Positions 1-64,000 of a stretch of DNA of 64,000 nt are shown here, piece by piece. Under the pieces are notes generated by a model. It was given only the letters and a program-made list of their open reading frames with translations, made no database searches and was not told where the DNA came from. This stretch comes from a virus. How positions within the stretch are numbered: the stretch's first letter is position 1; the number at the start of each line of letters is the position of its first letter. The DNA lies in IMG/VR virus record IMGVR_UViG_3300044716_000844, positions 31,587 through 95,586 of that record; one strand, 5' to 3'. The position numbers and the translations under genes were made by a program.

Positions 1-2277
1 AACCTTGGCGCGACAAATGTAGGAAACGCGAGGGGTGTACTCAATCTTGTAAGTACCGGCGCTCTAACAATTGGTGGAAGTGTTGCTCTTACTGCAAGCA
101 ACTTTAACACTTATGCTCCAACGCTAACAGGTACAGGTGCTTCTGGTAACTGGGGCATCAATATTACTGGTAACGCCGCGACTGTTACCAACGGTGCTCT
201 TACTACTGGAACATTAGCTCAATTTGCCGCAACCACTTCTTCTCAACTTGCAGGCGTTATATCAGATGAAACAGGTAGTGGCGCATTAGTATTTGGTACC
301 GCTCCAACATTTACAACCACAATCGACGGTGGTGCGACATTCGGTGCATTTGCAAGTTCAACTGCGTTAACATTAGGTTATACTGGCACTGCAGCTTCTA
401 CAATTAATATTAGTACAGGTGCAACAGCTACAGCCACAACAAAAACTGTTAACCTAGGTACTGGTGGTGCGGCAGGTTCCACCACAAACATCAATATTGG
501 TTCAAATATTGCCGGCACCACAGCTATTTCATCGCCTACAATTACAATGGCAGGCGTAGTCGATACCGCTACAACGGCAACACACTACTATGTTGAAACA
601 TCTGGCGGTAATATTGCACCAAAAACACTTGCGAATGCAAGAACTGAAATCGTTAATACTGCTGCGGTTAATGCCGCTGGAGCAACAACACTTGGTACGG
701 TATCAGTTGGTACTTGGAACGGTAGTGTTATTAATGGCCAATATGGCGGCACCGGAGTTAACAATACTGGCCGCACAATCACGCTCGGCGGAAATATTTC
801 AACTGCTAACTCGGTCACAACATCCGGCAACTTCGCTCTTACCCTAACAACAACTGCGGCTACGAACGTAACTCTGCCAACTACCGGCACTCTTGCGACT
901 ACTGACAACTTATCTCAATTTGCAGCCACCACTTCTGCTCAATTAGCTGGCGTTATCTCAGATGAAACTGGCACTGGTGTATTAGTATTTGGCACCTCCC
1001 CAACATTTACTACCGGCATCAATGCTGCTAGTACGACAATGGCGTTATTTGACACAACTGCAACTACTGTCAACTTTGCCGGTGCCGCTACTACAGGTAA
1101 CTTCGGCTATGACGGCACAGCGGCTAGCACCACCAGACTTTCAACAGGAGCAACTGTTTCTGGTTCTACCAAAACTGTCAATATTGGTACTGGAGGAGCA
1201 TCTGGTTCTACAACAAATATTAATATTGGTTCAAGCACTCTCGGTGCATTAGGCACCACATACATTGACACTCCTATTGTACTGTTGTCGACCTCGACCG
1301 CGTTACCCGCGGCAAGACCCAAGGTAGGAGTTGGGGCGTACGCGCCGGCGACAATAGTCGGCGGAACCGACACCAGCGCCGTGCTTTCTATCGGCGGGAC
1401 CGACTTGAGTCTAGGGGTCGGTGATAGCACTGGATCGCTTAGCTTCATCACCGAGAGTGCTTCTTACTTTGCGACGTATGCTGATGCTGTTACTGGTGAA
1501 ATTGCTTCCATTTCGGAATCCGCTACAGGTGCTGCCTTTGGTCTTGCTTTCTATACCGGCACAACTACCGGTAGCAATCGCGGTGAACGGGTAAGGATCA
1601 GCGCCAATGGCAACGTAGGCATTGGAACGACGAGTCCAGCCTCAAGATTAGATGTAAACGGTACAGCTAGAGCAACTTCCATAGTAATAAACGGTGGCAC
1701 GCTTACAGCCAACTCTTCTGTAGGTACTGCTGGTCAAGTTCTAACATCGAATGGCACTGCAGTATATTGGTCAACGACAGGCGGCGCAGCTGTTTCTGAT
1801 ACTGCTCCAAGTACTCCAACAAGCGGTCAACTCTGGTTTGATTCTTCTGATAACACAATAAACGTCTTCTATAATGATGGAACAAGTTCACAGTGGGTAA
1901 GCGCTGTGAGCAGTCAAGCAGACGCAGCATTTAGAATCAAGACTTCAAACTACACCGCATCAAACCGTGATAACATTATTGCAGACACCAGCGCTGGTGG
2001 CTTTACCGTTACTCTTCCGGCTTCTCCCACTGCAGGTCAATACGTTACGATTTACGATAATGCGAGTTGGGGAATTAACAATCTGACGATCGGAAGAAAC
2101 GGCAGCACTATCGAAAGCCTTGCAGATGATTTTGTTATAGACGTCTCATCGATCAAAGTAGAGTTTATATATAATGGTAGCACTTGGCAAATCTATTCGT
2201 CTGTCGCACAGACCGGACCCGGAACAGCTGTTCCATCTCTCGATGAAGTCGCAGCAATAGCAATCGCACTAGGATAA
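1..2277 (+). CDS. Long tail fibre protein (5' truncated; frame +1 is open from base 1, so the true start lies upstream of the window)
   Basis: G/T/A/S-rich; fibre-type motif RVRISANGNVGIGTTSPASRLDVNG; internal duplication; C-terminal DTSAGGFTVTLPASP module. Confidence 0.8.
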   Translation, partial: NLGATNVGNARGVLNLVSTGALTIGGSVALTASNFNTYAPTLTGTGASGNWGINITGNAATVTNGALTTGTLAQFAATTSSQLAGVISDETGSGALVFGTAPTFTTTIDGGATFGAFASSTALTLGYTGTAASTINISTGATATATTKTVNLGTGGAAGSTTNINIGSNIAGTTAISSPTITMAGVVDTATTATHYYVETSGGNIAPKTLANARTEIVNTAAVNAAGATTLGTVSVGTWNGSVINGQYGGTGVNNTGRTITLGGNISTANSVTTSGNFALTLTTTAATNVTLPTTGTLATTDNLSQFAATTSAQLAGVISDETGTGVLVFGTSPTFTTGINAASTTMALFDTTATTVNFAGAATTGNFGYDGTAASTTRLSTGATVSGSTKTVNIGTGGASGSTTNINIGSSTLGALGTTYIDTPIVLLSTSTALPAARPKVGVGAYAPATIVGGTDTSAVLSIGGTDLSLGVGDSTGSLSFITESASYFATYADAVTGEIASISESATGAAFGLAFYTGTTTGSNRGERVRISANGNVGIGTTSPASRLDVNGTARATSIVINGGTLTANSSVGTAGQVLTSNGTAVYWSTTGGAAVSDTAPSTPTSGQLWFDSSDNTINVFYNDGTSSQWVSAVSSQADAAFRIKTSNYTASNRDNIIADTSAGGFTVTLPASPTAGQYVTIYDNASWGINNLTIGRNGSTIESLADDFVIDVSSIKVEFIYNGSTWQIYSSVAQTGPGTAVPSLDEVAAIAIALG

Positions 2278-2287
2278 TGAGGAAATA

Positions 2288-5200
2288 ATGGGAAAGAAGC
2301 TTATTACAGATTATGTGTTTACTCCAGGTTCAGCTGGAGTTGGTACTATCAGAATTCCTGGTAGATTCACACTTGAGAAATTTCTCGTAATCACTAACGT
2401 TACTCGCAACAAAGTTATTTACAACTTCGCGAGTACAGAATACTTTGGCACAGCCACTTCGTTCGTTACTGGAAACGATTCAGTTAACTTTCCAGTGATA
2501 ACTGACAGACACGACGGGTATACAGTCCTTACTCTTGCAGTCAGCACTTCGACACATAATGCTGCTGACCGACTACAGATCTTCATTGAAGATACCGAAA
2601 AGCACGTACAGATTAAACCATGGGACTTCGGTACTGACGCGATTGAAAGAATGCGAGTATCAAATCCAGAGTCACTCATCGACGCTGACTTTGAATACGG
2701 CCTTCAGCCAACGAAATGGGCTGGATACGGTACTGTTCGTGGTTATCCATCTGCGTATGAATTGCCAGGCGTGGATTTGATTACAACTGCAGTTACTACA
2801 GACTTTCAAACTACAAGTACAACGAACAGCTTAATTACCGTATCTACATCTACAGCTCATGGTATTTCTGCCGGTCAAGTAATCAACATTTCAGCTCTCA
2901 ACTCTGGAATTGCAGGATTTAGTAGAGCTGACGGTACATTCATTGTTAACTCTGCTCCATCTGGAAATACCGTCACGTATTTCGCGAGAGGTGTTGTTGG
3001 CGCATCAAGTGGTCAGTCGTTGCTTACAGATGCGACTGTGATGAAGCGAGGCGCGCTCTATTCAGGAGCATCGATACCAGTCGCTTCTGCAGCGAGTAAC
3101 GGTGCTAACCCATCAGTAATTACCTTGACATTTACTAATCCACACGGATTAATTCCAGGTACAGCTATTCATGCTATCGTTGCATCTGGCACTAACGCTG
3201 CCCTTGCTTCCGGGCCGTTTGTTGTCACAAGCGTCCCGAGCTTAACCACGCTGACATATACGGCAAGAGCCGGTGGTGTTGTCGCAACCCCAGCGACTGT
3301 TACGTTGTACGCATTTACAAATTCTACTATTATACATAGATCACAAGACGGTGGCGTTATTCTTTCAACTAAAACTCCAACTTACGGCGCGACTGTTGCG
3401 CGTCAGAGTAAAAGATACTTCCGTTATCAATCCGGTAAAGGTTTCCTTTGGTCAACTGGAACTTTATTCAGACCAAACTATGATATTCGAAGTATGACTG
3501 CTTCTGGAACAACTGTCGGTTCCACAATTACCGTCACAACTGATGATATCGATCATGGTTTACAAATCGGTGCAGTTATACAAATAGCTGGATCAACCAC
3601 TTCCGGTTATAACGGCACGTATACAGTAGCGTCTATTGTAAGTGACTACCAATTTACTGTAACGGCGACAAGTGTGCTTGGCGCAACTACTGCAGTACTA
3701 AACATTACCCCAAAGGTGTATGTAATAACGTGGGACGGCGCGGCGGTAAGAGCTGGATTATTTGACGAACAGAACGGGCTGTTCTGGGAATATGACGGTA
3801 GCATTCTATCGGTTGTAAAAAGAAACGCTACTGCTCAATTAAGTGGAACGCTTACGATTACACAAAACTCAAATGCTGTAACTGGCGCAAATACAAGATT
3901 TACTCAACAATTACGAGCAGGTGATAGAATCGTCATTCGCGGTATGACTCATCACGTCATACAAGTAGTAAGTGATACGTCCATGTTCGTGTCGCCTGAT
4001 TACAGAGGTGTTAACGCTGCTGGTGTAAAGGGTAATTTAATTCAAGAAACACGAATTAGACAAGAACAATTTAACATTGATACGATTGACGGCACTGGAC
4101 CAAGCGGATTCAATATTAATCTAAGCAAGATGCACATGGTAGGTCTACAGTATTCATGGTACGGTGCAGGCTTTGTTGATTTTATGGTCCGCGGTAGTGA
4201 TGGTAATTGGATTTTTGTGCATCGCATGAAAAACAATAACGTCAATGACGAAGCTTACATGAGATCTGGTAACCTTCCAGTCCGGTATTCTATCGAAAAC
4301 GACACGCCGGTAACATCTCTCACCTCTACCATTAACAGCTCAGTTACATCAATACCAGTTGCAGAACTAGCACACTTCCCAACGGCAGGAACGTTATACA
4401 TTGATAACGAAATCATTCGCTATAGCGGTAAATCTGCAGCGACTGGTGCTGGTAACTTGACTGGAGCTACTCGGGCAGCAACGCTGACCCAATGGCAAGC
4501 TGGTACTTCGTCCAACTTTACTGCTGCAGCTGCAGCGAGCCATACCGCAGGCACGGGTGTAATTCTGATCAGTAACACATGTTCTCCAACATTGAGTCAC
4601 TGGGGTTCTGCGTTGATCATGGACGGTGGATTCACAAAGGACCGCGGTTACATCTTTAACTATCAGCGGATCGGCTTGAGTCTTACGACTGCGAACCAAA
4701 CAGCGTTCCTCATTCGCCTTGCGCCATCTGTGTCAAACAGCCAGGTTGGTGGTCTTGGGGTAAGAGATCTATTGAATCGTTCTCAGCTTCTTCTACAAGC
4801 GGTTGGTGTATCTGTTTCCGGTGGTACAAACCCTGGTGCTTGTGTTGTTGAAGGTGTGTTGAATCCTAAGAATTTCGCTAACGCGACATGGCTTCCATTA
4901 AACGTAGAATCTGCGGGTGGACAACCAAGTCTTGCACAAGTCGCGACTGCTGTGACTTATAGTGCGGGCACTGTTGCAGTACCTGGAGAACAGGTCTTCG
5001 CTTTTGCTGCTCCTTCTACCGCGTCCGGAGCCGTGAACGACAGATTAGAACTTACAGAATTGAAGGAATTGACCGGTGCTCCACTCGGTGGTGACTTCCA
5101 GTATCCAGACGGATCTGATATTCTTGCGATCAATATTCGTTTAACCGCTGGTACTGGTCAAGGTCACGTTCTTCTTCGTTGGTCAGAAGCTCAAGCATAA
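2288..5200 (+). CDS. Large virion structural protein (970 aa, tail/baseplate associated)
   Basis: RBS GAGG; beta-rich repeats; motifs DADFEYG, RYQSGKG, YSWYGAG; located among fibre genes. Confidence 0.65.
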   Translation: MGKKLITDYVFTPGSAGVGTIRIPGRFTLEKFLVITNVTRNKVIYNFASTEYFGTATSFVTGNDSVNFPVITDRHDGYTVLTLAVSTSTHNAADRLQIFIEDTEKHVQIKPWDFGTDAIERMRVSNPESLIDADFEYGLQPTKWAGYGTVRGYPSAYELPGVDLITTAVTTDFQTTSTTNSLITVSTSTAHGISAGQVINISALNSGIAGFSRADGTFIVNSAPSGNTVTYFARGVVGASSGQSLLTDATVMKRGALYSGASIPVASAASNGANPSVITLTFTNPHGLIPGTAIHAIVASGTNAALASGPFVVTSVPSLTTLTYTARAGGVVATPATVTLYAFTNSTIIHRSQDGGVILSTKTPTYGATVARQSKRYFRYQSGKGFLWSTGTLFRPNYDIRSMTASGTTVGSTITVTTDDIDHGLQIGAVIQIAGSTTSGYNGTYTVASIVSDYQFTVTATSVLGATTAVLNITPKVYVITWDGAAVRAGLFDEQNGLFWEYDGSILSVVKRNATAQLSGTLTITQNSNAVTGANTRFTQQLRAGDRIVIRGMTHHVIQVVSDTSMFVSPDYRGVNAAGVKGNLIQETRIRQEQFNIDTIDGTGPSGFNINLSKMHMVGLQYSWYGAGFVDFMVRGSDGNWIFVHRMKNNNVNDEAYMRSGNLPVRYSIENDTPVTSLTSTINSSVTSIPVAELAHFPTAGTLYIDNEIIRYSGKSAATGAGNLTGATRAATLTQWQAGTSSNFTAAAAASHTAGTGVILISNTCSPTLSHWGSALIMDGGFTKDRGYIFNYQRIGLSLTTANQTAFLIRLAPSVSNSQVGGLGVRDLLNRSQLLLQAVGVSVSGGTNPGACVVEGVLNPKNFANATWLPLNVESAGGQPSLAQVATAVTYSAGTVAVPGEQVFAFAAPSTASGAVNDRLELTELKELTGAPLGGDFQYPDGSDILAINIRLTAGTGQGHVLLRWSEAQA

Positions 5201-5209
5201 GGAAATACT

Positions 5210-5425
5210 ATGCCAACTAGACTTAGTACGTTTATCACTGCAACGTCTCCAATCGGTGGAGCGACCGGAGGAGACGGCGATCGGGTATTTTTTGAGAACG
5301 ACCAAACTGTTACTTCAAACTATACTTTAGGTACGAACAAAAACGCTCTTACAGCTGGTCCAGTAACTGTTGCAAATAGTGTAGTAGTAACTGTACCAAC
5401 CGGTTCTTCTTGGACGATTGTGTGA
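5210..5425 (+). CDS. Small tail-associated protein (71 aa)
   Basis: RBS AAGGA, tight operon spacing, structural-type composition. Confidence 0.6.
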   Translation: MPTRLSTFITATSPIGGATGGDGDRVFFENDQTVTSNYTLGTNKNALTAGPVTVANSVVVTVPTGSSWTIV

Positions 5426-5433
5426 GGTGACAT

Positions 5434-6123
5434 ATGCCAATTAAAATCGAATCTCATCCATCTGCTTCTGGCATTTTTACGATTACAAATCCTAATAGTT
5501 CAACGCCAAGAGGTATTACACTTCCTGATGCTACAACTACTTTGGTTGGTACTGATACAACTCAGACCCTGACTAACAAGACGCTTTCCGGTGGGACTGT
5601 GACAGGGGCGACGATCTCTGGTAGCACTATCCAAGGCGGTGGGCTTACGCTTGGAACGGCTGTAGCTTCCACCTCTGGCACCTTTATAGACTTTACGGGT
5701 GTTCCTTCGTGGGCAAAGCGTGTGACTGTCATGTTTAACGAAGTTTCGACTAATGGAACAAGTCCCATAATAGTGCAGCTTGGGGATTCTGGAGGCGTTG
5801 AAACGACCGGATATCTGTCAATGGTTGGGGCAAGAGACCCATCAGGCGGGGTTCTTGGCGCGCTTACCAGCACAGCAGGTTTTGCGACCCAGTATATTGG
5901 AGCAGCCACATCGGTCTTTAATGGAACCCTTCAACTTTCAAACCTGACCTCAAACACATGGGTTGGCTCCGGTGTTGGTAACAACAATACCACCACAGCA
6001 TATGTGTACTTCTACTCTGGCTCAAAGACGCTTTCAGCGACTCTCGACCGCGTCCGCATTACTATGTCAAACGGCACCGACACCTTCGATGCTGGCCTTA
6101 TCAACGTCATGTGGGAGGGCTGA
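5434..6123 (+). CDS. Tail-fibre-related protein (229 aa)
   Basis: ITLPDATTTLVGTDTTQTLTNKTL fibre repeat; RBS GAGG. Confidence 0.6.
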   Translation: MPIKIESHPSASGIFTITNPNSSTPRGITLPDATTTLVGTDTTQTLTNKTLSGGTVTGATISGSTIQGGGLTLGTAVASTSGTFIDFTGVPSWAKRVTVMFNEVSTNGTSPIIVQLGDSGGVETTGYLSMVGARDPSGGVLGALTSTAGFATQYIGAATSVFNGTLQLSNLTSNTWVGSGVGNNNTTTAYVYFYSGSKTLSATLDRVRITMSNGTDTFDAGLINVMWEG

Positions 6124-6125
6124 GA

Positions 6126-6533
6126 ATGTCTACGCTAAGAGCTGATCAAATAACTAATTCTGCTGGTACCGGTGCTCCGTTATTTCCAAATGGTGCGAAC
6201 CTTTCAGGCGGTGTATCTATCGGTTATAGAAACATTCCTCCAGTTGGAACAAAAACATCTAGTTATACTCTAGCAGTAGGTGATGTAGGAAAGTATGTCC
6301 AAGTTGGAACTAGTGGTAGCATAACAATACCAAACGCTACTTTTAGCGAAGGTGACGCAATCACTATTTTTAATAACACTACAGGGAATATTACTGTTAC
6401 ATGTACCATTACAACAGCTTATATAGCTGGAACAGATACAGATAAAAACTCTGTCACATTAGCAACCCGCGGAATAGCGAATATCTTTTTCATCAGTGGC
6501 ACAGTATGTGTGATTACAGGAAACGTTACATAA
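6126..6533 (+). CDS. Tail-fibre-related protein (135 aa; start moved to ATG 6126)
   Basis: ATG 2 nt after the upstream stop; T/G/S-rich beta protein. Confidence 0.55.
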   Translation: MSTLRADQITNSAGTGAPLFPNGANLSGGVSIGYRNIPPVGTKTSSYTLAVGDVGKYVQVGTSGSITIPNATFSEGDAITIFNNTTGNITVTCTITTAYIAGTDTDKNSVTLATRGIANIFFISGTVCVITGNVT

Positions 6534-7312
6534 TGTCAGGTATTATACAAATGATGTTAGGTGCGCCATTTGCCTCTGCAGCATTTTTGGCGACAATCTC
6601 TTCTAACCAAACAGATCTCAATTTACGAACATGGGCTCTTGCAAATGGTTGGAATGGAACCGCACAAGCTACTATCACTGTCGGCTCAGGTGTTATTATA
6701 TCTGGAAGTGTTCAGGGCAACAGCACTGCAGCATTGACGATTGATGGATCTTGGCCAGGCGGGATTACTCTTATCAATAGTGGAGTAATCGCTGGTAGAG
6801 GTGGAACAGGAGGCGCCGGCGGCAGTGCCTCTAGTACTAACGGTGTAAATGGAAATATTGGTGGCACCGCTTTGACTGTTAGTGTCTCTGCATCTGTAAA
6901 CAACGCTGGGACAATTGCTGGAGGAGGCGGAGGCGGGGGTGGTGGGGGCCTATCGCTTGGCGGAGCACCTGGCGGTGATGATAGTGTTATCTCGTATTAT
7001 GGTGGTTGTGGTGGTGGCGGGGGTGCTTCTAGCAATACAACTGCTGCCGGAGGCGCTGCAGGTAGCAATGATGGCCTTCCAGGTGCCAGTGGCAATGCTG
7101 GTGGATCAGGAACATATAATTCTGCGGGACTTGGTGGGACCAAGACACTACATGCTTCTGGAGGAAACGGTGGGTCTTGGGGTGCAACAGGGTCGAATGG
7201 CGGCGCTGGTAATTATACAGCAGGTCTAGGCGGTGCGGGTGGTAGAGCTGTTAATGGTAATGCTAGCATAACTTGGATTGCGACTGGAACAAGATTAGGT
7301 TCTATAGTATAA
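6533..7312 (+). CDS. Glycine-rich receptor-binding adhesin, T2/T6 gp38-like
   Basis: TAATG coupling; motifs IAGRGGTGG, NNAGTIAGGGGGGGGGG and C-terminus GRAVNGNASITWIATGTRLGSIV recall the gp38 adhesin polyglycine architecture. Confidence 0.65.
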   Translation: MSGIIQMMLGAPFASAAFLATISSNQTDLNLRTWALANGWNGTAQATITVGSGVIISGSVQGNSTAALTIDGSWPGGITLINSGVIAGRGGTGGAGGSASSTNGVNGNIGGTALTVSVSASVNNAGTIAGGGGGGGGGGLSLGGAPGGDDSVISYYGGCGGGGGASSNTTAAGGAAGSNDGLPGASGNAGGSGTYNSAGLGGTKTLHASGGNGGSWGATGSNGGAGNYTAGLGGAGGRAVNGNASITWIATGTRLGSIV

Positions 7313-7322
7313 GGATAAAAAA

Positions 7323-7571
7323 ATGGATTTGCAATACAATTATAAAATAATCAAAGTAGATGAAGAAAATAAAGTGATGGAGATAGTATATACTCCCCAA
7401 GAACCTTCACATCTAGGAGAATATACTGTCGGCGCAAGGCTGCCGTATGTAGGTGAGAGTTTAGAGTCTGTAGTACAGATGTATGCACCCCTAGGGTTGT
7501 GGCATCAACAAATATACGAATTTGATACAGTAATTGAAGGATCTGAAGGATCTCTTATCTGCACTGTTTAA
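7323..7571 (+). CDS. Hypothetical protein (82 aa)
   Basis: RBS AAGGA; ORF only. Confidence 0.55.
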   Translation: MDLQYNYKIIKVDEENKVMEIVYTPQEPSHLGEYTVGARLPYVGESLESVVQMYAPLGLWHQQIYEFDTVIEGSEGSLICTV

Positions 7572-7575
7572 AATT

Positions 7576-8199
7576 ATGAATATACATTTATTGAACCATC
7601 CGTTTCCTCACGTTGTGATATATGACTTTTACACTGAAAAAGAGTTAGAAGATATTAAGCACGAATTGAAGTTCTTGACTAAGCCCGATAAGTTGATGCC
7701 CCCGGGTATTATGCATGGCGGAGGAGGACCGACTAATCATCACGCTCTATTGTTAGAGGATGCTTACACAAACAGAAAAATTTCAGACATACTTACTATA
7801 TTCAAAAGAAAGTATGATAAAAATCTTGTAGATTTAATAGTTGATAAGTTTCCTGAGTTTATGAAAATCAAACACATAAACAGTAGAATAACAAAAGTCA
7901 GATATTACTACAATGATGATGCTTATCCTCCACATATTGATATTACTAGAGACTTTCTAGCATTTTCATATTTCCATTCTCACCCACGCAAATTTAGCGG
8001 CGGTGAATTACATTGCACTGATTACAATTATACTTTAGATTGTTCTGATAACGTATTTGTGCTACTACCGTCATATGTAAAACACGAAGTTTTGAAAGTA
8101 CAAATAGAAGATGACGCATATTTTAATGGTAATGGGCGATACTGCGTATCGCAATTCCTCGACGTGATCCCGCACCAAATTGATAAAAAAATTGCATGA
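7576..8199 (+). CDS. 2OG-Fe(II) oxygenase (prolyl-hydroxylase-like)
   Basis: HxD (PHID) ... FSGGEL ... H (KHEV) ... R (GRYC) facial-triad pattern. Confidence 0.8.
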   Translation: MNIHLLNHPFPHVVIYDFYTEKELEDIKHELKFLTKPDKLMPPGIMHGGGGPTNHHALLLEDAYTNRKISDILTIFKRKYDKNLVDLIVDKFPEFMKIKHINSRITKVRYYYNDDAYPPHIDITRDFLAFSYFHSHPRKFSGGELHCTDYNYTLDCSDNVFVLLPSYVKHEVLKVQIEDDAYFNGNGRYCVSQFLDVIPHQIDKKIA

Positions 8200-8899
8200 G
8201 ATTAAGCAAATATATCACGTAGCAAGATGCGGATCCACTCTCATGGGTTCGCTTCTTTCAACAGTTTCTAAGACCTATCTCGAGCCTGAACATGGTATTG
8301 AGATGGCTAATACTGGAAAGATATACGATCAATACGAAGGTTCTGTAGTAAAATTTCAAAGCTTGTCTTTAATGAAACCTATACTGTTAAATGGACCAAA
8401 AGTATTTCTGTATCGGCCACTCGCTCAACACTTACACAAAATATCCAACGTACAGTCATATTGGTTAACCTTTCGGGCTGAATACTTAAGGACAAACTAC
8501 AAGGAATATGACGTATGGACTCCAACTTCTGATATAGAAATGATAGCTTATCACTGGATTCGATCAGTTCATGAGATGTCTCAACATACCAATGTGTTAT
8601 GGATTGAATCGAACAATTTGTTTATGCAACCAAAAATGACTATGGATTCTGTTTGTGACCATTTTAATTTTCCTAAGATTAGTGATTTTTCATTATCGCA
8701 AGTTGATGTTAAGAAAATGATGATCAACGGTAGATCTAGTGCGTGTGAGATAAATATAGCAGAAGCAACTCGTGTTTCAGTTGATCATGGCGTCATTCAT
8801 ACAAATGAAGCATCTACTGAAATTTTTAGTTTATGTAATATGATCGGAGAAACGTATAAGGTTTCTAATTCACTATTATACGGCAACAACGAATATTAG
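8180..8899 (+). CDS. Sulfotransferase-like P-loop protein
   Basis: N-terminal HVARCGSTLM (PAPS-binding-loop-like) and FLYRP motif. Confidence 0.55.
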   Translation: MIKKLHEIKQIYHVARCGSTLMGSLLSTVSKTYLEPEHGIEMANTGKIYDQYEGSVVKFQSLSLMKPILLNGPKVFLYRPLAQHLHKISNVQSYWLTFRAEYLRTNYKEYDVWTPTSDIEMIAYHWIRSVHEMSQHTNVLWIESNNLFMQPKMTMDSVCDHFNFPKISDFSLSQVDVKKMMINGRSSACEINIAEATRVSVDHGVIHTNEASTEIFSLCNMIGETYKVSNSLLYGNNEY

Positions 8900-8910
8900 G
8901 AATGTATTAA

Positions 8911-9876
8911 ATGCCAGTTACAATCAATGGAACAACAGGTATTGCTGGAGCAAACGGCTCTGCTACCACTCCAGCCGTGCAGGGCGGGGACAATAACACT
9001 GGTATCTTCTTCCCAGCAGCTGACACAATTGCTTTTGCTGAGGGTGGGTCCGAGGTCGCGCGGTTTGACAGTAGCGGGAACCTTGTTATTGGTACGACTA
9101 CCGCACTCAAAAGATTGACTACTGCTAGTAGTACTGATGGCGAAGGTATTGCCATTTGGAATCCAAGTACAGGTGCCACCACCGCCAAAAACACAAACCT
9201 CGCATTCTATTCAACAGACACTGTTGGTACAACAAAAGAAACTGCTAGTATTATTACGGTTCTTGCTGATAGTAACGCTGTCAACAGTGCCCTTTCTTTT
9301 AGAACAAGAGGGTCTGACTCTAATACAGAACGCATGAGGATCGCCTCTACTGGTGATATAACTCAACTTAACGCTACATCTGGGGCTGGTGCTATTGTAG
9401 GCGAACAGACGTTCCGCCGGACGGCTGATGGAACTGCAATTGGACCTGCTATCGCTGACTTCTTTGGTGCTACTTCGGCGATATCATTAGAAGCATTGTC
9501 AGTTTACGAGATCATAGCTTATCTAGTGTTTACGAAAACTACTGCCGGCACGATTACCCTTACTATGGCTGCATCATCTGCGCAGAATCGTATGGCAGGA
9601 ATTTATATAGGATCGCCTCTAACTGGTATTGGTGCAGGCAGCCCACAGTGGGGCTCTGCAGGATCACAAGGAGCCACTACAGCCCCGTTTGTCACAACTG
9701 GTTCTCTTACTACTGGAGTTAACCATGTATTCCAATTAAATATGCAAGTACAAACGATACTTACATCAAGCTGGAGATTACAAATTACTAGCTCTGCTGG
9801 TACTGTAACACCTTTAGCTGGTTCATATTACACCGTGAAGAAGATTAGCGCCACAACCGGCACGTTTGTATCATAA
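8911..9876 (+). CDS. Tail fibre protein (321 aa)
   Basis: NTGIFFPAADTIAF / ARFDSSGNLVIGTT / ERMRI fibre motifs. Confidence 0.65.
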   Translation: MPVTINGTTGIAGANGSATTPAVQGGDNNTGIFFPAADTIAFAEGGSEVARFDSSGNLVIGTTTALKRLTTASSTDGEGIAIWNPSTGATTAKNTNLAFYSTDTVGTTKETASIITVLADSNAVNSALSFRTRGSDSNTERMRIASTGDITQLNATSGAGAIVGEQTFRRTADGTAIGPAIADFFGATSAISLEALSVYEIIAYLVFTKTTAGTITLTMAASSAQNRMAGIYIGSPLTGIGAGSPQWGSAGSQGATTAPFVTTGSLTTGVNHVFQLNMQVQTILTSSWRLQITSSAGTVTPLAGSYYTVKKISATTGTFVS

Positions 9877-9885
9877 GGAATAATC

Positions 9886-11559
9886 ATGCCAATCAATTTT
9901 CCAAATACACCAGCAACAAATGACGTGTATCTCGCTCCAAACGGGATCGAATACATTTACACAGGTGCTAAGTGGACGCCCTTTAAACCGGTTGAGCCAA
10001 CAATTGGTGTAATCACTGCTTCGAGCCAACTAGACCTGTCTGCAGGTGGTACAAACCAAAACGTCGTGATCTCTCCATCTGGTTCTGGCAATATTCAACT
10101 TGCTGGAAATGTTGGCATCGGCACCATCACTCCAGCGACCAAGATGGAAGTTTCAGGCGATACGTCTCTCGCCTGCGTCTTTACGGCCACGGTCACGGAC
10201 ACAACCCTTGACGTAACCGCAGTCTCCAGCGGCGCTTTGGCTGTCGGTCAGTATCTGGGTTCTGCAAACGGTCGCGTCCGCATCACTGCGCTCGGCACGG
10301 GTACGGGTGGTGTCGGTACCTACACCATCGACACCAACCAGAATGGTCTTACGTTCAACAGAAGCTACGTTGCTGACCCCACGACAACGCGCTTGGGGAA
10401 CTCGCAGGCATCCATTTTCTCTAACATGCCACACGGGACGCTCGAGTTTGCTTCGGGTGTATCTACCGCCGGGCCGCGGGCCTACATTCAGGCTCAGGTG
10501 GGGCCAAGTACCCTCCCGACCCAGCTGGCAACTATGCTTTTCGGCGTCGGGGCCAATAACGGGGCTGCTCCTCCAAGAACTGCACTGAGCCTTGCTGCAA
10601 CAGGCAGCTTGTTCCCAAGCGGCATATCCCTCGGTCAACCGTCTCTATCTCCACGCAATCTGAACATCGCCCCGGCTACGATTGTATTTGGCGGTCGTTC
10701 CCAGTCCATCTACACGTCAGGTGCCAGCCTTTCCAGCCTCAACTTCAGCACCAGCTACATCGACGCCAGCGTGGAGACCACTGCCGCCTACGGCCAGATC
10801 GGCTACGTCGTAGACAGCTCGATCACCTCGGGCCAGCTCCCGGCGAACTTCTACATCCAGACTCGCAACTCTGGTGGCGTACTAGCTGAACGCTTCCGTA
10901 TCACTGCCACCGGCGATGTAGGTATTGGCACAACATTACCGACTGAAAAACTGGAAGTAGCTGGTAATATCCAAGCAATCGTCAATGGAGGAGCCTCATC
11001 TGTCCTCGCAGTGTCTGGAACATCAACAGACTACTCTTTTCTTCGTCTTCGTCAGACGGCTACAGAAAGTCGCATCGAGAGTGCTGCTGTCGGAACTGGT
11101 ACGGCCTCTCCTATTACATTTTTTGCTGGTGCCAGTGAACGATTACGTATCGCCTTGGCCGGGCAGCTAGGCATCGGCGGGGAGAACTATGGTACGTCGG
11201 GCCAAGTGCTGACATCTGGTGGACCAAGCGCAGCACCGAGTTGGACTACATTGTCATCAGCAGCTCCAACAACTGCTCAAGTTGGTACTGCCACGGCGGG
11301 TTTAGCGGTTGGTGATGTTGGTTCTTATGCACTCCTTTGGCATAATACTACTGCCGCAGAAACTCCAGGGACCACCGTTGCAGGATCAACCCTGCGCTAT
11401 GCTAGTACTACCACAGATGCAACAAACCCACTCGTCGGCTATGGCCCAACAGCTCCCGCTGGTACTTGGAGATGTATGGGCCATACCGCGGTGCAAGGCG
11501 GGGGCACCGCTTATGCATTCACCATATCAAACGTAACAGTCTGGTTAAGGATATCTTAA
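9886..11559 (+). CDS. Tail fibre protein (557 aa)
   Basis: GNVGIGT repeats, GTSGQVLTS motif, C-terminal GTWRCMG...WLRIS tip; followed by a chaperone gene. Confidence 0.75.
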   Translation: MPINFPNTPATNDVYLAPNGIEYIYTGAKWTPFKPVEPTIGVITASSQLDLSAGGTNQNVVISPSGSGNIQLAGNVGIGTITPATKMEVSGDTSLACVFTATVTDTTLDVTAVSSGALAVGQYLGSANGRVRITALGTGTGGVGTYTIDTNQNGLTFNRSYVADPTTTRLGNSQASIFSNMPHGTLEFASGVSTAGPRAYIQAQVGPSTLPTQLATMLFGVGANNGAAPPRTALSLAATGSLFPSGISLGQPSLSPRNLNIAPATIVFGGRSQSIYTSGASLSSLNFSTSYIDASVETTAAYGQIGYVVDSSITSGQLPANFYIQTRNSGGVLAERFRITATGDVGIGTTLPTEKLEVAGNIQAIVNGGASSVLAVSGTSTDYSFLRLRQTATESRIESAAVGTGTASPITFFAGASERLRIALAGQLGIGGENYGTSGQVLTSGGPSAAPSWTTLSSAAPTTAQVGTATAGLAVGDVGSYALLWHNTTAAETPGTTVAGSTLRYASTTTDATNPLVGYGPTAPAGTWRCMGHTAVQGGGTAYAFTISNVTVWLRIS

Positions 11560-11560
11560 T

Positions 11561-11962
11561 ATGAATTATAGAAACGCAAAAAAATTAGCAAATAATCGCA
11601 TAGACTGTGAGATCGAACATGAGAAATTCGGGTGGATACCGTTCACCTGCGATCCTAACGACACTGGGGCCTTGTTTGATGCTGCTGCGCTTCACGCTAC
11701 GATGGATGCAGACCCTGCGACCGAAGCTTATGTTCCGCCAACGCAAGCAGAGCTTGATGCGGCAGCAGGCGCTGCAGTGAGGGTGCAACGGGACTACCTG
11801 CTGTCAGCAGAGGTTGACCCTATCGTCAGCAACCCTCTCCGTTGGGCCGATCTAAGCGCAGAGAAGCAGGCCGAGTGGACCGCATATCGCCGCGCGCTGC
11901 TCGACATCACAGTGCAGTCGGGCTTCCCGCACTCAGTAATCTGGCCCATCAAACCAGAGTAA
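11561..11962 (+). CDS. Tail fibre assembly chaperone (Tfa-like)
   Basis: IDCEIEHEKFGWIPFT N-terminus; W..YRRALLDI...FP...WP.KP C-terminus. Confidence 0.8.
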   Translation: MNYRNAKKLANNRIDCEIEHEKFGWIPFTCDPNDTGALFDAAALHATMDADPATEAYVPPTQAELDAAAGAAVRVQRDYLLSAEVDPIVSNPLRWADLSAEKQAEWTAYRRALLDITVQSGFPHSVIWPIKPE

Positions 11963-11971
11963 AACTATTGT

Positions 11972-11979
11972 TATAAATA
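11972..11979 (+). promoter_or_regulatory. T4-type late promoter TATAAATA (gp13 operon)
   Basis: Exact consensus in intergenic DNA; gp55 is encoded in the window. Confidence 0.8.
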
Positions 11980-12010
11980 TCTAATAGATATTCATCAAAG
12001 GATCTGTCCC

Positions 12011-12751
12011 ATGGCACAACCAACGACTAGAGCAGAATTTAAAGAGTGGTGCCTACGTAAGTTAGGTAAGCCTGTTATTGAAATCAACGTTGATGACGAT
12101 CAGATCGATGATCGTATCGACGAAGCGCTCACGTATTACTGGGACTATCACTTCGATGGTACCGAAAAGATGTATGTCAAGCGCCAGGTCACTCAACAAG
12201 ATAAAGATAACGGATATGTTCCAGTCGCAGATAATATCATTGGTGTTGTAAACTTGTTCCCGATTCAAGGTAATTTGACCGGGTCCGGTATTTTTAGCGC
12301 GACATATCAATTTGTTCTGAACAACCTCCATGACTTTGTTAACTATGATCTAATCAACTATTATATGTCTTTCCAGTATCTTGCGTTCATGCAAGAGATT
12401 CTAACTGGGCGTCAACCTATTCGCTATAATCGTCATATGAACAAATTATACATCGATATGAATAAAGACAAGATTGAAGTGGGAGACTTTATTGTATACG
12501 AATGCTATCAGGTTGTAGACCCTGCGGTGTATACAGATGTTTGGAAAGATCGTTGGTTGCAGAACTATGCAACAGCAAAGATCAAGTATCAGTGGGGTTC
12601 AAACCTCACGAAATTCATCGGAATGAATTTACCAGGAAACGTTCAATTCAACGGCGAGAGAATTCTTCAAGACGCTCAAGAAGAAATCCAGAGAATGGAA
12701 CAAGAGATGATTAGCTCATACTCACTTCCTGTCCATGACCTTGTAGGATAA
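12011..12751 (+). CDS. gp13: Neck protein gp13
   Basis: LRKLGKPVIEINVDDDQ, YHFDG, KYQWG.NL.KF motifs; synteny. Confidence 0.92.
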   Translation: MAQPTTRAEFKEWCLRKLGKPVIEINVDDDQIDDRIDEALTYYWDYHFDGTEKMYVKRQVTQQDKDNGYVPVADNIIGVVNLFPIQGNLTGSGIFSATYQFVLNNLHDFVNYDLINYYMSFQYLAFMQEILTGRQPIRYNRHMNKLYIDMNKDKIEVGDFIVYECYQVVDPAVYTDVWKDRWLQNYATAKIKYQWGSNLTKFIGMNLPGNVQFNGERILQDAQEEIQRMEQEMISSYSLPVHDLVG

Positions 12752-12755
12752 TGAA

Positions 12756-13415
12756 GTGGCTACAAATTTTTACTTCAACAACTTTACGAACTCGGGTGAG
12801 CAACGTCTTATTGAAGACTTGATCATTGAAAGCATTCGTATCCATGGTATTGATGTATGGTACATCCCGCATAAGTTCGGAGCTCTTGATGATCTCTTAA
12901 ACGAAGATGATCTTCCTTACTACGATGATGCTTATATGGTTGAAATGTACATCAAGAATGTCGAAGGATTCCAGGGTGACGGCGACTTCTTGAGCAAGTT
13001 TGGTCTACAGATCAATGACTCAATGACTCTTACAATCTCGATGAGAAAGTTTCTTGAAGATGTTGCGTTGTTTAACGAAAAGGTTAGACCAAACGAAGGC
13101 GATCTGATCTACTTCCCGCTCAACAATAAGATCTTTGAGATTAAACACGTTGAGCATGAAGCGATCTTCTATCAAATGGGTTCGCTTCAGACGTATGATC
13201 TTCGTGTTGAACTCTTTGAATACTCAAACGAAAGATTCAATACTGGTATTCTAGAGATTGATACTTGGGCGAATCAGTTCAAGACGACTTCGAATACTTC
13301 GATTCAGGCAATTGATCTGTTTGATCCTCTTGCAGATAACTTTACGATTGAGACTGAGGCAAACACTATTCTAGATTTTACCGAGGCAAATCCATTCGGG
13401 GATGATATCTACTAA
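12756..13415 (+). CDS. gp14: Neck protein gp14
   Basis: FLSKFGL, RPNEGDLIYFP, FEYSNE motifs; GTG start. Confidence 0.92.
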   Translation: MATNFYFNNFTNSGEQRLIEDLIIESIRIHGIDVWYIPHKFGALDDLLNEDDLPYYDDAYMVEMYIKNVEGFQGDGDFLSKFGLQINDSMTLTISMRKFLEDVALFNEKVRPNEGDLIYFPLNNKIFEIKHVEHEAIFYQMGSLQTYDLRVELFEYSNERFNTGILEIDTWANQFKTTSNTSIQAIDLFDPLADNFTIETEANTILDFTEANPFGDDIY

Positions 13416-14218
13416 TGTTCGGTACTCAATTTTACAATCAAACAACTCGTCGGTACGTAGCAATATTTGGTACGCTCTTCAATGATATTACAATTGATAG
13501 AAGAGACTCGAATGGTGCAGTCGTTCAAGCAATGAAGGTGCCATTAAACTACGGGCCAATGGAACGATTCCTTGCTCGGATTCAGCAAGATCCTGACCTT
13601 ACTGCTCCAGCGATTCGACTCCCTCGTATGTCATTTGAAATGGTATCGATGTCTTACGATCCAGAACGTAAGCTAACTCCTACGACGTACTCTGTAAAGG
13701 GTATAGCGAATAACGATAGCGCAGTAAAGACTCAATATACTCCTGCTCCGTACGACCTCGAATTTCAACTGAATATTATGGTCAAGTATGCAGAAGATGG
13801 CACAAAGATCATCGAACAGATCCTTCCATTCTTTAAACCGGAGTTTACTGTTACTGCGAGATTAGTTGATGGAATGGATGTTCTTGTGGATATTCCCATT
13901 GTACTTAATTCAATAAACGTTGAGGACACGTATGAGGGGTCTTATGAAGAAAGACGTGCTATCATATGGACACTTAACTTTACGCTAAAGGGCTATTACT
14001 ATGGACCAGTCACTCAGCGCAAGATTATTAAGTTTGCGAATACTGACATTTACTCTACAATGGCTGCGACTGATCCTATTTCGAGAGTCATAGTTCGACC
14101 GGGCTTAACCGCAAATGGCCAGCCTACAACAGATATTAATCAAACTGTAGCTTATTCTGCTATTAACATAGATGATGATTGGGACTACATAGTGCAAATA
14201 GTGGATCCAAATGACTAA
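13415..14218 (+). CDS. gp15: Tail terminator / sheath stabiliser gp15
   Basis: FGTLFNDI, KVPLNYGP, LPRMSFE, EQILPFF motifs. Confidence 0.92.
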   Translation: MFGTQFYNQTTRRYVAIFGTLFNDITIDRRDSNGAVVQAMKVPLNYGPMERFLARIQQDPDLTAPAIRLPRMSFEMVSMSYDPERKLTPTTYSVKGIANNDSAVKTQYTPAPYDLEFQLNIMVKYAEDGTKIIEQILPFFKPEFTVTARLVDGMDVLVDIPIVLNSINVEDTYEGSYEERRAIIWTLNFTLKGYYYGPVTQRKIIKFANTDIYSTMAATDPISRVIVRPGLTANGQPTTDINQTVAYSAINIDDDWDYIVQIVDPND

Positions 14219-14723
14219 AGATGTGCTTGGAAAGTATCTCGGATTGCCTCCTATTGGCGCAGTTGAAGATGCCGAAATTGTTGAAGATAAACCTATCGTG
14301 AAAAAGATGTCACCTGATGCTTCTCACCTTTCAAAGAAGCTATCATCGAATCTTCCAAAGGAACCAGAGAAACCTTTGACACGCAGTGAACAGGCTGAGA
14401 ATGATTACGACTATGCTCGTGAGAACATGTACAACGTAATTGAAAAGGGAACTAGCGCGCTTGAAGATCTACTTGGTGTAGCTACTCAATCACAGCACCC
14501 TCGTGCTTACGAGGTATTAGCTACGACGATGAAAACTCTTGTTGATGCTAATAAAGAACTTGTTCAACTATCAAAGAAAAAAGTTGAAGAAGAAAAGAAT
14601 AATGATGAACCTCAGAGTGGATCTGGTGGTAACGTGACAAATAACAATCTATTCGTCGGTACTACGCATGATCTGCTGAAGGTTTTAGCGGACATGAGGA
14701 AAAATGGACAACCAAACTCCTAA
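14211..14723 (+). CDS. gp16: Terminase small subunit gp16
   Basis: DYDYARENM, HPRAYEV, NNNLFVGTT motifs. Confidence 0.9.
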   Translation: MTKDVLGKYLGLPPIGAVEDAEIVEDKPIVKKMSPDASHLSKKLSSNLPKEPEKPLTRSEQAENDYDYARENMYNVIEKGTSALEDLLGVATQSQHPRAYEVLATTMKTLVDANKELVQLSKKKVEEEKNNDEPQSGSGGNVTNNNLFVGTTHDLLKVLADMRKNGQPNS

Positions 14724-16341
14724 ATCAGAGAAGGGTTACTTAGGTAATAACCTTCTTAAACGCATTGGTCAAGAACAAAATTGGACTTCTGAGCAACTAG
14801 CTGAAATGGCTAAGTGTATGATGGATCCTATTTACTTTGCTGAGAATTACATTAAAATTGTACATGTTGACCGTGGTTTGATTCCTCTTCAGATGTATGA
14901 TTACCAGAAAGATATCGCTACGAAGATCTTCAACAGTCGTCGTGTCGCTGTACTTACTGCACGTCAGGCTGGTAAGACTACTACTGCAGTCGCTATCATT
15001 CTACACTATATCATCTTTAATGAACACAAAAATGTTGGTATTCTTTCAAATAAAGGCGAAGGTTCAAAGGAAGTTCTTGAGCGTATTAAGTTAGCATACG
15101 AAAATTTACCGAAGTGGATGCAGCACGGAATCCTTGAATGGAATAAGAACTCAATTGAACTTGAGAACGGATGTAAGATCTACGCAGGTACAACCACATC
15201 AAGCTCAATTCGTGGTAAGTCAATTGCTTTCCTTTACATTGACGAATGTGCTTTCGTAGAAGGATACGATGAATTCTTCGCTTCAGTTTATCCTACTATC
15301 TCATCTGGTACTGAAACTAAGCTACTCATGACTTCTACACCAAATGGTCTCAATCACTTCTTCAAGATCTGTGAAGGTGCAAAGCAAGGTACAAATGGTT
15401 ATCAATACACCGAAGTTACATGGGATCTTGTACCTGGTCGTGGTGAGGCATGGAAGCAAGAGACTCTTGAAGCACTGAACTTCGACCAAGAGAAGTTCGC
15501 GCAAGAATATGAGTGTCAGTTCCTTGGTTCATCTGGTACTCTTATCGACGGTGCAACGCTCAAGTATCTTCAGTCAGCATATCGAGAACCATTACACGAG
15601 TCACAAGGCCTTGCGCTTTACGAGAGACCTGAAAAAGGAAAGACTTATGTATGTATTGCTGACGTCTCTCGTGGAAAGGGATTAGACTATTCAGCATTCC
15701 ATATTATTGATGTATCGAGTATGCCGTATAAACAAGTAGCAAGATACCGCAATAATTACGTAACACCTGTTGATTATGCAGATGTTATTTTTAGAACAAC
15801 TAAATCATATAATGATGCCTACGTACTTATCGAAATCAACGACATTGGTGGTCAAGTTTCTGATACTCTGCACTTTGACTTCGAGGTTGAAACACTGTTA
15901 TATACTGAATCTGCTGGTAGATCGGGTAAACGAATCTCAGGCGGTTTTGGATCAAACGTAGATAAAGGTATTCGTACGACCAAACAAGTAAAAGCGATGG
16001 GTTGTTCTGTTTTAAAACTGTTGTGCGAACAGAAACAACTCCAGGTTGTAGACTTCAATACGATCAACGAACTATCGACGTTCTCACGTAGAGGAGTTTC
16101 TTATGAAGCAGAAGCAGGATGCCATGACGATCTGGTCATGGGCTTAGTTCTGTTTTCATGGTTAACTACACAAACATTCTTTAAAGAGATTACCGATATT
16201 AATACTATGATGAGGCTTCGAGAAAAAACTGATGAACAAATTATGGATGAGTTGCTGCCATTTGGTTTAACCTATGACGATATTGAGCATGTAGAAGAAG
16301 TAAGGATGCCGTCGAGAGACGCGTGGCTAAGTGATTGGTAA
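14704..16341 (+). CDS. gp17: Terminase large subunit gp17
   Basis: Walker A ARQAGKTT, Walker B YIDECAF, TSTPNG, nuclease DVSRG/HDDLVM. Confidence 0.97.
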   Translation: MDNQTPKSEKGYLGNNLLKRIGQEQNWTSEQLAEMAKCMMDPIYFAENYIKIVHVDRGLIPLQMYDYQKDIATKIFNSRRVAVLTARQAGKTTTAVAIILHYIIFNEHKNVGILSNKGEGSKEVLERIKLAYENLPKWMQHGILEWNKNSIELENGCKIYAGTTTSSSIRGKSIAFLYIDECAFVEGYDEFFASVYPTISSGTETKLLMTSTPNGLNHFFKICEGAKQGTNGYQYTEVTWDLVPGRGEAWKQETLEALNFDQEKFAQEYECQFLGSSGTLIDGATLKYLQSAYREPLHESQGLALYERPEKGKTYVCIADVSRGKGLDYSAFHIIDVSSMPYKQVARYRNNYVTPVDYADVIFRTTKSYNDAYVLIEINDIGGQVSDTLHFDFEVETLLYTESAGRSGKRISGGFGSNVDKGIRTTKQVKAMGCSVLKLLCEQKQLQVVDFNTINELSTFSRRGVSYEAEAGCHDDLVMGLVLFSWLTTQTFFKEITDINTMMRLREKTDEQIMDELLPFGLTYDDIEHVEEVRMPSRDAWLSDW

Positions 16342-16351
16342 TTACTATTCT

Positions 16352-16359
16352 TATAAATA
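16352..16359 (+). promoter_or_regulatory. Late promoter TATAAATA (gp18)
   Basis: Exact consensus, intergenic. Confidence 0.8.
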
Positions 16360-16405
16360 GAAAGAACAATTCTCTAAAATAATGCTCACAAAAGGAGATA
16401 ACAAT

Positions 16406-17983
16406 ATGGCATTTCAACTAAGTCCAGGAATCAATGTATCTGAAATTGATTTAACAACAGTTGTGCCTGCGGTGTCGTCTACAACCGGCGCAATTGCTGG
16501 TGTTTTCACATGGGGTCCAACTGATGTTGCAACATTGGTTACGTCAGAGACTGATCTAGTAAATCGTTTTGGTAAGCCAGTAATCGGCTTTAACGAAGAA
16601 ACATTTTTTACTGCTGCAGACTTTCTAGCATATGGTAATTCATTATACGTTGTACGTATATCAAGCGGTAATACCGCAACAACCGCTGTTGGATCTCCGG
16701 TTGGTGCTGGAGTAACAGCAAAGCACAAAGGAACTTACGGTAATAGTCTAGCAATTGCAGTAGTTGGTTCATCTGGTGCTGCACTGTCAAACGCAGGCGC
16801 GGCTGCTGCTGCAGCTAAGCTACGTACACCAGCTACTGGTACCTATAACGTAATCGTTATGGATACTACTGCTAACGTTGCACTAGAAGCGTATGAGTCA
16901 CTTTCTACAACGAGTACTGCGAAAAACGCTGATGGCTCCACTAACTATATTACAGAAGTAATTAGTCAAAAGTCTAAGTACATTGTTGCTCCTGCTGACG
17001 TCTCAGTCGCTATTGCTGGTGTTGGAGCATCTGCATCCATATACGCAGCTCTTTCTGGTGGAACAAACGGTTTAGACGAGAGTTCTTTATCTGTAGGCGC
17101 ACTACAAGCTGGATATGCCCTATTCGCTTCTCCAGAAGATATTGATGTTTCACTTATTCTTGCCGGAGAAGCTAGAGGTACTGGAAACGGTACAGAGCTT
17201 GCAAACTGGATTGCTGACAACGTTGTTAGCGTAAGAAAAGATTGTGTACTCTTCGTTTCTCCAGAAAAAGCAGACGTAGTAAACAATGCTGGCAACGAAG
17301 TTACAGCAGTGAAAGCTTTCTCAGATGCACTACGCGATTCCTCATATATCGTTCTTGACTCTGGTTACAAGTACCGTTATGACCGTTACAACGACGTTTA
17401 CATTCACACACCTTTGAATGGTGATGTCGCTGGTCTTTGCGCAAGAACTGATACCACACGTGATCCATGGTTCTCCCCTGCTGGATATAGCAGAGGTAAC
17501 ATCAAGAACATCATTAAGCTAGCTTTCAATCCAAATAAGGCTCAGCGCGATGAACTTTACAAAAACTCGATCAACCCGATTATTACTCAACCGGGTCAAG
17601 GTACGATCTTGTTTGGAGATAAGACTCACTTGAATCAATCTTCAGCGTTTGACCGTATTAATGTACGTCGTCTATTCATTGTGCTTGAGAAAGCAATCTC
17701 TCGTGCATCACGCTCAACTCTCTTTGAATTCAACGACGAATTTACTCGCGCACAATTCAGAAACCTAATCGAGCCATTCCTTCGCGACGTACAGGGCCGC
17801 AGAGGTATCTTCGACTTTAAAGTAGTTTGCGACGAAACAAATAACACATCAGAGGTTATCGATCGCAATGAATTTATCGGCGATATCTATATTAAGCCAG
17901 CACGTTCAATCAACTTCATTCAACTTAACTTTATCGCTGTTAGAAGCGGTGTTGAGTTTGAAGAAATCATTGGTCAGCGCTAA
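16406..17983 (+). CDS. gp18: Tail sheath protein gp18 (start at ATG 16406 after AAGGAG)
   Basis: SPGINVSEIDLT, PWFSPAG, FDRINVRRLF, IKPARSINFI. Confidence 0.96.
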   Translation: MAFQLSPGINVSEIDLTTVVPAVSSTTGAIAGVFTWGPTDVATLVTSETDLVNRFGKPVIGFNEETFFTAADFLAYGNSLYVVRISSGNTATTAVGSPVGAGVTAKHKGTYGNSLAIAVVGSSGAALSNAGAAAAAAKLRTPATGTYNVIVMDTTANVALEAYESLSTTSTAKNADGSTNYITEVISQKSKYIVAPADVSVAIAGVGASASIYAALSGGTNGLDESSLSVGALQAGYALFASPEDIDVSLILAGEARGTGNGTELANWIADNVVSVRKDCVLFVSPEKADVVNNAGNEVTAVKAFSDALRDSSYIVLDSGYKYRYDRYNDVYIHTPLNGDVAGLCARTDTTRDPWFSPAGYSRGNIKNIIKLAFNPNKAQRDELYKNSINPIITQPGQGTILFGDKTHLNQSSAFDRINVRRLFIVLEKAISRASRSTLFEFNDEFTRAQFRNLIEPFLRDVQGRRGIFDFKVVCDETNNTSEVIDRNEFIGDIYIKPARSINFIQLNFIAVRSGVEFEEIIGQR

Positions 17984-17985
17984 GG

Positions 17986-17993
17986 TATAAATA
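17986..17993 (+). promoter_or_regulatory. Late promoter TATAAATA (gp19)
   Basis: Exact consensus, intergenic. Confidence 0.8.
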
Positions 17994-18014
17994 TCAGAAA
18001 GAAGGAGATAAAAA

Positions 18015-18569
18015 ATGGCTTTCAATATTAATGACCTTAGATCACAACTAACATTTGGAGGAGCGAAGACTACGCTCTTCCAAGTGCAGATCACGAACCC
18101 GATCAACGGTATCGCTGATATTAAAGTTCCGTTCATGGTTAAAGCAGCTCAGCTTCCAGGTTCTACTCTTGGTAACATCGAAGTTCCATACTTTGGCCGT
18201 AAGATTAAGATTGCTGGAGACAGAACGTTTGAACCATGGACTGTTACTGTAATCAATGACGAAGACTTCCTTGTCAGAAATGCTATGGAGTCTTGGATGT
18301 CGGCGATTAACTCACACCAAGGTAACTTAACTGCACTTGGTAGCGCATCGCCACTTCAGTATAAGACTCAAGCACAAATCACACAGTTCTCTAAGACTGG
18401 TGTTCCACTTCGTGTATACAACTTTAACGGCCTATTCCCAACTGAAGTATCACCTATCGATATGTCATGGGAAGACACTGACCGTATTGAAGAATTCAGC
18501 GTAACGTTCCAGTACGATTGGTGGGATATTAATGGTGGAATTACTGGGGATGCTGGCACTCGTGCTTAA
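18015..18569 (+). CDS. gp19: Tail tube protein gp19
   Basis: KAAQLPGS, GDRTFEPWTVTVIND, IEEFSVTFQY. Confidence 0.95.
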   Translation: MAFNINDLRSQLTFGGAKTTLFQVQITNPINGIADIKVPFMVKAAQLPGSTLGNIEVPYFGRKIKIAGDRTFEPWTVTVINDEDFLVRNAMESWMSAINSHQGNLTALGSASPLQYKTQAQITQFSKTGVPLRVYNFNGLFPTEVSPIDMSWEDTDRIEEFSVTFQYDWWDINGGITGDAGTRA

Positions 18570-18605
18570 TAGCTAAGCCAGTAACCACAGGAAAAGGAAT
18601 TTATA

Positions 18606-20183
18606 ATGCAGCTATTTGGCTTTGAGATCAAACGTAAAGAAGAAGCAAAGGATACAGTGCGATCCTTTGCTGAACCTATTAATGACGACGGTGCAGTATC
18701 TATTGCTTCCGGCGGTTCTCAGAGTACTTTCGTTGATCTTGATGGAACTGCAAAAACTGAAGCAGAACTTGTTAACAGATATCGTTCAATGTTGCAACAA
18801 CCAGAGGTTCAAGCAGCCGTAGACGATATCGTTAACGAAGCGATTACGATTGCCGACGACAAACCTCCGGTCGAGTGTGTAACTGACGACTTAGAGATGC
18901 CAGACTCAATCAAGAAAAAGATTCGTGAAGAGTTTGATAACGTATTAAAGCTCCTTGACTTTAGTAATCAGGGATATGAGATCTTTACTCGTTGGTATGT
19001 TGACGGTAGACTCCATTATCATGTGATGATCGATGAGTCTTCTCCTCGTCGTGGTATTGTTGAACTTCGTTCTATAGACCCTCGTAAATTGAGAAAAGTG
19101 CGTGAGTACGAAAAAGAGAAGGTAACACCTGGCTCTCAATTCGCGTTCAGAAAGTTAAAGAACGAGTACTACATGTACTCAGAACGTGGGTATGACGCGG
19201 CGTCAGTAACGAATAGTATTGGTACTATTGACTCTATTCAGGGTCTTAAGATCGCAAAAGATTCCATCATTAGCTGTAACTCTGGTGTGCTGAATGAAAG
19301 GAATACAATCGTTCTTTCTCATTTGCACAAAGCGTATAAACCACTTAACCAACTTCGTATGATGGAAGACGCAGTCGTTATCTATCGTATCTCTCGTGCT
19401 CCTGAACGTCGTATCTTTTATATCGATGTTGGTAACCTTCCGAAGGTAAAGGCAGAACAGTATCTTCGTGAGATGATGGTTAACCATAAGAACAAACTTG
19501 TATACGATGCATCAACTGGCGAGATGAGAGATGATCGTAAGTTTATGACGATCACTGATGACTTCTGGCTTCCACGCCGTGAAGGCAACCGCGGCACTGA
19601 GATCACGTCTCTTCCAGGTGGCCAGAACCTTGGTGAGATGGATGACGTTGTTTACTTTCAACGTAAACTATATAAGTCTTTAAACGTTCCTATCTCTCGT
19701 CTCGAACCTGAAACCGGGTTCTCACTCGGAAGATCATCTGAAATTTCTCGTGATGAAGTAAAGTTCGCTAAGTTTATTCGTAGATTGCGTTCGCGGTTCT
19801 CAAACATCTTTGACAAAGCTCTAGAAAAGCAACTCATTCTAAAAGGTATCATCAAGCCAGAAGAGTGGGATATAATTAAGGATAAGCTTCGTTATAACTT
19901 CCAACTCGATAACCATTTCGAAGAGTTGAAGCAAGCAGAAATTGTTCGCGACAGATTGAGTGTTCTTGCTGATATTAATAATTATGCTGGAGACTACTAC
20001 TCAAAAGCGTGGATTCGTAAGAACGTACTACATATGTCTGAAGATGAAATCGAAGACATCAAGAAACAAATTGATCAAGAAGCAAAAGATGAACCGCCTG
20101 AAGATAATCAACAAGATGGTCCTGGCGTAGTTCCACAACAAATTGATTCAAATCCTCAGAATGAACCAAATAAAGGAGACTAA
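18606..20183 (+). CDS. gp20: Portal protein gp20
   Basis: WYVDGR, YRISRAPERRIFYIDVGNLP, FWLPRREG.RGTEI. Confidence 0.97.
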   Translation: MQLFGFEIKRKEEAKDTVRSFAEPINDDGAVSIASGGSQSTFVDLDGTAKTEAELVNRYRSMLQQPEVQAAVDDIVNEAITIADDKPPVECVTDDLEMPDSIKKKIREEFDNVLKLLDFSNQGYEIFTRWYVDGRLHYHVMIDESSPRRGIVELRSIDPRKLRKVREYEKEKVTPGSQFAFRKLKNEYYMYSERGYDAASVTNSIGTIDSIQGLKIAKDSIISCNSGVLNERNTIVLSHLHKAYKPLNQLRMMEDAVVIYRISRAPERRIFYIDVGNLPKVKAEQYLREMMVNHKNKLVYDASTGEMRDDRKFMTITDDFWLPRREGNRGTEITSLPGGQNLGEMDDVVYFQRKLYKSLNVPISRLEPETGFSLGRSSEISRDEVKFAKFIRRLRSRFSNIFDKALEKQLILKGIIKPEEWDIIKDKLRYNFQLDNHFEELKQAEIVRDRLSVLADINNYAGDYYSKAWIRKNVLHMSEDEIEDIKKQIDQEAKDEPPEDNQQDGPGVVPQQIDSNPQNEPNKGD

Positions 20184-20185
20184 AT

Positions 20186-20653
20186 ATGTCAATTAAAGAT
20201 CTTATTTCAGCAGCTATCTATAAAGATGCGTCTGCCTTTGAATCCACTTTTGCTGATATCATGCAAGCAAAAGTGTCTGCAGCTATTGAAGCTCGCTTCT
20301 CACCTGTCGCAGAAGAGCTCGACCTCGAAGAATCAAAAGATGAAGATGAAGACGAGGAAGACGAAGAAGAAGAAGATGATGAAGACGAGGATGAAGATGA
20401 AGACGAGGATGAAGATGAAGATGAAGATATGAAAGAAGAAGCCGATCAAATCGACGAAATTTCAGACGACAAGCTTCGTAGCTACCACGCAGCAGCTGGT
20501 GCTGACCGCAAGAAAGCAAAGGCTGAAGTCGAAAAAGGTATGGCTGCGAAAAAGTTCACTCCTGCAAGTGTTCAAAAAACTTCAGACTCGTACAAGCGTT
20601 TTGTTAAGCGTGGCAAAGGTATGACCACTGCTGCAAACAAGATGTCAGAATAA
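20186..20653 (+). CDS. gp67: Prohead core protein, gp67-like (acidic tract)
   Basis: Position after portal; long D/E run. Confidence 0.65.
   Translation: MSIKDLISAAIYKDASAFESTFADIMQAKVSAAIEARFSPVAEELDLEESKDEDEDEEDEEEEDDEDEDEDEDEDEDEDEDMKEEADQIDEISDDKLRSYHAAAGADRKKAKAEVEKGMAAKKFTPASVQKTSDSYKRFVKRGKGMTTAANKMSE
20335..20440 (+). repeat. Low-complexity GA(A/T/C/G) codon run encoding poly-Asp/Glu
   Basis: gaagatgaagacgaggat-type iterations. Confidence 0.8.
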
Positions 20654-20664
20654 TAGGTACTAAA

Positions 20665-21816
20665 ATGAAATCATTTAAAAAAATCCTAGAAACTGTTTAC
20701 CGCCCAAAAGGCGGAGATGAACAGGCTTTTCTTGACAAACATGTCATTAATGTTCTAGCTCATCCAACTGCTACTGAGTTTCAGTTCAAAGGTGCTAAGC
20801 CGCCAAAGGCTAAGCGCAAAGCTGACTATGATGAAAAAGAAGATCAAAAGGTTTATGAAGCAGCTGAGGTACACACCAAGCGCGCTGACAAAGAACCAGT
20901 CATTGTTCGTGCAGTAGATCCTAAGACGGGTGCTAGCAAGACAAAGGCCGTCATGCGTCGTGCTGGAGAGATTAAAATTGGTGAAGAAGTCGAGCTTGAC
21001 GAATCTATCACAAAGATGTCCGATGCACGTCTAAAGTTTCATGCTACAAAAAACGTACCACACGGCAGCTATACTCGTAAAGAAGTAGAAGATGAACATA
21101 AACGCCGGATGAAAACTGGTGGTATTTCATATACTTCTGTTAAGCCTTCATTGAACGAAGATGCCGATCTTGACGAGAAAGTAGATAATCCATACGCAGT
21201 CGGCATGGCTGCTGCTATGAAGTCAACTGGTGATACACCTCCTTTGAAGAAATCAACTATCGTTAAAGGTCATGAGATCGCAAAGAGCATCAAGAAAGAA
21301 GCAATGGATCCAGTCGGTAAGCACGATGCTGATATCGACAACGACGGTGACACTGACAAGTCTGACAAGTACTTAATCGCTCGTCGTAAGGCGATTGGCA
21401 AAGCACTTCGTAAAGAAGAAGCAGATCTTGAAGAAGCTACAGACTGGATTGTACATGTTCATAAGCCAGTGAATAAACTAAAGGCTGGTCAGTTTGTAAA
21501 AGTAAAAGCGCGTAACCAAGCAGAAGCAATTCGCAAAGGTGCTGCGAAGCATGGTGACGATTCAGCAAGACATGGTGACTTTCTTCGTGCAAAGAAGATG
21601 AACGAAGAAACCGAAGAACTTGATGAAGCTTTCAAGATTGGTGCGATGAAACTCAAAGATGGTTCTTCTGTAACACTTACTCGTGAAGATGTTGATGCGT
21701 TAAACAGTTTGTCTAAACTTCTTAATAGCGCTAATCAATCCAAAATGCAGGATCAAGTGACATCTAGTAAAAAAGAATTTAATCAAATCCTAGCATTTGC
21801 AAAGGAAGCAGTGTAA
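20665..21816 (+). CDS. Prohead core / internal head protein with repeated protease-site-like motifs (383 aa)
   Basis: Between gp67 and gp21; starts MKSFKKILE; repeated (L/I/V)xE junctions. Confidence 0.6.
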   Translation: MKSFKKILETVYRPKGGDEQAFLDKHVINVLAHPTATEFQFKGAKPPKAKRKADYDEKEDQKVYEAAEVHTKRADKEPVIVRAVDPKTGASKTKAVMRRAGEIKIGEEVELDESITKMSDARLKFHATKNVPHGSYTRKEVEDEHKRRMKTGGISYTSVKPSLNEDADLDEKVDNPYAVGMAAAMKSTGDTPPLKKSTIVKGHEIAKSIKKEAMDPVGKHDADIDNDGDTDKSDKYLIARRKAIGKALRKEEADLEEATDWIVHVHKPVNKLKAGQFVKVKARNQAEAIRKGAAKHGDDSARHGDFLRAKKMNEETEELDEAFKIGAMKLKDGSSVTLTREDVDALNSLSKLLNSANQSKMQDQVTSSKKEFNQILAFAKEAV

Positions 21817-22064
21817 TGGTTGATATTATTCTTAAGCCAACTGGTACTCAGGTAAATATTTCTACCGCGAATACCGTTCATAACTCAACGTTGGTGCGGG
21901 TTTACGCACCAACTGAAGCCCTTGTTACATACTCTGATTCTACTAATGCTACAATTGGTACTATCACGATTCCTGCTGGATTTGTTGAAATTATGGAGAA
22001 ACTCCGTACGGATAAACTCTCGGCGAACACGACAGTCTGGGCTACTCCATTGGCTTATAAATAA
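21816..22064 (+). CDS. Hypothetical head-module protein (82 aa)
   Basis: TAATG coupling; ORF. Confidence 0.6.
   Translation: MVDIILKPTGTQVNISTANTVHNSTLVRVYAPTEALVTYSDSTNATIGTITIPAGFVEIMEKLRTDKLSANTTVWATPLAYK
22056..22063 (+). promoter_or_regulatory. Late promoter TATAAATA (gp21)
   Basis: Exact consensus just upstream of the gp21 RBS. Confidence 0.75.
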
Positions 22065-22081
22065 AGAAAAAGGAGATTAAT

Positions 22082-22741
22082 ATGGCCTTACTTATTAAAG
22101 ATATCGTCGAAGAGGTTCAGTATATTACTGAAGCTACCGAAAAGGGTGAAAAGAACTATTACATCGAAGGTATCATCATGCAAGGTGATATTAAGAATCG
22201 TAATGGCCGTATTTACCCGTCAAACGTTTTAATGCGCGAAATGAATCGTTATAACGAGAACTATGTGTCAAAGAATCGTGCATTTGGCGAACTTGGCCAC
22301 CCACAGGGGCCAACCATTAATCTTGATAGAGTTTCACACCTATTTACAGAATTAAGAGCCGATGGTTCAAACGTTGTAGGTAAAGCTAAAATTACTAAAA
22401 CTCCTATGGGTGATGTTGTTAAAGGACTCATCGATAGCGGTGCTCAATTAGGAATTTCTTCCCGTGGAATGGGATCTGTGAAGCCAAATGAAAAGGGCAT
22501 CATGGAAGTACAAAATGACTTTATGCTTGCTACGGCAGGTGATATTGTCGCAGACCCATCAGCTCCAGATGCTTTTGTAAAAGGTATTATGGAAGGTGTT
22601 GAATGGATCTACGACGTTGCGGCTTCTTCATGGACAGTGGCAAACACTTTTGATCAAATTGAAGAAGAAGTAAAAAAATCGAAGCAGATCGATGAAGCCG
22701 CTGCTTTAAAGATGTTCGAAAAGTTCTTAAAGAGCATGTAA
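22082..22741 (+). CDS. gp21: Prohead protease gp21
   Basis: NRNGRIYP, GELGHP, GISSRGMGS, DIVADPSAPDAFV. Confidence 0.96.
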   Translation: MALLIKDIVEEVQYITEATEKGEKNYYIEGIIMQGDIKNRNGRIYPSNVLMREMNRYNENYVSKNRAFGELGHPQGPTINLDRVSHLFTELRADGSNVVGKAKITKTPMGDVVKGLIDSGAQLGISSRGMGSVKPNEKGIMEVQNDFMLATAGDIVADPSAPDAFVKGIMEGVEWIYDVAASSWTVANTFDQIEEEVKKSKQIDEAAALKMFEKFLKSM

Positions 22742-22760
22742 TTAACAAAATTTGAAATAT

Positions 22761-22768
22761 TATAAATA
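22761..22768 (+). promoter_or_regulatory. Late promoter TATAAATA (gp22)
   Basis: Exact consensus, intergenic. Confidence 0.8.
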
Positions 22769-22806
22769 ATATTGATTATTTGAATCATCACAAAGGAGAA
22801 CCTTAA

Positions 22807-23724
22807 ATGGATGTAAATCTAGAAAAAGGGTTAGAGGAAGCAAAAGCAACTGGCGAAGACTCAATGTCAACCGATCCAGTTACACCAGCTGGCGGCGCAG
22901 TAAAGAAGCGCAAAGCAGATGCTTTCAAATCTGACTCGACTGCGCAAGCAGACAACGTTGAAAAGAACGTTAAGACCCCACAGGGCAGCAACAATGCTGG
23001 TCTACATGAAATGATCGAAGCTATCTTTGGTGATGCAGATCTTTCAGAGGACTTCAAGAGCAAAACCACAACATTGTTTGAAGCAGCTCTCCATGAGAAA
23101 GCTGAAGCAATTCGTGCAGAGCTTGAAGAGCAGTTTGAAGCTGATCTTAATGAGCAAGTTGAAGCTATTGTAGAAGACCTTACCGACAAAGTTGATTCAT
23201 ACCTTGACTACGTCGTTGAGAACTGGATGAAAGAAAACGAAGTCGCTCTTGAGTCTGGTTTCAAAGTTGAAGTTGCTGAGTCAATCATCGCTGGCCTTAA
23301 GTCACTTGTCGAAGATCATAAGATTGATATCGAAGACGAAGAGCTCGAAGCACTTGCAGCAATGGAAGAAGAAGTTGCTCAGTCTACTGCTAAGTACAAT
23401 GCTCTATTCGAAGAGCTTCTTGCAGAGCGTGCAGAGAAGGAAGAGCTTCAGAAGAATGCAGCGCTTTCACACTTCACTGAAGGCATGGTAGCAACTGATG
23501 CAGAGCGCTTCAAGGTTCTTGCAGAAGGCGTTTCTTATGAGTCAGTTGATGACTTTGCTAAGAAGCTTGAGACCATCAAAGAGTCATACTTCACTGAGCA
23601 AGTTGTTCGTGCAGAAGATCAAGCAGAAGTCCTCGAGGAAGAAGTAGAAGAAGTAAAGGCTCCTGTACTTGAACCTTCGGTTTCGGCTTACGTCGCATCA
23701 CTAAACAAATTTAGTAAATCTTAA
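22807..23724 (+). CDS. gp22: Prohead scaffold gp22
   Basis: LSEDFKSK..TLFEAA, VDSYLDYVVENW, KLETIKESYF. Confidence 0.92.
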   Translation: MDVNLEKGLEEAKATGEDSMSTDPVTPAGGAVKKRKADAFKSDSTAQADNVEKNVKTPQGSNNAGLHEMIEAIFGDADLSEDFKSKTTTLFEAALHEKAEAIRAELEEQFEADLNEQVEAIVEDLTDKVDSYLDYVVENWMKENEVALESGFKVEVAESIIAGLKSLVEDHKIDIEDEELEALAAMEEEVAQSTAKYNALFEELLAERAEKEELQKNAALSHFTEGMVATDAERFKVLAEGVSYESVDDFAKKLETIKESYFTEQVVRAEDQAEVLEEEVEEVKAPVLEPSVSAYVASLNKFSKS

Positions 23725-23728
23725 TTTA

Positions 23729-23736
23729 TATAAATA
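23729..23736 (+). promoter_or_regulatory. Late promoter TATAAATA (gp23)
   Basis: Exact consensus, intergenic. Confidence 0.8.
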
Positions 23737-23771
23737 TACTAGATTAAATCCATCAAAGGAGATCATAAAAA

Positions 23772-25055
23772 ATGAGAAACGAAGAACTATTGAAGAAGTG
23801 GGGCCCAGTGCTTGAGCACACCGCTCTTCCATCGATCAAGGATGCACATCGTAAAGCTGTCACCGCTCAGCTTCTCGAGAACACCGAAGTCGCTATCCGG
23901 GAAGGTCAGACATACGGTTCTGGTTCTTTCCTTACAGAAACCCCAGTGAACAACACTGGCGTTGCTGCAAACTACGATCCAGTGCTTATTAGCCTTGTTC
24001 GTCGTGCAATGCCTAACTTGATCGCATACGACATTGCTGGCGTTCAGCCAATGACTGGCCCAACCGGCTTGATCTTCGCAATGCGTTCAAACTACGCAAA
24101 CACCACCGCCGCAACAGCAGAAGCTTTCTACGGCGAAGCTGACACTGACTTCTCAGGCACCGGCACAATGGCTGGTTCAACCGGTAACGTTGCTACTGCA
24201 AACACTGGTACTGGTATGTCAACAGCAGCTGCTGAAGCTCTTGGTGACGGTGCTGGAACTGACTTCGCACAAATGTCATTCGACATTTCGAAGGTTACAG
24301 TTTCTGCTAAGAGCCGTGCGCTTAAAGCAGAATACACCAGTGAACTTGCACAGGACTTGAAAGCAATTCACGGCCTTGACGCTGAGACTGAGCTTGCAAA
24401 CATGCTTCAGGCTGAGCTTCTTGCAGAAATCAACCGTGAAGTTGTTCGTACAGTCTACAACACTGCAGTCACCGGTGCACAAACTGGTACAGCAACCGCT
24501 GGTATCTTCGACCTTGACGTTGACGCAAATGGCCGTTGGTCAGTTGAGAAGTTCAAGGGTCTTATGTTCCAGATCGAGCGCGAAGCTAACCAGCTCGCAA
24601 AAGACACCCGTCGTGGTAAGGGTAACATCATCATCTGCTCGTCAGATGTTGCATCTGCTCTTCAAATGGCTGGTATCCTTGACTACACCCCAGCGCTTAA
24701 CAGCAATGCTCTTAACGTAGACGACACCGGCAACACCTTCGCAGGTGTTCTCAATGGTCGCTTCCGCGTATACATTGACCCATATGCTGGCGCAAACTAC
24801 ATGGTTGTCGGCTACAAAGGTTCTTCACCTTTCGACGCTGGTATGTTCTACTGCCCATACGTTCCACTACAGATGGTACGTGCAGTTGGTGAGAACAGCT
24901 TCCAGGCTAAAATCGGCTTCAAAACCCGTTACGGCATGGTTGCTAACCCATTCGCAAAAGGCGCGACCAGATGGGTTGACGGCGATAACGATTCGGGTCT
25001 TACCAATAACTCGAACAGATACTACCGTCGCGTTCGCGTCACCAACATCCTCTAA
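23772..25055 (+). CDS. gp23: Major capsid protein gp23
   Basis: LVRRAMPNLIAYD..GVQPMTGPTGLIFAMR, ELAQDLKAIHGLDAE, FYCPYVPL, GFKTRYG. Confidence 0.98.
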   Translation: MRNEELLKKWGPVLEHTALPSIKDAHRKAVTAQLLENTEVAIREGQTYGSGSFLTETPVNNTGVAANYDPVLISLVRRAMPNLIAYDIAGVQPMTGPTGLIFAMRSNYANTTAATAEAFYGEADTDFSGTGTMAGSTGNVATANTGTGMSTAAAEALGDGAGTDFAQMSFDISKVTVSAKSRALKAEYTSELAQDLKAIHGLDAETELANMLQAELLAEINREVVRTVYNTAVTGAQTGTATAGIFDLDVDANGRWSVEKFKGLMFQIEREANQLAKDTRRGKGNIIICSSDVASALQMAGILDYTPALNSNALNVDDTGNTFAGVLNGRFRVYIDPYAGANYMVVGYKGSSPFDAGMFYCPYVPLQMVRAVGENSFQAKIGFKTRYGMVANPFAKGATRWVDGDNDSGLTNNSNRYYRRVRVTNIL

Positions 25056-25084
25056 TAAAAAGAGTAGGGATAACCTACCAGAAC

Positions 25085-25108
25085 TGGGAGCCTTCGGGCT
25101 CCCATTTT
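25085..25108 (+). terminator. Rho-independent terminator after gp23
   Basis: TGGGAGCC-TTCG-GGCTCCCA followed by TTTT. Confidence 0.85.
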
Positions 25109-25117
25109 CGTTGGTGC

Positions 25118-25125
25118 TATAAATA
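25118..25125 (+). promoter_or_regulatory. Late promoter TATAAATA (gp3)
   Basis: Exact consensus after the terminator. Confidence 0.8.
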
Positions 25126-25150
25126 TAGTAGGTATCAACTGAGGTAATTC

Positions 25151-25642
25151 ATGCAACAGAATTTTCTTTCTCCTACTGGATTTAGATTCATAGTCAAAAG
25201 GCTACCAAACGTTTCGTTCTACGTACAGTCAGCAAGTATTCCAGGCATTAACATGGGATTTACACCAAACGCTACGCCGTTTAGAACCCTCAAATATGCT
25301 GGTGACAAATTAAACCACGAGTCGTTTACTATCACCATGCGTGTAGATGAATACATGGAATCTTATAATGAGATATATAACTGGATGGTTGCGCTTACAA
25401 AGAATGAATCATATTCGCAGTTTGCAGATCTAAAGGCGAGTGAATACGGTTTGTACTCAGATGCTTCTCTCGTTGTTCTAAACAGCCGTCAAAATCCTTC
25501 GCTCGAAGTTACTCTCAAAGATGTATTTCCGGTATCGCTTAGTGAAATTCGATTTGATACAACTCAATCAAGTATCAACTACGTTACCTGTGATGTCACG
25601 TTCGAACACAACGGACATACAGTGAACCGAATAAACGGTTGA
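25151..25642 (+). CDS. gp3: Tail completion protein gp3
   Basis: NFLSPTGFRF...PNVSFYVQSASIPG, YNEIYNWM, FPVSLS. Confidence 0.85.
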   Translation: MQQNFLSPTGFRFIVKRLPNVSFYVQSASIPGINMGFTPNATPFRTLKYAGDKLNHESFTITMRVDEYMESYNEIYNWMVALTKNESYSQFADLKASEYGLYSDASLVVLNSRQNPSLEVTLKDVFPVSLSEIRFDTTQSSINYVTCDVTFEHNGHTVNRING

Positions 25643-25667
25643 CATTTCCCTTCATCTGTAATATTAT
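25639..25667 (+). promoter_or_regulatory. Sigma70-type promoter for uvsY-uvsW
   Basis: TTGACA-N17-TATTAT. Confidence 0.75.
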
Positions 25668-25693
25668 AGTATGAAAACGTGAAGGAGATGATG

Positions 25694-26128
25694 ATGGATA
25701 TTGAAACACTTTATAACGAATGGGCTAAGGACGGAGAAATTGATCAATCAAACATCTCCAAGTCAACCACAGACATCCCGAAGCTTCACAATAAATACTT
25801 CAGATGGTATGTCGAAGAAGGCTTGAAACTCAAGAAGCTGAAAGCCGAATACAAAGTTCTCTACAAGCGCAAAGGCGAATGGTACCGTGGAGAACTTGAC
25901 GACGAGGAATTAAAGGAACACGGTTGGAAACCACAGCCCCTCAAAATTCTTCGAGCTGACGTGCCGTCATATCTTGAAGCCGATGCCGACGTTATTAGGT
26001 TGTCGCTGAAGATTGGACTTCAAGAAGAGATTGTAGCATATCTCGAATCAATCATTAAACATATTAGTAATAGAAACTTTCTGCTTAAAACAATCGTAGA
26101 TTGGGAGAAGTTCAGAACAGGGGCATAA
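25694..26128 (+). CDS. uvsY: Recombination mediator UvsY (start among ATGs 25688/25691/25694)
   Basis: IPKLHNKY, YLEAD, YLESIIK..SNRNF..K..DWEKF. Confidence 0.88.
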   Translation: MDIETLYNEWAKDGEIDQSNISKSTTDIPKLHNKYFRWYVEEGLKLKKLKAEYKVLYKRKGEWYRGELDDEELKEHGWKPQPLKILRADVPSYLEADADVIRLSLKIGLQEEIVAYLESIIKHISNRNFLLKTIVDWEKFRTGA

Positions 26129-27585
26129 TGGATTTAGTAACTGTTGAAAAAGTGAATGAGGTGTTTGTTCGTGTTCTAGCAGAACCTTCGTTGAAGATGG
26201 AAATGTCTGAGCACTTTACTTTTGAAGTGCCAGGAGCTAAGTTTATGCCTGCAGTCCGAAATAAAGTTTGGGACGGCAAAGTGCGTTTGTTAAATACCAT
26301 GACTGGATATATCTATGCGGGCTTGGTTCCATACATCAAAAAATTCTGTGACCAGCGCGGTTATGAATGTTCCGTATCAAAAGAGCTTGGTGAAACAGAA
26401 GCTGTACCAGATGATTACGGCTATGACTTAGCGCAACAAGTAGATGCTGCATTCGAAGTTCGTGATTACCAGAACGATGCTATTGTACATGCCATTCGTC
26501 AAAACCGTGCCTTGTTCTTATCACCAACAGCATCCGGTAAGTCATTCATCATCTACCTGATTATGGCTCACCATCTTATGCTTGATCGTAAAATTCTTAT
26601 TGTCGTCCCTACTACTTCACTAGTAGATCAAATGGCTTCAGATTTTGTTGAGTATAACAAAGGAAAGAAGCTAGACATCCATAAGATCCGTGGCGGTATG
26701 GAAAAGAACGTTGATGCAGAGATTACTATTACTACTTGGCAATCTGTCTATAAGATGCCTAAAACTTTCTTTGAAAAATTTGACGTAGTCTTTGGTGATG
26801 AAGCCCACAACTTTAAAGCAAAGTCTCTTACATCCATCCTTGAGAAGATGCCGCATGTGAAGTATCGTTACGGTCTCACTGGTACGCTCGATGGTACACA
26901 GACACACAAGCTTGTTCTTGAAGGTTTGTTTGGAACGGTGTTTACAGTAACGAAGACAAAGAAACTTATCGACGATAATGTTCTCTCTAGCTTTAAAATT
27001 AAAGCGCTAGTACTTAAATATCCAGATGATATTAAGAAAGCAAATAAGGGTAAGTCATATCAAGAAGAAATCGATTGGATAGTTCGAAATCAATCACGAA
27101 ACATGTTCATTCGAAATCTAGCTTGGAATCTTCCTGGTAACACACTTATTCTTTTCCAATATGTTGACAAACATGGCCAAGCTTTGTTCGATATGCTCAA
27201 TAAGTCTGAAGAGCATAGCGTGTACTTTGTTCACGGCGGCGTGAAAACCGATGAACGAGAAACCATACGCCATGATGTAAGAAAGACAAAAGGTAACATC
27301 ATTTGTGCTTCTTACGGTACGTTTTCTACAGGTATAAATATTCCAGAGTTGGACAACCTTATCTTTGCTTCTCCTTCTAAAGGTCGTATTCGAAATCTTC
27401 AGTCTATCGGACGAGTACTTCGTAAAGGCAAAGACAAATCATCTGCAGTACTATATGATGTAGTTGACGACTTACAGTGGAAGAATACTCAGAACTTTGC
27501 AGTTAAGCACTTCATGGAAAGAGTCAAGATCTATAGTGAAGAAGGTTTTGAATTTAAGATCTATAATGTAGATGTGAAAGGATAA
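26128..27585 (+). CDS. uvsW: DNA helicase UvsW
   Basis: SPTASGKS, GDEAH, GLTGT, STGINI, LQSIGRVLR. Confidence 0.95.
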   Translation: MDLVTVEKVNEVFVRVLAEPSLKMEMSEHFTFEVPGAKFMPAVRNKVWDGKVRLLNTMTGYIYAGLVPYIKKFCDQRGYECSVSKELGETEAVPDDYGYDLAQQVDAAFEVRDYQNDAIVHAIRQNRALFLSPTASGKSFIIYLIMAHHLMLDRKILIVVPTTSLVDQMASDFVEYNKGKKLDIHKIRGGMEKNVDAEITITTWQSVYKMPKTFFEKFDVVFGDEAHNFKAKSLTSILEKMPHVKYRYGLTGTLDGTQTHKLVLEGLFGTVFTVTKTKKLIDDNVLSSFKIKALVLKYPDDIKKANKGKSYQEEIDWIVRNQSRNMFIRNLAWNLPGNTLILFQYVDKHGQALFDMLNKSEEHSVYFVHGGVKTDERETIRHDVRKTKGNIICASYGTFSTGINIPELDNLIFASPSKGRIRNLQSIGRVLRKGKDKSSAVLYDVVDDLQWKNTQNFAVKHFMERVKIYSEEGFEFKIYNVDVKG

Positions 27586-27587
27586 AC

Positions 27588-27953
27588 ATGAAAGATCAAG
27601 TTTTACACCACGTCAAGTTAAAGAACGGAGAAGATCTTCTTTCGTTTGTAAACTACAATGACAACCAAGTAGAGTTGCATGCTCCCATCTCAGTACAGAT
27701 CGATCCATCTCTTGGCATCTTCGCGAAGAGTTGGTTGTTACTTACCGAAGGGAACAGCGTAGTGATAGCTACAGACTTTGTAGTCTTTGCAAGCAAAGCT
27801 TCGAATAAAGCGGTTAACTACTACGAAGAATTCATGCACCGCATTAACGAAAGATCACAGATCAAACAGATGGAAGAAGACTCAGAATTTACTTCTGAGC
27901 TGGAAGAGCTCTTTGCAGCCTTAGTAGAATCCAAAACAGCTACTAAGAACTAA
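27588..27953 (+). CDS. Conserved hypothetical protein between uvsW and gp55
   Basis: VKLKNGEDL N-terminus; conserved position. Confidence 0.65.
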   Translation: MKDQVLHHVKLKNGEDLLSFVNYNDNQVELHAPISVQIDPSLGIFAKSWLLLTEGNSVVIATDFVVFASKASNKAVNYYEEFMHRINERSQIKQMEEDSEFTSELEELFAALVESKTATKN

Positions 27954-28027
27954 TATTTCAATACCATAAATTCATTATACCCACTTCTACGCAGATGTCA
28001 ACCAAAAAGTTGAACTGAAAAGACTTG

Positions 28028-28056
28028 TTGACATTTTTGTACAGATATGATATACT
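28028..28056 (+). promoter_or_regulatory. Sigma70-type promoter for gp55-47-46
   Basis: TTGACA-N17-TATACT with TGn extended -10. Confidence 0.8.
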
Positions 28057-28085
28057 TAGTCAATAACACATGAAAAGGAGGGAGA

Positions 28086-28646
28086 ATGACCCTTACACCG
28101 AGAAAAAAGCGGAACTATGTGAACAACGCAGAGTTCCTTGAAGCAATGATCAAGTACAAAAAGGCTGTACGAGAGGCAGAAGACAGTGGCGAAGAACCAC
28201 CTCGCATTCCAAACTACATTGGTGAATGCCTCTATCAAATTGCTAACAGATTAGCATATAAGCCAAACTTCATTAACTACACATACCGTGACGACATGAT
28301 CGCTGATGGTCTTGAAAATGCGATCATGTGTGTTAACAACTTTGATCCAGAGAAGTCGAGCAACCCATTTGCGTACTTCACTCAGGTCATTTGGTTCGCA
28401 TTCATCCGTCGTATTCATAAGGAAAAGAAGCAAACCTATATTCGCCATAAAGTTATGGAAAACTCCCTCATTTCTGATACTGCCTTTGAACGCGGTGTTG
28501 ATAGTGACTTCAATGCTGCTTCCATGCGAGAGATGACAAACGACCGCATGAATGACTTTGTTGAAAAGTATGAAGCCAACATTCAAAGCAAAAAGAAGCC
28601 ATCAGCAAAGAAAAAGGGTCTTGAGAAGTTTATGGGTGAAGAATGA
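28086..28646 (+). CDS. gp55: Late-transcription sigma factor gp55
   Basis: NYVNNAEFL, NYIGEC, PNFINYTYRDDMI.DG, NPFAYFTQ. Confidence 0.95.
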   Translation: MTLTPRKKRNYVNNAEFLEAMIKYKKAVREAEDSGEEPPRIPNYIGECLYQIANRLAYKPNFINYTYRDDMIADGLENAIMCVNNFDPEKSSNPFAYFTQVIWFAFIRRIHKEKKQTYIRHKVMENSLISDTAFERGVDSDFNAASMREMTNDRMNDFVEKYEANIQSKKKPSAKKKGLEKFMGEE

Positions 28647-29704
28647 AAGTAGCGGTTATTACTGACCAACACTTCGGAGTTCGAGGTGATAGTATCATAT
28701 TCCTCGATTACTACGAAAAATTCTATCGTGATGTATTCTTTCCTGCACTTGAAGCCCGTGGAATCGATACTGTTCTAGATCTTGGTGATACCTTCGATCG
28801 TCGTAAGTATGTTAACTTTGTTACGCTTCGCCGTGCTAAACAGATGTACTTCACACCACTCAAGGAGCGTGGCATCACCGTTCATTCAGTAGTAGGTAAC
28901 CACACTACCTATTTTAAGAATACGAACGAGATCAACACAATGGAACTACTACTCAAGGAGTATGACAACTATCATGTTTACACTCATGAGCCCGTTACTG
29001 TTACTCTTGGAAGTTGCGATATTCTGTTATCGCCTTGGATCTGCCCCAGCAACGCAGAAGTTTCTTTCAAAACTTTTAAGGAAACGACAGCAAAAATAGT
29101 AATGGGTCACTTTGAGTTTGCTGGATTCGAGATGATGAAAGGTCAAGTATCTGATCATGGTCTAGAACGTAGCGAATTCAAGAAGTTCCTTGCAGTATAC
29201 TCAGGCCACTATCACCACCCGTCAAGCCACGAGAACATCACATACCTTGGTGCTCCATATGAGATGACCTGGACTGACTACGCAGGTAAGCGTGGATTCC
29301 ACATCTTCGACACTGAGACCCTTGAGATGGAGTTCATTGCTAATCCGTTCTCTATCTTCCACAAACTGGATTATGATGATGCTGACCTCACTGTAGAAGA
29401 TATTGAGTCTCTTGATGTTTCTATGTTGACATCTGCCTACGTTAAGGTTATAGTTAAGAAGAAGAACAATCCATACATCTTCGACTTGTTTATAGACAAG
29501 TTACAATCTGCAGGTGCAGCTGACATCAAGGTAGTCGAAGACCATTTGAACTTCGACATCATAGATGAAGGTGAACTCGTGGATGAAGCACAGGATACTT
29601 TGTCTCTACTTCGTGTGTATGTAGATAGTCTAGAAGTCAAAACAAACAAAGAACGAATCAATACGTTTTTGCGTGATCTTTACCAGGAAGCAGTGAGTCT
29701 TTAA
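28643..29704 (+). CDS. gp47: Recombination endonuclease subunit gp47 (Mre11-like)
   Basis: TDQHFG, LGDTFDRRK, VGNH, GHFE, SGHYH. Confidence 0.95.
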   Translation: MKVAVITDQHFGVRGDSIIFLDYYEKFYRDVFFPALEARGIDTVLDLGDTFDRRKYVNFVTLRRAKQMYFTPLKERGITVHSVVGNHTTYFKNTNEINTMELLLKEYDNYHVYTHEPVTVTLGSCDILLSPWICPSNAEVSFKTFKETTAKIVMGHFEFAGFEMMKGQVSDHGLERSEFKKFLAVYSGHYHHPSSHENITYLGAPYEMTWTDYAGKRGFHIFDTETLEMEFIANPFSIFHKLDYDDADLTVEDIESLDVSMLTSAYVKVIVKKKNNPYIFDLFIDKLQSAGAADIKVVEDHLNFDIIDEGELVDEAQDTLSLLRVYVDSLEVKTNKERINTFLRDLYQEAVSL

Positions 29705-31413
29705 TGTTAACATTTACCCAAGTAAAATATAAAAACATTCTGTCGACAGGTAATGCTTGGACTACTATTGAGCTTAACCGTAACAAAAGTACTTTGATCG
29801 TCGGCGAGAATGGTGCAGGAAAGTCGACCATTCTCGATGCAATTTCATTTGCGTTGTATGGTAAAGCGTTTCGTAAGATTAACAAACCACAGCTCATGAA
29901 CTCTATCAACCAGAGAGATCTTTCAGTTGAAGTTTACTTTCAATCGAACGGCGCTGAGTTTGTTATCAAGCGGGGTATGAAGCCAAATCTCTTTGAGATC
30001 TGGAAGAACGGCGAGTTACTCAACCAAGATGCTTCTGCTCGTGACTACCAAGCTTATCTTGAAGATAGCATTCTCAAGATGAACTACAAGTCATTCGGTC
30101 AAGTTGTCGTTCTTGGCAGTTCCACCTTTGTCCCATTCATGCAACTTCCGGCTCAACACCGTCGTGAAGTGATCGAAGACCTTCTTGATATTCAGATCTT
30201 CAGCACAATGAATAACCTTCTCAAAGAAAAGGTGAACACAAACAAATCTGACCTGGTGCAGATCAAATACGATGTTGATCTTGTAAAGACGAAGATTGAT
30301 TCTGCGAAGGAACACAACGAGTCTATTCGTAAGCTGAAAGAAAGCGAAGTGTCTCGTATTAAGACGAAGATGCAAGAACGCTTCGAGTTTATTGACGGCG
30401 AAGAAAGCAGAGCTGAAGAACTTGAAGAGCAGATAACCGCTCTCATCGGAACAATCTCTGATAAAGCTGAAGCATCTAGCAAACTTCAGCAGTTTAAGAC
30501 TCTCAGAGGCGATCTGAATACGAAGCTTGGTACTCTTCATAAAGACGTCAAGTTCTATCATGCGCATGACAATTGTCCAACATGCCGGCAAGGAATCGAG
30601 CACGACTTTAAAGCATCAACCATCAACGAGAAGTCTGGAAAAATTTCTGAGATCGAAAACGCCATTCTAGTTCTTGATGACAAAGCAGCGAAAGTCGAAG
30701 AACGGTTGTCCAATATTGCTAATACTGAGACTGAAATACATAAACTCAGTCTCGCAAGGAATGAGCATACCGCGAACATACGAATCGCAAAGTCAACGAT
30801 TGTTGGACTTAAAAAAGAACTCGATGAAGCAGAAAAGAACGTTGCTGAAATCGATACAAGTAAGATCGTTGGATACAAGGAAGAGCTAAAAATTCTTATG
30901 GATAAGGCGAAAGACCTTTCTGAAGACAAAGAGACTCTTGCTGTGGTTGGGTCTATGCTAAAAGACGGCGGTATCAAGACTCGTATCATCAAGCAGTACG
31001 TTCCTATCATGAATAAGCTGATCAATAAATATCTCGCAGCAATGGAGTTCTTTGTTGACTTTCAGCTCGATGAAAGCTTTAACGAGAAGATCTTGTCTCG
31101 TTTCCGCGATGAGTTCTCCTATGCTTCTTTTAGTGAAGGTGAAAAGCTTCGTATTGACTTGGCTTTGATGTTTACGTGGCGTGCAGTATCTAAGCTTCGT
31201 AACTCAGTGACTACAAATCTGTTGATTATGGACGAAGTTCTCGACGGTTCTCTTGACCAAGCTGGTACCGATGAGTTCCTAAAGATCGTCAACGAGATTA
31301 CTGCTGACTCGAACGTCTTCATCATCAGCCACAAAGGCGACTCTCTTCACGATAAGTTTGATCATGTGATTAAGTTTGAAAAGAAAAAGAACTTTAGCCA
31401 GATAGCAGCATGA
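29704..31413 (+). CDS. gp46: Recombination ATPase gp46 (Rad50-like)
   Basis: GENGAGKST, CPTC zinc hook, FSEGEK, LIMDE. Confidence 0.96.
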   Translation: MLTFTQVKYKNILSTGNAWTTIELNRNKSTLIVGENGAGKSTILDAISFALYGKAFRKINKPQLMNSINQRDLSVEVYFQSNGAEFVIKRGMKPNLFEIWKNGELLNQDASARDYQAYLEDSILKMNYKSFGQVVVLGSSTFVPFMQLPAQHRREVIEDLLDIQIFSTMNNLLKEKVNTNKSDLVQIKYDVDLVKTKIDSAKEHNESIRKLKESEVSRIKTKMQERFEFIDGEESRAEELEEQITALIGTISDKAEASSKLQQFKTLRGDLNTKLGTLHKDVKFYHAHDNCPTCRQGIEHDFKASTINEKSGKISEIENAILVLDDKAAKVEERLSNIANTETEIHKLSLARNEHTANIRIAKSTIVGLKKELDEAEKNVAEIDTSKIVGYKEELKILMDKAKDLSEDKETLAVVGSMLKDGGIKTRIIKQYVPIMNKLINKYLAAMEFFVDFQLDESFNEKILSRFRDEFSYASFSEGEKLRIDLALMFTWRAVSKLRNSVTTNLLIMDEVLDGSLDQAGTDEFLKIVNEITADSNVFIISHKGDSLHDKFDHVIKFEKKKNFSQIAA

Positions 31414-31420
31414 GGGTAGC

Positions 31421-31570
31421 ATGTCGAGGAAACATCTTGAAGAAGAACTCAAAAAAATCGCAGATCGTATTATAGTCCTCGAATCTGAGAAGGTAGATGA
31501 GAAATATATTAAGCCGCTTTATACTGAGCGGTCAAAAATGATTCAAAAGTGGTGGGAGATTGATGAATAG
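31421..31570 (+). CDS. Small hypothetical protein (49 aa, MSRKHLEEELKK...; not in ORF track)
   Basis: Hand translation; RBS GAGG; overlaps next start. Confidence 0.5.
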   Translation: MSRKHLEEELKKIADRIIVLESEKVDEKYIKPLYTERSKMIQKWWEIDE

Positions 31571-32264
31571 ATTTATTTTTGATGTTGATGGTACACTTAC
31601 ACCATCTCGTGATGTGATTGACCCTATCTTTAAGACTTGGTTTCTACGATTTTGTTCGAACAACCCAGTCTATATCGTAACCGGAAGCGATAAGGCAAAG
31701 ACTATTGAGCAAATCGGGCAAGACGTATGGGACGCTTGTGCTCGAGTGTATCAATGTTCAGGTAACGATGTATGGGAAAACGGTGAAAGCATTCGAGTTA
31801 ACTCGTTTGAACCTACGGACGACATGAACAAGTTCTTCTCAATTTGGCTTAACTTAAGTAACTACAAGATAAGAACTGGACAACATGTAGATGTACGTCC
31901 AGGTCTGATTAACTTCAGTATCATCGGCCGCGGAGCCACAAAGGGCGAACGAGCCGATTATGTAAAATACGATGAAGAGAACGGTGATCGCCGTACTATC
32001 GCTGAAGCATTCAATAACTACTTTAGACCTGGTTACGTTGCTCAGGTGGCTGGTGAGACGGGTATCGATATTATGAGAGCCGGAGAAGATAAGTCACAGA
32101 TCATTCGTGACTTTACTTCAGGCGATAGACTACACTTCTTTGGTGATAAGATTATGCCTGGCGGTAATGATTACACCCTTGCGGCTGAAGTAATTAAAAG
32201 AAGTGGAAGTGTTTATAGTGTAAGAGATTGGAGAGAGACATGGCAGCACCTGAAAAGATCATAG
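31563..32264 (+). CDS. HAD-IIB hydrolase, eukaryotic-type phosphomannomutase-like
   Basis: FDVDGTLT, VTGSD, INFS.IGR, FFGDKIMPGGNDY. Confidence 0.85.
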   Translation: MNRFIFDVDGTLTPSRDVIDPIFKTWFLRFCSNNPVYIVTGSDKAKTIEQIGQDVWDACARVYQCSGNDVWENGESIRVNSFEPTDDMNKFFSIWLNLSNYKIRTGQHVDVRPGLINFSIIGRGATKGERADYVKYDEENGDRRTIAEAFNNYFRPGYVAQVAGETGIDIMRAGEDKSQIIRDFTSGDRLHFFGDKIMPGGNDYTLAAEVIKRSGSVYSVRDWRETWQHLKRS

Positions 32265-32683
32265 GATTTACTGCATCAACGTTTGACCTTCTTCATGCTG
32301 GTCATATCTCAATGCTGCGTGAAGCAAAAGAGCACTGTACCTATCTTATCGCTGCTTTGCAGGTAGATCCGTCTATCGACCGCAAAGAGAAGAACAAACC
32401 GGTTCAAACACTCGTAGAACGATACGTACAATTGTCTGCAGTGAAGTATGTAGATGAGATTGTGTGCTATGTGACTGAGCAAGATCTTGTTGACATTCTG
32501 CAGATGTATGATATAAATGTAAGGATACTTGGTGACGAGTACAAAGACAAAGACTTCACGGGTAAAGATGTGTGTCAAGCCCGAGGTATTGATTTGTACT
32601 TTAACAAGCGAGACCATCGCTTCAGTAGTTCTGGTCTACGTAAACGAATTTATGATATGGAGAAACTAAAAGATGTCAACTAA
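32240..32683 (+). CDS. Cytidylyltransferase (TagD / glycerol-3-phosphate cytidylyltransferase-like)
   Basis: FDLLHAGH (HxGH), KYVDE, R...SSSGLR. Confidence 0.85.
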   Translation: MAAPEKIIGFTASTFDLLHAGHISMLREAKEHCTYLIAALQVDPSIDRKEKNKPVQTLVERYVQLSAVKYVDEIVCYVTEQDLVDILQMYDINVRILGDEYKDKDFTGKDVCQARGIDLYFNKRDHRFSSSGLRKRIYDMEKLKDVN

Positions 32684-33095
32684 CTGGGTACAGGATATTA
32701 ACGACATGCATGCTAAGTTCGGCGTGCATAAGTGGGTAGGACAAAAGCTTACTGAAGGTGACATTGAGTCTCTTCGTAAATTCATGCAGTTTCGTATTGA
32801 CTTTCTCAAAGAAGAGTTGGCTGAAACTGAAAAAGCTTTTGGTACCTATGACGCAGAAGAGATCGTCGATGGTCTCATCGATCTTTGTGTTGTGGCTATC
32901 GGTACACTTGATGCTTTTGGTATCGACGCCCACAAAGCTTGGGATGCAGTTCATTCAGCAAACATGAGCAAGGAACCAGGTGTGAAACCTTCACGACCCA
33001 ATCCGCTTGGGCTACCTGATCTGATCAAGCCTGAAGGGTGGACTGCTCCTTCTCATGAAGGTAATCACTCGATCATGGGAATTTTGCACAAATAA
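32673..33095 (+). CDS. MazG-like / PRA-PH-type NTP pyrophosphohydrolase
   Basis: EELAE, EIVDGLIDL, VHSANMSK, KPEGW.AP. Confidence 0.8.
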   Translation: MSTNWVQDINDMHAKFGVHKWVGQKLTEGDIESLRKFMQFRIDFLKEELAETEKAFGTYDAEEIVDGLIDLCVVAIGTLDAFGIDAHKAWDAVHSANMSKEPGVKPSRPNPLGLPDLIKPEGWTAPSHEGNHSIMGILHK

Positions 33096-33108
33096 TGCAT
33101 TTTAGGGG

Positions 33109-33137
33109 TTGACATCTGAGGAGATGTAGTTTATAGG
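33109..33137 (+). promoter_or_regulatory. Early sigma70-type promoter
   Basis: TTGACA-N17-TATAGG. Confidence 0.65.
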
Positions 33138-33164
33138 TATACTCTAACGTGAAAAGGAAATCAC

Positions 33165-33509
33165 ATGTCCTATACCTACACTCCCACCAATCGTTTTTTC
33201 ATCGACAACCACTACAACCCCGAACTCGACACTGACAAAACTCCTTTCACATCTCAACAAATTCTTGACTACATCACATCCATCGACCACCAAACGGCTG
33301 AGATTAACGGAAATATCGTCATCGCGGAATATACTATCGACGGAAAATACAAATATCCTGTCATCGCATTCCCTCACGACATTTGGACTCCTACCGGAAA
33401 AATCAAAAAATCTTTCAAACAATCTTTGGAACCCATACCCTATAACGACGATTACACTCCCACAAATCTTTGGCCACAACCTTACGACAAAAAAAGTGAA
33501 AAAATGTGA
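33165..33509 (+). CDS. Hypothetical early protein (114 aa, G-poor coding strand)
   Basis: RBS AAGGA; own promoter. Confidence 0.65.
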   Translation: MSYTYTPTNRFFIDNHYNPELDTDKTPFTSQQILDYITSIDHQTAEINGNIVIAEYTIDGKYKYPVIAFPHDIWTPTGKIKKSFKQSLEPIPYNDDYTPTNLWPQPYDKKSEKM

Positions 33510-33528
33510 AAAAAGTGCGCTCAGCCAG

Positions 33529-33557
33529 TTGACATTGGCTGAGCGATGTACTATATT
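33529..33557 (+). promoter_or_regulatory. Early sigma70-type promoter with -35 inside a 10 bp inverted repeat
   Basis: TTGACA-N17-TATATT; CGCTCAGCCA/TGGCTGAGCG. Confidence 0.75.
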
Positions 33558-33591
33558 CATATAGTAAGGCAAAACAAAGAAGGTAGAGAAA

Positions 33592-33954
33592 ATGACCAAG
33601 TTCGCAAAATTCGATCGTAAGAACCTCACTGCCCTTCGCGCTGAAATGAGCGCTCTACTGAGCAAGTACGGTGTTGACTCGAACCTCGAGTTTTATGTCG
33701 GTGATATGAAATTTAGCGAAGCTGAAGTTGAGATCAAAGTGAAAGCGAAAGTTACCGGTGCAAAGACTCTCACTAACGTGATCCTTGAGTCTCGTGCTGC
33801 TGCTCTCGGTTTGAAGATCAAAAACAAATTTGGTGACGAGCTTGTAGACTACAACACTCGTGCCCACAAGATGCCCTTCGTGTATATCAATGCTGCTGAC
33901 GGTAAGCGTTACAAGTGCGACGAACGTATGGCAAAAATGCGCTTCGCAGCTTAA
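33592..33954 (+). CDS. Hypothetical early protein (120 aa)
   Basis: Promoter + RBS; phage-like codon use. Confidence 0.7.
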   Translation: MTKFAKFDRKNLTALRAEMSALLSKYGVDSNLEFYVGDMKFSEAEVEIKVKAKVTGAKTLTNVILESRAAALGLKIKNKFGDELVDYNTRAHKMPFVYINAADGKRYKCDERMAKMRFAA

Positions 33955-33970
33955 TTTGTGAAAAGAGGGG

Positions 33971-33999
33971 TTGACATTCTTCTCCTCTTGACTTATATC
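33971..33999 (+). promoter_or_regulatory. Early sigma70-type promoter
   Basis: TTGACA-N17-TATATC. Confidence 0.65.
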
Positions 34000-34028
34000 T
34001 AACTGGTAACCAACAGAAAGAGAATATC

Positions 34029-34262
34029 ATGACTCGCACTACCAACTACGTTATGACAGTCGATCTTGAAAACGGTAAAGCCAATGACGATCTTTTGACT
34101 CTCGTTCGTACTCTCATCCGTCTTGAGAACAAGTATACCGGCTCTAAAAAGTATGTGAAGCTGCAGGGTCGTGGCCCTCGTCTCGGCAATCGGCGGTATA
34201 ACCAATCGCTTCCTTTGCCTCTTGCAAAAACCGCTGACGTTTACATTTACGAACGGAACTAA
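34029..34262 (+). CDS. Hypothetical protein (77 aa)
   Basis: VKLQGRGPR...ADVYIYER; follows promoter. Confidence 0.65.
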   Translation: MTRTTNYVMTVDLENGKANDDLLTLVRTLIRLENKYTGSKKYVKLQGRGPRLGNRRYNQSLPLPLAKTADVYIYERN

Positions 34263-34264
34263 TC

Positions 34265-34513
34265 ATGGCTACCTTTGATCTTGACGTTCTTCGTGGTCTC
34301 GAAAATCTTTCGCTTGACGAGGCTAAAACTATTTCAATCGACATCATCAAAACCAGTAAGACAAAGCCTGCTGTCATGAATCGATTGGTTAATGACCTCA
34401 CGAAAGCCCCTACCCCGAAAGAAGTCTCACGCATTATGTGGCAGACTTACATGTCTGGAACCGGCTTTGGAACACTCAACTCAGCTTGGAAAAAGCATTA
34501 TAAAAGTGTATAA
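34265..34513 (+). CDS. Hypothetical protein (82 aa)
   Basis: Operonic ORF. Confidence 0.65.
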   Translation: MATFDLDVLRGLENLSLDEAKTISIDIIKTSKTKPAVMNRLVNDLTKAPTPKEVSRIMWQTYMSGTGFGTLNSAWKKHYKSV

Positions 34514-35088
34514 TGATGATTTGTAAAGTACCAGAAAAAATTACCTTTGTACTAACTGAAGATCAGAAGAACCATATTCTTCAAATGGCAAAGGAAATTC
34601 ATGCCTGTCCTGTGCGCTCGCGGGGCAGGCCTTATGACATGATCTATAGAGCTGTACGCAATGGTGCTATTCTTGAATATGCTCTTGTAGCTCAAGGCGC
34701 TACTAAGAACGACGCCACATTCGATCATACTGATCCACTCACATACTGTTGGGATGTATTCTGGGATGGTCTTCGTGCAGAAGTGAAGTGTTTTTACTTC
34801 GATGAAAATACCCGATGGGTATCATTCCCATTACGGTTTGTGCAAACATTTATAAACACTACGCGACGAGGCAGAAATCTTGTTGACATAATCATCTTTG
34901 GGTATTATACTGAGAGTAAGGATGGCGAGATCACTGCAAAATGGCGCCTTGTAGCGCCAAGTGATACGTTCGAGTCACGACTGCGAAAATGCAATAGCGA
35001 ATATAAAAGTAGCTATGATCAGTACACCGGTCAGCTTAAGTACTTCTATTCTCATCCGGCTGAGCCGCGAGCAATTTATATTAAGTGA
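34513..35088 (+). CDS. Hypothetical protein, possible PD-(D/E)xK nuclease fold
   Basis: GAILE ... WDV ... AEVK spacing. Confidence 0.4.
   Translation: MMICKVPEKITFVLTEDQKNHILQMAKEIHACPVRSRGRPYDMIYRAVRNGAILEYALVAQGATKNDATFDHTDPLTYCWDVFWDGLRAEVKCFYFDENTRWVSFPLRFVQTFINTTRRGRNLVDIIIFGYYTESKDGEITAKWRLVAPSDTFESRLRKCNSEYKSSYDQYTGQLKYFYSHPAEPRAIYIK
34883..34911 (+). promoter_or_regulatory. Sigma70-type promoter inside the CDS, upstream of the DNA-modification cluster
   Basis: TTGACA-N17-TATACT. Confidence 0.7.
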
Positions 35089-35094
35089 GGTTTC

Positions 35095-35646
35095 ATGATT
35101 CTAATTATCGAAGGTATGGATCGTTGTGGTAAGTCGACACTCGTCGAACAACTGCGTAAACGATACTTTTTGAATAACACTCGAGTGCTCGTTCATCACT
35201 CGTCGTCTCCGCCAAAGGTGGTTAATCCGAATGAGTGGGAAGTGCATCACTACAAGTCACTACTTGATGCGAGCTACATGCTGAACTATGCTCATGACTT
35301 TGACGTAATCTATGATCGCTTCCACCTCGGTGCTATCGTCTATGGCAAGAAGTATCGCAACGCAGATCCAGAAGACATCTATGCAATCGAAAACATGTAC
35401 ATCCATCCTAATGATGAGATTGCTCTCGTTCTTCTGACTGATCATACCTCTGCGATCCTTGAACGTGACGACGATGACTCACTCGAATCGTCTGCTGCAG
35501 AGTTTGATGAAACTCGCGAAGCTTTTGAGCAAGCATTCAAACGATCAATCATTCCCAACAAACTTCACATCAATATCACTGAGAACGGTGGATTCATCAA
35601 TACTTATGATACCGTTACTCAATTTCTAGACGGAGTAAGAAAATGA
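35095..35646 (+). CDS. Thymidylate-kinase-like dNMP kinase
   Basis: P-loop IIEGMDRCGKST, YDRF motif. Confidence 0.75.
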   Translation: MILIIEGMDRCGKSTLVEQLRKRYFLNNTRVLVHHSSSPPKVVNPNEWEVHHYKSLLDASYMLNYAHDFDVIYDRFHLGAIVYGKKYRNADPEDIYAIENMYIHPNDEIALVLLTDHTSAILERDDDDSLESSAAEFDETREAFEQAFKRSIIPNKLHINITENGGFINTYDTVTQFLDGVRK

Positions 35647-36314
35647 AACAGTACAAAGTAAAAGACATTCGTATTGCACTTCGTGACAAGCTACACAAAC
35701 AAGACTTTGTTACAGACAAAACTGGTGTGAAGACTATTGAACTTATGGGTACGAGCTTCATCGCTGACGAAGATGCTATCTTCGGCCAAGTAAATTGGGA
35801 CTATGTTGAGCGTGAACTCGAGTGGTATAAGTCTATGTCGCTTAACGTGAACGACATTCCGGGTGGTGTAAAGCAAGAGACAAATCCGCCTCAGATCTGG
35901 ATGTCTGTTGCTGATCCTGATGGTCTTATCAATTCAAACTATGGTTGGGCAATCTGGCACGAAGATAACTGTGAACAGTATGAACACTGTGTTGCAGAGC
36001 TGAAGAAGAATCGTGACTCTCGTCGTGCAATTATGATTTACACTCGGCCACAAATGTGGTATGATTACAACAAGAACGGTCGTTCTGACTTCATGTGTAC
36101 AAACTCTGTGCAGTATCTTGTTCGTAATGATAAAGTCCATGCCGTTGTACAGATGCGATCGAACGATGCTATCTTTGGTTACAAGAATGACCGTGCATGG
36201 CAAGAGCATGTATTGAATAAAGTTGCTCAAGATACAGGTTATGCCCAAGGCGATATCATCTGGAACGCCGGAAGCCTTCACATCTATTCTCGACATTTCG
36301 GGTTGGTTGAATGA
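35643..36314 (+). CDS. gp42: dCMP hydroxymethylase (T4 gp42-like, thymidylate-synthase fold)
   Basis: INSNYGWAIW, SDFMCTNSVQY, MRSNDAIFGYKND.AW (Asp at the cytosine-specificity position), WNAGSLHIYSRHF closely match recalled T4 gp42. Confidence 0.88.
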   Translation: MKQYKVKDIRIALRDKLHKQDFVTDKTGVKTIELMGTSFIADEDAIFGQVNWDYVERELEWYKSMSLNVNDIPGGVKQETNPPQIWMSVADPDGLINSNYGWAIWHEDNCEQYEHCVAELKKNRDSRRAIMIYTRPQMWYDYNKNGRSDFMCTNSVQYLVRNDKVHAVVQMRSNDAIFGYKNDRAWQEHVLNKVAQDTGYAQGDIIWNAGSLHIYSRHFGLVE

Positions 36315-36763
36315 ATAAGTGGGATCATCGTTATCTTAAACTCGCTTATCAGATCGCTCAGTGGTCGAAAGATCCATCGAGTAAGATCGGTGCGGTCACC
36401 GTTGGATCCAAGGGTCAAGTCTTGTCTCAAGGATTCAACGGATTCCCTCGTGGCCTGAAAGATGATCCTGCTCGGCTGAATGATAGAGAAACGAAGTACC
36501 GTTATGTAGTTCATGCCGAAATGAATGCTATCTATAACGCTACTTACAATGGTGTATCTCTTGACGGTGCGACATTGTATGTCTATGGATTGCCTACTTG
36601 CTTTGAATGTGCTAAGGGTGTTATCCAAGTTGGCATTCGGAGAGTGGTCATGCCAAACCAAAAAATCGATGGTAAGTGGCTTGATTCATGGATGCAAAGC
36701 GAATCTTTCTTTACAGAAGCCGGAGTAGATTTTGACTTCATCGATTTTGATCCTGGGCGTTAA
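36311..36763 (+). CDS. cd: dCMP deaminase
   Basis: SKDPS, GFNG.PRG, HAEMNAI, PTC..C zinc motif. Confidence 0.92.
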   Translation: MNKWDHRYLKLAYQIAQWSKDPSSKIGAVTVGSKGQVLSQGFNGFPRGLKDDPARLNDRETKYRYVVHAEMNAIYNATYNGVSLDGATLYVYGLPTCFECAKGVIQVGIRRVVMPNQKIDGKWLDSWMQSESFFTEAGVDFDFIDFDPGR

Positions 36764-37097
36764 TCCCTCGAGTGGTAAACCGAACAAAACAAGTGCAACC
36801 ATCCAGCGACTTAACCGCTGGATGGACTTTCTTCATGTGAAACATTATTCGTTTACAAATGTGATCCATACGACTGGAAAGTATACACAAGATCTTGTTG
36901 ACTTTGAAGCATTGAGAACGTTCACAACTGATGCTAACAAGATCATCGCTCTAGGCCCCTTTGTTTCGAAATCACTAAATAGAGCACACATCAACCATTT
37001 TACACTTCCTCATCCGTCGCCTCTGAATCGACAGTTGAATGATAAGACCTTTGAACACGAATGTCTTATGAAGTGCAAAGCATTTATCGGAGAATGA
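36732..37097 (+). CDS. Uracil-DNA-glycosylase-fold small protein
   Basis: ILGVNPS, IIALG, LPHPSPLNR motifs. Confidence 0.6.
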   Translation: MTSSILILGVNPSSGKPNKTSATIQRLNRWMDFLHVKHYSFTNVIHTTGKYTQDLVDFEALRTFTTDANKIIALGPFVSKSLNRAHINHFTLPHPSPLNRQLNDKTFEHECLMKCKAFIGE

Positions 37098-37098
37098 T

Positions 37099-37959
37099 AT
37101 GAAAGTACTCATAACTGGTGCAAGTGGATATATCGGATCACACATCGTAAAAGCACTCTATAACAAAGGGTATACCATCGATACGCTCGACCAACGTATC
37201 ACTCAGAACACTGGGATGATACAACATATGGTGAATCGTATTCATCATGGAGATATCACTGAACATATCAACATCACTACTCATTACGACGCAGTGATTC
37301 ATTGTGCTGCACTTATTTCTGTCGAAGAGTCGATGAGAATGCCGGAGTCTTACTACGATGTAAATACAAATGGTACGCTTAAACTTCTTCAAAGTCTCAA
37401 GTATAATCATTTCATCTTTGCATCTACCGGTGGTGCATTTGACCCTATTTCGCCATATGCTAAATCAAAGATCATTGCTGAAGAAGCTGTTCGGCAGATC
37501 GCGGCCGAGTATTCAATCTTCAGGTTTTTCAACGTTGCAGGTAACGACGGAGAGCTTGGCCAACCTTATCCGGCGAGCCACATCATTCGAATTGCTGCAG
37601 AAGCTGCAGCTGGCAAGCGAGACAAGATGGTAATCTTTGGAAATGATTATGATACCCCTGATGGCACATGTATTCGTGACTATGTACATGTTGTCGATCT
37701 AGCTGAAGCCATTGTTCGAAGTGTTCCTCTTCCTGCAAATTCAAAATATGAATGCATCGGTTCTGGCCGAGGATTCTCGAATCTTGAAGTCATAAATACA
37801 ATGAAGGAAGTCAGCGGTATCGACTTTCCTGTAGAATTCGGTCCACGACGTTCTGGTGATCCAGCGAAACTTCTTGTTGACACCGTATCAAAGTATGTTA
37901 AGATTGATCATGATTTGAAAGATATGTGCCTCTCGGCTTACACTATGGAGTTGAAATGA
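37099..37959 (+). CDS. galE: UDP-glucose 4-epimerase-like NAD-dependent epimerase
   Basis: TGASGYIGSH, YAKSK (YxxxK), RFFNVAG, TPDGTCIRDYVHVVDLA, RRSGDPA. Confidence 0.88.
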   Translation: MKVLITGASGYIGSHIVKALYNKGYTIDTLDQRITQNTGMIQHMVNRIHHGDITEHINITTHYDAVIHCAALISVEESMRMPESYYDVNTNGTLKLLQSLKYNHFIFASTGGAFDPISPYAKSKIIAEEAVRQIAAEYSIFRFFNVAGNDGELGQPYPASHIIRIAAEAAAGKRDKMVIFGNDYDTPDGTCIRDYVHVVDLAEAIVRSVPLPANSKYECIGSGRGFSNLEVINTMKEVSGIDFPVEFGPRRSGDPAKLLVDTVSKYVKIDHDLKDMCLSAYTMELK

Positions 37960-39059
37960 AAAAGATTCTGATTACCGGTATGAACCGGCTGCAGTGCAAT
38001 AAAGACTTTTATTTGAAGCAGCAATTGCAAGTTGTCCCATCCCACTATTCGGTTATTCGTTGCCTTGAAGATATGGGATATGAAGTTGAACAGAGAGAAG
38101 TTGCTCTCGGTGAAGATCTGTCGTCGTATGATGAAGTGATCGTTTACATCCACAGCATTCAAGCGTTCTGCCAACACATTTGGTCTGGTCTATACGCTGT
38201 TGCAGCTCGGCCGAATTGCATCATTGCTTTCGATGACTGGCAATTCAATCAGATCTATGGCGCTATCCAGACGTACCACGACGACCTCGTAGCAGGTGAT
38301 GAGTCAGTTTATCGTGACTATCTCTTCGATCTGTGGGCAGGTAAAGAAGATCGCGAGACTGTTAAGAAGTACCATCAGTCATACATTGATGCATGTAAGA
38401 TCGTTGTATCGAAACAGAACCGGTTACTTGTCAGTGCTTTCGACGGTGGTGATATCTCCTTGCTGAACCTTGGTTGGGATGAGTCGAAAGTTCATGTATT
38501 CAATCCAAACCCCTACCACCTGAATCGTCGTGCCGACAATGGCTATGGCACCGGTGTAGTTACATCAACTCTTGATTCGTTCTTTAATGAAGAGCCTGCG
38601 AAGCTTTTCCGTTGGAACTTTGCATCTCTTGTTCAAGAGAAGACTCGCAAATGGCTCAAAGCCCAGAACCCTGAGAAGTGGCAATGGGAAATCGAGTACT
38701 TCGGTGCTAAGCGTGGTAAGTACAAGTCCGAACGTAAGACTGAACCTGAGATGGTGAAAGTCTTTGAGCAACAGTGGGGTTGCTTGATGCCAGGCTATTT
38801 CCATGCAGGTTCTGGTTGGTGGCGCGCTCGTCCTTTGCAGGTTGCTGATGCTGGATCGATCATTATTGGTGACAAGCCTGAGATGATGGTGTATTATAAG
38901 GATGAAGCCATTGCTGGCTTGAGAGTACAGGACATTGAAGCCATGGACTTGACTCAACTGAAAGCTACAGCTGCAGCTCAAAAAGAAGCGCTGTATGCTA
39001 CTCATCCTCTCGATAAAGCAGTTCAGCGTGAAGAACTGAGAAAGATCCTTGAAGCATGA
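37956..39059 (+). CDS. DNA glycosyltransferase, T4 beta-glucosyltransferase-like (GT-B)
   Basis: Colinear similarity to recalled T4 BGT segments (VPS..EMG..V, YD..IV...SI..F, IEYFG, R..Q/E...A...IIGD); ATGA-coupled to galE and glf. Confidence 0.65.
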   Translation: MKKILITGMNRLQCNKDFYLKQQLQVVPSHYSVIRCLEDMGYEVEQREVALGEDLSSYDEVIVYIHSIQAFCQHIWSGLYAVAARPNCIIAFDDWQFNQIYGAIQTYHDDLVAGDESVYRDYLFDLWAGKEDRETVKKYHQSYIDACKIVVSKQNRLLVSAFDGGDISLLNLGWDESKVHVFNPNPYHLNRRADNGYGTGVVTSTLDSFFNEEPAKLFRWNFASLVQEKTRKWLKAQNPEKWQWEIEYFGAKRGKYKSERKTEPEMVKVFEQQWGCLMPGYFHAGSGWWRARPLQVADAGSIIIGDKPEMMVYYKDEAIAGLRVQDIEAMDLTQLKATAAAQKEALYATHPLDKAVQREELRKILEA

Positions 39060-40066
39060 AGAAGATTCTTGTAGTTGGTGCTGGCTTGTCTGGCGCCACT
39101 ATTGCTCGTGAGCTTGCAGAAACTGAGCAATACAAAGTTTGGGTATTTGACAAGCGTGGCCACGTTGCTGGTAATGCTTATGACTACACTAACATTCACA
39201 ATATTCGTGTACATGAGTATGGCCCTCACCTGTTTCATACAAACAATAAAGAGGTGTTTGATTACCTTGGCCGCTTTACTGAATGGGTTGAGTACAAGCA
39301 TAAGGTGAAAGCTCAGCTCGATGACGGTCGATATGTCACACTTCCTGTGAACAAAGAGACCAAAGAGATCGTTGGCGAAGAGAATGTTCTCGACATCTTC
39401 TTCCGTCCTTACACAAAGAAGATGTGGGGAATGGAACTTGACGAATTGAATCCTGACATTATCAACCGTGTACCGATTCGTAATGATATGAACGAGCTAT
39501 ACTTCCCTGATGATCAGTATCAAGCCATGCCGAAAGATGGCTATACTGAAATGGTTGCAAACATGCTTGACCACCCAAACATCATTGTTAAACTTAACAC
39601 TGAGTATTCAAAAGACTACGATCATCTATTTGATCATATCTTTAACTCGATGCCGATCGATGAATACTTTGACTTTGTCCATGGCGAACTTCCGTATCGT
39701 TCGATCAAGTTTCATACTACAACACTGCCAAATCCTCACGTACTTCCATCAGCAACAGTCAACTTCACGAATGATGGTATCTACACTCGTGTAACTGAAT
39801 GGAAGAAACTGCCTCATCATGGAGACAATAAATATTGCACAACACTGACTTACGAAGAACCGTGCGATTACCGTGATAACAACCGAGAACGGTTCTATCC
39901 AGTGAAAGACCGTGATGGTAAGAACAGAGAGTTGTATGAGAAGTACAAATCCATGACTCCGAGTAATACGACCTTCATTGGTCGTTGTGGCCTCTATGCT
40001 TATCTTGATCTTCACCAAGCAGTCAACTCGGCCTTAGCAATAGTGAGAAAATTTAAGAATGAGTAA
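39056..40066 (+). CDS. glf: UDP-galactopyranose mutase
   Basis: VVGAGLSG FAD motif, GNAYD, HEYGPHLFHT, YTKKMWG, YRS, TRVTE.K, FYP, GR...YAYLD. Confidence 0.9.
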   Translation: MKKILVVGAGLSGATIARELAETEQYKVWVFDKRGHVAGNAYDYTNIHNIRVHEYGPHLFHTNNKEVFDYLGRFTEWVEYKHKVKAQLDDGRYVTLPVNKETKEIVGEENVLDIFFRPYTKKMWGMELDELNPDIINRVPIRNDMNELYFPDDQYQAMPKDGYTEMVANMLDHPNIIVKLNTEYSKDYDHLFDHIFNSMPIDEYFDFVHGELPYRSIKFHTTTLPNPHVLPSATVNFTNDGIYTRVTEWKKLPHHGDNKYCTTLTYEEPCDYRDNNRERFYPVKDRDGKNRELYEKYKSMTPSNTTFIGRCGLYAYLDLHQAVNSALAIVRKFKNE

Positions 40067-41261
40067 CTTCACCCACGCGTCTATCGTTCCTCTTATTGGC
40101 GGCGAAACTATTGGATCGGAAAGAGCCTTTGGCGCTCCTCCTATTCACTTCATGTCATATGAAGCTTTTGCTGCAAACGATTCTCATATTCTGAACCACT
40201 ATGAGAATCGTATTCCATATTACGTTCTTGATAAGGGCCAAGCACCTTCCGAGCGCGCAGATGTGGTTGCGTCCGTGTGCCCGTGCGCAGGACTATCTAT
40301 GATGTCTCATGGCTATGGCGACCACAATGAAAACAACAAGTGGATGGACATTACCGCAAAGTACGTCCTTGGCGAATATAAGCCAAAAGTGTTATGGGGA
40401 GAGAATGCTCCAGGTTTTGCTGGCAAGATCGGTAAGAACGTTCGTGAGAACCTGAAAAAGATCGGACAAGAGAACGGCTACACAATGTCGGTCTATCGTA
40501 CAAAGTCTTTGCTTCATGGTGTTCCACAGATTCGTGAACGTTCATTCTACTTCTTCTGGAAAGGTACGCAGACTCCACTCCTGAATTACTATAATCGCCC
40601 ATACACTCCTATTGAGGAAGTCATTCGTAATGTGAAGTCGAACTTCCAGCACGAGCCGATCAACAAGAAGAAGCCATCGGAAAATCCATACTACAAGTAC
40701 ATCCTTGAAGCAATTCATGGTGGTCGTACTCACGTACAACATTCACATGAGATCGATCCATCATCTGCTCGTGGTAATGACTCATTTAGTTATATTGAGA
40801 AGTCTGGCCATAATTATAAGCAAGTTGCTGAATGGATGGAAGCCAATGGATTCTCTGAAGAAGTCGAGAAGTGCCTCTACAAGTACAATAAGCTTGAAGA
40901 AGGCGGAAGCATCATGCGCCGGGGTGTAATTGTCCCTAAGGATCGCATCGGCGCTTTTGTAGGACACTATCCGATCATGCTTACACATCCAGACGAAGAT
41001 CGCTTCATTACCTACCGCGAAGCCATGACTATTATGGGCCTTCCAGAGAACTTTGAACTTGTGAATGCTAGCCCGAAGAATGCTAACCATATTTGCCAAA
41101 ACGTTCCAGTTCAGACTGCGACTGACATGGCGACAGAAGTTCTTGCTGTGTTAAATGGCCAAAGAAAAATGGTTGACACCGATTACATTTTGCAGTATAA
41201 TGGAACTCAGACAGAGGAATTCACCGCTGCTGAAAATACACTTGAGAGCTTTTTTGAATGA
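40059..41261 (+). CDS. C5-cytosine DNA methyltransferase homolog
   Basis: Motif IV CPCAGLS, VI GENAP, VIII PQIRERSF, IX RFITYREAM..MGLP, X QNVPV; atypical motif I (VPLIGG). Confidence 0.8.
   Translation: MSNFTHASIVPLIGGETIGSERAFGAPPIHFMSYEAFAANDSHILNHYENRIPYYVLDKGQAPSERADVVASVCPCAGLSMMSHGYGDHNENNKWMDITAKYVLGEYKPKVLWGENAPGFAGKIGKNVRENLKKIGQENGYTMSVYRTKSLLHGVPQIRERSFYFFWKGTQTPLLNYYNRPYTPIEEVIRNVKSNFQHEPINKKKPSENPYYKYILEAIHGGRTHVQHSHEIDPSSARGNDSFSYIEKSGHNYKQVAEWMEANGFSEEVEKCLYKYNKLEEGGSIMRRGVIVPKDRIGAFVGHYPIMLTHPDEDRFITYREAMTIMGLPENFELVNASPKNANHICQNVPVQTATDMATEVLAVLNGQRKMVDTDYILQYNGTQTEEFTAAENTLESFFE
41173..41201 (+). promoter_or_regulatory. Perfect sigma70 promoter inside the 3' end of the MTase gene
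   Basis: TTGACA-N17-TATAAT. Confidence 0.8.
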
Positions 41262-41896
41262 ACCAACACTTTATCTTTGACTTTGAAACGCTTGGTCAAG
41301 ATGTGTTTCAAATCCCAATGCTTGAATGCTCGTATGTAGTATTCGATTGGGGTCGTTTTACATCTGACAATCCTTACACACTTGAAGAACTGGTACGTCT
41401 TTCTCGTAAAGACAAGTTAGAAATGGTTCATCAGGTTCAAGAGCATGGAGCTAAATACACTCAACGCGATCTTGATTGGTGGCTATCACAATCTGAAGAA
41501 GCAAAGAAAGTACTACGGCCGAGTAAATCAGACGTTAGTGCTGAAGTGTTTATTAATAACTTCATTGATTATCTAAAAGAAGCTGGTAAGATTAACTACT
41601 GGTGGTCTCGTTCAAATTCATTCGATCCCATCATTCTTCAGCGTTGGGGTACCATTGTTGGTCGTCAAGAAGAAATCGGTGAATTGTTAAAGTTCTGGCT
41701 CGTACGAGATACTCGTACATGGATCGATGCAAAGCTAAACTTCCCAAAGAAGAACGGCTTCGTTCCCTTAGCAGATGAAGAGTATTGGAACAACACATTC
41801 GTACACCATGATAGCCGGTTTGATATTGCTGCAGATATTCTTCGCCTTCAGACCATCGCTCGCCTTGAAAATGATATGGAACAACCTACACGATGA
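41258..41896 (+). CDS. dexA: 3'-5' exonuclease, DexA-like (DEDD)
   Basis: FDFETLG, WSRSNSFD, RDTRT, HDSRFDIAAD. Confidence 0.8.
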   Translation: MNQHFIFDFETLGQDVFQIPMLECSYVVFDWGRFTSDNPYTLEELVRLSRKDKLEMVHQVQEHGAKYTQRDLDWWLSQSEEAKKVLRPSKSDVSAEVFINNFIDYLKEAGKINYWWSRSNSFDPIILQRWGTIVGRQEEIGELLKFWLVRDTRTWIDAKLNFPKKNGFVPLADEEYWNNTFVHHDSRFDIAADILRLQTIARLENDMEQPTR

Positions 41897-42315
41897 ATAA
41901 ATATAATGAAACCGATACAGGCGCTGTGCGTGAAGCACTCGGCATTCCTTACACCCGACATGTTCCACTTGAAGCAGTAGCTGCTGGTGCTGCTTCTCTT
42001 GAATACGGTGCTAAGAAGTATTCCGATCGTAATTGGGAGAAGGGTCTCCCATGGCAGCAAATGATTGACAGCCTAAAAAGGCATGTTGAAGATTTTGAAC
42101 GCCGTCGCGACTATGACGACGGTGAAGACGGTTCAGATCTTCATCAGGTGTGTATGATCATGGCTTCTGCTATGATGCTATCCGCGTCAGTTATTCGCGG
42201 TATCGGGGTAGACGACAGGCTTCCGGCTGTAGATGAGCATGCACTATCTGCAAAGCAGTGTGCAAAGTTTATCAAAGGACAACTTGAAAATGCAAGACCA
42301 GTGAAAGGTAAATAA
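41893..42315 (+). CDS. dNTP diphosphohydrolase (dATP/dGTP diphosphohydrolase N-terminal, DUF5664-like)
   Basis: TGAVRE, YGAKKYSDRNWEKG, SLKRH, SDLH. Confidence 0.75.
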   Translation: MNKYNETDTGAVREALGIPYTRHVPLEAVAAGAASLEYGAKKYSDRNWEKGLPWQQMIDSLKRHVEDFERRRDYDDGEDGSDLHQVCMIMASAMMLSASVIRGIGVDDRLPAVDEHALSAKQCAKFIKGQLENARPVKGK

Positions 42316-43247
42316 TGGAAATCAAAATTGAAATTGAAAAACTGAGAAAGAAAAAGCTCTTTATCGCTACTCCCATGTACGGTGGGCAGTGTTCTGGCTT
42401 GTATACTAAATCAACTAACGACCTCGCTATGAGCTGTGCCAAGTATGGTATTGACGTAAAATTCTACTACTTGTTCAATGAGTCGCTTATCACTCGTGCT
42501 CGTAACTATTGCGTAGATGAGTTTCTTCGTTCTGATTATACTCATCTCATGTTCATTGACTCGGATATTGGATTCCATTACAAGGATGTATATACTCTTA
42601 TGCATCTCTGTGAGTCTACAGACGAATATGGTGTAATCACCGGTGCTTATCCAAAGAAGACTATTGCTTGGGAAAAGATTCGTACCGCTGTTGAAATGGG
42701 ATTTGCCGATCCGAATCCGTTCCAGCTGGAAAACTTTGTAGGCGATTACGTCTTCAATCCAGATGAAAATTCTACTTCGTTTAGAATTGACGAACCAGTA
42801 AAGATCCGTGAAGGTGGTACTGGCTTCATGATGATTCATCGTGATGTATTTGACAAGTACGCTAAAGCCTATCCTGAGCTGAGTTATATTCCCGACCATG
42901 TTCGTACTGAACACTTTGACGGTAGCCGCGAGATCACTGCTTTCTTTGATTGTGTCATTGATCCGAAGAGTAAGCGCTATCTGTCAGAAGACTATATGTT
43001 TAGTCAATACGCTCGTGCAATTGGTATTAACGTATGGCTTTGCCCGTGGATCCAGTTGAAGCACGTAGGCTCTTATACCTTCGGTGGTTCGCTTTCTGCA
43101 ATGGCTGCGATTCAATCGTCTCCTACCGCAAGTGCTGCGTCGAACCAGAAAAACTATTTGACACCTGCACCAAAGAGTGATATAGTAGACTCTGTACAAC
43201 AACCAAACCGCCAACAGCGGCGTGCTGCAATGAAAAAAGGTAAATGA
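42315..43247 (+). CDS. GT-A-fold glycosyltransferase-like protein
   Basis: IATPMYGG, NESLITRARN, MFIDSDI (DxD), GTGFMMI, YLSEDY. Confidence 0.65.
   Translation: MEIKIEIEKLRKKKLFIATPMYGGQCSGLYTKSTNDLAMSCAKYGIDVKFYYLFNESLITRARNYCVDEFLRSDYTHLMFIDSDIGFHYKDVYTLMHLCESTDEYGVITGAYPKKTIAWEKIRTAVEMGFADPNPFQLENFVGDYVFNPDENSTSFRIDEPVKIREGGTGFMMIHRDVFDKYAKAYPELSYIPDHVRTEHFDGSREITAFFDCVIDPKSKRYLSEDYMFSQYARAIGINVWLCPWIQLKHVGSYTFGGSLSAMAAIQSSPTASAASNQKNYLTPAPKSDIVDSVQQPNRQQRRAAMKKGK
43158..43186 (+). promoter_or_regulatory. Sigma70-type promoter for gp45 (inside upstream CDS)
   Basis: TTGACA-N17-TATAGT with TGn. Confidence 0.75.
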
Positions 43248-43249
43248 TT

Positions 43250-43900
43250 ATGAAATTTAGTAATGAAACTATTAGTGTCTTGAAGAACTTCTCGATGATT
43301 AATCCAGGCTTGGTGTTTAAGCCTGGATCTGTGATTCGAACAATGCATCCACAAAAAACTGTTATGGCCTCAGCCACCGTATCTGAAAATATTGAGAAGT
43401 CTGCAAGGATCTATGACCTTTCACGCTTCCTCGCAACTCTCTCGTTGTTTGATGATCCCGACGTGGAGTTCACTGAAGATAAGTTCATCATCTCTTCAGG
43501 TAAAAGTAAAGTATCTTATACTTACGCGGCTGAAGCGATGGTAGTCGCTGCTCCAGAAAAAGAAATCAACTTTCCAACGCCAGAAGCTGTTGTCACAGTT
43601 AAATGGAAAGATCTTGACTCGGTTATTAAAGCTTCCGGCGTCTTGAAGCTTTCCGAAGTCGCTTTTATAAGTGATGGTTCAAACGTATCGCTTTCGGCGG
43701 TTGACTCAAAGAACCCGACTGCAGACTCGTATAGCGTCATCATCGCGGAAAACACCGGCGCATCACCGTTTAAGATGATCGTCAAGGTGGAAAATTTGAA
43801 ACTCATGCCTCATGACTATGAAGTTTCTCTCTCAGCAAAAGGTCTTGCTCATTTTAAGTCGAGCAAGTCTGAATATTACATCGCACTCGAAGCAAAATAA
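43250..43900 (+). CDS. gp45: Sliding clamp gp45
   Basis: MKFSNETISVLKNFS.IN, IYDL.RFL, KVENLK, YYIALE. Confidence 0.93.
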   Translation: MKFSNETISVLKNFSMINPGLVFKPGSVIRTMHPQKTVMASATVSENIEKSARIYDLSRFLATLSLFDDPDVEFTEDKFIISSGKSKVSYTYAAEAMVVAAPEKEINFPTPEAVVTVKWKDLDSVIKASGVLKLSEVAFISDGSNVSLSAVDSKNPTADSYSVIIAENTGASPFKMIVKVENLKLMPHDYEVSLSAKGLAHFKSSKSEYYIALEAK

Positions 43901-43909
43901 GGAGTTAAT

Positions 43910-44098
43910 ATGCAAATTACAGTAAACGATATCGCCGCAGCCCTCCAGGTTATTGACATCGTCTCAGCCCGCGGAGCTTTCCGTGGAGACGAGCTTTCTC
44001 AAGTTGGAGCTCTTCGTGACAAACTTGCAGCCTTCGTAAAGGCCAGCCAAGAAGCTCAAGCCGAAGAAGTGGTTGACACCCCTGCAGAAGCAGAGTAA
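43910..44098 (+). CDS. Conserved small hypothetical protein (62 aa)
   Basis: RBS AAGGAG; IDIVSARGAFRG.EL..VG. Confidence 0.7.
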   Translation: MQITVNDIAAALQVIDIVSARGAFRGDELSQVGALRDKLAAFVKASQEAQAEEVVDTPAEAE

Positions 44099-44101
44099 TA
44101 T
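44073..44101 (+). promoter_or_regulatory. Sigma70-type promoter upstream of gp44
   Basis: TTGACA-N17-TAATAT. Confidence 0.55.
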
Positions 44102-44116
44102 AGACTATACTACTAC

Positions 44117-44150
44117 AGCGACTACGTTTCGGCGTAGTCGCTTTATCTTT
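44117..44150 (+). terminator. Stem-loop (terminator or 5' stabilising hairpin) before gp44
   Basis: AGCGACTACGT-TTCG-GCGTAGTCGCT followed by TTATCTTT. Confidence 0.6.
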
Positions 44151-44169
44151 TATTATGATTGGAGTGAAC

Positions 44170-45111
44170 ATGGAAGAATTCTTGTGGGTGCAAAAGTACC
44201 GTCCTCGTACCGTTGATGAAGCTATTCTACCGAAAGAACTAAAGGATACATTCCAGAAATTTGTCGACGATAGGAATGTACCTAACCTTCTGTTGTCTGG
44301 TCGAGCTGGTGTAGGTAAGACCACAGTTGCTCGAGCGATGCTTGATGAACTCGGCGCAGACTATATTGTTATCAACGGTTCTATGAATGGTAACATCGAC
44401 ACACTTCGTGTTGATATTCAAAACTTCGCATCGACTGTCTCATTTTCTGGTGGACGTAAGTACGTTATCCTTGACGAAGCAGACTATCTGAACGCAAACT
44501 CAACTCAACCGGCTCTTCGTAACTTTATGGAAGAGTTCTCAAAGAACTGCGGCTTTATCCTCACTTGTAACTTTGCTAATCGCATCATCGAGCCTCTTCA
44601 GTCTCGATGCTCTGTTGTTAACTTTAGTATCAATACCAGTGATCGACCTAAGCTTGCTGCACAGTTCTTTAAGAGAGTGTTGACTATTCTCGATGCTGAG
44701 CACGTTGAATATGAACAAAAAGCAGTAGCTGAACTTATCAACACATACTTCCCAGACTGGCGGCGAGTACTGAACGAACTACAGCGTTATGCAGCAACAG
44801 GCCGTATTGACTCCGGTATCCTTCGTAACAAAGGTTCTGAGTCTATCGAAACTCTTATCGGGCTTTTGAAAGACAAGCGTTTCAGCGATGTACGTAAGTG
44901 GGTCGGCGAGAACTCTGATATTGACTCTTCGACTCTCTATCGGGCGTTGTACGATATTCTCCCGACTAAAATCGTTAGCACATCTTCTATTGCAAACGCT
45001 ATCATTATTCTGGCTGAATATGAATACAAAGAAGCATTCGTAGCAAACCCAGAGATCAACCGTGCTGCAGCCATGGCTACATTGATGGCCGAACTATCAG
45101 ACTGGAAATGA
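44170..45111 (+). CDS. gp44: Clamp loader large subunit gp44
   Basis: LWVQKYRP, GRAGVGKTT, ILDEAD, LQSRC. Confidence 0.95.
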   Translation: MEEFLWVQKYRPRTVDEAILPKELKDTFQKFVDDRNVPNLLLSGRAGVGKTTVARAMLDELGADYIVINGSMNGNIDTLRVDIQNFASTVSFSGGRKYVILDEADYLNANSTQPALRNFMEEFSKNCGFILTCNFANRIIEPLQSRCSVVNFSINTSDRPKLAAQFFKRVLTILDAEHVEYEQKAVAELINTYFPDWRRVLNELQRYAATGRIDSGILRNKGSESIETLIGLLKDKRFSDVRKWVGENSDIDSSTLYRALYDILPTKIVSTSSIANAIIILAEYEYKEAFVANPEINRAAAMATLMAELSDWK

Positions 45112-45112
45112 T

Positions 45113-45310
45113 ATGTCTTGGTTCAGCAACTTTAAGAATAAGAAAACACCATGTCTGATTTGTGAAAAAAAGTATCAAAAGAAGGACATGATTGAAATAA
45201 AATATCGTTATGGCGGCGGTGAAGGAACGATTGGTACCGCTCACATGTGCAACACTTGTAACGATAAGTATAATAATCAAGAGGAAGAAGATTATGTCGA
45301 AGCCGTTTGA
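45113..45310 (+). CDS. Small CxxC...CxxC protein (65 aa)
   Basis: CLIC and CNTC; operonic position. Confidence 0.55.
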   Translation: MSWFSNFKNKKTPCLICEKKYQKKDMIEIKYRYGGGEGTIGTAHMCNTCNDKYNNQEEEDYVEAV

Positions 45311-45686
45311 TTATGTTACGAGTATCCTTCAGACGAAGACACACATGATGCGTGGTACCGAAAATGATAAGCTAGCTGAAAGCGGGTACAATCCATGGCT
45401 TACAAATGCTTCCTTATCGTATCACGCTGATACTATCTTGATGGCAAACCTTGTAAACGGCTTGCATCATCTGCCAAAGTCTGCGCAATATGACATCCTT
45501 ATAAATATGGTTAGACCCAAGAAACGACAGTTTCATAAATGGGCTAAAGCAACGGTCAGTGAAGACTTGGATCTCGTGTGTGAAGTTTATAAATGTAACC
45601 GAACAGTAGGTAACGAGTATCTATCTTTATTGAGCGCCGAACAACTAGAATCGCTGAGAAAACAGCGGCACAAAGGTGGAACATAA
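45294..45686 (+). CDS. gp62: Clamp loader small subunit gp62
   Basis: PFDYV.SI, YNPWL.N..LS, QYD.L.N..RPKKR..KW; synteny gp44-62-regA. Confidence 0.88.
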   Translation: MSKPFDYVTSILQTKTHMMRGTENDKLAESGYNPWLTNASLSYHADTILMANLVNGLHHLPKSAQYDILINMVRPKKRQFHKWAKATVSEDLDLVCEVYKCNRTVGNEYLSLLSAEQLESLRKQRHKGGT

Positions 45687-45688
45687 GG

Positions 45689-46084
45689 ATGAATATCGTT
45701 GATGATTTAGTAGAGGTTTCTCTACCATCTCAAGATTCTTTCTTGAAGGTGAAGGAAACGCTTACACGAATTGGTGTTGCTTCAAAGAAAGATAAAATCT
45801 TGTACCAATCCTGTCATATATTACATAAGCAGGGCAAATATTATATCGTGCATTTCAAAGAACTTTTTATTCTAGACGGAAAAGCGAACACTCTCTCAGA
45901 AGAAGACGCGAGCCGTAGAAACACGATTGTTAATCTTCTCGAAGAATGGGGCTTAGTGAAAGCAGTAAATCCTGAAAAGGTTCAGGATCCTGTCGCGCCT
46001 CTTTCTCAGATCAAAGTACTTCCTCATAAAGAAAAAGACGAGTGGACGCTCGTCGCTAAATACAGTATCGGCAAAAGAAAATAA
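45689..46084 (+). CDS. regA: Translational repressor RegA
   Basis: FLKVKETLTRIGVAS, LYQSCHILHKQGKYYIVHFKELF. Confidence 0.96.
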   Translation: MNIVDDLVEVSLPSQDSFLKVKETLTRIGVASKKDKILYQSCHILHKQGKYYIVHFKELFILDGKANTLSEEDASRRNTIVNLLEEWGLVKAVNPEKVQDPVAPLSQIKVLPHKEKDEWTLVAKYSIGKRK

Positions 46085-46087
46085 CAG

Positions 46088-46118
46088 TTGACATTTTTAG
46101 CAATTTGATGTATAAATA
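46088..46118 (+). promoter_or_regulatory. Composite sigma70 + late promoter for hsp20
   Basis: TTGACA-N17-TATAAA, the -10 being part of TATAAATA. Confidence 0.75.
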
Positions 46119-46120
46119 AC

Positions 46121-46175
46121 GGTGGGATGCCATAACGGGTCCCACCTTTATCCTTGCTAATTGGAGGCTTTTATG
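46121..46175 (+). promoter_or_regulatory. ROSE-like RNA thermometer in the hsp20 5' UTR
   Basis: 5' hairpin plus CCUUGCU able to pair with SD GGAGG leaving a bulged G. Confidence 0.6.
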
Positions 46176-46625
46176 ACTAATCAATACGACCCATTTTCTA
46201 TCGGCTTTGACAAATTCTTTGAAAGATTCAAAGAACTTCAGACTCAGACCGCTAAATCTATTACTTACCCGCCATATAACATCAAGAAGACCGCTGATAA
46301 CACTTATGTTATTGAGATGGCAGTTGCTGGTTTTGGTAAGCACGATATTGAGATTACACTCGATAAAAACACTTTGAAGATCGATGGCCACGTTAAGCGT
46401 GATGCTGACGACGAAAAGAACTATCTCTTCAAAGGAATCGCTGAGCGCCCGTTCAGCCGCGCTTTCACTCTTGCAGACACTGTTGAAATCAAGAATGCTG
46501 AGCTTATCAATGGTATGCTTCGTGTATGGCTTGACAACATTCTTCCAGAGAAGAAACCACGCAAGGTAAATATCACAGAGCCGAGCGAACCAAGCCAAGG
46601 TTCTTACGGCTACCTTAGCGAATAA
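46173..46625 (+). CDS. Small heat-shock protein (Hsp20 / IbpA-like)
   Basis: YPPYNIKK, IEMAVAGF, YLFKGIA.R.F.R.FTLA, A.L.NGML. Confidence 0.93.
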   Translation: MTNQYDPFSIGFDKFFERFKELQTQTAKSITYPPYNIKKTADNTYVIEMAVAGFGKHDIEITLDKNTLKIDGHVKRDADDEKNYLFKGIAERPFSRAFTLADTVEIKNAELINGMLRVWLDNILPEKKPRKVNITEPSEPSQGSYGYLSE

Positions 46626-46646
46626 CACAAAAATAAAAGACTAAAT

Positions 46647-46670
46647 CTTAGGGGACTTCGGTCCCCTAAG
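46647..46670 (+). terminator. Hairpin after hsp20
   Basis: CTTAGGGGAC-TTCG-GTCCCCTAAG; U-tract weak on +. Confidence 0.65.
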
Positions 46671-46673
46671 TAG

Positions 46674-46702
46674 TTGACACCTCATGCATGATGGTGTATA
46701 GT
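46674..46702 (+). promoter_or_regulatory. Sigma70-type promoter for DNA polymerase
   Basis: TTGACA-N17-TATAGT. Confidence 0.8.
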
Positions 46703-46729
46703 GGTACTAATTATATCATAGGAGTTTGA

Positions 46730-49246
46730 ATGTCGTTTTATACTTCAGTCCATCGTATGGGTGGCAGCATTTTGTACCGCGGTTATACTGACAACGGCAC
46801 TCGCATTCACGAAAAGGTAAAGTTTGCACCAACGTTCTTTGTGAACACGAGTGCTGACCGCTGGACCGGCGAGTGGACTGCTCTTGATGGTACTCGTGTT
46901 GAACCTATCAAATTTGGATCTATCAACGACGCAAAAGAGTTTATCGAAACAAATGGTGATGTCGATAACTTTAAAGTCTTTGGTAACAACAACTACGTTG
47001 CACAGTTTATCAATGAACGGTTTCCAGGTAACATTGAAGCAGATCTTCGCCATGTTGCAATTGGTAACATCGATATCGAAGTTCAATCTGACGACGGCTT
47101 TCCATATCCAGAACAAGCAGCGTATCCTGTTACTTCTATCACCATGAAAAACAGTAAGAGCTCAATCTACCATGTATGGGGATTGAAGAACTATGACGCA
47201 TCTAAGTGTGAAACTGTACCTGAAGGCTGTATGGTTCGTTATGTCAAGTGCTCAAACGAAGGCGAACTTCTCATGAAGTTCTTGACCTATTGGGAAGAAC
47301 ACTATCCAGATGTTATCACCGGTTGGAACGTAAGACTCTTTGACATTCCGTATCTCGTTAATCGCATTAAGCGCCTTCTCAATGAGGATTGGGCAAAGAA
47401 GCTATCGCCTTGGAACATCGTGAACTATCGCCAGATCGGTGTGAAAGGTAAGTCTCTTGACGCTTACGAGATCTACGGCGTACATCAGCTCGATTACATG
47501 GATCTGTTCCAAAAGTTTGGATATGTGTACGGGCCACAAGAATCGTATTCACTTAATCATATCTGCCATGTAATCCTCGGTGAGAAAAAGCTATCGTATG
47601 AAGAGTACGGTTCGCTTCATAACCTTTACGAACAAGACCACCAGAAGTTCATCGACTATAACATCCGCGACGTTGTTCTTGTTGATAAGCTTGAAGAACA
47701 AACTGGTCTTCTTGCCCTTGCACTCATCATTGCATACAAAGGTGGCGTGAACTATCCAGATACTCTTGGCACCACAGCTATCTGGGATTCGATCATCTAT
47801 CGGTATCTGAGTGAAAAGAAGATTGCTATTCCACCATCAACTGAAAAGCACCGTCCGGAGTATCCTGGTGGTTATGTGAAAGATCCTCAGGTTGGCCGTC
47901 ACGAGTGGGTAGTATCGTTCGACTTGAACTCTCTGTATCCGATGACGATTGTTCAATACAACATGTCGCCTGAGACTATCGTTGAGAACGCTTCGTATGG
48001 TATGCCATGTGATGTAGACTTCTACCTGAAAGGTGTTGAGCTACCACAAGAGATCCGAGATATGAACGTAGCGGTTGCTGCAAACGGCGCAATGTTCAGA
48101 AAGGATAAGCAAGGATTCCTTCCCGAGATCATTGAGAGCTACTATGCTGAACGTAAAGCGACAAAAAAGAAGATGCTTGGTGTAAAGCAAAAGTATGAAG
48201 AGACTCATGCTGACGATCTTAAGCGTGAGATGAACCAGCTTGACAATACTCAACAAGCAATTAAAATTCTTATGAACTCACTTTATGGTGCTTTGGGTAA
48301 TAAATACTTCAGATACTTCGATATTCGTATTGCAGAAGGTATTACTCTTTCTGGCCAGCTATCTATTCGTTGGGCTGAAAAGCACATGAATATCGCCATG
48401 AACAAGATCATGAACACCACCGCAATTGACTATGTTCTCTATATGGATACAGACTCGCTGTATCTTAACATGGCTCCACTTGTCAAGCAAGTAAAACCTG
48501 CAGATGCTGTAGCCTTCCTCGATAAAGCATGTGACCAAAGGTTCGAAAAGGTTCTCGAGAATGCTTATGGTATTCTTTTTGAACAACAGAACGCCTTTAA
48601 GAATACGATGGTGATGAAGCGAGAAGCTATTGCTGATGCTGGTATCTGGACAGCAAAGAAGCGGTATATCCTCAACGTTCATAACTCAGAAGGTGTTCAA
48701 TACGCCGAACCTAAACTGAAAATCATGGGCATCGAAGCTGTGAAGTCTTCTACACCAGCAGTTGTTCGTGGTAAGTTTAAAGAAGCTTATCGTATCATGT
48801 TGAGTGGTTCTGAAAGTGATCTTCAAAAGTTTGTGTCTGACTTCTATGAAGTGTTTAAGAGTCTTGCGCCTGAAGAAGTCAGCTTCCCTCGTGGTGTAAG
48901 TGAAATCGCTAAATGGCGAGCAAGTGGCGCATTGGTCCAGAGTGGATGTCCAATTCATGTTCGTGGCGCTATCGTTTATAATCACCATGTGAAAGAACTT
49001 AAGCTTCGTGACGATGAGATTAAAGACGGGAACAAGGTAAAGTTCTGTTATCTGAAGATGCCAAACCCTATTGGTTCGAATGTAATCGCATTCCCACAGT
49101 TCCTACCTAAAGAGTTGAATGCTCATCGATATATCGACTATGACACACAATTTAACAAGACGTTTAAGGAACCCTTGAAGCTCGTATCCGACGCTATCAA
49201 ATGGGAACTTGAATATCGTAACACATTGGAGAGTTTCTTTGCCTAA
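46730..49246 (+). CDS. gp43: Family B DNA polymerase gp43
   Basis: Exo DIEV, GWNV..FDIPY; pol SFDLNSLYP, KILMNSLYGALGN, YMDTDS, KKRY. Confidence 0.97.
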   Translation: MSFYTSVHRMGGSILYRGYTDNGTRIHEKVKFAPTFFVNTSADRWTGEWTALDGTRVEPIKFGSINDAKEFIETNGDVDNFKVFGNNNYVAQFINERFPGNIEADLRHVAIGNIDIEVQSDDGFPYPEQAAYPVTSITMKNSKSSIYHVWGLKNYDASKCETVPEGCMVRYVKCSNEGELLMKFLTYWEEHYPDVITGWNVRLFDIPYLVNRIKRLLNEDWAKKLSPWNIVNYRQIGVKGKSLDAYEIYGVHQLDYMDLFQKFGYVYGPQESYSLNHICHVILGEKKLSYEEYGSLHNLYEQDHQKFIDYNIRDVVLVDKLEEQTGLLALALIIAYKGGVNYPDTLGTTAIWDSIIYRYLSEKKIAIPPSTEKHRPEYPGGYVKDPQVGRHEWVVSFDLNSLYPMTIVQYNMSPETIVENASYGMPCDVDFYLKGVELPQEIRDMNVAVAANGAMFRKDKQGFLPEIIESYYAERKATKKKMLGVKQKYEETHADDLKREMNQLDNTQQAIKILMNSLYGALGNKYFRYFDIRIAEGITLSGQLSIRWAEKHMNIAMNKIMNTTAIDYVLYMDTDSLYLNMAPLVKQVKPADAVAFLDKACDQRFEKVLENAYGILFEQQNAFKNTMVMKREAIADAGIWTAKKRYILNVHNSEGVQYAEPKLKIMGIEAVKSSTPAVVRGKFKEAYRIMLSGSESDLQKFVSDFYEVFKSLAPEEVSFPRGVSEIAKWRASGALVQSGCPIHVRGAIVYNHHVKELKLRDDEIKDGNKVKFCYLKMPNPIGSNVIAFPQFLPKELNAHRYIDYDTQFNKTFKEPLKLVSDAIKWELEYRNTLESFFA

Positions 49247-49514
49247 AACAATAAAAGACTTTGACGATGACTTTGGGTTTTCTATGGTTGACACTGAAGA
49301 GATCCTGAGTTATAATCAACCTGAGATTAACACTCTTTCGGCTGAGAACGAAGACCTTCGTCTTAGACTCGAAAAGATGTACAAAGCTATTGATAAACTG
49401 CTTACAAATCTGTCAAAAAATCCAGAACAAGAATTAATTAAATGGCCGAACAGACTTGAGCGAATCGCAGAGTTTCGTATCAAGCTGGAACGCATTCGTA
49501 AAGGAGAAGAATAA
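49239..49514 (+). CDS. Conserved small protein upstream of uvsX (probable TTG start)
   Basis: DDFGFS, LL.NL.KNPE...IKWPNR; GGAG before TTG. Confidence 0.6.
   Translation: MPKTIKDFDDDFGFSMVDTEEILSYNQPEINTLSAENEDLRLRLEKMYKAIDKLLTNLSKNPEQELIKWPNRLERIAEFRIKLERIRKGEE
49288..49316 (+). promoter_or_regulatory. Perfect sigma70 promoter for uvsX (intragenic)
   Basis: TTGACA-N17-TATAAT. Confidence 0.8.
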
Positions 49515-50590
49515 TGTCGTTAATGGATAAATTGCTCAAGGCATCTACGGTCAAGATGACCGCGCCATTGCTCGATTCAAAGGTGTTTGGTAAGAAAGAA
49601 ATGGTGCCAACGCAAGTTCCTATGGTGAACGTTGCACTATCTGGCAGTGTTGACGGTGGGCTTTTGCCGGGTCTCACAATGCTTGCAGGGCCTTCGAAAC
49701 ACTTTAAGTCAGCCTTTGCATTGCTTATGGCTGCAGCATATCAAAAGAAGTATGATGACGCAATCATTCTCTTCTATGACTCAGAATTTGGTACTCCTCA
49801 AGCGTACTTTGAAGCGTTTGGTGTTGACATGGCGCGAGTCATTCATACTCCTATCACGAATATTGAAGAGCTGAAGTTCGATATTGTTCAGCAGCTTGAA
49901 GCTATCGAGAAGAAAGATCACGTCATTATCGTTATCGACTCGATTGGTAACCTTGCATCGAAGAAAGAAGTCGATGATGCTGCTGATGGTAAATCGGTTG
50001 CAGACATGTCTCGGGCAAAGCAGTTGAAGTCGGTCTTCCGTATCGTCACTCCTCACTTGAACCTGAAAGACATTCCAATGGTTGTGGTCAACCACATCTA
50101 CATGGAACAAGGTCTGTATCCGAAGGCAATCGTCTCGGGTGGTACTGGTATCTACCTGTCGGCTGACAATATCTGGATTCTTGGTCGTCAGCAAGAAAAA
50201 GAAGGCACTGAGATCAAGGGCTATCACTTCGTGATTAACATCGAGAAGTCTCGTCACGTTCGTGAGAAGTCAAAGATTCCGATCACTGTTACCTTTGATG
50301 GTGGTATTGCTAAATGGTCTGGTTTGATGGAAGTCGCTGAAGAAGGCGGGTTCTTGCGTAAACCAAAAGTTGGTTGGTATGAAGCAGTCGATCCTGAAAG
50401 CGGTGAAGTACTCTCGGATAAATTGCTTCGTGCAAAAGAGATTGCTGACAACGGTGTATTCTGGAAAATGATGTTTGACAAAACTGGATTTGCAGAGTAT
50501 ATTAAGAACAAATACACTGTTGCAACTCGTACTCTTATTAACGATGACGAGGCACACGTTGATATTGACGACGAAGATCTTGAAGACTGA
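49514..50590 (+). CDS. uvsX: RecA-like recombinase UvsX
   Basis: LAGPSKHFKS, FYDSEFG, IDSIGNLASKKE, DMSRAK. Confidence 0.96.
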   Translation: MSLMDKLLKASTVKMTAPLLDSKVFGKKEMVPTQVPMVNVALSGSVDGGLLPGLTMLAGPSKHFKSAFALLMAAAYQKKYDDAIILFYDSEFGTPQAYFEAFGVDMARVIHTPITNIEELKFDIVQQLEAIEKKDHVIIVIDSIGNLASKKEVDDAADGKSVADMSRAKQLKSVFRIVTPHLNLKDIPMVVVNHIYMEQGLYPKAIVSGGTGIYLSADNIWILGRQQEKEGTEIKGYHFVINIEKSRHVREKSKIPITVTFDGGIAKWSGLMEVAEEGGFLRKPKVGWYEAVDPESGEVLSDKLLRAKEIADNGVFWKMMFDKTGFAEYIKNKYTVATRTLINDDEAHVDIDDEDLED

Positions 50591-50600
50591 TAGAACTATA

Positions 50601-50627
50601 ACTGGTGGCAGATTCGCTGCCACCAGT
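50601..50627 (+). other. 11 bp intergenic hairpin between uvsX and gp41
   Basis: ACTGGTGGCAG-ATTCG-CTGCCACCAGT. Confidence 0.6.
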
Positions 50628-50647
50628 CCAATTGATATGAGGTATGT

Positions 50648-52090
50648 ATGATCGAACAAACAATCTTAGCAGGTATGATTCATAATGAAGGTTATGTAAG
50701 AACGGTCTTGCCTTTCCTGAAAGACGAGTACTTCGAGGATCAAAACGAAAAGTTTATTTACACTACGATTAAGTCGTACATCGATCAATACAACGGATTG
50801 CCTACTCTTTCGGCTTTGAAGATTGCAATCGATGCATCGAATTCATTGAATGAAGAACGGTACAAACAAGTCAATACAACTCTTGATTCGTTGACTTACG
50901 ACGAAAAGACTGACATGACTTGGTTGGTTGATACGACCGAAAAGTTCTGTCAAGACAAAGCGATCTATAACGCAGTTCGTCAATCAATCCTTGTTCTCGA
51001 TGGTAAGATTAAAGATCTTGATAAGGGTGCAATCCCAGAACTATTGAGTGATGCTCTCGGTGTAAGCTTTGATACAAATGTTGGTCATGACTTCCTTGAA
51101 AATGCAGATGAGCGCTTTGACTTCTATCATCGAGTAGAAGAGAAGCTTGAGTTTGATCTTGAGTACTTCAACAAGATCACAAAGGGTGGCCTAAGTAAAA
51201 AGTCTCTGTCGGTTGCTCTTGCAGGCACTGGTGTTGGTAAGACTTTGTTCATGACTCATTGCGCTGCAGCATCTCTATCTGCTGGTAAGAACGTTCTCTA
51301 CATCACCATGGAAATGGCTGAAGAACGAATCGCCGAACGTATCGATTCAAATCTTCTTGATGTAACTCTTGACGATCTTCGTCTGCTTCCAAAGCCTATC
51401 TACAACTCGAAGATTGAAAAGATAAAGGCGAGAACAGTAGGCAAACTTATCGTGAAGGAATACCCTACGAGTTCTGCAGGTGCAAATCACTTTCGTCACC
51501 TGTTGAATGAATTGAAGCTAAAGAAAAACTTTGTGCCCGATGTTATCTTCATCGATTACTTAAACATCTGTATGAGTGCTCGGTTGAAACATGGTGCTAA
51601 CATGAACTCGTATATGATGATTAAAGCGATTGCAGAAGAGCTTCGTGGTCTTGCAATGGAGTTCAACGTTCCAGTTATGACTGCTACTCAGACCACTCGT
51701 TCTGGTTATGGTAACTCTGATGTCGAGTTAACCGATACATCAGAATCGTTCGGTCTACCTGCAACTGCCGACTTCATGTTTGCACTTATTTCGACAGAAG
51801 ATCATGAGAGCCGTGGTCAGCTTCTCGTCAAACAGCTGAAGAACCGTTGGGGTAGTGTTGATAGCCCTAAACGATTCGTTGTCGGTATCGACCGCTCAAA
51901 GATGCGCCTGTTTGATGTCGAAGAGTCTGCTCAAGAAGGTATCACTGGTGGGCCAAAACAACAAGATCGACCTATATTTGATGGTTCTTCTATGGTGCAA
52001 GACTCAGACTTTCAGCCAGATCATGACTTTGAACCGCAGCGACTAAGCAGCTTTAAGAAAAAGAAACCGAATTTTGGAGGGTTTAACTGA
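50648..52090 (+). CDS. gp41: Replicative helicase gp41
   Basis: AGTGVGKT, ITMEMAEERI, IDYLNIC, TATQT.R, SESFGLPATAD, KQLKNR. Confidence 0.96.
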   Translation: MIEQTILAGMIHNEGYVRTVLPFLKDEYFEDQNEKFIYTTIKSYIDQYNGLPTLSALKIAIDASNSLNEERYKQVNTTLDSLTYDEKTDMTWLVDTTEKFCQDKAIYNAVRQSILVLDGKIKDLDKGAIPELLSDALGVSFDTNVGHDFLENADERFDFYHRVEEKLEFDLEYFNKITKGGLSKKSLSVALAGTGVGKTLFMTHCAAASLSAGKNVLYITMEMAEERIAERIDSNLLDVTLDDLRLLPKPIYNSKIEKIKARTVGKLIVKEYPTSSAGANHFRHLLNELKLKKNFVPDVIFIDYLNICMSARLKHGANMNSYMMIKAIAEELRGLAMEFNVPVMTATQTTRSGYGNSDVELTDTSESFGLPATADFMFALISTEDHESRGQLLVKQLKNRWGSVDSPKRFVVGIDRSKMRLFDVEESAQEGITGGPKQQDRPIFDGSSMVQDSDFQPDHDFEPQRLSSFKKKKPNFGGFN

Positions 52091-52299
52091 TGGGCTACCG
52101 CGTAAATGAAAACAACAACTCGTTTGAGATCGTTGAAAAAGGATCCGAATTGATTGTAGCTCGTAGAAATGATAAGGATGCAGCAACGAAACTTTGTCGT
52201 TCGTTGAACTTAGGTTCTGGGTTCGATGGATTCACTCCACCGTTCTTTACACTCAAGTATCCAGATGATCATGCAAAAGGAAATACCGCTCAAACTTAA
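52090..52299 (+). CDS. Small conserved hypothetical protein (69 aa)
   Basis: TGATG coupling; LNLGSGFDGFTPPFF. Confidence 0.65.
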   Translation: MGYRVNENNNSFEIVEKGSELIVARRNDKDAATKLCRSLNLGSGFDGFTPPFFTLKYPDDHAKGNTAQT

Positions 52300-52313
52300 T
52301 TGAGCGGTATTTC
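52275..52313 (-). terminator. 14 bp perfect hairpin; U-tract on the minus strand
   Basis: GAAATACCGCTCAA-N6-TTGAGCGGTATTTC, with AAAA at 52275-52278 on +. Confidence 0.7.
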
Positions 52314-52445
52314 ACCGTGCACGATACGTGAATGTTGGGCGGAACCCCACCGGCATTCTTGATGCGACCCCAACTGTTCCATCTGTGATTTTGTATGCTA
52401 TCACACTTGCCTCTACGTTAATTAACGTGATTACACGCACCCATA
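52275..52445 (-). ncRNA. Candidate structured non-coding RNA (late, antisense orientation)
   Basis: Minus-strand TATAAATA at 52450-52457, terminator at the other end, several helices and a pseudoknot, no meaningful ORF. Confidence 0.55.
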
Positions 52446-52449
52446 CGAT

Positions 52450-52457
52450 TATTTATA
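52450..52457 (-). promoter_or_regulatory. Late promoter TATAAATA on the minus strand
   Basis: + strand TATTTATA. Confidence 0.65.
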
Positions 52458-52477
52458 CAAAAAGTGTGCTCGGGCTA

Positions 52478-52505
52478 TTGACATTACTAAAAAAATGTTT
52501 ATATT
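52478..52505 (+). promoter_or_regulatory. Early sigma70-type promoter
   Basis: TTGACA-N16-TATATT. Confidence 0.6.
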
Positions 52506-52537
52506 ACTACTATAAGCAGAGCAAAGGTAGAACAACC

Positions 52538-52756
52538 ATGATGACCTTCGAACAGACCGGAACCGTCTTCACCGCCACCAACTCGATTAAGCCGGTGATT
52601 ATCAACAAGAACCATGCCAACCAATACATGCTCTTCACCCCCGAAGGTCGTCTGCTTGACAACTTCACCTCGGCCGGCCCTTTCGTAGACTTCGAAACAG
52701 CCAAACGTAATGCAGAATGCAACGTTGGTATGGCAATGAACTGGAGTGACTTCTAA
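52538..52756 (+). CDS. Hypothetical early protein (72 aa; start revised from 52328)
   Basis: Promoter and AAAGGT RBS precede ATG 52538. Confidence 0.65.
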   Translation: MMTFEQTGTVFTATNSIKPVIINKNHANQYMLFTPEGRLLDNFTSAGPFVDFETAKRNAECNVGMAMNWSDF

Positions 52757-52815
52757 TGACTGCTTTAATCATCCCCGTTATCTTTTTAATTGTAATCGTG
52801 TTTGGCCTTCTTTGA
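52756..52815 (+). CDS. 19 aa hydrophobic peptide MTALIIPVIFLIVIVFGLL
   Basis: TAATG coupling, GGAG RBS; hand translation. Confidence 0.45.
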   Translation: MTALIIPVIFLIVIVFGLL

Positions 52816-52827
52816 GGAAACGAACTA

Positions 52828-53523
52828 ATGGTTAACGTATATCCAATCACTGGCAAAGTATGGTATCGCGAAAGCACAGATGAGTGGGTGCTAGAGCTGG
52901 AAGGCTCTATCAATGATACCCACTTCATTAGTCGCCACACCGAACCTGGTAACATTGCTCCAGAAGATGTTGCAGGACTACCTTCGCTGTATAAAGAGGA
53001 AACAAAACTAATGACTGACGATCCGAAGTGTGTTGCGGGGTGCATTGTGTTCTACGGCGGCGAAAGGAAGCATCACAAAGACTGCCCGTATTACCCAGAA
53101 AGTCTAACGAAGGTGAATGCCGACCGCATCGAAGCCCTTGAAAAGGCCCTAAAGGATCAATCTTCTGTCTCTGATCGACTTGCTGAAAGGCTGCACAAGA
53201 CCGAAGGTCTCTTGGCAAAGGCGGTGGAGGATCGGGATCACTGGTCGGATGTCGCTCACCGAGAGGGTGTGTGCATGACCTGTCGCGGTCCCCACGGCGC
53301 ACTAGAGTCGTATGGCTGCACGGATTGCCTAAACACTGGCTATTGTGGAGAACACCACAACACCGTGGCTGACCTCGAAGCCAAGCTGGCGAAGGCGGTG
53401 GAGGCTTTGCGTTTTTACGCATGGGAGAACGAGATAAGACTACCTAGCGACGGCCCGTGGGGTGCAGGCAGCACGGATTTCGGCAAGGCCGCCCGCACCA
53501 TCCTCGCAGAGATCAAAGGGTAG
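52828..53523 (+). CDS. Mosaic hypothetical protein (231 aa) with Cys-rich segments
   Basis: RBS GAGG; GC-rich 3' part. Confidence 0.6.
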   Translation: MVNVYPITGKVWYRESTDEWVLELEGSINDTHFISRHTEPGNIAPEDVAGLPSLYKEETKLMTDDPKCVAGCIVFYGGERKHHKDCPYYPESLTKVNADRIEALEKALKDQSSVSDRLAERLHKTEGLLAKAVEDRDHWSDVAHREGVCMTCRGPHGALESYGCTDCLNTGYCGEHHNTVADLEAKLAKAVEALRFYAWENEIRLPSDGPWGAGSTDFGKAARTILAEIKG

Positions 53524-53527
53524 TGCC

Positions 53528-53629
53528 ATGAAGACTTGCCCACCATGCAATAACGATTGTAATCAGGGCCGTGATTGCCCACAACGCAAACCGAAGGATG
53601 TTTCGACAAAAATTCAACAAACCAGTTGA
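53528..53629 (+). CDS. 33 aa Cys-rich peptide (CPPCNNDCNQGRDCP)
   Basis: Hand translation; follows upstream stop by 4 nt. Confidence 0.5.
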   Translation: MKTCPPCNNDCNQGRDCPQRKPKDVSTKIQQTS

Positions 53630-53654
53630 CATTTGGTTTGAAGTATCTTATATA
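53626..53654 (+). promoter_or_regulatory. Early sigma70-type promoter with -35 inside an inverted repeat
   Basis: TTGACA-N17-TATATA; CAAACCA/TGGTTTG. Confidence 0.65.
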
Positions 53655-53682
53655 GATCTAGTAGAAGCAAAGAGGAAAAGCC

Positions 53683-53856
53683 ATGCTACTCGATACGTCT
53701 GTTACCGTCGGCCAAAACGTTCGCGCGTTCCTTAATAAGAATGCACGTGGAAAGGTTGTCGCAGTCAACGGTTCGCTGTTGACAGTTCAGTGGGAAGGTG
53801 GTAATATGGTAGAAGTTAATCGGTTCAGTGTTATCGTTATGAAACCTGGGTACTAA
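53683..53856 (+). CDS. Hypothetical protein (57 aa, SH3/KOW-like pattern)
   Basis: RBS GAGG; hand translation MLLDTSVTVGQNV... Confidence 0.55.
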   Translation: MLLDTSVTVGQNVRAFLNKNARGKVVAVNGSLLTVQWEGGNMVEVNRFSVIVMKPGY

Positions 53857-53866
53857 GGAGCAACGA

Positions 53867-54031
53867 ATGCAAACTGTACGTGAACTTATCGAAGAAGCTA
53901 TCACAGAAGCTCGCATCATGGAGGCTGCTCGAGAAGTATTCGATGTAGATAACATGCTGCTCACCGCAATGCGCTTGAGTGGTGCACCGTATTCCTTTGT
54001 CGAAACTGTATACGAGCGAGCATCAGCATGA
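53867..54031 (+). CDS. Hypothetical protein (54 aa)
   Basis: RBS AAGGAG; hand translation MQTVRELIEE... Confidence 0.55.
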   Translation: MQTVRELIEEAITEARIMEAAREVFDVDNMLLTAMRLSGAPYSFVETVYERASA

Positions 54032-54351
54032 ACTACTTTGGAGCTACATACACCAAAAGCCGGGATCCTACTGATATCTACTATAAGCGCATTCTTGAGA
54101 TGATGCGTGATTACAAACTATCAATGCAAGATGCGATCAACTGGGATATGGATGGCTTTATGCCATACCCTTCTCGTGGAATGATTCTTACTGATGAAGA
54201 AGAGATTGACTTTTATCTTCACATAAATTATATTCCAGCTGATAGCCGTACATTCTTCACAGGAGTTGCCCTTGGCTTTTATGACTATACACTCGAAGAC
54301 AAAGAAGAGGAAACCGACCAAGAGGATGATCGAAGCACAAGCACGCCATGA
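54028..54351 (+). CDS. Hypothetical protein (107 aa)
   Basis: ATGA coupling. Confidence 0.55.
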   Translation: MNYFGATYTKSRDPTDIYYKRILEMMRDYKLSMQDAINWDMDGFMPYPSRGMILTDEEEIDFYLHINYIPADSRTFFTGVALGFYDYTLEDKEEETDQEDDRSTSTP

Positions 54352-54601
54352 CGAATGGCTTGCCTCGATTGGAGTGAATGGTCGTAAGACACTGAAAGGT
54401 GTTGAGCATGTAAATCTTCGTGAAGGTATTGTTGAGAACGCACAGCTCACGAATGGTATTGCTGGTAACGGTACAAAGAAAGAAGCTAACGTATACACTG
54501 GCGACTACATCATGGGTATCGCCACTATGCACAAGTCAAACGCTGTCCCGATTACAAGCGGCCAACAAGCTATTGAAGTATCGCAGATGAGGAGGAACTA
54601 A
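54281..54601 (+). CDS. Conserved T4-like hypothetical protein
   Basis: YTG...GIATMHKSNAVP...MRR motif. Confidence 0.65.
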   Translation: MTIHSKTKKRKPTKRMIEAQARHDEWLASIGVNGRKTLKGVEHVNLREGIVENAQLTNGIAGNGTKKEANVYTGDYIMGIATMHKSNAVPITSGQQAIEVSQMRRN

Positions 54602-54616
54602 GGTTCCTCCTTTTTT
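54591..54616 (+). terminator. Rho-independent terminator
   Basis: GGAGGAAC-TAAG-GTTCCTCC + T6. Confidence 0.85.
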
Positions 54617-54623
54617 ATAAATA
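54616..54623 (+). promoter_or_regulatory. Late promoter TATAAATA
   Basis: Exact consensus abutting the terminator. Confidence 0.8.
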
Positions 54624-54647
54624 CTTCAAATGAACTGAGAGGTTGTT

Positions 54648-55733
54648 ATGGTTATCAAACCTTTTTCTAGCTTTGCTAAGTCAAAATCTGATATTTACAA
54701 AGAGATTGCCGATCTCTTGAATAAGATTGGAAAAGACAAGAACTATCAAGTAGCGCCAACTTTGCCGATGGGAAAGGTCGGTAAAGATAAAACTACACGT
54801 GAATTTAGAATGCAATTGATTGTGAAGACCGTTGATACATCTGAATCTTTTGTTGCGCATTTGAAAGCTGGTCTGCGTGGAAATAAGATTTTCGACGCTA
54901 AATACAACGTAATATCGCCAAATAGTTCAAAGTACTCAAGTTACACGTTTACGTATAAAGGTGTAATCGTTGATGCTGTCATTGCTCGGGGTGCAAACAA
55001 AGGTGAGAACTTCGAGACTCAGACCGTTGAAAATTTAAATATGTTTTTCATGGGAGCATCGGAACAAAGTTTTGCTAAGCTTGTAAGACAAATGGAAGAA
55101 GTATATCCACCATTTGCTGATACTGAAATCGTAAAGGTGAATCAGCGAAAAGGATCTACAAAAAAGACTGGAATACCGCTTGAAGAATTGAACGCAGTCA
55201 TTGGCGACATTGTTCTCACCGATCGTACTGGAAAGAAGTGGTATATCTCTCTGAAAGATGTGAGCGGCGGCACAGTAAGTGCATGGCCAGGTGGTGGTTC
55301 TATCTTCAACGCCAAAGGTGATCTGGTTGGAGATTCAGAAGGTGCAGAATTTCTTCGCACCTTCGGCGTAGATCTAAACAAAGTTCAAAGTGGCTTTGAT
55401 ATTCGAAACAACATTGATCCTAATACTCGTAGTAAACTTAAGACACCTAACGCGAATGTATCACAGATTGAAAAAATCTTTGAACGTGTATGGGGTCTGA
55501 ATTACTTCTATGTTCGTAAAAAATCGGGTGGATGGAAAGTATTCTGGCTAGACCGCAACAAACTCAACGAGCTATCACGGGGTATTAAGGTGACAAGGAT
55601 TGATTATCCTGGAATAACTTCAAAGTCAACACGAATTTTCTGCGAAAACACACATCAAAAATATCTTATTGAGATTCGAAACTCGAAGGGCGGCGAGTAT
55701 CCAAACGATATTAAATTTAGGGTAATACCATAA
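54648..55733 (+). CDS. Late protein, possible PD-(D/E)xK-type nuclease (361 aa)
   Basis: GENFE ... IGDIVL ... YISLK. Confidence 0.45.
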   Translation: MVIKPFSSFAKSKSDIYKEIADLLNKIGKDKNYQVAPTLPMGKVGKDKTTREFRMQLIVKTVDTSESFVAHLKAGLRGNKIFDAKYNVISPNSSKYSSYTFTYKGVIVDAVIARGANKGENFETQTVENLNMFFMGASEQSFAKLVRQMEEVYPPFADTEIVKVNQRKGSTKKTGIPLEELNAVIGDIVLTDRTGKKWYISLKDVSGGTVSAWPGGGSIFNAKGDLVGDSEGAEFLRTFGVDLNKVQSGFDIRNNIDPNTRSKLKTPNANVSQIEKIFERVWGLNYFYVRKKSGGWKVFWLDRNKLNELSRGIKVTRIDYPGITSKSTRIFCENTHQKYLIEIRNSKGGEYPNDIKFRVIP

Positions 55734-56962
55734 TGCTATCATTCGACAAGTTTCTCGTAGAATCAAAGAACACTCACATGGAGCATATCGAGGATAACAT
55801 CCTTAATGCTGGTGTCGAAGGTGCACGTCAGTCGATTAACTATCTTCGTTCTCTTCGTGACATGCTCGCTGGCAACTCTACGAAGTCAGTGAATGTAACT
55901 ATCAAGTGGGATGGTGCGCCAGCAGTCTTTGCAGGTATTGATCCAAGCGATGGTAAATTCTTTGTAGCAAAGAAGGGTATCTTCAATAAAGACCCAAAGG
56001 TGTATAAGACGCCAGCTGATATTGATGCAGATACATCAGGTGATTTGAACACTAAGCTCAAGATTGCTCTTGAAGAGCTCTCAAAGCTTGGTATTACAGG
56101 AGTGGTACAAGGTGACTTCTTATATTCGAAAGAAGATATACGAGAAGTGGATATTGATGGAGAATCGTATATTACTTTCCATCCTAACACGATTGTTTAC
56201 GCGATACCGAAGAACAGCCAACTTGCTCGTGAAATCCTTGCCTCAAGAATCGGTGTGGTCTGGCACACTACATACCGAGGAAACACTCTTGAATCAATGT
56301 CAGCGAGTTTTGGAGAGGAGATCGCAAGCGGCCTCAAGAAAACGAAGTCGGTCTGGTCAGTAGACGCAGTTTACAAAGACGTCTCGGGTTCTGCTAACTT
56401 TAATGCTGCCGAGACGAAAGAGATCACTGAGATCTTATCGAAGGCCGGTAAGATCTTCTCAGGATTAAAGAGATCAACTCTTGATGGAATCTCAGAGAAC
56501 GACGATCTTCTTATTCGTGTGAAGGCATACATCAACTCGAAGGTACGAGTTGGTGAACGTATTGGTAATACCACTCAGTTTGTTGATGGTCTTGTAAAAT
56601 ATGTGCACGACTATTATCAGAAAGAGATCGACAAGAAAGCGACTGATAAAGCAAAAGCTGCAGGTGAAGCGAAGCGTGCAGAAGTTATGAAGTACTTCTC
56701 AAATACTTCAAAGGCTGACATCGTGAAAATCTTTGATATGTACAACTACGTCGTAGATGCTAAGCACCTCATTATACGAAAACTAGATAAAGCAAAACAG
56801 ATTGGAACGTTCCTTAAAACTGCTGATGGCTACAAAGTTACAGAGCAAGAAGGATTCGTTGCAATCGATCACATGGGCAAGAACGCAGTAAAACTGGTCG
56901 ACAGACTTCAGTTCAGCCGCGCAAACTTCTCACCCGAAATCATAAAAGGATGGCAGCGTTAA
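55733..56962 (+). CDS. Conserved T4-like protein with ligase/nucleotidyltransferase-like motifs (409 aa)
   Basis: KNTHMEHIED, KWDGAPA (KxDG), QGDFL, EGFV, VKLVDR. Confidence 0.6.
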   Translation: MLSFDKFLVESKNTHMEHIEDNILNAGVEGARQSINYLRSLRDMLAGNSTKSVNVTIKWDGAPAVFAGIDPSDGKFFVAKKGIFNKDPKVYKTPADIDADTSGDLNTKLKIALEELSKLGITGVVQGDFLYSKEDIREVDIDGESYITFHPNTIVYAIPKNSQLAREILASRIGVVWHTTYRGNTLESMSASFGEEIASGLKKTKSVWSVDAVYKDVSGSANFNAAETKEITEILSKAGKIFSGLKRSTLDGISENDDLLIRVKAYINSKVRVGERIGNTTQFVDGLVKYVHDYYQKEIDKKATDKAKAAGEAKRAEVMKYFSNTSKADIVKIFDMYNYVVDAKHLIIRKLDKAKQIGTFLKTADGYKVTEQEGFVAIDHMGKNAVKLVDRLQFSRANFSPEIIKGWQR

Positions 56963-58263
56963 TGGCACAGTTTAACAAAAATACACACCAATACACTGGT
57001 GATAATAAGACGCTGTTTGAAACAGTAATGTTAGCCGATCAATACGGCAATCTGGTTGGTCCATCGAACCCAACTGGTGTTGCAGTTGATGCGTTTGGCC
57101 GAGCAAGAGTTTCAATGCCGATGACACTCTTTGATTCATCACATAGATTCAAAGACAATGGTCTTTGGTCTACAGCAAATACCTCGGGTGGTACATATGC
57201 GCACTCTGCGAATGAAGGTCTGGTTAACCTAAACGTAAATACTTCATCTGGCGCCGAAGTAGTTCGTGAAACAACAAAGGTGTTTTCATATCAGCCAGGT
57301 AAGTCTTTGCTTAACCTAAACACATTCGTTATGGCTCCGGCAAAAACAAATCTAAGACAACGTGTTGGATACTTTGGCGCTCAAAACGGAATCTATCTTG
57401 AATTAAATGGAAGTTCATTAGCCTTTGTAGAAAGATCATACGTCACCGGTGCTATAACTGAGAATAGAGTTACACAAGCTAACTGGAATCTCGATAAACT
57501 TGATGGAACCGGCCCATCGCTTATGACACTTGATATCACAAAAGCTCAAATTATGTGGACAGATATTGAATGGTTAGGCCTTGGCACAGTCCGCGTTGGC
57601 TTTGTTATTGATGGTAGGTTAATTCATTGCCACTCATTCCATCACGCGAATATAATCACTTCGACATATATTACAACGGCATCATTGCCGGCACGATACG
57701 AAATAACCAATACAGGTGTTACATCTGGTTCTAGTACACTAAAGCAAATTTGTACAAGTGTTATGTCTGAAGGTGGTTATGAACTCAGAGGTCAACAGAA
57801 TGGTGTTGGTACACTTATTACCGCCCCAAAGAATCTAGCCACAAAGGGTACTTACTATCCGGTGGTATCAATTCGATTAAAGGCGACTGCACTTGATGCA
57901 ATTGTAATACCATCCGCGGTGTCGTTTCTGGGGACAGGTAACGGTATAAACTACAACTGGAAATTAGTTGTAGGAGCGGCTATTACTACGGGAGCTTGGG
58001 CAGACGGTGGCGCTGACTCTGCCGTCGAATACACAATACTTGGAACAGCGATGAGTGGTGGTCGAACTCTCGCCAGTGGGTTTATCAACTCATCAAATCA
58101 GGGTTCACCAGCGTTTCAAGGACTTAAGGAATCACTTTTCCAATTCCAACTTGAGCGTAACAGCTTAACTAGTACACCATCGTCACTTACTCTTGCAGTA
58201 ACATCCGATACAGATAACCAAAACTGCTTTGGTTCAATCGACTGGGAAGAAGTTACACGTTAA
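56962..58263 (+). CDS. Virion structural protein, paralog of 2288..5200
   Basis: DAFGRARVS.P.TLFDS, SYQPGKS, EWLGLG. Confidence 0.65.
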   Translation: MAQFNKNTHQYTGDNKTLFETVMLADQYGNLVGPSNPTGVAVDAFGRARVSMPMTLFDSSHRFKDNGLWSTANTSGGTYAHSANEGLVNLNVNTSSGAEVVRETTKVFSYQPGKSLLNLNTFVMAPAKTNLRQRVGYFGAQNGIYLELNGSSLAFVERSYVTGAITENRVTQANWNLDKLDGTGPSLMTLDITKAQIMWTDIEWLGLGTVRVGFVIDGRLIHCHSFHHANIITSTYITTASLPARYEITNTGVTSGSSTLKQICTSVMSEGGYELRGQQNGVGTLITAPKNLATKGTYYPVVSIRLKATALDAIVIPSAVSFLGTGNGINYNWKLVVGAAITTGAWADGGADSAVEYTILGTAMSGGRTLASGFINSSNQGSPAFQGLKESLFQFQLERNSLTSTPSSLTLAVTSDTDNQNCFGSIDWEEVTR

Positions 58264-58361
58264 CGAAGTGACTACCGGCTATACCTAAATGTCAATGTAA
58301 ACTGTCGACTTTTTGTGATAAATATATCCGTATGACAAAGGTATAGTATACGGAGAAAAGA

Positions 58362-58589
58362 ATGTACGCCGCTGTAAATGAAACTGCTCGAGCAATTAGC
58401 CCGCTTAGCATCGCAATATCAAATGGAATCCTTCGCTCGATCGAACTTATGCTAAAAGCAATTCCATCCGGATCAAAAGAAAAAAAGATTAGAGATCTCG
58501 CTCATTCACTTAAGTTTGAGTATCCGCACGAATCACTTGATTATGTTACGAACATGGCCGCTAATATTTATGAGGATGGTCGCAAATGA
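58362..58589 (+). CDS. Hypothetical protein (75 aa)
   Basis: RBS GGAG. Confidence 0.55.
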   Translation: MYAAVNETARAISPLSIAISNGILRSIELMLKAIPSGSKEKKIRDLAHSLKFEYPHESLDYVTNMAANIYEDGRK

Positions 58590-58650
58590 TAGATCCAGAT
58601 CATTCATACTTTAAAGACATTGGCGACAAAAAGAAAAATGGTGGCAAATA

Positions 58651-58791
58651 ATGTGGAAAAAGATAGTTAAATTTTTTGAGAGATACGACGAGAAAACTTG
58701 GGCTCACAAGTATCTTTCTGAGTCGTATGATCATATCGATCTTGAACGCAGAATGGAAGAACTCGATCGTCGTGGTATTCGTTGGTACTGA
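58651..58791 (+). CDS. Small protein, DUF3563-like (46 aa)
   Basis: Hand translation ...YLSESYDHIDLERRMEELDR... Confidence 0.5.
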   Translation: MWKKIVKFFERYDEKTWAHKYLSESYDHIDLERRMEELDRRGIRWY

Positions 58792-58817
58792 TCAATCACA
58801 ATAAATAGAATTGAGTC

Positions 58818-58843
58818 AAGGAGAGTTTCGACTCTCCTTTTTT
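58818..58843 (+). terminator. Rho-independent terminator
   Basis: AAGGAGAGT-TTCG-ACTCTCCTT + T-tract. Confidence 0.8.
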
Positions 58844-58856
58844 ATTGGAGGAAGAT

Positions 58857-59414
58857 ATGGTAATAATGGATCGTGGCCACAACGGCGGTAATGTGTGGCG
58901 GTGGAAGACTCTTGAAAGATTTGTGAAAGAAAATAACTGGACTCGTGGGGCAGAGCTCGGCGTATGGTATGGTGAAACCTTTAAGTGGTTAGTAAATAAC
59001 TGTCCAGATCTTCGTTTGTTTGGTGTTGACTTATATGCAGAACAACCTGAGAATGATGGGCCGCAAAAGTACATTCCGGGCGAAGATGGTCACGTATGGA
59101 AGCATGAACAATACTATGAAGATATTAAGTCTTTTTGTGATGCATCGAACGGTAGAGCAACTATCTATCGTGGATACACTAATGAAGCGTCAAAGCTTGT
59201 TGAAGATGAGAGCCTAGATTTTGTATTCATCGATGCAGACCATTCATTTAAGGGTGTAGATGAAGATATTATTCATTGGATGCCAAAGGTGAAAAAAGGC
59301 GGGTACGTGATTGGGCATGATATTCATTGGCCGACTGTAAAAGAAGCTGTAGAAAAGCATTTTGGCGAAAACTACTTTAAAGAACAAGATTTTATTTGGT
59401 ATGTGATAAAATGA
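58857..59414 (+). CDS. Class I SAM-dependent methyltransferase (Methyltransf_24-like)
   Basis: GAELGVWYG, DFVFIDADH, KKGG..IGHD. Confidence 0.85.
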   Translation: MVIMDRGHNGGNVWRWKTLERFVKENNWTRGAELGVWYGETFKWLVNNCPDLRLFGVDLYAEQPENDGPQKYIPGEDGHVWKHEQYYEDIKSFCDASNGRATIYRGYTNEASKLVEDESLDFVFIDADHSFKGVDEDIIHWMPKVKKGGYVIGHDIHWPTVKEAVEKHFGENYFKEQDFIWYVIK

Positions 59415-60040
59415 TAAATGACGAACTTGCTATGAGAACTGTGGCCATCGAAGGTGTAGATAAATTACTCTGGCCAGTACGTGACTTTAATGCTTTTCAT
59501 TGGCCACTTCAAGATTGGATACGCGACAAAGAAGCTTTTCTAAAATTTGTAAAAGCAAGAGATGTTGTAGTACAAGCTGGTGGATGTTGTGGTATGTATC
59601 CTCGATTCTACAAGAATCATTTTAAGCGTGTATACACGTTTGAACCGAATCCTACAAATTATTATTGTCTTGAAAGAAACTGTGATGTCGAAGGTATACA
59701 TCACCAAAATGTTGCACTCGGTTCTGCTGAAAAACTAGTAAGCCTTGATTCACCGACTGCACCTGGCGAAGAAAATAACGTCGGCATGTATACAGTGAAT
59801 GAAAGTCCGGGTGAAGTAAAAATGATCACTATCGATAGTTTAGGCCTTGATAAGTGTGATCTAATCCACTTTGATCTTGAGGGATATGAAACCGAGGCTT
59901 TGAAGGGTGCTATAAATTTAATTGAGATGTGTAGTCCAGTTATCATTACCGAAAGAGAATGTGGACGAGAATTCCTTGAATCAATTGGTTATCGACTGGT
60001 TCAAAAGACTTCGATGGATGCTATTTTTGTGAGAGGTTGA
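59411..60040 (+). CDS. FkbM-family methyltransferase
   Basis: VQAGG..G, TFEP, ITIDSL, IHFDLEGYE..AL.GA. Confidence 0.85.
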   Translation: MINDELAMRTVAIEGVDKLLWPVRDFNAFHWPLQDWIRDKEAFLKFVKARDVVVQAGGCCGMYPRFYKNHFKRVYTFEPNPTNYYCLERNCDVEGIHHQNVALGSAEKLVSLDSPTAPGEENNVGMYTVNESPGEVKMITIDSLGLDKCDLIHFDLEGYETEALKGAINLIEMCSPVIITERECGREFLESIGYRLVQKTSMDAIFVRG

Positions 60041-60690
60041 ATATGAACATTGAAAAGAAGATGACGCAGATCTGGATCGGACCAAGACCTGCACCTATGA
60101 AGTGGATGAATACTTGGAAAGAAAAACATCCGGACTGGGAATATAGTATCTTTACTCAACAAGATCTTGAGTCAAGAAAATTCCATAATCAGCACCTAAT
60201 CGACCATTATTATGCTATGGGATTATATAGCGGAGTTTCTGACCTAATCCGATATGAACTGTTATACGAACGCGGCGGTTTCTTTCCAGAAGCAGACTTC
60301 TTGTGCATGGAAAATACTGATGAACTCTTTACTGCTCCAAAAGAATTCTGCTACACCTGTTATGAACAAGAAAAGATTCGTCCAGGATTTGTACAGCCTA
60401 TTCTTGCAGCAAATCCTGGCAATGACTTTGTGAAAACACTCGTTGATATCTTGCATCCTTTGCGCACAGATCAAATGAGTAGGTATCCGTGGAAATCTAC
60501 TGGCAACGAATGGCTAGCACATGTCATTCCACACTTTAAACCAAACATCGTAATTTGGCCTTCGCATTACTTTATCCCAACTCATTACGACCGCGCGATG
60601 CCAAATTATAATGGCACGGATAAAGTTTATGCTCATCACTTATGGGGTTCAACTGGCGGCGGCGTCGATTATCGGGAAGGTGTAAAATGA
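60037..60690 (+). CDS. Glycosyltransferase, OCH1/GT32-like
   Basis: QIWIG, SDLIRYELLYERGG, YAHH.W; EAD in place of DxD. Confidence 0.75.
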   Translation: MNMNIEKKMTQIWIGPRPAPMKWMNTWKEKHPDWEYSIFTQQDLESRKFHNQHLIDHYYAMGLYSGVSDLIRYELLYERGGFFPEADFLCMENTDELFTAPKEFCYTCYEQEKIRPGFVQPILAANPGNDFVKTLVDILHPLRTDQMSRYPWKSTGNEWLAHVIPHFKPNIVIWPSHYFIPTHYDRAMPNYNGTDKVYAHHLWGSTGGGVDYREGVK

Positions 60691-61367
60691 TTCCTACTAA
60701 AGCATATATTTTAACTATTGACAATCATATCTCAAGAGAGTATGCTAAGACTTGTGCGGACTCGTGTGACGCGGTTGGGTTAGCATGGGAATATTTTGAA
60801 GGATACACCAACATATCGATATATGATTCCTGGCTCAGAACCGGAATAAACACTCCTACACTGCATGGCTTAGTTGGAAATCCACGTATAGATAATACAC
60901 AGTGTTGCTCTGCAGGCCATGCAGCTATTTGGAAAAAGATATCTGAAGGTAATGAAGCTGCTATTGTTCTTGAACACGATGCAATAATGTTACATAATCC
61001 AAACGTCGATATTCCCGATGATAGAATCGTAGTGCTTGGATATAAGACAACTGACCCTTCAAAGTATGACCACATCTCAGCTGGTCCTCCTCAAAGAGTT
61101 ATTGAATTAGCAGCACATGAAGGCGCCCACGCGTACGCGCTTACACCAACTACTGCTAAAGCAATGGTTACTGAAATCGAAACATATGGAGTTCTAGGTT
61201 GCATTGACAACGCATACTTCATTAAGAATCAGCGTAGAACAAATACTCCTTTGGCTATCATGGACCCAACTCCAGCTATTGGATGGCTACGAGAGTCGAC
61301 TCTGTGGAAAAAGTCAGCTACCGCAAACTATGATTTTATTCCATCGTTTTCTTGTCATTTCCGTTAA
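60687..61367 (+). CDS. Glycosyltransferase, GT25-like
   Basis: C.AGH..IW, VLEHDA, GAHAYAL. Confidence 0.7.
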   Translation: MIPTKAYILTIDNHISREYAKTCADSCDAVGLAWEYFEGYTNISIYDSWLRTGINTPTLHGLVGNPRIDNTQCCSAGHAAIWKKISEGNEAAIVLEHDAIMLHNPNVDIPDDRIVVLGYKTTDPSKYDHISAGPPQRVIELAAHEGAHAYALTPTTAKAMVTEIETYGVLGCIDNAYFIKNQRRTNTPLAIMDPTPAIGWLRESTLWKKSATANYDFIPSFSCHFR

Positions 61368-61369
61368 AC

Positions 61370-61377
61370 TATAAATA
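61370..61377 (+). promoter_or_regulatory. Late promoter TATAAATA
   Basis: Exact consensus, intergenic. Confidence 0.8.
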
Positions 61378-61434
61378 TGCATAATAGAAGCTTGCGGTTA
61401 GGCCAAGGCAAACCCGTGACGTGAGGAGAATCTT

Positions 61435-64000
61435 ATGGAAAAGAAGTCTAAAAAAGACGAAAAGCTTAATAACAACCGCATTGAAGTGAATCCAACTCTC
61501 AAGGAAGCTTCATCAAAAAAGGTAGTTATCTCTTGGGGAAGAATGAACCCTCCAACTATTGGCCACGAAAAGCTGGTAAAAAAGGTTCAGGAAGTTGCTC
61601 GTAAAATTGGCGGCAAGGCTGAAATTTACTTGAGCCAGTCACAAGACGCAAAAAAGAATCCACTCTCGTATTCAGATAAAGTTATGATCGCCAAAGAAGC
61701 ATTTGGCGGTATTATTCAGTCGTCACCTGCAAAAACAATTATTGACTTAATGAAGTCGCTTCAATCAAAATATGATGAAGTGACCGTTGTCGTAGGACAG
61801 GATCGTGTACAGGAGTTTGAGACTCTATTAAATAAGTATAATGGCAAAGACTATACAATGAAGTCAATTGCTGTTGTGTCTGCAGGCGAAAGAGATCCAG
61901 ATGCCGAAGGCGTAGAAGGTATGTCTGCTTCAAAAATGAGAGAAGCAGCAGCTAAGGGTGAAGAAGATAAATTCAAATCCGGTCTTCCAGTAAAGCTTAA
62001 ATCACATGCGCAAGACATCTATGATATGGTTCGGGCAGGTATGAAACTATCAGAAGATGTTGAACTTGACGAATATGTTTTGAATTTCTCACAGCGCAGA
62101 AAGCGTGCTCTTGTAATGCGTAAGTATGAACGCAAAATGGAAGCTGCTCGGGAAAGACTAAAGAACCGTATTGCTTCAAATCAAAAGCTAGCGATAAGAG
62201 CTCGTAAGAAAGCGATTGAACTCATCCGTAAAAGAGTTGCTGGTGATCGTGGCGCTAACTATGCAGATCTTTCGCCATCAGAAAAGATCATGATCGATCA
62301 AAGAGTTGAGAAGAGAAAAGGTGCTATCGCAAAGATTGCAGCACGTCTTCTTCCAAAGGTACGTAAAGCAGAGCTTCAAAGAGTTGCTTCTCTACACCAA
62401 CAGAAAGAAGACGTTGATCATGCATTTGAATCGTTGTTCAACGAAGATTATTATGCTGGTCTAAGCAAGTCAACTGCAGCAAAGCGTAAAGCTCACTTTA
62501 ATAAGTACGGTGAAATGGACGACGACAATCCAGCCGCATACAAGCCAGCGCCTGGAGATGCTACTGCTAAGACTAAGCCATCTGTCCATACTCGTCGTTA
62601 TCACATGATGTACAATGGAGACGGTTCATTAAAATATGATCGCCGCTTCCGTGCTTTCCGTCATATTGTTCGTCAAGAAGAACTCGAAGTAGAGAACGAC
62701 GCCGATCTTATCGAAATGATGATGATCGCAGAAGAGATTAGTAGTTCGATTAATCTTGACGAAGCAAAGGCCATGGAAGGCCTGAAAAATAAAGCTGAGA
62801 AGTCAGGTATCTCCTATAGTACTTTAAAGAAAGTATTTGACCGTGGAGTCGCTGCGTGGAAAACCGGTCATCGTCCAGGCACTACTCCGCAGCAATGGGG
62901 TTATGCTCGTGTAAATTCTTACATCACCAAAGGTAAGGGAACTTACCATGGTGCAGATAAAGATCTTCGCGAAGAGGGTCTAAACGAAGGCGTAAATGAT
63001 CCTTCAATCTTCAAAGCCGTGTTTCTTGCAGGTGGACCAGGATCAGGCAAGTCATTCATCGTTGGTAAGACTGCACTTACAGCACTTGGTTTTAAAGTAA
63101 TTAACTCTGACGATGTGTTCGAGCGTGCACTCGCAAAAGCAGGTCTTAAGACTACACCTGAAGACATCTACTCAGAAAAAGGTCAAGAGATTCGTAGTGC
63201 AGCGAAAGCTATCACCGGCAAGAAGATGGACCTTGCTCTTGCAGGACGTCTTGGTTTAGTTATCGACGGAACCGGTAAAGATTACGAAAAGATCGAGAAG
63301 CAAGCTTCAAAGCTCAAGAAGCTTGGGTATGAAGTCGCGATGATCTTTGTCAACACCGACCTCGATACTGCTAAAGCTCGTAATGCTGCACGTAGCAGAT
63401 CACTACCGGATACAGAAGTTGAGTCGATGTGGAACGGTGTTCAAAAGAACATTGGTAAGTTCCAGAACTTCTTTGGTACTAAGATGTTCGTAATCGATAA
63501 CTCTGAAGGATCTAACTTTGAAGGTGCTGTTACTTCTACATACCGCAAGATCAGTTCATGGGCAAAGATAACACCTACGAATCCTGAAGCAAAATCATGG
63601 ATCTCTTCAGCGAGAACTGTAAAAGAAGATAAGATGTCGGTGAAGCACCATCTTGGAATTGGTGTCCCGTTCAAGCATCAGTACAAAGATAATGTTAAGC
63701 ACATCGATACTGATCTTGATGGTGACGTAGATGCAGATGACTTCAAATACGCAGCCCCAGACGAGACAATCGGTGACGATGCTGAGACGAAGAAGCTTCT
63801 CAAAAAATATTCTAACGAGAAAAAGCACACTCGTAAGGGTGTAGCGTTTGAGCAAGTTATACCTACTCCAGTGATTCCGCCAGAATCAAATGACGGCACC
63901 GACGACCATGTTGAAAAGCACATCGATGCAGTTCTAAAACGCACAAAGAAGTTAAAGTATTTTAGAGCTTACCATGAAGCCTATGGTGCTGGATTCGAAA
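61435..64000 (+). CDS. Large multidomain late protein, 3' truncated (>=855 aa): nucleotidyltransferase-like + basic helical + DUF5824-like + zeta-toxin-like P-loop kinase domains
   Basis: Hand-translated frame +1 open to the end of the window; RBS GAGGAG; WGRMNPPTIGH, SASKMR; RG.AAW.TGHRPG...QQW..ARVNS; FLAGGPGSGKS, VIDGTG. Confidence 0.8.
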   Translation, partial: MEKKSKKDEKLNNNRIEVNPTLKEASSKKVVISWGRMNPPTIGHEKLVKKVQEVARKIGGKAEIYLSQSQDAKKNPLSYSDKVMIAKEAFGGIIQSSPAKTIIDLMKSLQSKYDEVTVVVGQDRVQEFETLLNKYNGKDYTMKSIAVVSAGERDPDAEGVEGMSASKMREAAAKGEEDKFKSGLPVKLKSHAQDIYDMVRAGMKLSEDVELDEYVLNFSQRRKRALVMRKYERKMEAARERLKNRIASNQKLAIRARKKAIELIRKRVAGDRGANYADLSPSEKIMIDQRVEKRKGAIAKIAARLLPKVRKAELQRVASLHQQKEDVDHAFESLFNEDYYAGLSKSTAAKRKAHFNKYGEMDDDNPAAYKPAPGDATAKTKPSVHTRRYHMMYNGDGSLKYDRRFRAFRHIVRQEELEVENDADLIEMMMIAEEISSSINLDEAKAMEGLKNKAEKSGISYSTLKKVFDRGVAAWKTGHRPGTTPQQWGYARVNSYITKGKGTYHGADKDLREEGLNEGVNDPSIFKAVFLAGGPGSGKSFIVGKTALTALGFKVINSDDVFERALAKAGLKTTPEDIYSEKGQEIRSAAKAITGKKMDLALAGRLGLVIDGTGKDYEKIEKQASKLKKLGYEVAMIFVNTDLDTAKARNAARSRSLPDTEVESMWNGVQKNIGKFQNFFGTKMFVIDNSEGSNFEGAVTSTYRKISSWAKITPTNPEAKSWISSARTVKEDKMSVKHHLGIGVPFKHQYKDNVKHIDTDLDGDVDADDFKYAAPDETIGDDAETKKLLKKYSNEKKHTRKGVAFEQVIPTPVIPPESNDGTDDHVEKHIDAVLKRTKKLKYFRAYHEAYGAGFE

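Follow-up and report, generated by a model that had tools for sequence, protein, structure and literature searches.

A gene cluster of a T4-like phage predicted to build galactofuranosyl-hydroxymethylcytosine in its DNA

Phage T4 glucosylates hydroxymethylcytosine (hmC) by means of gp42, a β-glucosyltransferase (BGT) and UDP-Glc from the host. Among T4 relatives denB and gene 42 have the same distribution (PMC2993671). The base of RB69 is arabosyl-5-hydroxycytosine, made via a thymidylate synthase (TS) homolog carrying D169N, a substitution diagnostic of 5-hydroxycytosine (5hoC) synthases (PMC13326640); the comparison drawn with RB69 in the initial annotation of the locus described here is therefore outdated. 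In Rhizobium phage RL38J1 (Pootjesviridae), the mutase Glf has been proposed to make UDP-Galf for galactosylated 5hoC (PMC13326640, NAR 2026), and in the MT/TET (5mYOX) phage clusters epimerase-dependent glycosyltransferases have been shown to act on 5hmC (Burke et al. preprint 10.1101/2023.12.21.572611, 2023). The idea of a phage that tailors its own sugar donor for DNA, a furanose included, thus has precedents.

The stretch of DNA analysed here (64,000 nucleotides, hereafter the window) comes from an environmental T4-like phage and belongs to an IMG/VR contig of 95.6 kb. All 11 ORFs of the run under study were confirmed at the positions first given. They lie on the + strand, as do all features listed below, and most overlap at stop and start by 1-8 nt, in agreement with the contiguous run first described. 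We propose that this cluster is a cytosine hypermodification module acting at the nucleotide level and at the DNA level. The reading that we favour, at somewhat better than even chances, is that the phage makes hmC DNA and then galactofuranosyl-hmC from its own UDP-Galf, the identity of the sugar being what we infer from the enzymes encoded.

The TS-family protein at 35643..36314 (PF00303, E 1.8e-18) is a predicted 5hm-dCMP synthase of the gp42 type, 61% identical to T6 gp42. Its signature residues D143/C146/D169/D177 are exactly those of T6 gp42, while RB69 gp48 differs in having N169; some 70 related loci carry the same set, as do Aeromonas phage 25 and phage FBB1. As D169 is kept, and not the D169N of RB69-type 5-hydroxycytosine synthases, we assign the enzyme to the hydroxymethylase type. 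A DenB-like endonuclease IV candidate (34513..35088; phrog_1360, E 8.7e-7) adjoins, and it is this neighbour together with the match to the T6 signature that supports the hmC reading. Between them lies a Tmk-like P-loop nucleotide kinase (35095..35646; PF02223, Thymidylate_kin, 27.9 bits; phrog_761, E 2.7e-12), 23% identical to RB69p045, which is a candidate hm-dCMP kinase and is found only in the closest relatives and locus L035.

Several companions resemble the nucleotide-pool and host-DNA genes of T4. They comprise a dCMP deaminase (36311..36763; PF00383, E 7e-20; phrog_174, E 4e-44), a DexA-like (Rv2179c-like) 3'-5' exonuclease (41258..41896; PF16473, E 2e-12; phrog_255, E 1.9e-26), a MazZ-like (dGTP_diPhyd_N) NTP diphosphohydrolase (41893..42315; PF18909, E 1.1e-17) confined to the closest relatives, and a MazG/PRA-PH-like NTP pyrophosphohydrolase (32673..33095; PF01503, E 7e-10; phrog_671, E 3.6e-24) whose position upstream of the TS gene is conserved across most of the related loci. 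We propose that the deaminase, the DexA-like and DenB-like nucleases and the two NTP pyrophosphohydrolases provide T4-type functions of this kind. The 32673 protein is a candidate dCTP-clearing enzyme; it shows no similarity to T4 gp56 by BLASTP, the 41893 protein is not similar to gp56 either, and a search of the contig (55% complete) revealed no dCTPase of the gp56 type. These matches bear out the initial identification of a gp42-like hydroxymethylase, a dCMP deaminase, a DexA homolog and a dNTP diphosphohydrolase, and for the proposed dNMP kinase they uphold a nucleotide kinase of the Tmk-like P-loop type. Further upstream, a PMM-like HAD-IIB protein and an RfaE-domain-II-like nucleotidyltransferase (31560..32683; PF03332, E 1.7e-23; PF01467, E 4e-12; TIGR02199 at 74.9 bits, below its cut-off) form a possible second sugar-nucleotide branch. 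The former gene is confined to the closest relatives and the latter to these and locus L053. The intragenic sigma70 promoter previously reported does exist as a site (TTGACA-17-TATACT, 34883..34911, an 11/12 match) inside the DenB-like ORF, but promoter-like sites in the region are no more numerous in total than in shuffled sequence, so that it is a candidate only.

Two enzymes of sugar-nucleotide metabolism are well supported by family matches, as initially annotated. The GalE-like UDP-hexose 4-epimerase (37099..37959, a short form of 286 aa; TIGR01179, 232.8 bits; PDB GalE, E 8e-53) shares 34% identity with E. coli GalE, and the two align at the GxxGxxG motif and at the T/Y/K triad. The UDP-galactopyranose mutase (UGM) Glf (39056..40066, likewise short at 336 aa; PF03275, 188.5 bits, E 1.5e-55; TIGR00031, 285 bits) aligns with D. 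radiodurans UGM at E 5.7e-77, including the Arg and Tyr substrate residues, with a helical domain about 40 residues short. Its best matches are canonical UGMs (Deinococcus, Klebsiella, E. coli), and the Campylobacter homolog 4mo2 ranks 11th. Both proteins are shorter than the bacterial enzymes and score slightly under the NCBIfam equivalog cut-offs; strong family scores and the aligned residues for catalysis and substrate make both look competent. Glf homologs can also use UDP-Arap or UDP-GalNAc, and acetylated substrates are handled by some GalE enzymes and by a Campylobacter Glf homolog.

Between these two genes lies GT1 (37956..39059), a predicted DNA hmC glycosyltransferase. No Pfam family matched it, and its sequence has no significant similarity to T4 BGT, but in structural comparison it has the GT-B fold and DNA glucosyltransferases top the list, with T4 BGT the best, so that the BGT-like transferase first reported here stands at the level of the fold. 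Of 70 distinct viral glf loci, 60 have GT1 directly upstream of glf, with its end no more than 150 nt from the glf start; galE is found only in a subset of the glf-positive loci. The GT1-glf pair also occurs at another genomic site in the gp42-positive Aeromonas phage 25 group and Erwinia FBB1, and in phage C48C1, where no gp42-type gene was found in the genome, it directly follows a Tet_JBP (TET/JBP) dioxygenase gene, so that the coupling is seen in three unrelated genomic contexts. The linkage of glf to gp42 in relatives, on which the initial annotation had staked its proposal, was thus found in several phage lineages, in which glf is repeatedly linked to GT1 and to enzymes generating hydroxymethyl-pyrimidines. 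Also in favour of such a coupling, in two T4-like loci that lack GT1 the neighbour of glf is a TET-associated glycosyltransferase (TAGT), adjoining uvsX in the slot that holds beta-gt in T4. Other arrangements were also observed: five viral glf loci have GT8 or GT25-type LPS-like transferases in place of GT1, and phage or prophage records of Streptococcus and Lactobacillus have glf and no match to GT1.

Relatives of GT1 with about 50% identity exist in loci without glf, where they directly abut the C5-MTase gene, and the GT1 family is therefore not obligately bound to a furanose donor. In the GT1 tree these glf-less loci form one clade (SH-aLRT 95) and the outgroups are all glf-positive. Residues specific to the clade concentrate at 282-297, by the invariant W288/R290/R292/Q295/D298 motif, and A223, P293 and A297 are common to every glf-positive member, outgroups included. 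Judged by tree and alignment, the glf-less proteins are a single derived clade changed beside a conserved C-domain motif.

Three further genes of the run are left outside the proposed pathway. The small conserved protein at 36732..37097, originally assigned a UDG fold, matches the UDG superfamily (PF03167) at 22.4 bits, under the cut-off of 24.3, and had no PDB match, which makes that assignment weak; its Atlas entry begins at residue 31, and many loci have a homolog placed between cd and GT1. The protein at 40059..41261 is, as annotated, C5-cytosine DNA methyltransferase-like (PF00145, E 2.6e-19), with the M.HhaI motif IV-VIII region aligned and the PC, EN(A) (ENA) and QxRxR motifs present, and 36 of 53 distinct loci conserve its gene along with GT1, but it has no assignable role in the hmC pathway. 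This co-conserved gene, whose product looks catalytically intact, and the lack of a gp56-type dCTPase on the incomplete contig together hint at partial replacement of cytosine or at a more complex chemistry. GT2 (42315..43247; phrog_1574; STIV A197, E 2.8e-8) does have the GT-A fold ascribed to it, with an invariant DSD motif, but its implied pathway membership is not supported: lying upstream of gp45, it is in the same position in Cr30 and DLP6, both without a gp42-type TS, occurs independently of glf and is a syntenic backbone gene.

In the proposed pathway, the gp42-type enzyme would convert dCMP to 5-hydroxymethyl-dCMP, as its signature residues and identity to T6 gp42 suggest, and the Tmk-like kinase and host kinases would raise it to the triphosphate, to be polymerised into phage DNA. 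GalE would convert UDP-Glc to UDP-Galp, which Glf would ring-contract to UDP-Galf if flux follows this order, and GT1 would use UDP-Galf to place galactofuranose on the hydroxymethyl of hmC within double-stranded DNA, an acceptor and donor suggested by fold and linkage. By analogy to T4, galactofuranosyl-hmC may shield the DNA from restriction, from hmC- or glucosyl-hmC-specific nucleases and from CRISPR. The hydroxymethylase type, the BGT-like fold and the linkage to glf uphold the core of the original proposal of a furanose-modified hmC, and the furanose product itself remains a prediction. As the GT1-glf pair is found in cultured Aeromonas and Erwinia phages, the prediction is directly testable.

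An unlikely but credible alternative is that GT1 glycosylates hmC with a pyranose hexose (from UDP-Glc or from UDP-Galp supplied by GalE), and that Glf is dispensable or serves another step, for instance a different transferase that adds a second sugar. The glf-less relatives would fit, as would the use of UDP-Glc by T4 BGT and the presence of a second, GT-A transferase 3 kb downstream; against this, GT1 is coupled to glf in most loci and in unrelated contexts, the glf-less proteins are one derived clade, and GT2 is present regardless of glf, also in phages lacking gp42. It is improbable that GalE, GT1 and Glf remodel host surface glycans or glycosylate virion proteins and lie near nucleotide genes by synteny alone. 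A GT-A or GT-B fold does not reveal the acceptor, and the Streptococcus and Lactobacillus records and the loci with LPS-like transferases agree with such a role, but GT1 persists beside makers of hydroxymethyl-pyrimidines (gp42-type in most loci, TET/JBP in C48C1) and its top structural matches act on DNA. Aeromonas phage 25, moreover, has gene 42 and no known glucosyltransferase (PMC2993671), which makes GT1 the obvious candidate for that role there.

The remaining alternatives keep the modified hmC and change the sugar. UDP-Arap is acceptable to enzymes of the UGM family, and a GalE-like protein acting as UDP-Xyl/UDP-Arap 4-epimerase could feed a Glf that contracts UDP-Arap, giving arabinofuranosyl-hmC. 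Only a subset of glf-positive loci has galE, and arabinosylated cytosines are known in RB69 and DLP3 (PMC13326640). We nevertheless judge this very improbable, for UDP-glucose 4-epimerase is the best-scoring identity of the epimerase, the cluster showed neither a UDP-xylose synthase nor genes for arabinose, and the known phage arabinose route differs (isomerase, phosphatase, kinase, uridylyltransferase). Hardly any credence goes to a UNGM-like mutase yielding N-acetylgalactofuranosyl-hmC from UDP-GlcNAc or UDP-GalNAc: the acetylated substrates of some GalE enzymes and of the Campylobacter Glf homolog speak for it, and HexNAc on 5hmC via epimerase-glycosyltransferase pairs is documented (10.1101/2023.12.21.572611), but canonical UGMs match best, ahead of 4mo2, and no specific sign of acetamido recognition emerged.

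Set against described systems, galactofuranosyl-hmC as predicted here would share its base with T4. The gp42 signature, a GT-B transferase and the DenB-like, dCMP deaminase and DexA-like companions are common to both. The window differs from T4 in the sequence of its transferase, in the want of a gp56-type dCTPase on the contig, in a co-conserved C5-MTase-like gene, and in a donor that is probably not host UDP-Glc, because GalE and Glf are encoded next to the transferase. The MT/TET clusters likewise use a phage epimerase to tailor the sugar-nucleotide pool for a 5hmC glycosyltransferase, and some of their transferases are BGT-like GT-B proteins (10.1101/2023.12.21.572611); C48C1 has the arrangement TET/JBP-GT1-Glf. 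There hmC arises post-replicatively via MT and TET, whereas in the window it would arise in the nucleotide pool through a gp42-type enzyme (a Tet_JBP search of the contig, itself uninformative, gave no match), and the preprint mentions mutase or furanose 0 times (10.1101/2023.12.21.572611), whereas the window has Glf.

RB69 and DLP3 resemble the window as T4-like phages with a TS homolog, a Tmk-like kinase, a phage-made NDP-sugar and GT-B transferases. Their base chemistry is different (5hoC, D169N, flavin-dependent), as is the sugar pathway, and their transferases are unrelated, GT1 having no similarity to RB69 gp46/47 in profile comparison. RL38J1 shares with the window a phage Glf, a TS-superfamily enzyme acting on C5 of dCMP and a Tmk-like kinase (PMC13326640), and it has DNA glycosyltransferases, as the predicted pathway does, with galactose as the base-proximal sugar (PMC13326640). 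Its D169N 5ho-dCMP synthase leads to an ether linkage directly to C5, in contrast to the D169 hydroxymethylase type of the window, and GT1 found no tblastn match among Rhizobium and Agrobacterium phages. Whereas Glf (gp84) of RL38J1 lies far from its TS and glycosyltransferase genes (gp214-216), that of the window abuts the transferase.

The contig from which the window derives (95.6 kb, estimated 55% complete in its IMG/VR viral record) is that of a T4-like phage. Family searches place gp23, UvsW, gp55-like, gp47 and gp46 genes upstream of the gene run under study and gp45, gp44 and gp62 downstream, and a DenB-like endonuclease gene lies directly upstream of the cluster; the distribution of denB among T4 relatives is that of gene 42 (PMC2993671). 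At the nucleotide level nothing similar was found in the cultured-phage collection, except two 250-nt matches, both within gene 42. The run itself, at 35095-43247, is as the initial annotation described it, on the + strand with stop/start overlaps mostly of 1-8 nt, and the searches bore out a Tmk-like kinase, a thymidylate synthase homolog (35643-36314), a dCMP deaminase (36311-36763), a GalE-like SDR (37099-37959), a GLF-domain mutase (39056-40066), a C5 DNA methylase (40059-41261), a DexA-like exonuclease (41258-41896) and, for the protein called a dNTP diphosphohydrolase, a MazZ-like pyrophosphohydrolase. The UDG fold proposed for the product of 36732-37097 retains a Pfam match (22.4 bits, below the 24.3 cut-off) but has no match in a sequence search of the PDB, and an Atlas search returned weak leads only. 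The two candidate glycosyltransferases, GT1 (37956-39059) and GT2 (42315-43247), match no Pfam family and were both modelled structurally.

The sigma70 site reported at 34883 is present as an 11/12 match, but promoter-like matches are no commoner in this region than in shuffled sequence. Two more 11/12 matches lie at 33529 and 43158, and a 12/12 consensus (TTGACA-17-TATAAT) is found at 41173-41201, inside the 3' end of the C5-MTase-like gene and just upstream of the DexA-like gene. A GC-rich 10-bp hairpin resembling a terminator is located at 36799-36825, downstream of the dCMP deaminase gene and ahead of the probable later start (about 36822) of the UDG-like gene. Between gp46 and a MazG-like gene, at 31560-32683, there are also a PMM-like HAD-IIB protein and an RfaE-domain-II-like (cytidylyltransferase-family) nucleotidyltransferase. 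The two occur together in none but the closest relatives, locus L053 having the nucleotidyltransferase by itself, and they may form a second sugar-nucleotide branch, feeding another sugar.

The product of 35643-36314 belongs to the thymidylate synthase family (PF00303, E 1.8e-18). Within this family, N177D has been described as conferring dCMP specificity and L143D/E as allowing the water access needed for hydroxymethylation, and a third change, D169N, marks the homologs of RB69, DLP3 and RL38J1, which make 5-hydroxy-dCMP and not hm-dCMP (2026 paper, PMC13326640). We set the window protein in one alignment with ThyA of E. coli, gp42 of T6 and gp48 of RB69. It carries Asp at both 143 and 177, the two marks of a hydroxymethylase, and is identical to T6 gp42 at D143, C146, D169 and D177, where C146 (E. 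coli ThyA numbering) is the catalytic Cys, invariant in this protein and its relatives. About 70 related metagenomic loci share this four-residue signature, as do Aeromonas phage 25 and Erwinia phage FBB1, and T6 gp42 and many Tequatrovirus gp42 proteins are 61% identical to the window protein over 98% of its length. Since the signature is that of T6 gp42, is kept in relatives and goes with 61% identity to gp42, the predicted base is 5-hydroxymethylcytosine (hmC). The 5-hydroxycytosine chemistry of RB69 can be set aside, as D169 is kept in the window enzyme and in all of the 70+ relatives examined, whereas RB69 gp48 has N169. Neither MazG-like protein is similar to gp56 and no T4 gp56-type dCTPase was found on the contig, which, being 55% complete, gives no proof of its absence; given this result, substitution of cytosine may be partial.

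Two enzymes of the run are candidates for making the sugar donor. Glf, the UDP-galactopyranose mutase, matches PF03275 (188.5 bits) and, over its N-terminal FAD-binding Rossmann region, PF13450 (64.9 bits), with a GxGxxG motif that aligns to UGM structures and a Deinococcus UGM match at E 5.7e-77; its score against the TIGR00031 equivalog (285.0 bits) is below the cut-off of 303.75. The phage protein is short, 336 aa both in the window and in phage C48C1 (locus L005, 8998-10008), and misses about 40 residues of the helical domain compared with bacterial UGM structures. The substrate-binding Arg and Tyr residues of K. pneumoniae UGM are R174, R280, Y155, Y185, Y314 and Y349; a phmmer alignment of Glf with 1wam shows the same residues at the corresponding positions, and these do not vary in the alignment of phage Glf proteins. 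A glf gene is also part of the O-antigen cluster of E. coli K-12. The GalE-like epimerase has the SDR fold with a GxxGxxG motif, and its T/Y/K residues align with S124/Y149/K153 of E. coli GalE, to which it is 34% identical; PDB GalE entries match at E 8e-53, and its best family, TIGR01179, scores 232.8 bits, under the cut-off of 262.3. A galE gene is found in only a subset of the glf-positive loci, a different SDR lying just downstream of glf in others, and phages with neither presumably draw on UDP-Gal from the host.

The transferase between these two genes, GT1, had been called BGT-like. In an AlphaFold2 model built with 33 homologs (mean pLDDT 90.6) the protein, of about 350 aa, is predicted to adopt a two-Rossmann GT-B fold superposable on T4 beta-glucosyltransferase (BGT, GT63), which is also the first-ranked Foldseek match (E 3.6e-7). 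The likeness stands at the level of fold. In sequence any relationship is marginal: when the GT1 profile was compared with T4 BGT by hhalign, the probability was 9% (E 0.0035) and the N-terminal 61 residues only were aligned. In BGT the catalytic Asp, D100, lies in the N-domain and Arg residues of the C-domain bind the UDP diphosphate. Across 62 GT1 sequences, outgroups of 27% identity included, D94 is invariant directly after the strand at 89-92, the place expected for the base of an inverting GT-B enzyme, and a C-domain motif (W288/R290/R292/Q295/D298) is equally invariant. We also considered GT1 as a homolog of the RB69 arabinosyltransferase gp46/47 and rejected this, as there is no profile similarity; a tblastn search for GT1 homologs in Rhizobium and Agrobacterium phages (RL38J1-like) gave no match. 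The adjacent GalE and Glf genes argue for a GT1 donor other than UDP-Glc, and from the adjacency of gp42 and, elsewhere, TET genes we infer that its acceptor is hmC in DNA.

The association of these genes extends well beyond the window, which is our central comparative finding. At least 262 IMG/VR stretches encode GT1 relatives, and the 80 loci analysed for gene order conserve the arrangement TS42-(cd)-(UDG-like)-[galE]-GT1-[glf]-C5MT-(dexA)-GT2-gp45-gp44-gp62, in which TS42 is the gp42-type gene and cd the dCMP deaminase. Relatives of Glf are encoded by at least 578 stretches; among the 70 distinct loci with enough upstream sequence to be counted, GT1 is present in 62, and in 60 its end lies no more than 150 nt from the start of glf. 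The initial annotation had made its case depend on linkage of glf and galE to gp42-like genes, and for glf such linkage is found, a gp42-type gene being present in 41 of the 52 glf loci that extend 4.5 kb or more upstream. Among cultured phages, the Aeromonas phage 25 group (Tulanevirus) and Erwinia phage FBB1 carry the glf-GT1 pair beside motA and encode the gp42-type enzyme at another genome site. Phages with gp42 as well as this pair are Aeromonas phage 25, Aes508, Aes012, phiAS4, AS-gz and FBB1. A 2010 paper (PMC2993671) remarked that Aeromonas phages 25, 31 and 44RR possess gene 42 and no known glucosyltransferase.

The GT1 loci that lack glf (L054-L060, L062-L065, L069 and L071-L091) form one clade (SH-aLRT 95) in a quick-search tree with midpoint root in which all three outgroups are glf-positive; a single change suffices, as low a number as in none of 500 label shuffles. 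In this clade GT1 directly adjoins the C5-MTase gene, and glf was not found elsewhere on five of the contigs (fragments 25-61% complete). The residues separating the two kinds of GT1 cluster at 282-297, beside the invariant C-domain motif, and where all glf-positive proteins, including the outgroups, have A223, P293 and A297, the glf-less clade has S, V and V. Because these clade-specific substitutions lie next to the conserved motif, they suggest that the glf-less enzymes use a different sugar donor. The pattern fits a single loss of glf with a change of the donor pocket, but it counts as one evolutionary event only.

The remaining transferase and the methylase are less readily placed. GT2 has a GT-A fold (model pLDDT 78) with an invariant DSD motif and belongs to phrog_1574; its top structural matches are STIV A197, collagen galactosyltransferase and Mimivirus R699, and all of its tblastn matches start at residue 16 of the window reading frame. 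Homologs occupy the same place upstream of gp45 in Caulobacter phage Cr30 (L093, 4956-5804) and Stenotrophomonas phage DLP6 (L094, 4956-5813), neither of which has a gp42-type thymidylate synthase homolog, and the gene is also present in glf-less loci, which together reject GT2 as an hmC- or Galf-specific transferase. It is likewise syntenic in phiM12-like phages and others, occurs in a cyanophage and a pelagiphage, and is a backbone gene, outside the pathway assigned here. The C5-MTase-like protein (PF00145, E 2.6e-19) aligns with M.HhaI over motifs IV-VIII and shows an intact-looking CPC, GENA and PQIRER (motif IV, PC; motif VI, ENV, here EN(A); motif VIII, QxRxR) with a degenerate motif I (PLIGGE); its nearest homologs in cultured phages are from relatives of cyanophage S-TIM5 and from a Pseudoalteromonas phage. 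In 36 of 53 distinct loci (window; L012-L168) its gene accompanies both the gp42-type gene and GT1, which is puzzling for a phage expected to swap C for hmC. Fully hmC-substituted DNA offers such an enzyme no obvious substrate.

Hydroxymethyl-pyrimidines in DNA can also arise by a second known route, through Tet_JBP dioxygenases, which in the post-replicative 5hmC pathway (MT + TET/JBP, 5mYOX) are encoded together with a methyltransferase and a glycosyltransferase. In phage C48C1 (OQ984149.1) the gene for a 472-aa Tet_JBP dioxygenase directly precedes those for a GT1 homolog and Glf (6561-10008), and neither a gp42-type homolog nor a homolog of the window C5-MTase was found there; the three may serve to glycosylate 5hmU, in the manner of base J, or 5hmC. 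A PF12851 (Tet_JBP) search of our 95.6 kb contig, at its 55% completeness, gave no match, the control search being silent too. In two T4-like loci without GT1 (L164, 5823-8005; L132, 3417-8026) glf is the neighbour of a gene for a TET-associated glycosyltransferase (TAGT; E 1e-40 to PF20691). The two lie between DNA polymerase and uvsX, where T4 has beta-gt. A CTP_transf_like gene is also found near glf in L132. At L113 (4941-10959) GT8-like, methyltransferase, Glf, SDR epimerase and GT25-like genes lie near PhoH with no GT1 or gp42, a setting that looks more like glycan or LPS-type chemistry.

Enzyme families, hydroxymethylase signature, BGT-like fold and gene linkage are thus observed features of this system, and the pathway that we propose would run as follows. 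The gp42-type enzyme would convert dCMP to hm-dCMP, which the Tmk-like kinase and host kinases would take to hm-dCTP for incorporation into DNA; in parallel, GalE would make UDP-Galp from UDP-Glc and Glf would make UDP-Galf from UDP-Galp; GT1 would then move Galf onto the hydroxymethyl of hmC in DNA, thereby pulling the unfavourable mutase equilibrium. We infer which donor and acceptor GT1 uses, in what ring form and anomeric configuration the sugar is attached, and what biological role it has. Taken whole, the reading is one that we put forward tentatively, at a little under an even chance: Galf-5hmC would be a real, previously undescribed and widespread base with the first furanose shown on hmC, GT1 a new BGT-like family needing phage Glf, the cassette reused on TET/JBP-made hydroxymethyl-pyrimidines as in C48C1, and Glf also paired with TAGT-type transferases. 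Under this joint reading the C5-MTase-like enzyme, conserved along with GT1, may contribute to the chemistry in a non-canonical way.

A phage's vulnerability to the various restriction, type IV and CRISPR systems is set by the sugars on its hmC, and such sugars double as tools, for instance in 5hmC mapping with BGT. If the proposal holds, furanose-bearing hmC would be a new chemical class among DNA hypermodifications, GT1 would represent a previously undescribed family of DNA glycosyltransferases whose donor is non-standard, and the long-standing gap in Aeromonas phages 25, 31 and 44RR (PMC2993671) would be accounted for. The system is credible and widespread, and since the cassette occurs in cultured phages the prediction is testable there at once; its abundance in environmental T4-like contigs suggests that it is ecologically relevant.

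The literature that we searched describes neither an hmC that carries Galf nor, for Aeromonas phages, the glf-GT1 pair. The proposal is nevertheless less unprecedented than had been assumed, given two related systems. RL38J1 resembles ours in having galactose next to the base (on 5hoC) and a phage Glf proposed to supply UDP-Galf (PMC13326640), and differs in base chemistry, transferase family and gene arrangement. Epimerase-dependent glycosyltransferases acting on TET-made 5hmC offer a parallel, in a report that makes no mention of a mutase or a furanose (10.1101/2023.12.21.572611). With T4 the window shares a gp42 and a BGT-like transferase, the proposed difference being that here the donor would be made by the phage.

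Follow-up and report, generated by a model that had tools for sequence, protein, structure and literature searches.

The window analyzed here, a 64,000-nucleotide stretch of an uncultured T4-like phage, encodes between galE and glf a remote homolog of the T4 beta-glucosyltransferase (BGT). The explanation that we favor, by a modest degree, is that this protein is an inverting, metal-independent, BGT-related GT-B enzyme that would glycosylate hmC in DNA with UDP-galactofuranose (UDP-Galf) as the donor, a reading drawn from sequence comparison and gene context.

A BGT-like gene between galE and glf

The gene, hereafter GT-B, is part of the early nucleotide/replication module, with gp42 on one side and the clamp genes gp45/gp44 on the other. 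It starts 1.6 kb downstream of the gp42 dCMP hydroxymethylase, which carries the 5hmC signature. The features of the cluster are as follows.

32673-33095, plus strand: MazG-like nucleotide pyrophosphohydrolase (PF01503, 7.3e-10; phrog_671, 3.6e-24; PDB DR2231 MazG-like, 1.4e-6)
34513-35088, plus strand: DenB-like endonuclease (phrog_1360, 8.7e-7)
35095-35646, plus strand: thymidylate-kinase-like dNMP kinase (PF02223, 2.3e-6; phrog_761 thymidylate kinase, 2.7e-12)
35643-36314, plus strand: gp42-type dCMP hydroxymethylase, source of the 5-hydroxymethyl acceptor (E 3.3e-86 to T4 dCMP hydroxymethylase 1b49)
36311-36763, plus strand: dCMP deaminase (PF00383, 7.4e-20; phrog_174, 4.3e-44), present in 48/66 loci
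36732-37097, plus strand: short UDG-superfamily-like ORF, 121 aa (PF03167, 1.4e-4, below cut-off)
37099-37959, plus strand: GalE-like UDP-glucose 4-epimerase, compact, 286 aa (PF01370, 1.6e-38)
37956-39059, plus strand: BGT-like GT-B glycosyltransferase, 367 aa, distant T4 beta-glucosyltransferase homolog
39056-40066, plus strand: UDP-galactopyranose mutase Glf, 336 aa (PF03275, 1.5e-55, plus a FAD/NAD Rossmann domain)
40059-41261, plus strand: C5-cytosine DNA methyltransferase-like protein, 400 aa (PF00145, 2.6e-19, only profile positions 55-322 matched)
42315-43247, plus strand: candidate second DNA glycosyltransferase, GT-A fold (phrog_1574, 2.9e-63; motifs R...DSD...SEDY)

An earlier sequence-only reading of this DNA had described a 367-aa ORF between galE and glf with an ATGA overlap at both ends, and we reproduced this arrangement. 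The ORF has a stop-free translation; its ATG at 37956 and the TGA of the epimerase gene before it overlap (gaaATGAaa), as do the glf ATG at 39056 and the GT-B TGA (gcATGAag). An alternative in-frame GTG is located at 37926, but the ATG is preferred because a GGAG sequence is found 6 nt upstream of it. The signatures of the family are T7-G8, D93-D94-W95-Q96, and G285-S286-G287-W288-W289-R290-x-R292.

Remote homology to T4 BGT

The same reading had called the protein a BGT homolog on the strength of five segments aligned with BGT. All five alignments were recovered by profile-profile alignment (hhalign, 44 GT-B family members against 25 PF09198 proteins), with the T4 b-gt gene of NC_000866 as the reference for the segments. 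Segments 1 and 2, in the N-domain, were matched even by plain BLASTP (GT-B residues 23-71 against BGT 14-72, E 0.027 in a single comparison), as well as by hhalign when the family profile was set against BGT as a single sequence (E 1.7e-4). Segments 4 and 5 (IEYFG/IEFFG and WWRARPLQ/ITLRVWET) lie inside a profile-profile match with an E of 4.6e-9 and a probability of 96%, while segment 3 (IIAFDD/YYLFTD, D94/D100) is contained in the full-length hhalign alignment in a region of low per-column confidence. This full-length alignment is colinear, pairing GT-B residues 2-367 with BGT residues 1-351 (E 5e-8). Reversed or column-shuffled BGT profiles scored 12-24 (E 0.03-0.7), whereas the real profile scored 64.3 (E 5e-8); the likeness of GT-B to BGT thus exceeds chance. 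The homology is specific to the BGT family (E 5e-8 to 5e-9), as comparison of the GT-B family profile with T4 alpha-GT found no homology (E 0.18).

Is GT-B then a member of the BGT family proper? Its identity to T4 BGT is only ~14%. The PF09198 model, which is carried by 42/42 real BGT relatives, was not matched by the GT-B protein (Pfam scan, no family at E<=0.01) or by any of the 44 family members (Pfam scan, E<=1). Since PF09198 fails to detect GT-B, we assign it to a separate, unannotated family (phrog_14998), so that the claim of homology stood and that of membership in the family defined by PF09198 fell. Direct searches with the GT-B protein returned nothing from Pfam, NCBIfam, or PDB (the last even at E<=10). 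A six-frame search of the window's own record, which is ~55% complete, found neither PF09198 nor Tet_JBP, but this says little, as the control genomes were silent too. Our favored explanation, which we hold as a whole to be a little more probable than its opposite, includes the view that GT-B shares ancestry with T4 BGT and has diverged past the reach of its Pfam model.

Predicted fold and candidate active-site residues

Structure comparison of the predicted model supports the earlier proposal of a GT-B fold, T4 BGT being the nearest solved structure. BGT outscores unrelated GT-B enzymes by a small margin (18.1 vs 16.8), and a wide structure search gave 16.9 for BGT vs 16.2, a difference that the tool counted as a tie. 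In the model, the protein appears as a compact GT-B fold of ~350 aa that can be superposed on BGT over its whole length, with two Rossmann-like domains and a predicted nucleotide-sugar site in the C-terminal domain, as in the GT-B superfamily.

The hhalign alignment places F92-D93-D94 on BGT F98-T99-D100, with low per-column confidence there; in the predicted model, D94 follows strand 89-91. In BGT, the catalytic base Asp100 closes the fourth strand of the N-domain. Alignments A1, A4, and A6 show no variation at D94, and its conservation in A2 is at least 90%; across homologs with identities of 27-52%, among them the Aeromonas, C48C1, and fused forms, D94, R290, and R292 never vary. These alignments support the placement of Asp94 at the position of the BGT catalytic base. 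Furthermore, hhalign pairs R292 with BGT R269 and G280 with BGT G257. Of the BGT residues that we take to bind UDP (Arg191, Arg195, Arg269, and Glu272), E272 aligns with Q295, and R191/R195 align with V226/T230, beside the conserved K229, so that the set is retained in part. BGT Glu22, presumably a glucose-contacting residue and at least 90% conserved in the BGT family, aligns with Tyr31, a residue that does not vary within the close GT-B family; as read from the alignment, Tyr31 in place of Glu22 would fit a different sugar. The isoelectric point is uninformative on DNA binding, as the GT-B and BGT families both span ~5 to 10.

Linkage to galE and glf and the predicted donor

Could the flanking genes point to the sugar that GT-B transfers? 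Both neighbors are well identified. The epimerase scored 232.8 bits against TIGR01179 (GalE), just below the 262.3 cut-off, and its PDB sequence matches are all UDP-glucose 4-epimerases (best 8e-53), while Glf scored 285 bits against TIGR00031, just below the 303.75 cut-off. An epimerase gene is found upstream of GT-B in 14/66 related loci, the gene neighborhoods being those of IMG/VR loci. The linkage to glf is closer: glf is directly 3' of GT-B, within 60 bp, in 44 of 74 aquatic loci, and every one of the 24 cultured T4-like records with a GT-B homolog (the Aeromonas phage 25 group, Erwinia FBB1, and C48C1) has glf beside it, within ~150 bp. This adjacency persists at GT-B identities down to 26%. 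Since GalE and Glf are encoded on either side of GT-B, in translational coupling with it, the donor predicted for GT-B is UDP-galactofuranose, not UDP-glucose. The altered donor specificity that had been proposed from the sequence is therefore supported by the conserved glf adjacency, with the donor itself a prediction. In terms of the galactofuranosyltransferase class, the glf linkage is strong and the use of UDP-galactofuranose is predicted.

The gene glf is absent from 28 of the 74 related loci that keep GT-B, and because ~40% of the related loci are without it, a tie to galactofuranose does not hold for the entire GT-B family. The GT-Bs from glf-less loci form one separate clade (SH-aLRT 100) with fixed differences at positions 22, 26-28, 188, 221-226, 280-282, and 291-294, which align with the donor-site loops of BGT. 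The comparison of loci with and without glf revealed no extra GT-B divergence across the split (between/within identity ratio of 0.77, compared with 0.76 for gp45 and 0.83-0.90 for the other neighbors). As the glf-linked split is a single event on the GT-B tree, it gives no support for co-evolution of GT-B and glf.

Predicted hydroxymethylcytosine synthesis and DNA as the predicted acceptor

The genes upstream of GT-B resemble a pathway for hmC synthesis. The gp42 homolog, found upstream of GT-B in 53 of 55 related loci, has a MRSND...ND motif with Asp at the equivalents of ThyA-169 and ThyA-177, as in T4 gp42. By analogy with the T4 pathway, the dNMP kinase is likely to perform the hm-dCMP kinase step, and the MazG-like protein is a candidate dCTPase, the analogue of gp56. 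T4 DenB cuts unmodified C-DNA. The distribution of denB is the same as that of gene 42 (PMC2993671), and a DenB-like endonuclease is encoded here. Asp vs Asn at the ThyA-169 equivalent separates 5-hydroxymethyl from 5-hydroxy enzymes (PMC13326640); a 5-hydroxycytosine reading of the cluster was rejected, as the ThyA homolog has Asp, not Asn, at the E. coli ThyA Asp169 position.

The short UDG-like ORF is a recurrent companion of GT-B (32/66 loci). In phage C48C1, which has no gp42, a Tet_JBP oxygenase gene (3.3e-17) is directly upstream of GT-B, and four different genome backgrounds overall show GT-B tracking gp42, TET/JBP, or C5 DNA methyltransferase genes. This context supports DNA as the GT-B acceptor. 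Like BGT, GT-B might flip the base out of the duplex to place the sugar on 5hmC, as the earlier reading had suggested.

A C5 methyltransferase-like partner and its fusions

The methyltransferase-like protein, whose PC, ENx, and QxRxR motifs align to M.HhaI, is encoded by a near-constant partner of GT-B (60/64 loci). Fusions of GT-B to a C5-MTase occur in at least 13 representative clusters, an example being the single 870-aa ORF of locus L087. The linker in true fusions is a UDG domain or a stretch without an assigned domain, and three fused proteins (P0178, P0265, and P0193) carry a full UDG domain between the MTase and GT-B domains. A MazG domain inside the fused proteins was considered and rejected: ORF calls make MazG a separate gene in L094 and L101, where MTase, MazG, and GT-B lie side by side with a ThyA homolog ~0.6 kb downstream. 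The MTase-MazG-GT-B order recurs in dozens of viral contigs. GTDB genomes scanned with the fused proteins gave matches only to the methyltransferase part, with no sign of the GT-B family in these cellular genomes. The presence of a methyltransferase-like partner in a predicted hmC phage is a point against the favored explanation. If the proposed function of GT-B is correct, the fusions would suggest that a methyltransferase fold and a glycosyltransferase act as one coupled machine on cytosine C5 in DNA.

Proposed pathway and alternative explanations

How might these genes work together? From the genes present, the phage would make hm-dCTP through the MazG-like dCTPase, gp42, and the dNMP kinase, and 5hmC would be built into its DNA. 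Host UDP-glucose would be converted to UDP-galactopyranose by GalE and then to UDP-galactofuranose by Glf; the identities of these two enzymes are well supported, and the flux through them is assumed. GT-B would bind the UDP-sugar in its C-terminal domain with Arg290 and Arg292, the invariant arginines in the GSGWWRxR helix, and Asp94, acting as the base, would deprotonate the 5-CH2OH of hmC in duplex DNA, giving beta-galactofuranosyl-oxymethylcytosine. Through translational coupling, the mutase and the transferase would be made together, and the transferase might pull the unfavorable pyranose-furanose equilibrium forward. The GT-A enzyme (42315-43247) probably attaches a further sugar. The modification would be expected to shield the phage DNA from host nucleases.

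Alternatively, the order of the two transferases could be reversed, with GT-A placing the first sugar on hmC and GT-B adding galactofuranose in a second step. Two-step glycans on hmC are already known; the T2/T6 beta-alpha-glucosyltransferase, for example, extends glucosyl-hmC. The GT-A gene is present in 48 of 50 related loci, its AF2 model (pLDDT 79) was matched by Foldseek to GT-A enzymes (STIV A197 at 7e-8, ppGalNAc-T, LH3, and GlfT2), and its conserved motifs, taken from alignment A5, are the R...D[DS]D...EDY motifs reported for JGT-like phage GT-A enzymes that attach sugar directly to 5hmC (doi 10.1101/2023.12.21.572611). On the other hand, C48C1, Aeromonas phage 25, and G001 (a 126-kb record, 83% complete) keep GT-B and glf without a GT-A homolog, GT-B directly follows the TET/JBP gene in C48C1 and often gp42 in the glf-less clade (L066, L078-L083), and BGT, to which it is most closely related, modifies the base directly. 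We therefore consider a second-step role for GT-B unlikely, although GT-A is also a candidate for the first enzyme on hmC and could be the one that uses hmC or UDP-Galf. In another alternative, GT-B would be an hmC DNA glycosyltransferase with a pyranose donor (UDP-Gal or UDP-Glc), Glf serving another transferase or purpose. The donor of BGT itself is UDP-glucose. GlfT2 and other known galactofuranosyltransferases belong to the GT-A class, GlfT2 is among the fold matches of the cluster's own GT-A protein, and GT-B persists in the 28 loci without glf. Such a pyranose donor is nevertheless rather unlikely in view of the close glf linkage in the aquatic loci and cultured records, which extends to genomes without GT-A, the ATGA overlap of GT-B and glf in the window, and the confinement of the glf-less GT-Bs to a clade of their own with differences at the predicted donor-site loops.

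Could the acceptor be something other than DNA? GalE, GT-B, and Glf might form an auxiliary cassette for sugar transfer to a small molecule, a virion protein, or a polymer of the host envelope. For most GT-B enzymes the acceptors are lipids, glycans, or small molecules, and a common fold is no proof of a common function; moreover, phage glf genes have usually been assigned a role in the host cell wall or in metabolism (PMC6630229, PMC9611531). We regard this as quite improbable, because the gene is inside the early nucleotide/replication module from gp42 to gp45/gp44, is linked to gp42, TET/JBP, and C5 MTase genes across the four genome backgrounds, and is in some cases fused to the MTase. Furthermore, no signal or membrane features were noted, and seroconversion cassettes are not expected in lytic T4-like phages.

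Comparison with known systems

GT-B resembles T4 BGT (b-gt; CAZy GT63; PF09198; PDB 1j39, 1qkj, 1c3j) in its colinear remote homology, in the Asp at the catalytic-base position and the Arg at the Arg269 position, and in its location near gene 42 of a T4-like genome. It differs in having Tyr31, Val226, and Gln295 where BGT has Glu22, Arg191, and Glu272, in its coupling to GalE and Glf with the predicted donor UDP-galactofuranose, and in having as companions a GT-A enzyme and a C5-MTase-like protein, neither of which occurs in T4. Bacterial galactofuranosyltransferases (GlfT2, PDB 4fiy) use the donor predicted for GT-B, UDP-alpha-D-galactofuranose, and likewise rely on the Glf mutase. However, they are GT-A (GT2) proteins with glycolipid acceptors, whereas the window protein is a predicted GT-B with DNA as the predicted acceptor.

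Compared by description rather than by sequence, GT-B is also similar to the GT53, GT66, and GT94 enzymes of Pyle et al. (doi 10.1101/2023.12.21.572611), which are GT-B proteins with Foldseek similarity to T4 BGT (E 1e-5 to 1e-7), lie beside MT/5mYOX or ThyS genes that create 5-hydroxymethylpyrimidine, and in some cases depend on a neighboring sugar epimerase. The text of that preprint mentions neither a mutase nor galactofuranose. The RB69, DLP3, and HY126 arabinofuranosyltransferases place a sugar, including the furanose arabinofuranose, on the C5 oxygen of phage cytosine; the 5-hydroxycytosine systems similarly cluster a ThyA homolog, a Tmk-like kinase, and GT-B enzymes; and Rhizobium phage RL38J1 encodes a UDP-galactopyranose mutase and has galactose on its cytosines (PMC13326640).

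Family size and significance

The GT-B family comprises 675 clusters at E<=1e-3 in a word-indexed search and 451 representative clusters in an exhaustive search, almost all of them viral. In the protein atlas, only viral "hypothetical protein" clusters were found, one with PF13524 on 20% of its members. Given the size of this family, which is entirely without annotation, sugar-modified cytosine may be present in many genomes of environmental phages, where it would affect restriction, CRISPR targeting, and sequencing chemistry.

The fixed pairing of GT-B with UDP-galactofuranose genes predicts a DNA sugar modification not yet described. Tentatively, and with slightly less confidence than we give to the enzyme assignment itself, just short of an even balance, we propose that phages with the glf-GT-B pair carry the undescribed base 5-(beta-D-galactofuranosyl-oxymethyl)cytosine, the product of a BGT-derived family whose donor had become a furanose. 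The predicted carriers are abundant aquatic T4-like phages, the Aeromonas phage 25/Aes508/phiAS4 group, Erwinia phage FBB1, and phage C48C1. If this is true, a furanose on hmC would widen the known glycan diversity of phage DNA, and phage glf genes, usually called host-metabolism genes, would be re-read as DNA-modification genes. An hmC transferase with a different donor might, speculatively, find use in hmC labelling. Gene 42 is present without a recognisable glucosyltransferase in T4-like phages such as Aeromonas phages 25, 31, and 44RR (PMC2993671), a long-standing gap that GT-B with glf is a concrete candidate to fill in the Aeromonas phage 25 group. Because carrier phages have been cultured, the prediction is directly testable by nucleoside mass spectrometry.

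Gene Organization and Source Phage

The window belongs to a 95.6-kb viral record (completeness ~55%) of an uncultured T4-like phage, an assignment that follows from the presence of gp45, gp44, gp62-like, gp43, and gp46-like genes, all found in the window. The gene under study and its immediate neighbors are as follows:

37099–37959, compact UDP-glucose 4-epimerase (GalE-like), directly upstream
37956–39059 (+), GT-B, 367-aa protein
39056–40066, UDP-galactopyranose mutase (glf), directly downstream

As the sequence-only reading had described, the 367-aa ORF shows an ATGA overlap at both ends, the GT-B ATG lying on the galE-like stop and the GT-B stop on the glf ATG. GGAG is located 6 nt 5' of the GT-B start codon. 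The protein found no match in Pfam, NCBIfam, or PDB sequence searches, and its sole match in ordinary searches was phrog_14998, of function not known.

Relationship to T4 Beta-Glucosyltransferase

Could this protein be a divergent homolog of T4 beta-glucosyltransferase (BGT), as the same reading proposed? The AlphaFold and Foldseek check that it suggested gave a GT-B fold in a confident model (28 homologs as input; pLDDT 87, pTM 0.85), and T4 BGT was the closest solved structure in three structure searches (Foldseek top solved match 1qkj, E 4.2e-7). The lead of BGT over unrelated GT-B enzymes was only 1–2 Z units (glycogen synthase 16.2–16.8, SenB 16.0, T4 alpha-GT 15.9); therefore, the fold alone proves GT-B, not BGT ancestry.

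At the sequence level, the question of ancestry is settled by profile comparison rather than by fold. A BGT family set seeded with the T4 b-gt gene of NC_000866 comprised 42 proteins, all with PF09198, and the 25 of them that were aligned were compared by hhalign with a profile of 44 diverse relatives of the query protein. The two families matched in the C-terminal domain (probability 96%, E 4.6e-9) and, with the alignment threshold relaxed, gave a single colinear alignment of residues 2–367 with 1–351 of BGT (E 5e-8), while reversed or column-shuffled BGT profiles, used as a control, gave E 0.03–0.7 at best. Set against these control values, the profile–profile scores support remote BGT homology computationally. 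Furthermore, the GT-B family profile matched the single BGT sequence in the N-domain (E 1.7e-4) and did not match T4 alpha-GT (E 0.18).

All five BGT segment pairs listed in the sequence-only reading were recovered in the profile or sequence alignments. In the catalytic-Asp segment, Asp94 of GT-B aligned with BGT Asp100, the catalytic base. Arg292 and Gly280 aligned with BGT Arg269 and Gly257, whereas the positions of BGT Glu22, Arg191, and Glu272 are occupied in GT-B by Tyr31, Val226, and Gln295. D94, R290, and R292 are unchanged even among relatives of 27–36% identity. GT-B represents a new, large, unannotated family of common stock with T4 BGT.

Predicted Synthesis of Hydroxymethylcytosine

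The ThyA homolog at 35643–36314 matches T4 dCMP hydroxymethylase (3e-86) and carries the motif MRSND...ND, with Asp at the ThyA-169 and ThyA-177 equivalents. Asn at position 169 is the mark of 5-hydroxy-dCMP synthases (2026 glycosylated-5-hydroxycytosine paper, PMC13326640); having Asp instead, the window's enzyme is therefore a hydroxymethylase. Its gene is adjoined by those for a MazG-like pyrophosphohydrolase, a Tmk-like kinase, a DenB-like nuclease, and a dCMP deaminase, a gene set that follows the T4 logic of replacing C with 5-hydroxymethylcytosine (hmC) (PMC2993671).

The DenB-like ORF (34513–35088, 191 aa; weak match to endonuclease IV, phrog_1360, 8.7e-7) is consistent with a phage that destroys unmodified C-DNA. 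Located 5 kb upstream, ORF 31560–32264 encodes a phosphomannomutase-like HAD-IIB protein (PF03332, 1.7e-23; phrog_29277, 2.7e-76) that could contribute to the sugar-phosphate metabolism behind the modification; just a few related loci have it. Between the exonuclease and GT-A genes, ORF 41893–42315 (140 aa) encodes a dATP/dGTP diphosphohydrolase N-terminal domain (PF18909, 1.1e-17), a purine-nucleotide hydrolase within a cytosine-modification cluster.

Conservation of the Neighborhood

Across 80 IMG/VR loci with GT-B homologs 49–100% identical, the kept order was gp42, (cd), (UDG-like), (galE), GT-B, (glf), C5-MTase-like, (exo), GT-A, gp45, gp44, the bracketed genes occurring in some loci only.

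Genes near GT-B in related loci (denominators, loci long enough to tell)
gp42, upstream of GT-B: 53/55
C5-MTase-like gene, GT-B neighbor: 60/64
GT-A gene, GT-B neighbor: 48/50
glf, ≤60 bp downstream of GT-B: 44/74
galE, upstream of GT-B: 14/66

More informative than these loci are three other settings: cultured T4-like phages, phage C48C1, and fusions to a methyltransferase. In the first, glf lies within ~150 bp of the GT-B homolog (26–35% identity) in 24/24 cultured T4-like records having one (19 Aeromonas, two of Stenotrophomonas phage IME13, and the Erwinia FBB1 and C48C1 records), and the best glf matches of the whole phage collection are these same 24. In Aeromonas phage 25, the GT-B and glf pair is distant from gp42, and no GT-A homolog was found there. 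The pair belongs to a three-gene block between motA and nrdC.10 (NC_008208, 4893–8164):

PHG25p228nc, Glf mutase, annotated hypothetical
PHG25p227nc, GT-B homolog
ORF225c, 348 aa, without a Pfam family

According to the NC_008208 record, neither PHG25p228nc nor PHG25p227nc is conserved in phage 44RR2.8t. In a 126-kb viral record, the glf homolog match (G001:C1:41749-42771) contains one in-frame TGA, which may stem from an error in sequencing, disruption of the gene, or recoding.

Phage C48C1 has the order Tet_JBP oxygenase, GT-B, glf. The oxygenase (OQ984149, 6580–7998, CDS0066, annotated hypothetical) has a Tet_JBP domain at 3.3e-17 and 62.6 bits (cut-off 34.9), and the complete genome yielded no gp42 homolog. 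GT-B is thus again beside a maker of 5-hydroxymethylpyrimidine, here by a post-replicative route.

Methyltransferase Fusions

Among the 150 best representative clusters, at least 13 consist of single proteins of 750–1400 aa in which GT-B is fused to a methyltransferase, laid out as a complete C5 cytosine methyltransferase domain, a linker or UDG domain, and GT-B; one locus (L087) encodes the fusion as a single 870-aa ORF. Methyltransferase, MazG, and GT-B are three side-by-side genes in dozens of other viral contigs, and at two loci (L094 and L101) a ThyA homolog and dCMP deaminase follow ~0.6 kb downstream. None of the cultured-phage, C48C1, and fusion contexts fits a cell-envelope transferase, and all fit the predicted enzyme acting on C5-substituted pyrimidines in DNA.

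The window's own C5-MTase-like protein (40059–41261) has PC, ENx, and QxRxR motifs that align to M.HhaI; its cofactor-binding N-terminus is atypical, since the Pfam match begins only at profile position 55. This gene sits in a phage predicted to incorporate hmC into its DNA, and in other phages GT-B is fused to the methyltransferase.

A short UDG-superfamily-like ORF (36732–37097) recurs upstream of GT-B in 32/66 loci, and three fusions (P0178, P0265, and P0193) carry a full UDG domain between the methyltransferase and GT-B domains. Therefore, the uracil-DNA-glycosylase fold seems to be part of the modification module. Two tandem GT-B copies each occur in P0143 (867 aa) and at locus L160 (9001–11012), and in both P0178 and P0179 the methyltransferase domain is split by an intein with a LAGLIDADG endonuclease.

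Predicted Sugar Donor and Candidate Second Transferase

The most likely donor of the glf-linked subfamily is UDP-galactofuranose, because the glf linkage persists across wide divergence and without GT-A, and here with overlapping codons. An inverting mechanism like that of BGT would yield a beta-galactofuranoside. GT-Bs from loci lacking glf group in a single clade (SH-aLRT 100) that differs at eleven fixed positions, most of them in stretches aligned to BGT donor-site loops (22–28, 221–226, 280–282, and 291–294). These differences are a mere hint on the donor, as the split is a single evolutionary event across which GT-B divergence is not above that of gp45.

Phage GT-B enzymes next to thymidylate-synthase homologs or TET enzymes are already known (bioRxiv 10.1101/2023.12.21.572611), as is a furanose, arabinofuranose, on cytosine C5-O (PMC13326640). 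For RL38J1, galactosylated 5-hydroxycytosine has been tied to a mutase encoded by the phage (PMC13326640). Our literature search found no paper on the GT-B family, galactofuranosyl-hmC, or methyltransferase–GT-B fusions. Most likely, the family glycosylates hmC in DNA, with galactofuranose the predicted sugar for the window's enzyme; the initial observation is confirmed and its interpretation, a DNA glycosyltransferase with altered donor, is supported at the computational level.

ORF 42315–43247 (phrog_1574, function not known) has a GT-A glycosyltransferase fold with the motifs R...DSD...SEDY, and in 48/50 related loci its gene immediately precedes gene 45. Similar motifs are reported for 5hmC-glycosylating JGT-like enzymes of phages (bioRxiv 10.1101/2023.12.21.572611). 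GT-A is a second candidate DNA glycosyltransferase; the sugar that it attaches may be the second or the first. Because GT-B and glf occur without GT-A in some genomes, we favor GT-B as the base-proximal enzyme.

Follow-up and report, generated by a model that had tools for sequence, protein, structure and literature searches.

A conserved candidate RNA gene with a four-way-junction fold and a predicted late promoter beside gp41 in uncultured T4-like phages

T4-like myoviruses are among the most abundant marine viruses, and numerous comparisons of their replication module exist. Phage T4 has two small stable RNAs, rnaC and rnaD, which lie in the tRNA cluster and are processed from it, and the pRNA of phage phi29, which is transcribed early, is a component of that phage's packaging motor. 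Several structured RNAs of T4-like cyanophages (manA, wcaG, PhotoRC-II and the glutamine-riboswitch RNAs) are contained in Rfam and occupy the 5' UTRs of predicted target genes (PMC2864571; PMC9602691). Orphan motifs found only in marine samples, including Ocean-V and Ocean-VI, have been described (Weinberg et al., 2010; PMC2864571), and a screen of the intergenic regions of IMG/VR 3.0 gave 8,495 unnamed DNAVirus_X candidates (Fremin et al., 2023; PMC10690425).

The candidate RNA gene presented here lies in a 64,000-nucleotide stretch (the window) of a 95.6-kb IMG/VR viral contig (IMGVR_UViG_3300044716_000844) from an uncultured T4-like phage. Like rnaC, rnaD and pRNA, it would give a small structured non-coding RNA as a separate product of a lytic tailed phage; unlike them, it has its own predicted late promoter and terminator and is located beside gp41, and no sequence or structure similarity to them was detected. 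It shares with manA, wcaG, PhotoRC-II and the glutamine riboswitch the character of a structured RNA of marine T4-like phages, but it forms an autonomous unit, has no downstream gene in the subfamily to which the window RNA belongs (subfamily 1) and is absent from cyanophage S-SSM5. As with the orphan phage and metagenome motifs (PMC2864571; PMC10690425), the family is defined from sequence only, through covariation, and comes mostly from uncultured aquatic sources. The gene and its surroundings comprise the following features.

49514-50590, plus strand: uvsX
50648-52090, plus strand: gp41-type replicative helicase (Pfam DnaB_C, PHROG 19)
52090-52299, plus strand: 69-aa ORF (orf69), between gp41 and the RNA gene and convergent with the latter
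52275-52313, minus strand: intrinsic terminator, with a perfect 14-bp stem (52313-52280), a 6-nt loop and then CUUUU (CUUUUG)
52323-52441, minus strand: conserved RNA core, a four-way junction of helices P1-P4 in which P4 carries P5 and P6
52450-52457, minus strand: perfect T4-type late promoter TATAAATA; the conserved core begins (GGGUGCG) 7 nt later
52478-52505, plus strand: strong sigma-70-type promoter (TTGACA, 16 nt, TATATT) for the 72-aa ORF, back-to-back with the late promoter of the RNA
52538 (ATG), plus strand: 72-aa ORF, beyond the 238-bp gap that follows the 69-aa ORF

The RNA gene sits in this 238-bp gap on the minus strand, opposite to gp41, the 69-aa ORF and the 72-aa ORF. A mechanical list of open reading frames includes a 142-codon plus-strand frame with a GTG start (52328-52756) that spans the RNA gene. 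The real start of the 72-aa ORF is predicted to be the ATG at 52538, preceded by a sigma-70 promoter and a ribosome-binding site of its own, and the frame from GTG 52328 would be a false N-terminal extension by which gene callers could mask the RNA gene. Some 20 bp separate the late promoter of the RNA from the -35 element of the early promoter that diverges from it (52450-52483), and TGTCAA, the reverse complement of TTGACA, is present at the same spot in many of the RNA homologues. The back-to-back placement of predicted late and early promoters implies an early-to-late switch of the direction of transcription at 52450-52483.

The 64-kb window contains 13 TATAAATA sites, 12 on the plus strand and one on the minus strand; the latter (52457-52450) is that of the RNA itself. 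The unit has the make-up of T4-type late transcription, with TATAAATA as the -10 element, no -35 element and few bases before the transcript start, which is predicted to lie near 52444 from the T4 rule of ~6 nt past the promoter box. At the other end, the hairpin described at the outset has the expected 14 pairs and a 6-nt loop (52313-52280) followed by CUUUU, and in the window the hairpin and U-run together constitute a rho-independent terminator with a short U-run (CUUUU). The predicted promoter and terminator delimit an RNA gene of ~170 nt, running from roughly 52444 to 52275 on the minus strand. The minus-strand AUG at the 5' end of the RNA opens only eight codons, as had been noted. Late expression is a prediction based on the promoter sequence. 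The convergent 69-aa ORF ends in a stop codon (52297-52299) that the terminator stem overlaps. Read on the plus strand, the hairpin has no U-run, and it is probably not an efficient plus-strand terminator for the gp41 operon.

Homologues were collected along several routes. Through gp41 alone, 80 loci were fetched whose gp41 proteins are 57-68% identical to that of the window; an nhmmer search of these with the gap sequence gave eight significant matches just 3' of gp41, with an invariant TATAAATA, conserved blocks and visibly covarying helices, and each with a different GC-rich hairpin and T-run on the strand of the RNA. A three-block sequence pattern matched at least 119 stretches in viral contigs and at least 120 in metagenome contigs (many of them from Tara Oceans), and the 69 distinct sequences of the window type among the matches listed make up subfamily 1 (MAFFT alignment A2). 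The covariance model R1 was built from A2; it scores the window core at 116.6 bits (E = 1e-24) and found nine further, weaker matches in the gp41-fetched loci, on the same strand as gp41, so that nhmmer and R1 together place the RNA 3' of gp41 in 17 of the 80 loci. A second pattern, designed for this co-directional type, matched about 120 stretches at least in viral contigs; the 91 distinct loci among the matches listed, all of which score with R1, constitute subfamily 2 (A4, a model-fitted alignment). Altogether, 160 distinct homologues (69 + 91) were collected from uncultured phage contigs among the matches listed. R1 detected no second copy of the RNA in the phage's own 95.6-kb contig.

The two subfamilies differ in orientation and keep the same place. 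Among the matches listed, the RNA of subfamily 1 is antisense to gp41, which adjoins it in 57 of 62 loci, and the RNA of subfamily 2 is co-directional with gp41 and 140-2200 nt 3' of it, with gp41 beside it in 80 of 80 informative loci. As read from these arrangements, the RNA gene has been inverted relative to gp41 at least once. Subfamily 2 mostly lacks helix P5. In subfamily 2 (L033:4598-4712 and 90 other loci), the P1 sequences are wholly unlike that of the window, while GGCA, GGAA and GGUGGGGUUCC are kept.

Both subfamilies retain the late promoter a few bases 5' and the terminator 3' of the RNA. In subfamily 1, a perfect TATAAATA precedes the RNA core by 4-9 nt in 63 of 67 homologues, and a hairpin with a T-run (four or more T) follows the RNA in 67 of 69, with stem sequences that are unrelated among loci. 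In the subfamily 2 loci inspected, a late-type box (TATAAATA, CTAAATA or ATAAATA) is found 5' of the RNA and the terminators are strong; after them there is often a further late promoter, which serves the next gene. A fixed position, a flipped orientation and a promoter and terminator that travel with the RNA suggest an autonomous gene and argue for a trans-acting product. The plus-strand gene next to the RNA differs among homologues. Taken modulo 3, the lengths of the homologues fall evenly into the three classes, with no three-base periodicity, which points to a non-coding element. The initial proposal of an autonomous minus-strand gene for a structured non-coding RNA, bounded by a predicted T4-type late promoter and a terminator of its own, is supported.

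Within the core, the following elements are recognized (all on the minus strand).

52441-52434 with 52330-52323, minus strand: P1, the closing helix (GGUGCGUG / CACGUAUC)
52428-52424 with 52419-52415, minus strand: P2 hairpin (ACGUU/AACGU)
52414-52406, minus strand: joint J2/3 (AGAGGCAAG), 9 nt, purine-rich
52405-52400 with 52389-52384, minus strand: P3 hairpin (UGUGAU/AUCACA), whose apical part varies in length
52383-52375, minus strand: joint J3/4 (GAUGGAACA), 9 nt, with GGAA invariant
52374-52369 with 52339-52334, minus strand: P4 (GUUGGG/CCCAAC), which encloses P5 and P6
52365-52362 with 52356-52353, minus strand: P5 (GCAU/AUGC)
52352-52350 with 52342-52340, minus strand: P6 (CGG/CCG), with the 7-nt loop UGGGGUU (52349-52343)

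Helices P1 to P5 and the joint AGAGGCAAG had been drawn from the window sequence, and all are present and kept in the homologues. The predicted P1-P6 fold with its four-way junction is supported by compensatory changes among homologues; a search for relatives 3' of gp41, suggested with the initial annotation as a check, found such changes in abundance. In A2 (n = 69), 92.0% of cells are paired, compared with 78.1% in shuffles and 27-53% when the partners are slid, and both partners are substituted in 21 of 31 pairs; in A4 (n = 91, model-fitted), 94.9% of cells are paired and 23 of 28 pairs show double changes. The inner helices are the most convincing, with compensatory changes in A2 at 6/6 pairs of P4, 4/4 of P5 and 3/3 of P6 and with 97.6-99.6% of cells paired. 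In P2, four of five pairs are compensatory in A2 (96% of cells paired), and the basal pairs of P3 are compensatory at three of five positions in A2 and at all five in A4. In subfamily 1, P1 shows nothing beyond GC/GU alternation; in subfamily 2, both partners vary at all eight of its pairs, with 97.5% pairing, as counted in the model-fitted alignment. The column pairs with the highest mutual information in the MAFFT alignment A2 are the proposed pairs, headed by those of P4, P5 and P6, and unguided RNAalifold recovers P2, P4, P5 and P6. The excess of G.U over A.C cells (120 versus 20) indicates that the RNA is read from the minus strand of the window. In these alignments, the comparative evidence is decisive in placing the predicted fold beyond chance. 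Folded as a single sequence, the core does no better than shuffles (z = -0.95), and the evidence for the fold is thus comparative, not thermodynamic; the whole unit has z = -3.7, largely owing to the terminator.

Invariance in the large alignments is partly imposed by the search patterns, and the 18 gp41-derived homologues, which are free of this effect, show no variation in GGCA (J2/3), GGAA (J3/4) or the P6 loop UGGGGUU; GGCA was seen in every homologue inspected in both subfamilies. Across phages with gp41 57-68% identical to that of the window, the helices vary in sequence and these three single-stranded elements do not. A search for additional tertiary pairs by mutual information gave only secondary-structure pairs and clade effects, invariant bases being unable to covary. 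A pairing of UGC with GCA put forward by RNAalifold (columns 7-9 with 43-45) was rejected: it is invariant in subfamily 1, and subfamily 2, in which P1 covaries at 8/8 pairs, does not preserve the 5' strand of the pairing.

One part of the original fold has to be given up. GGAAC and GUUCC had been proposed to pair across GUUGGG/CCCAAC to form a pseudoknot, but this pairing shows no compensatory change and is broken in 12-19 of the 69 sequences at three of its five positions. The CC of GUUCC covaries instead with CGG just upstream, giving the 3-bp hairpin P6, with 99.5% pairing and double changes at each of its three pairs; the P6 pairs rank among the top mutual-information pairs, and RNAalifold recovers them independently. 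The H-type pseudoknot is accordingly replaced by the covarying P6 with its invariant loop UGGGGUU. A residual 2-bp AA:UU contact between invariant bases of GGAAC and GUUCC may persist, covariation being blind to such bases.

Comparison with known RNAs gave no relative. Rfam 15 yielded no match at the gathering thresholds over the whole window, and relaxing the cut-off to E <= 10 added just two chance matches, each located on the terminator and orf69; on six homologous loci it returned only noise, in line with the initial inability to assign the RNA to a known family. ARAGORN found no tRNA or tmRNA gene in the window, and assignment to either class was rejected on structural grounds, the joints being 9 nt long and the 7-nt loop fitting neither the T-loop nor the anticodon-loop consensus. 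Short resemblances to RNase P, SRP, T-box and sarcin-ricin loop RNAs were likewise set aside, the order and context of the elements being different and Rfam giving no support. The sequences of Ocean-V and Ocean-VI (PMC2864571) are unrelated to the phage RNA, and the signature motifs of the family do not co-occur in any of the 200 files examined out of 438 in the supplement of Weinberg et al. (2010; PMC2864571). The text of Fremin et al. (2023; PMC10690425) contains no description of the RNA, which their catalogue may list under an unnamed DNAVirus number.

The family appears to be equally confined in its taxonomic range. Searches with blastn using three family members against 50,697 cultured-phage records gave nothing meaningful, and R1 had no match in the whole records of HTVC008M, Melnitz, DLP_6, phiM12 and S-SSM5; the nearest cultured gp41 proteins are at most 64% identical. 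In representative bacterial and archaeal genomes, nine matches to the strict pattern were found, approximately the number estimated by chance, and none scores with R1. As far as these data go, the predicted family belongs to uncultured aquatic T4-like phages. It is phage-only and, on the alignments and models used here, fits no described RNA class in the sources compared and is new as an RNA class.

Our best guess for the function is that of a trans-acting RNA that binds a conserved partner. The late phage machinery, in T4-type units an RNA polymerase modified by gp55, gp33 and gp45, would transcribe the gene from the T4-type late promoter, with the intrinsic terminator ending the transcript, as judged from the sequence of these elements. 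We infer that GGCA, GGAA and the UGGGGUU loop form the functional surface, and, late in infection, the RNA would bind in trans to a partner conserved to the same degree, which could be a protein or a universal RNA, for example of the translation apparatus; it would not regulate a neighbouring gene in cis. Helices that change freely around three invariant unpaired elements, in an autonomous unit with a late promoter, fit a trans-acting RNA with a fixed surface, and the restriction to phages together with the late timing implied by the promoter type suggests a specific conserved partner. Taken as a whole, the explanation as a stand-alone late four-way-junction RNA of ~170 nt acting in trans on a conserved partner is in our judgement likely to be correct. 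A more far-reaching idea, which we regard as a long shot, is that the RNA represents a new functional class in which GGCA, GGAA and UGGGGUU form a pocket that docks a universal cellular component (such as the 3' CCA end of tRNA) or a small molecule. This late-expressed RNA would let the phage act on translation, or on an abortive-infection defence, while virions are being assembled. UGG pairs with CCA in T-box and RNase P RNAs and in the ribosomal P-loop.

Other readings of the same features deserve consideration. With its conserved 7-nt hairpin loop, conserved single-stranded segments and a 3' terminator hairpin typical of bacterial sRNAs, the RNA could be a base-pairing regulator in which the UGGGGUU loop or the purine-rich joint serves as the seed for phage or host mRNAs late in infection. 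We consider this unlikely, because a seed that is invariant across phages with gp41 ~57-68% identical would need equally invariant mRNA targets and the elaborate, covarying four-way junction exceeds the needs of a seed carrier; moreover, the complement of the joint, CTTGCCTCT, occurs in the window only at the RNA gene itself, and AACCCCA occurs at chance frequency in the window, its two other plus-strand sites being inside coding sequence and not at gene starts. The purine-rich, invariant multi-helix junction also resembles a ligand pocket and the terminator follows within 5-20 nt of the core, as might be expected for a cis-acting riboswitch or attenuator in which the junction is the aptamer and the hairpin is the expression platform that gates late read-through (in subfamily 1 antisense into orf69 and gp41, in subfamily 2 into the late gene that follows). 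However, in subfamily 1 there is no downstream gene in the orientation of the RNA, which is not placed as a 5'-UTR aptamer would be, and in many subfamily 2 loci a separate TATAAATA for the next gene follows the terminator. The terminators are strong and share no sequence relationship, an informal look saw no conserved alternative pairing with the 3' strand of P1, and there is no match to a riboswitch in Rfam; this reading seems to us quite improbable.

Catalysis is less probable still. In its compact junction of several helices and its small number of strictly invariant unpaired nucleotides, the RNA is reminiscent of small ribozymes, but none of the small self-cleaving families (hammerhead, twister, twister-sister, pistol, hatchet, HDV-like and hairpin) gave an Rfam match at E <= 10, and no other known ribozyme family did so. 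Small self-cleaving ribozymes usually occur in repeated, rolling-circle or retroelement contexts, none of which is seen for this gene, and the pseudoknot behind the idea of a self-cleaving or otherwise catalytic RNA is not supported. The element might also not be an RNA gene at all, being instead a DNA-level element, such as a replication origin or a protein-binding site, or the 5' part of the plus-strand frame GTG 52328-52756. Its place beside replication genes never changes and a plus-strand frame of 142 codons is open across the region; the compensatory changes and the 120:20 ratio of G.U to A.C cells, however, are signals of a minus-strand RNA, indels do not come in multiples of three, a separate sigma-70 promoter, ribosome-binding site and ATG (52538) beyond the element serve the plus-strand gene, and this neighbour differs between homologues. 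We regard this last reading as already largely refuted and give it next to no credence.

The 69-aa ORF was considered as a possible partner. Its product contains a near-invariant motif, LNLGxGFDGxTPxFF, and 93 distinct family members were found in the fetched loci; the structural model has three strands and one helix (pLDDT 82). The protein has no fold match in the PDB at E <= 0.001, belongs to no Pfam or PHROG family and has no homologue in cultured phages. The ORF often adjoins the RNA in both subfamilies and is enriched beside it (odds ratio ~9): among 60 informative loci, ten contain both, five the RNA only, eight the ORF only and 37 neither. The five loci with the RNA and no ORF and the eight with the ORF and no RNA led us to reject orf69 as an obligatory protein partner; it is a frequent syntenic neighbour of the RNA and not a demonstrated partner.

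The RNA gene has stood unannotated beside the replication module in hundreds of contigs. With 160 sequences, two orientations, a perfect promoter in 63 of 67 subfamily 1 homologues and near-perfect covariation, it is one of the better-supported orphan RNAs, and the family could be submitted to Rfam as it stands; R1 or an equivalent model could be used to annotate the gene in viromes. Identifying the partner of the RNA could uncover a step of late phage development or of counter-defence that relies on RNA. In two close relatives of the window RNA (L169:2415-2548 and L181:982-1114), GATAAATA or AATAAATA stands in place of TATAAATA, and we read these as natural variants of the late-promoter box.
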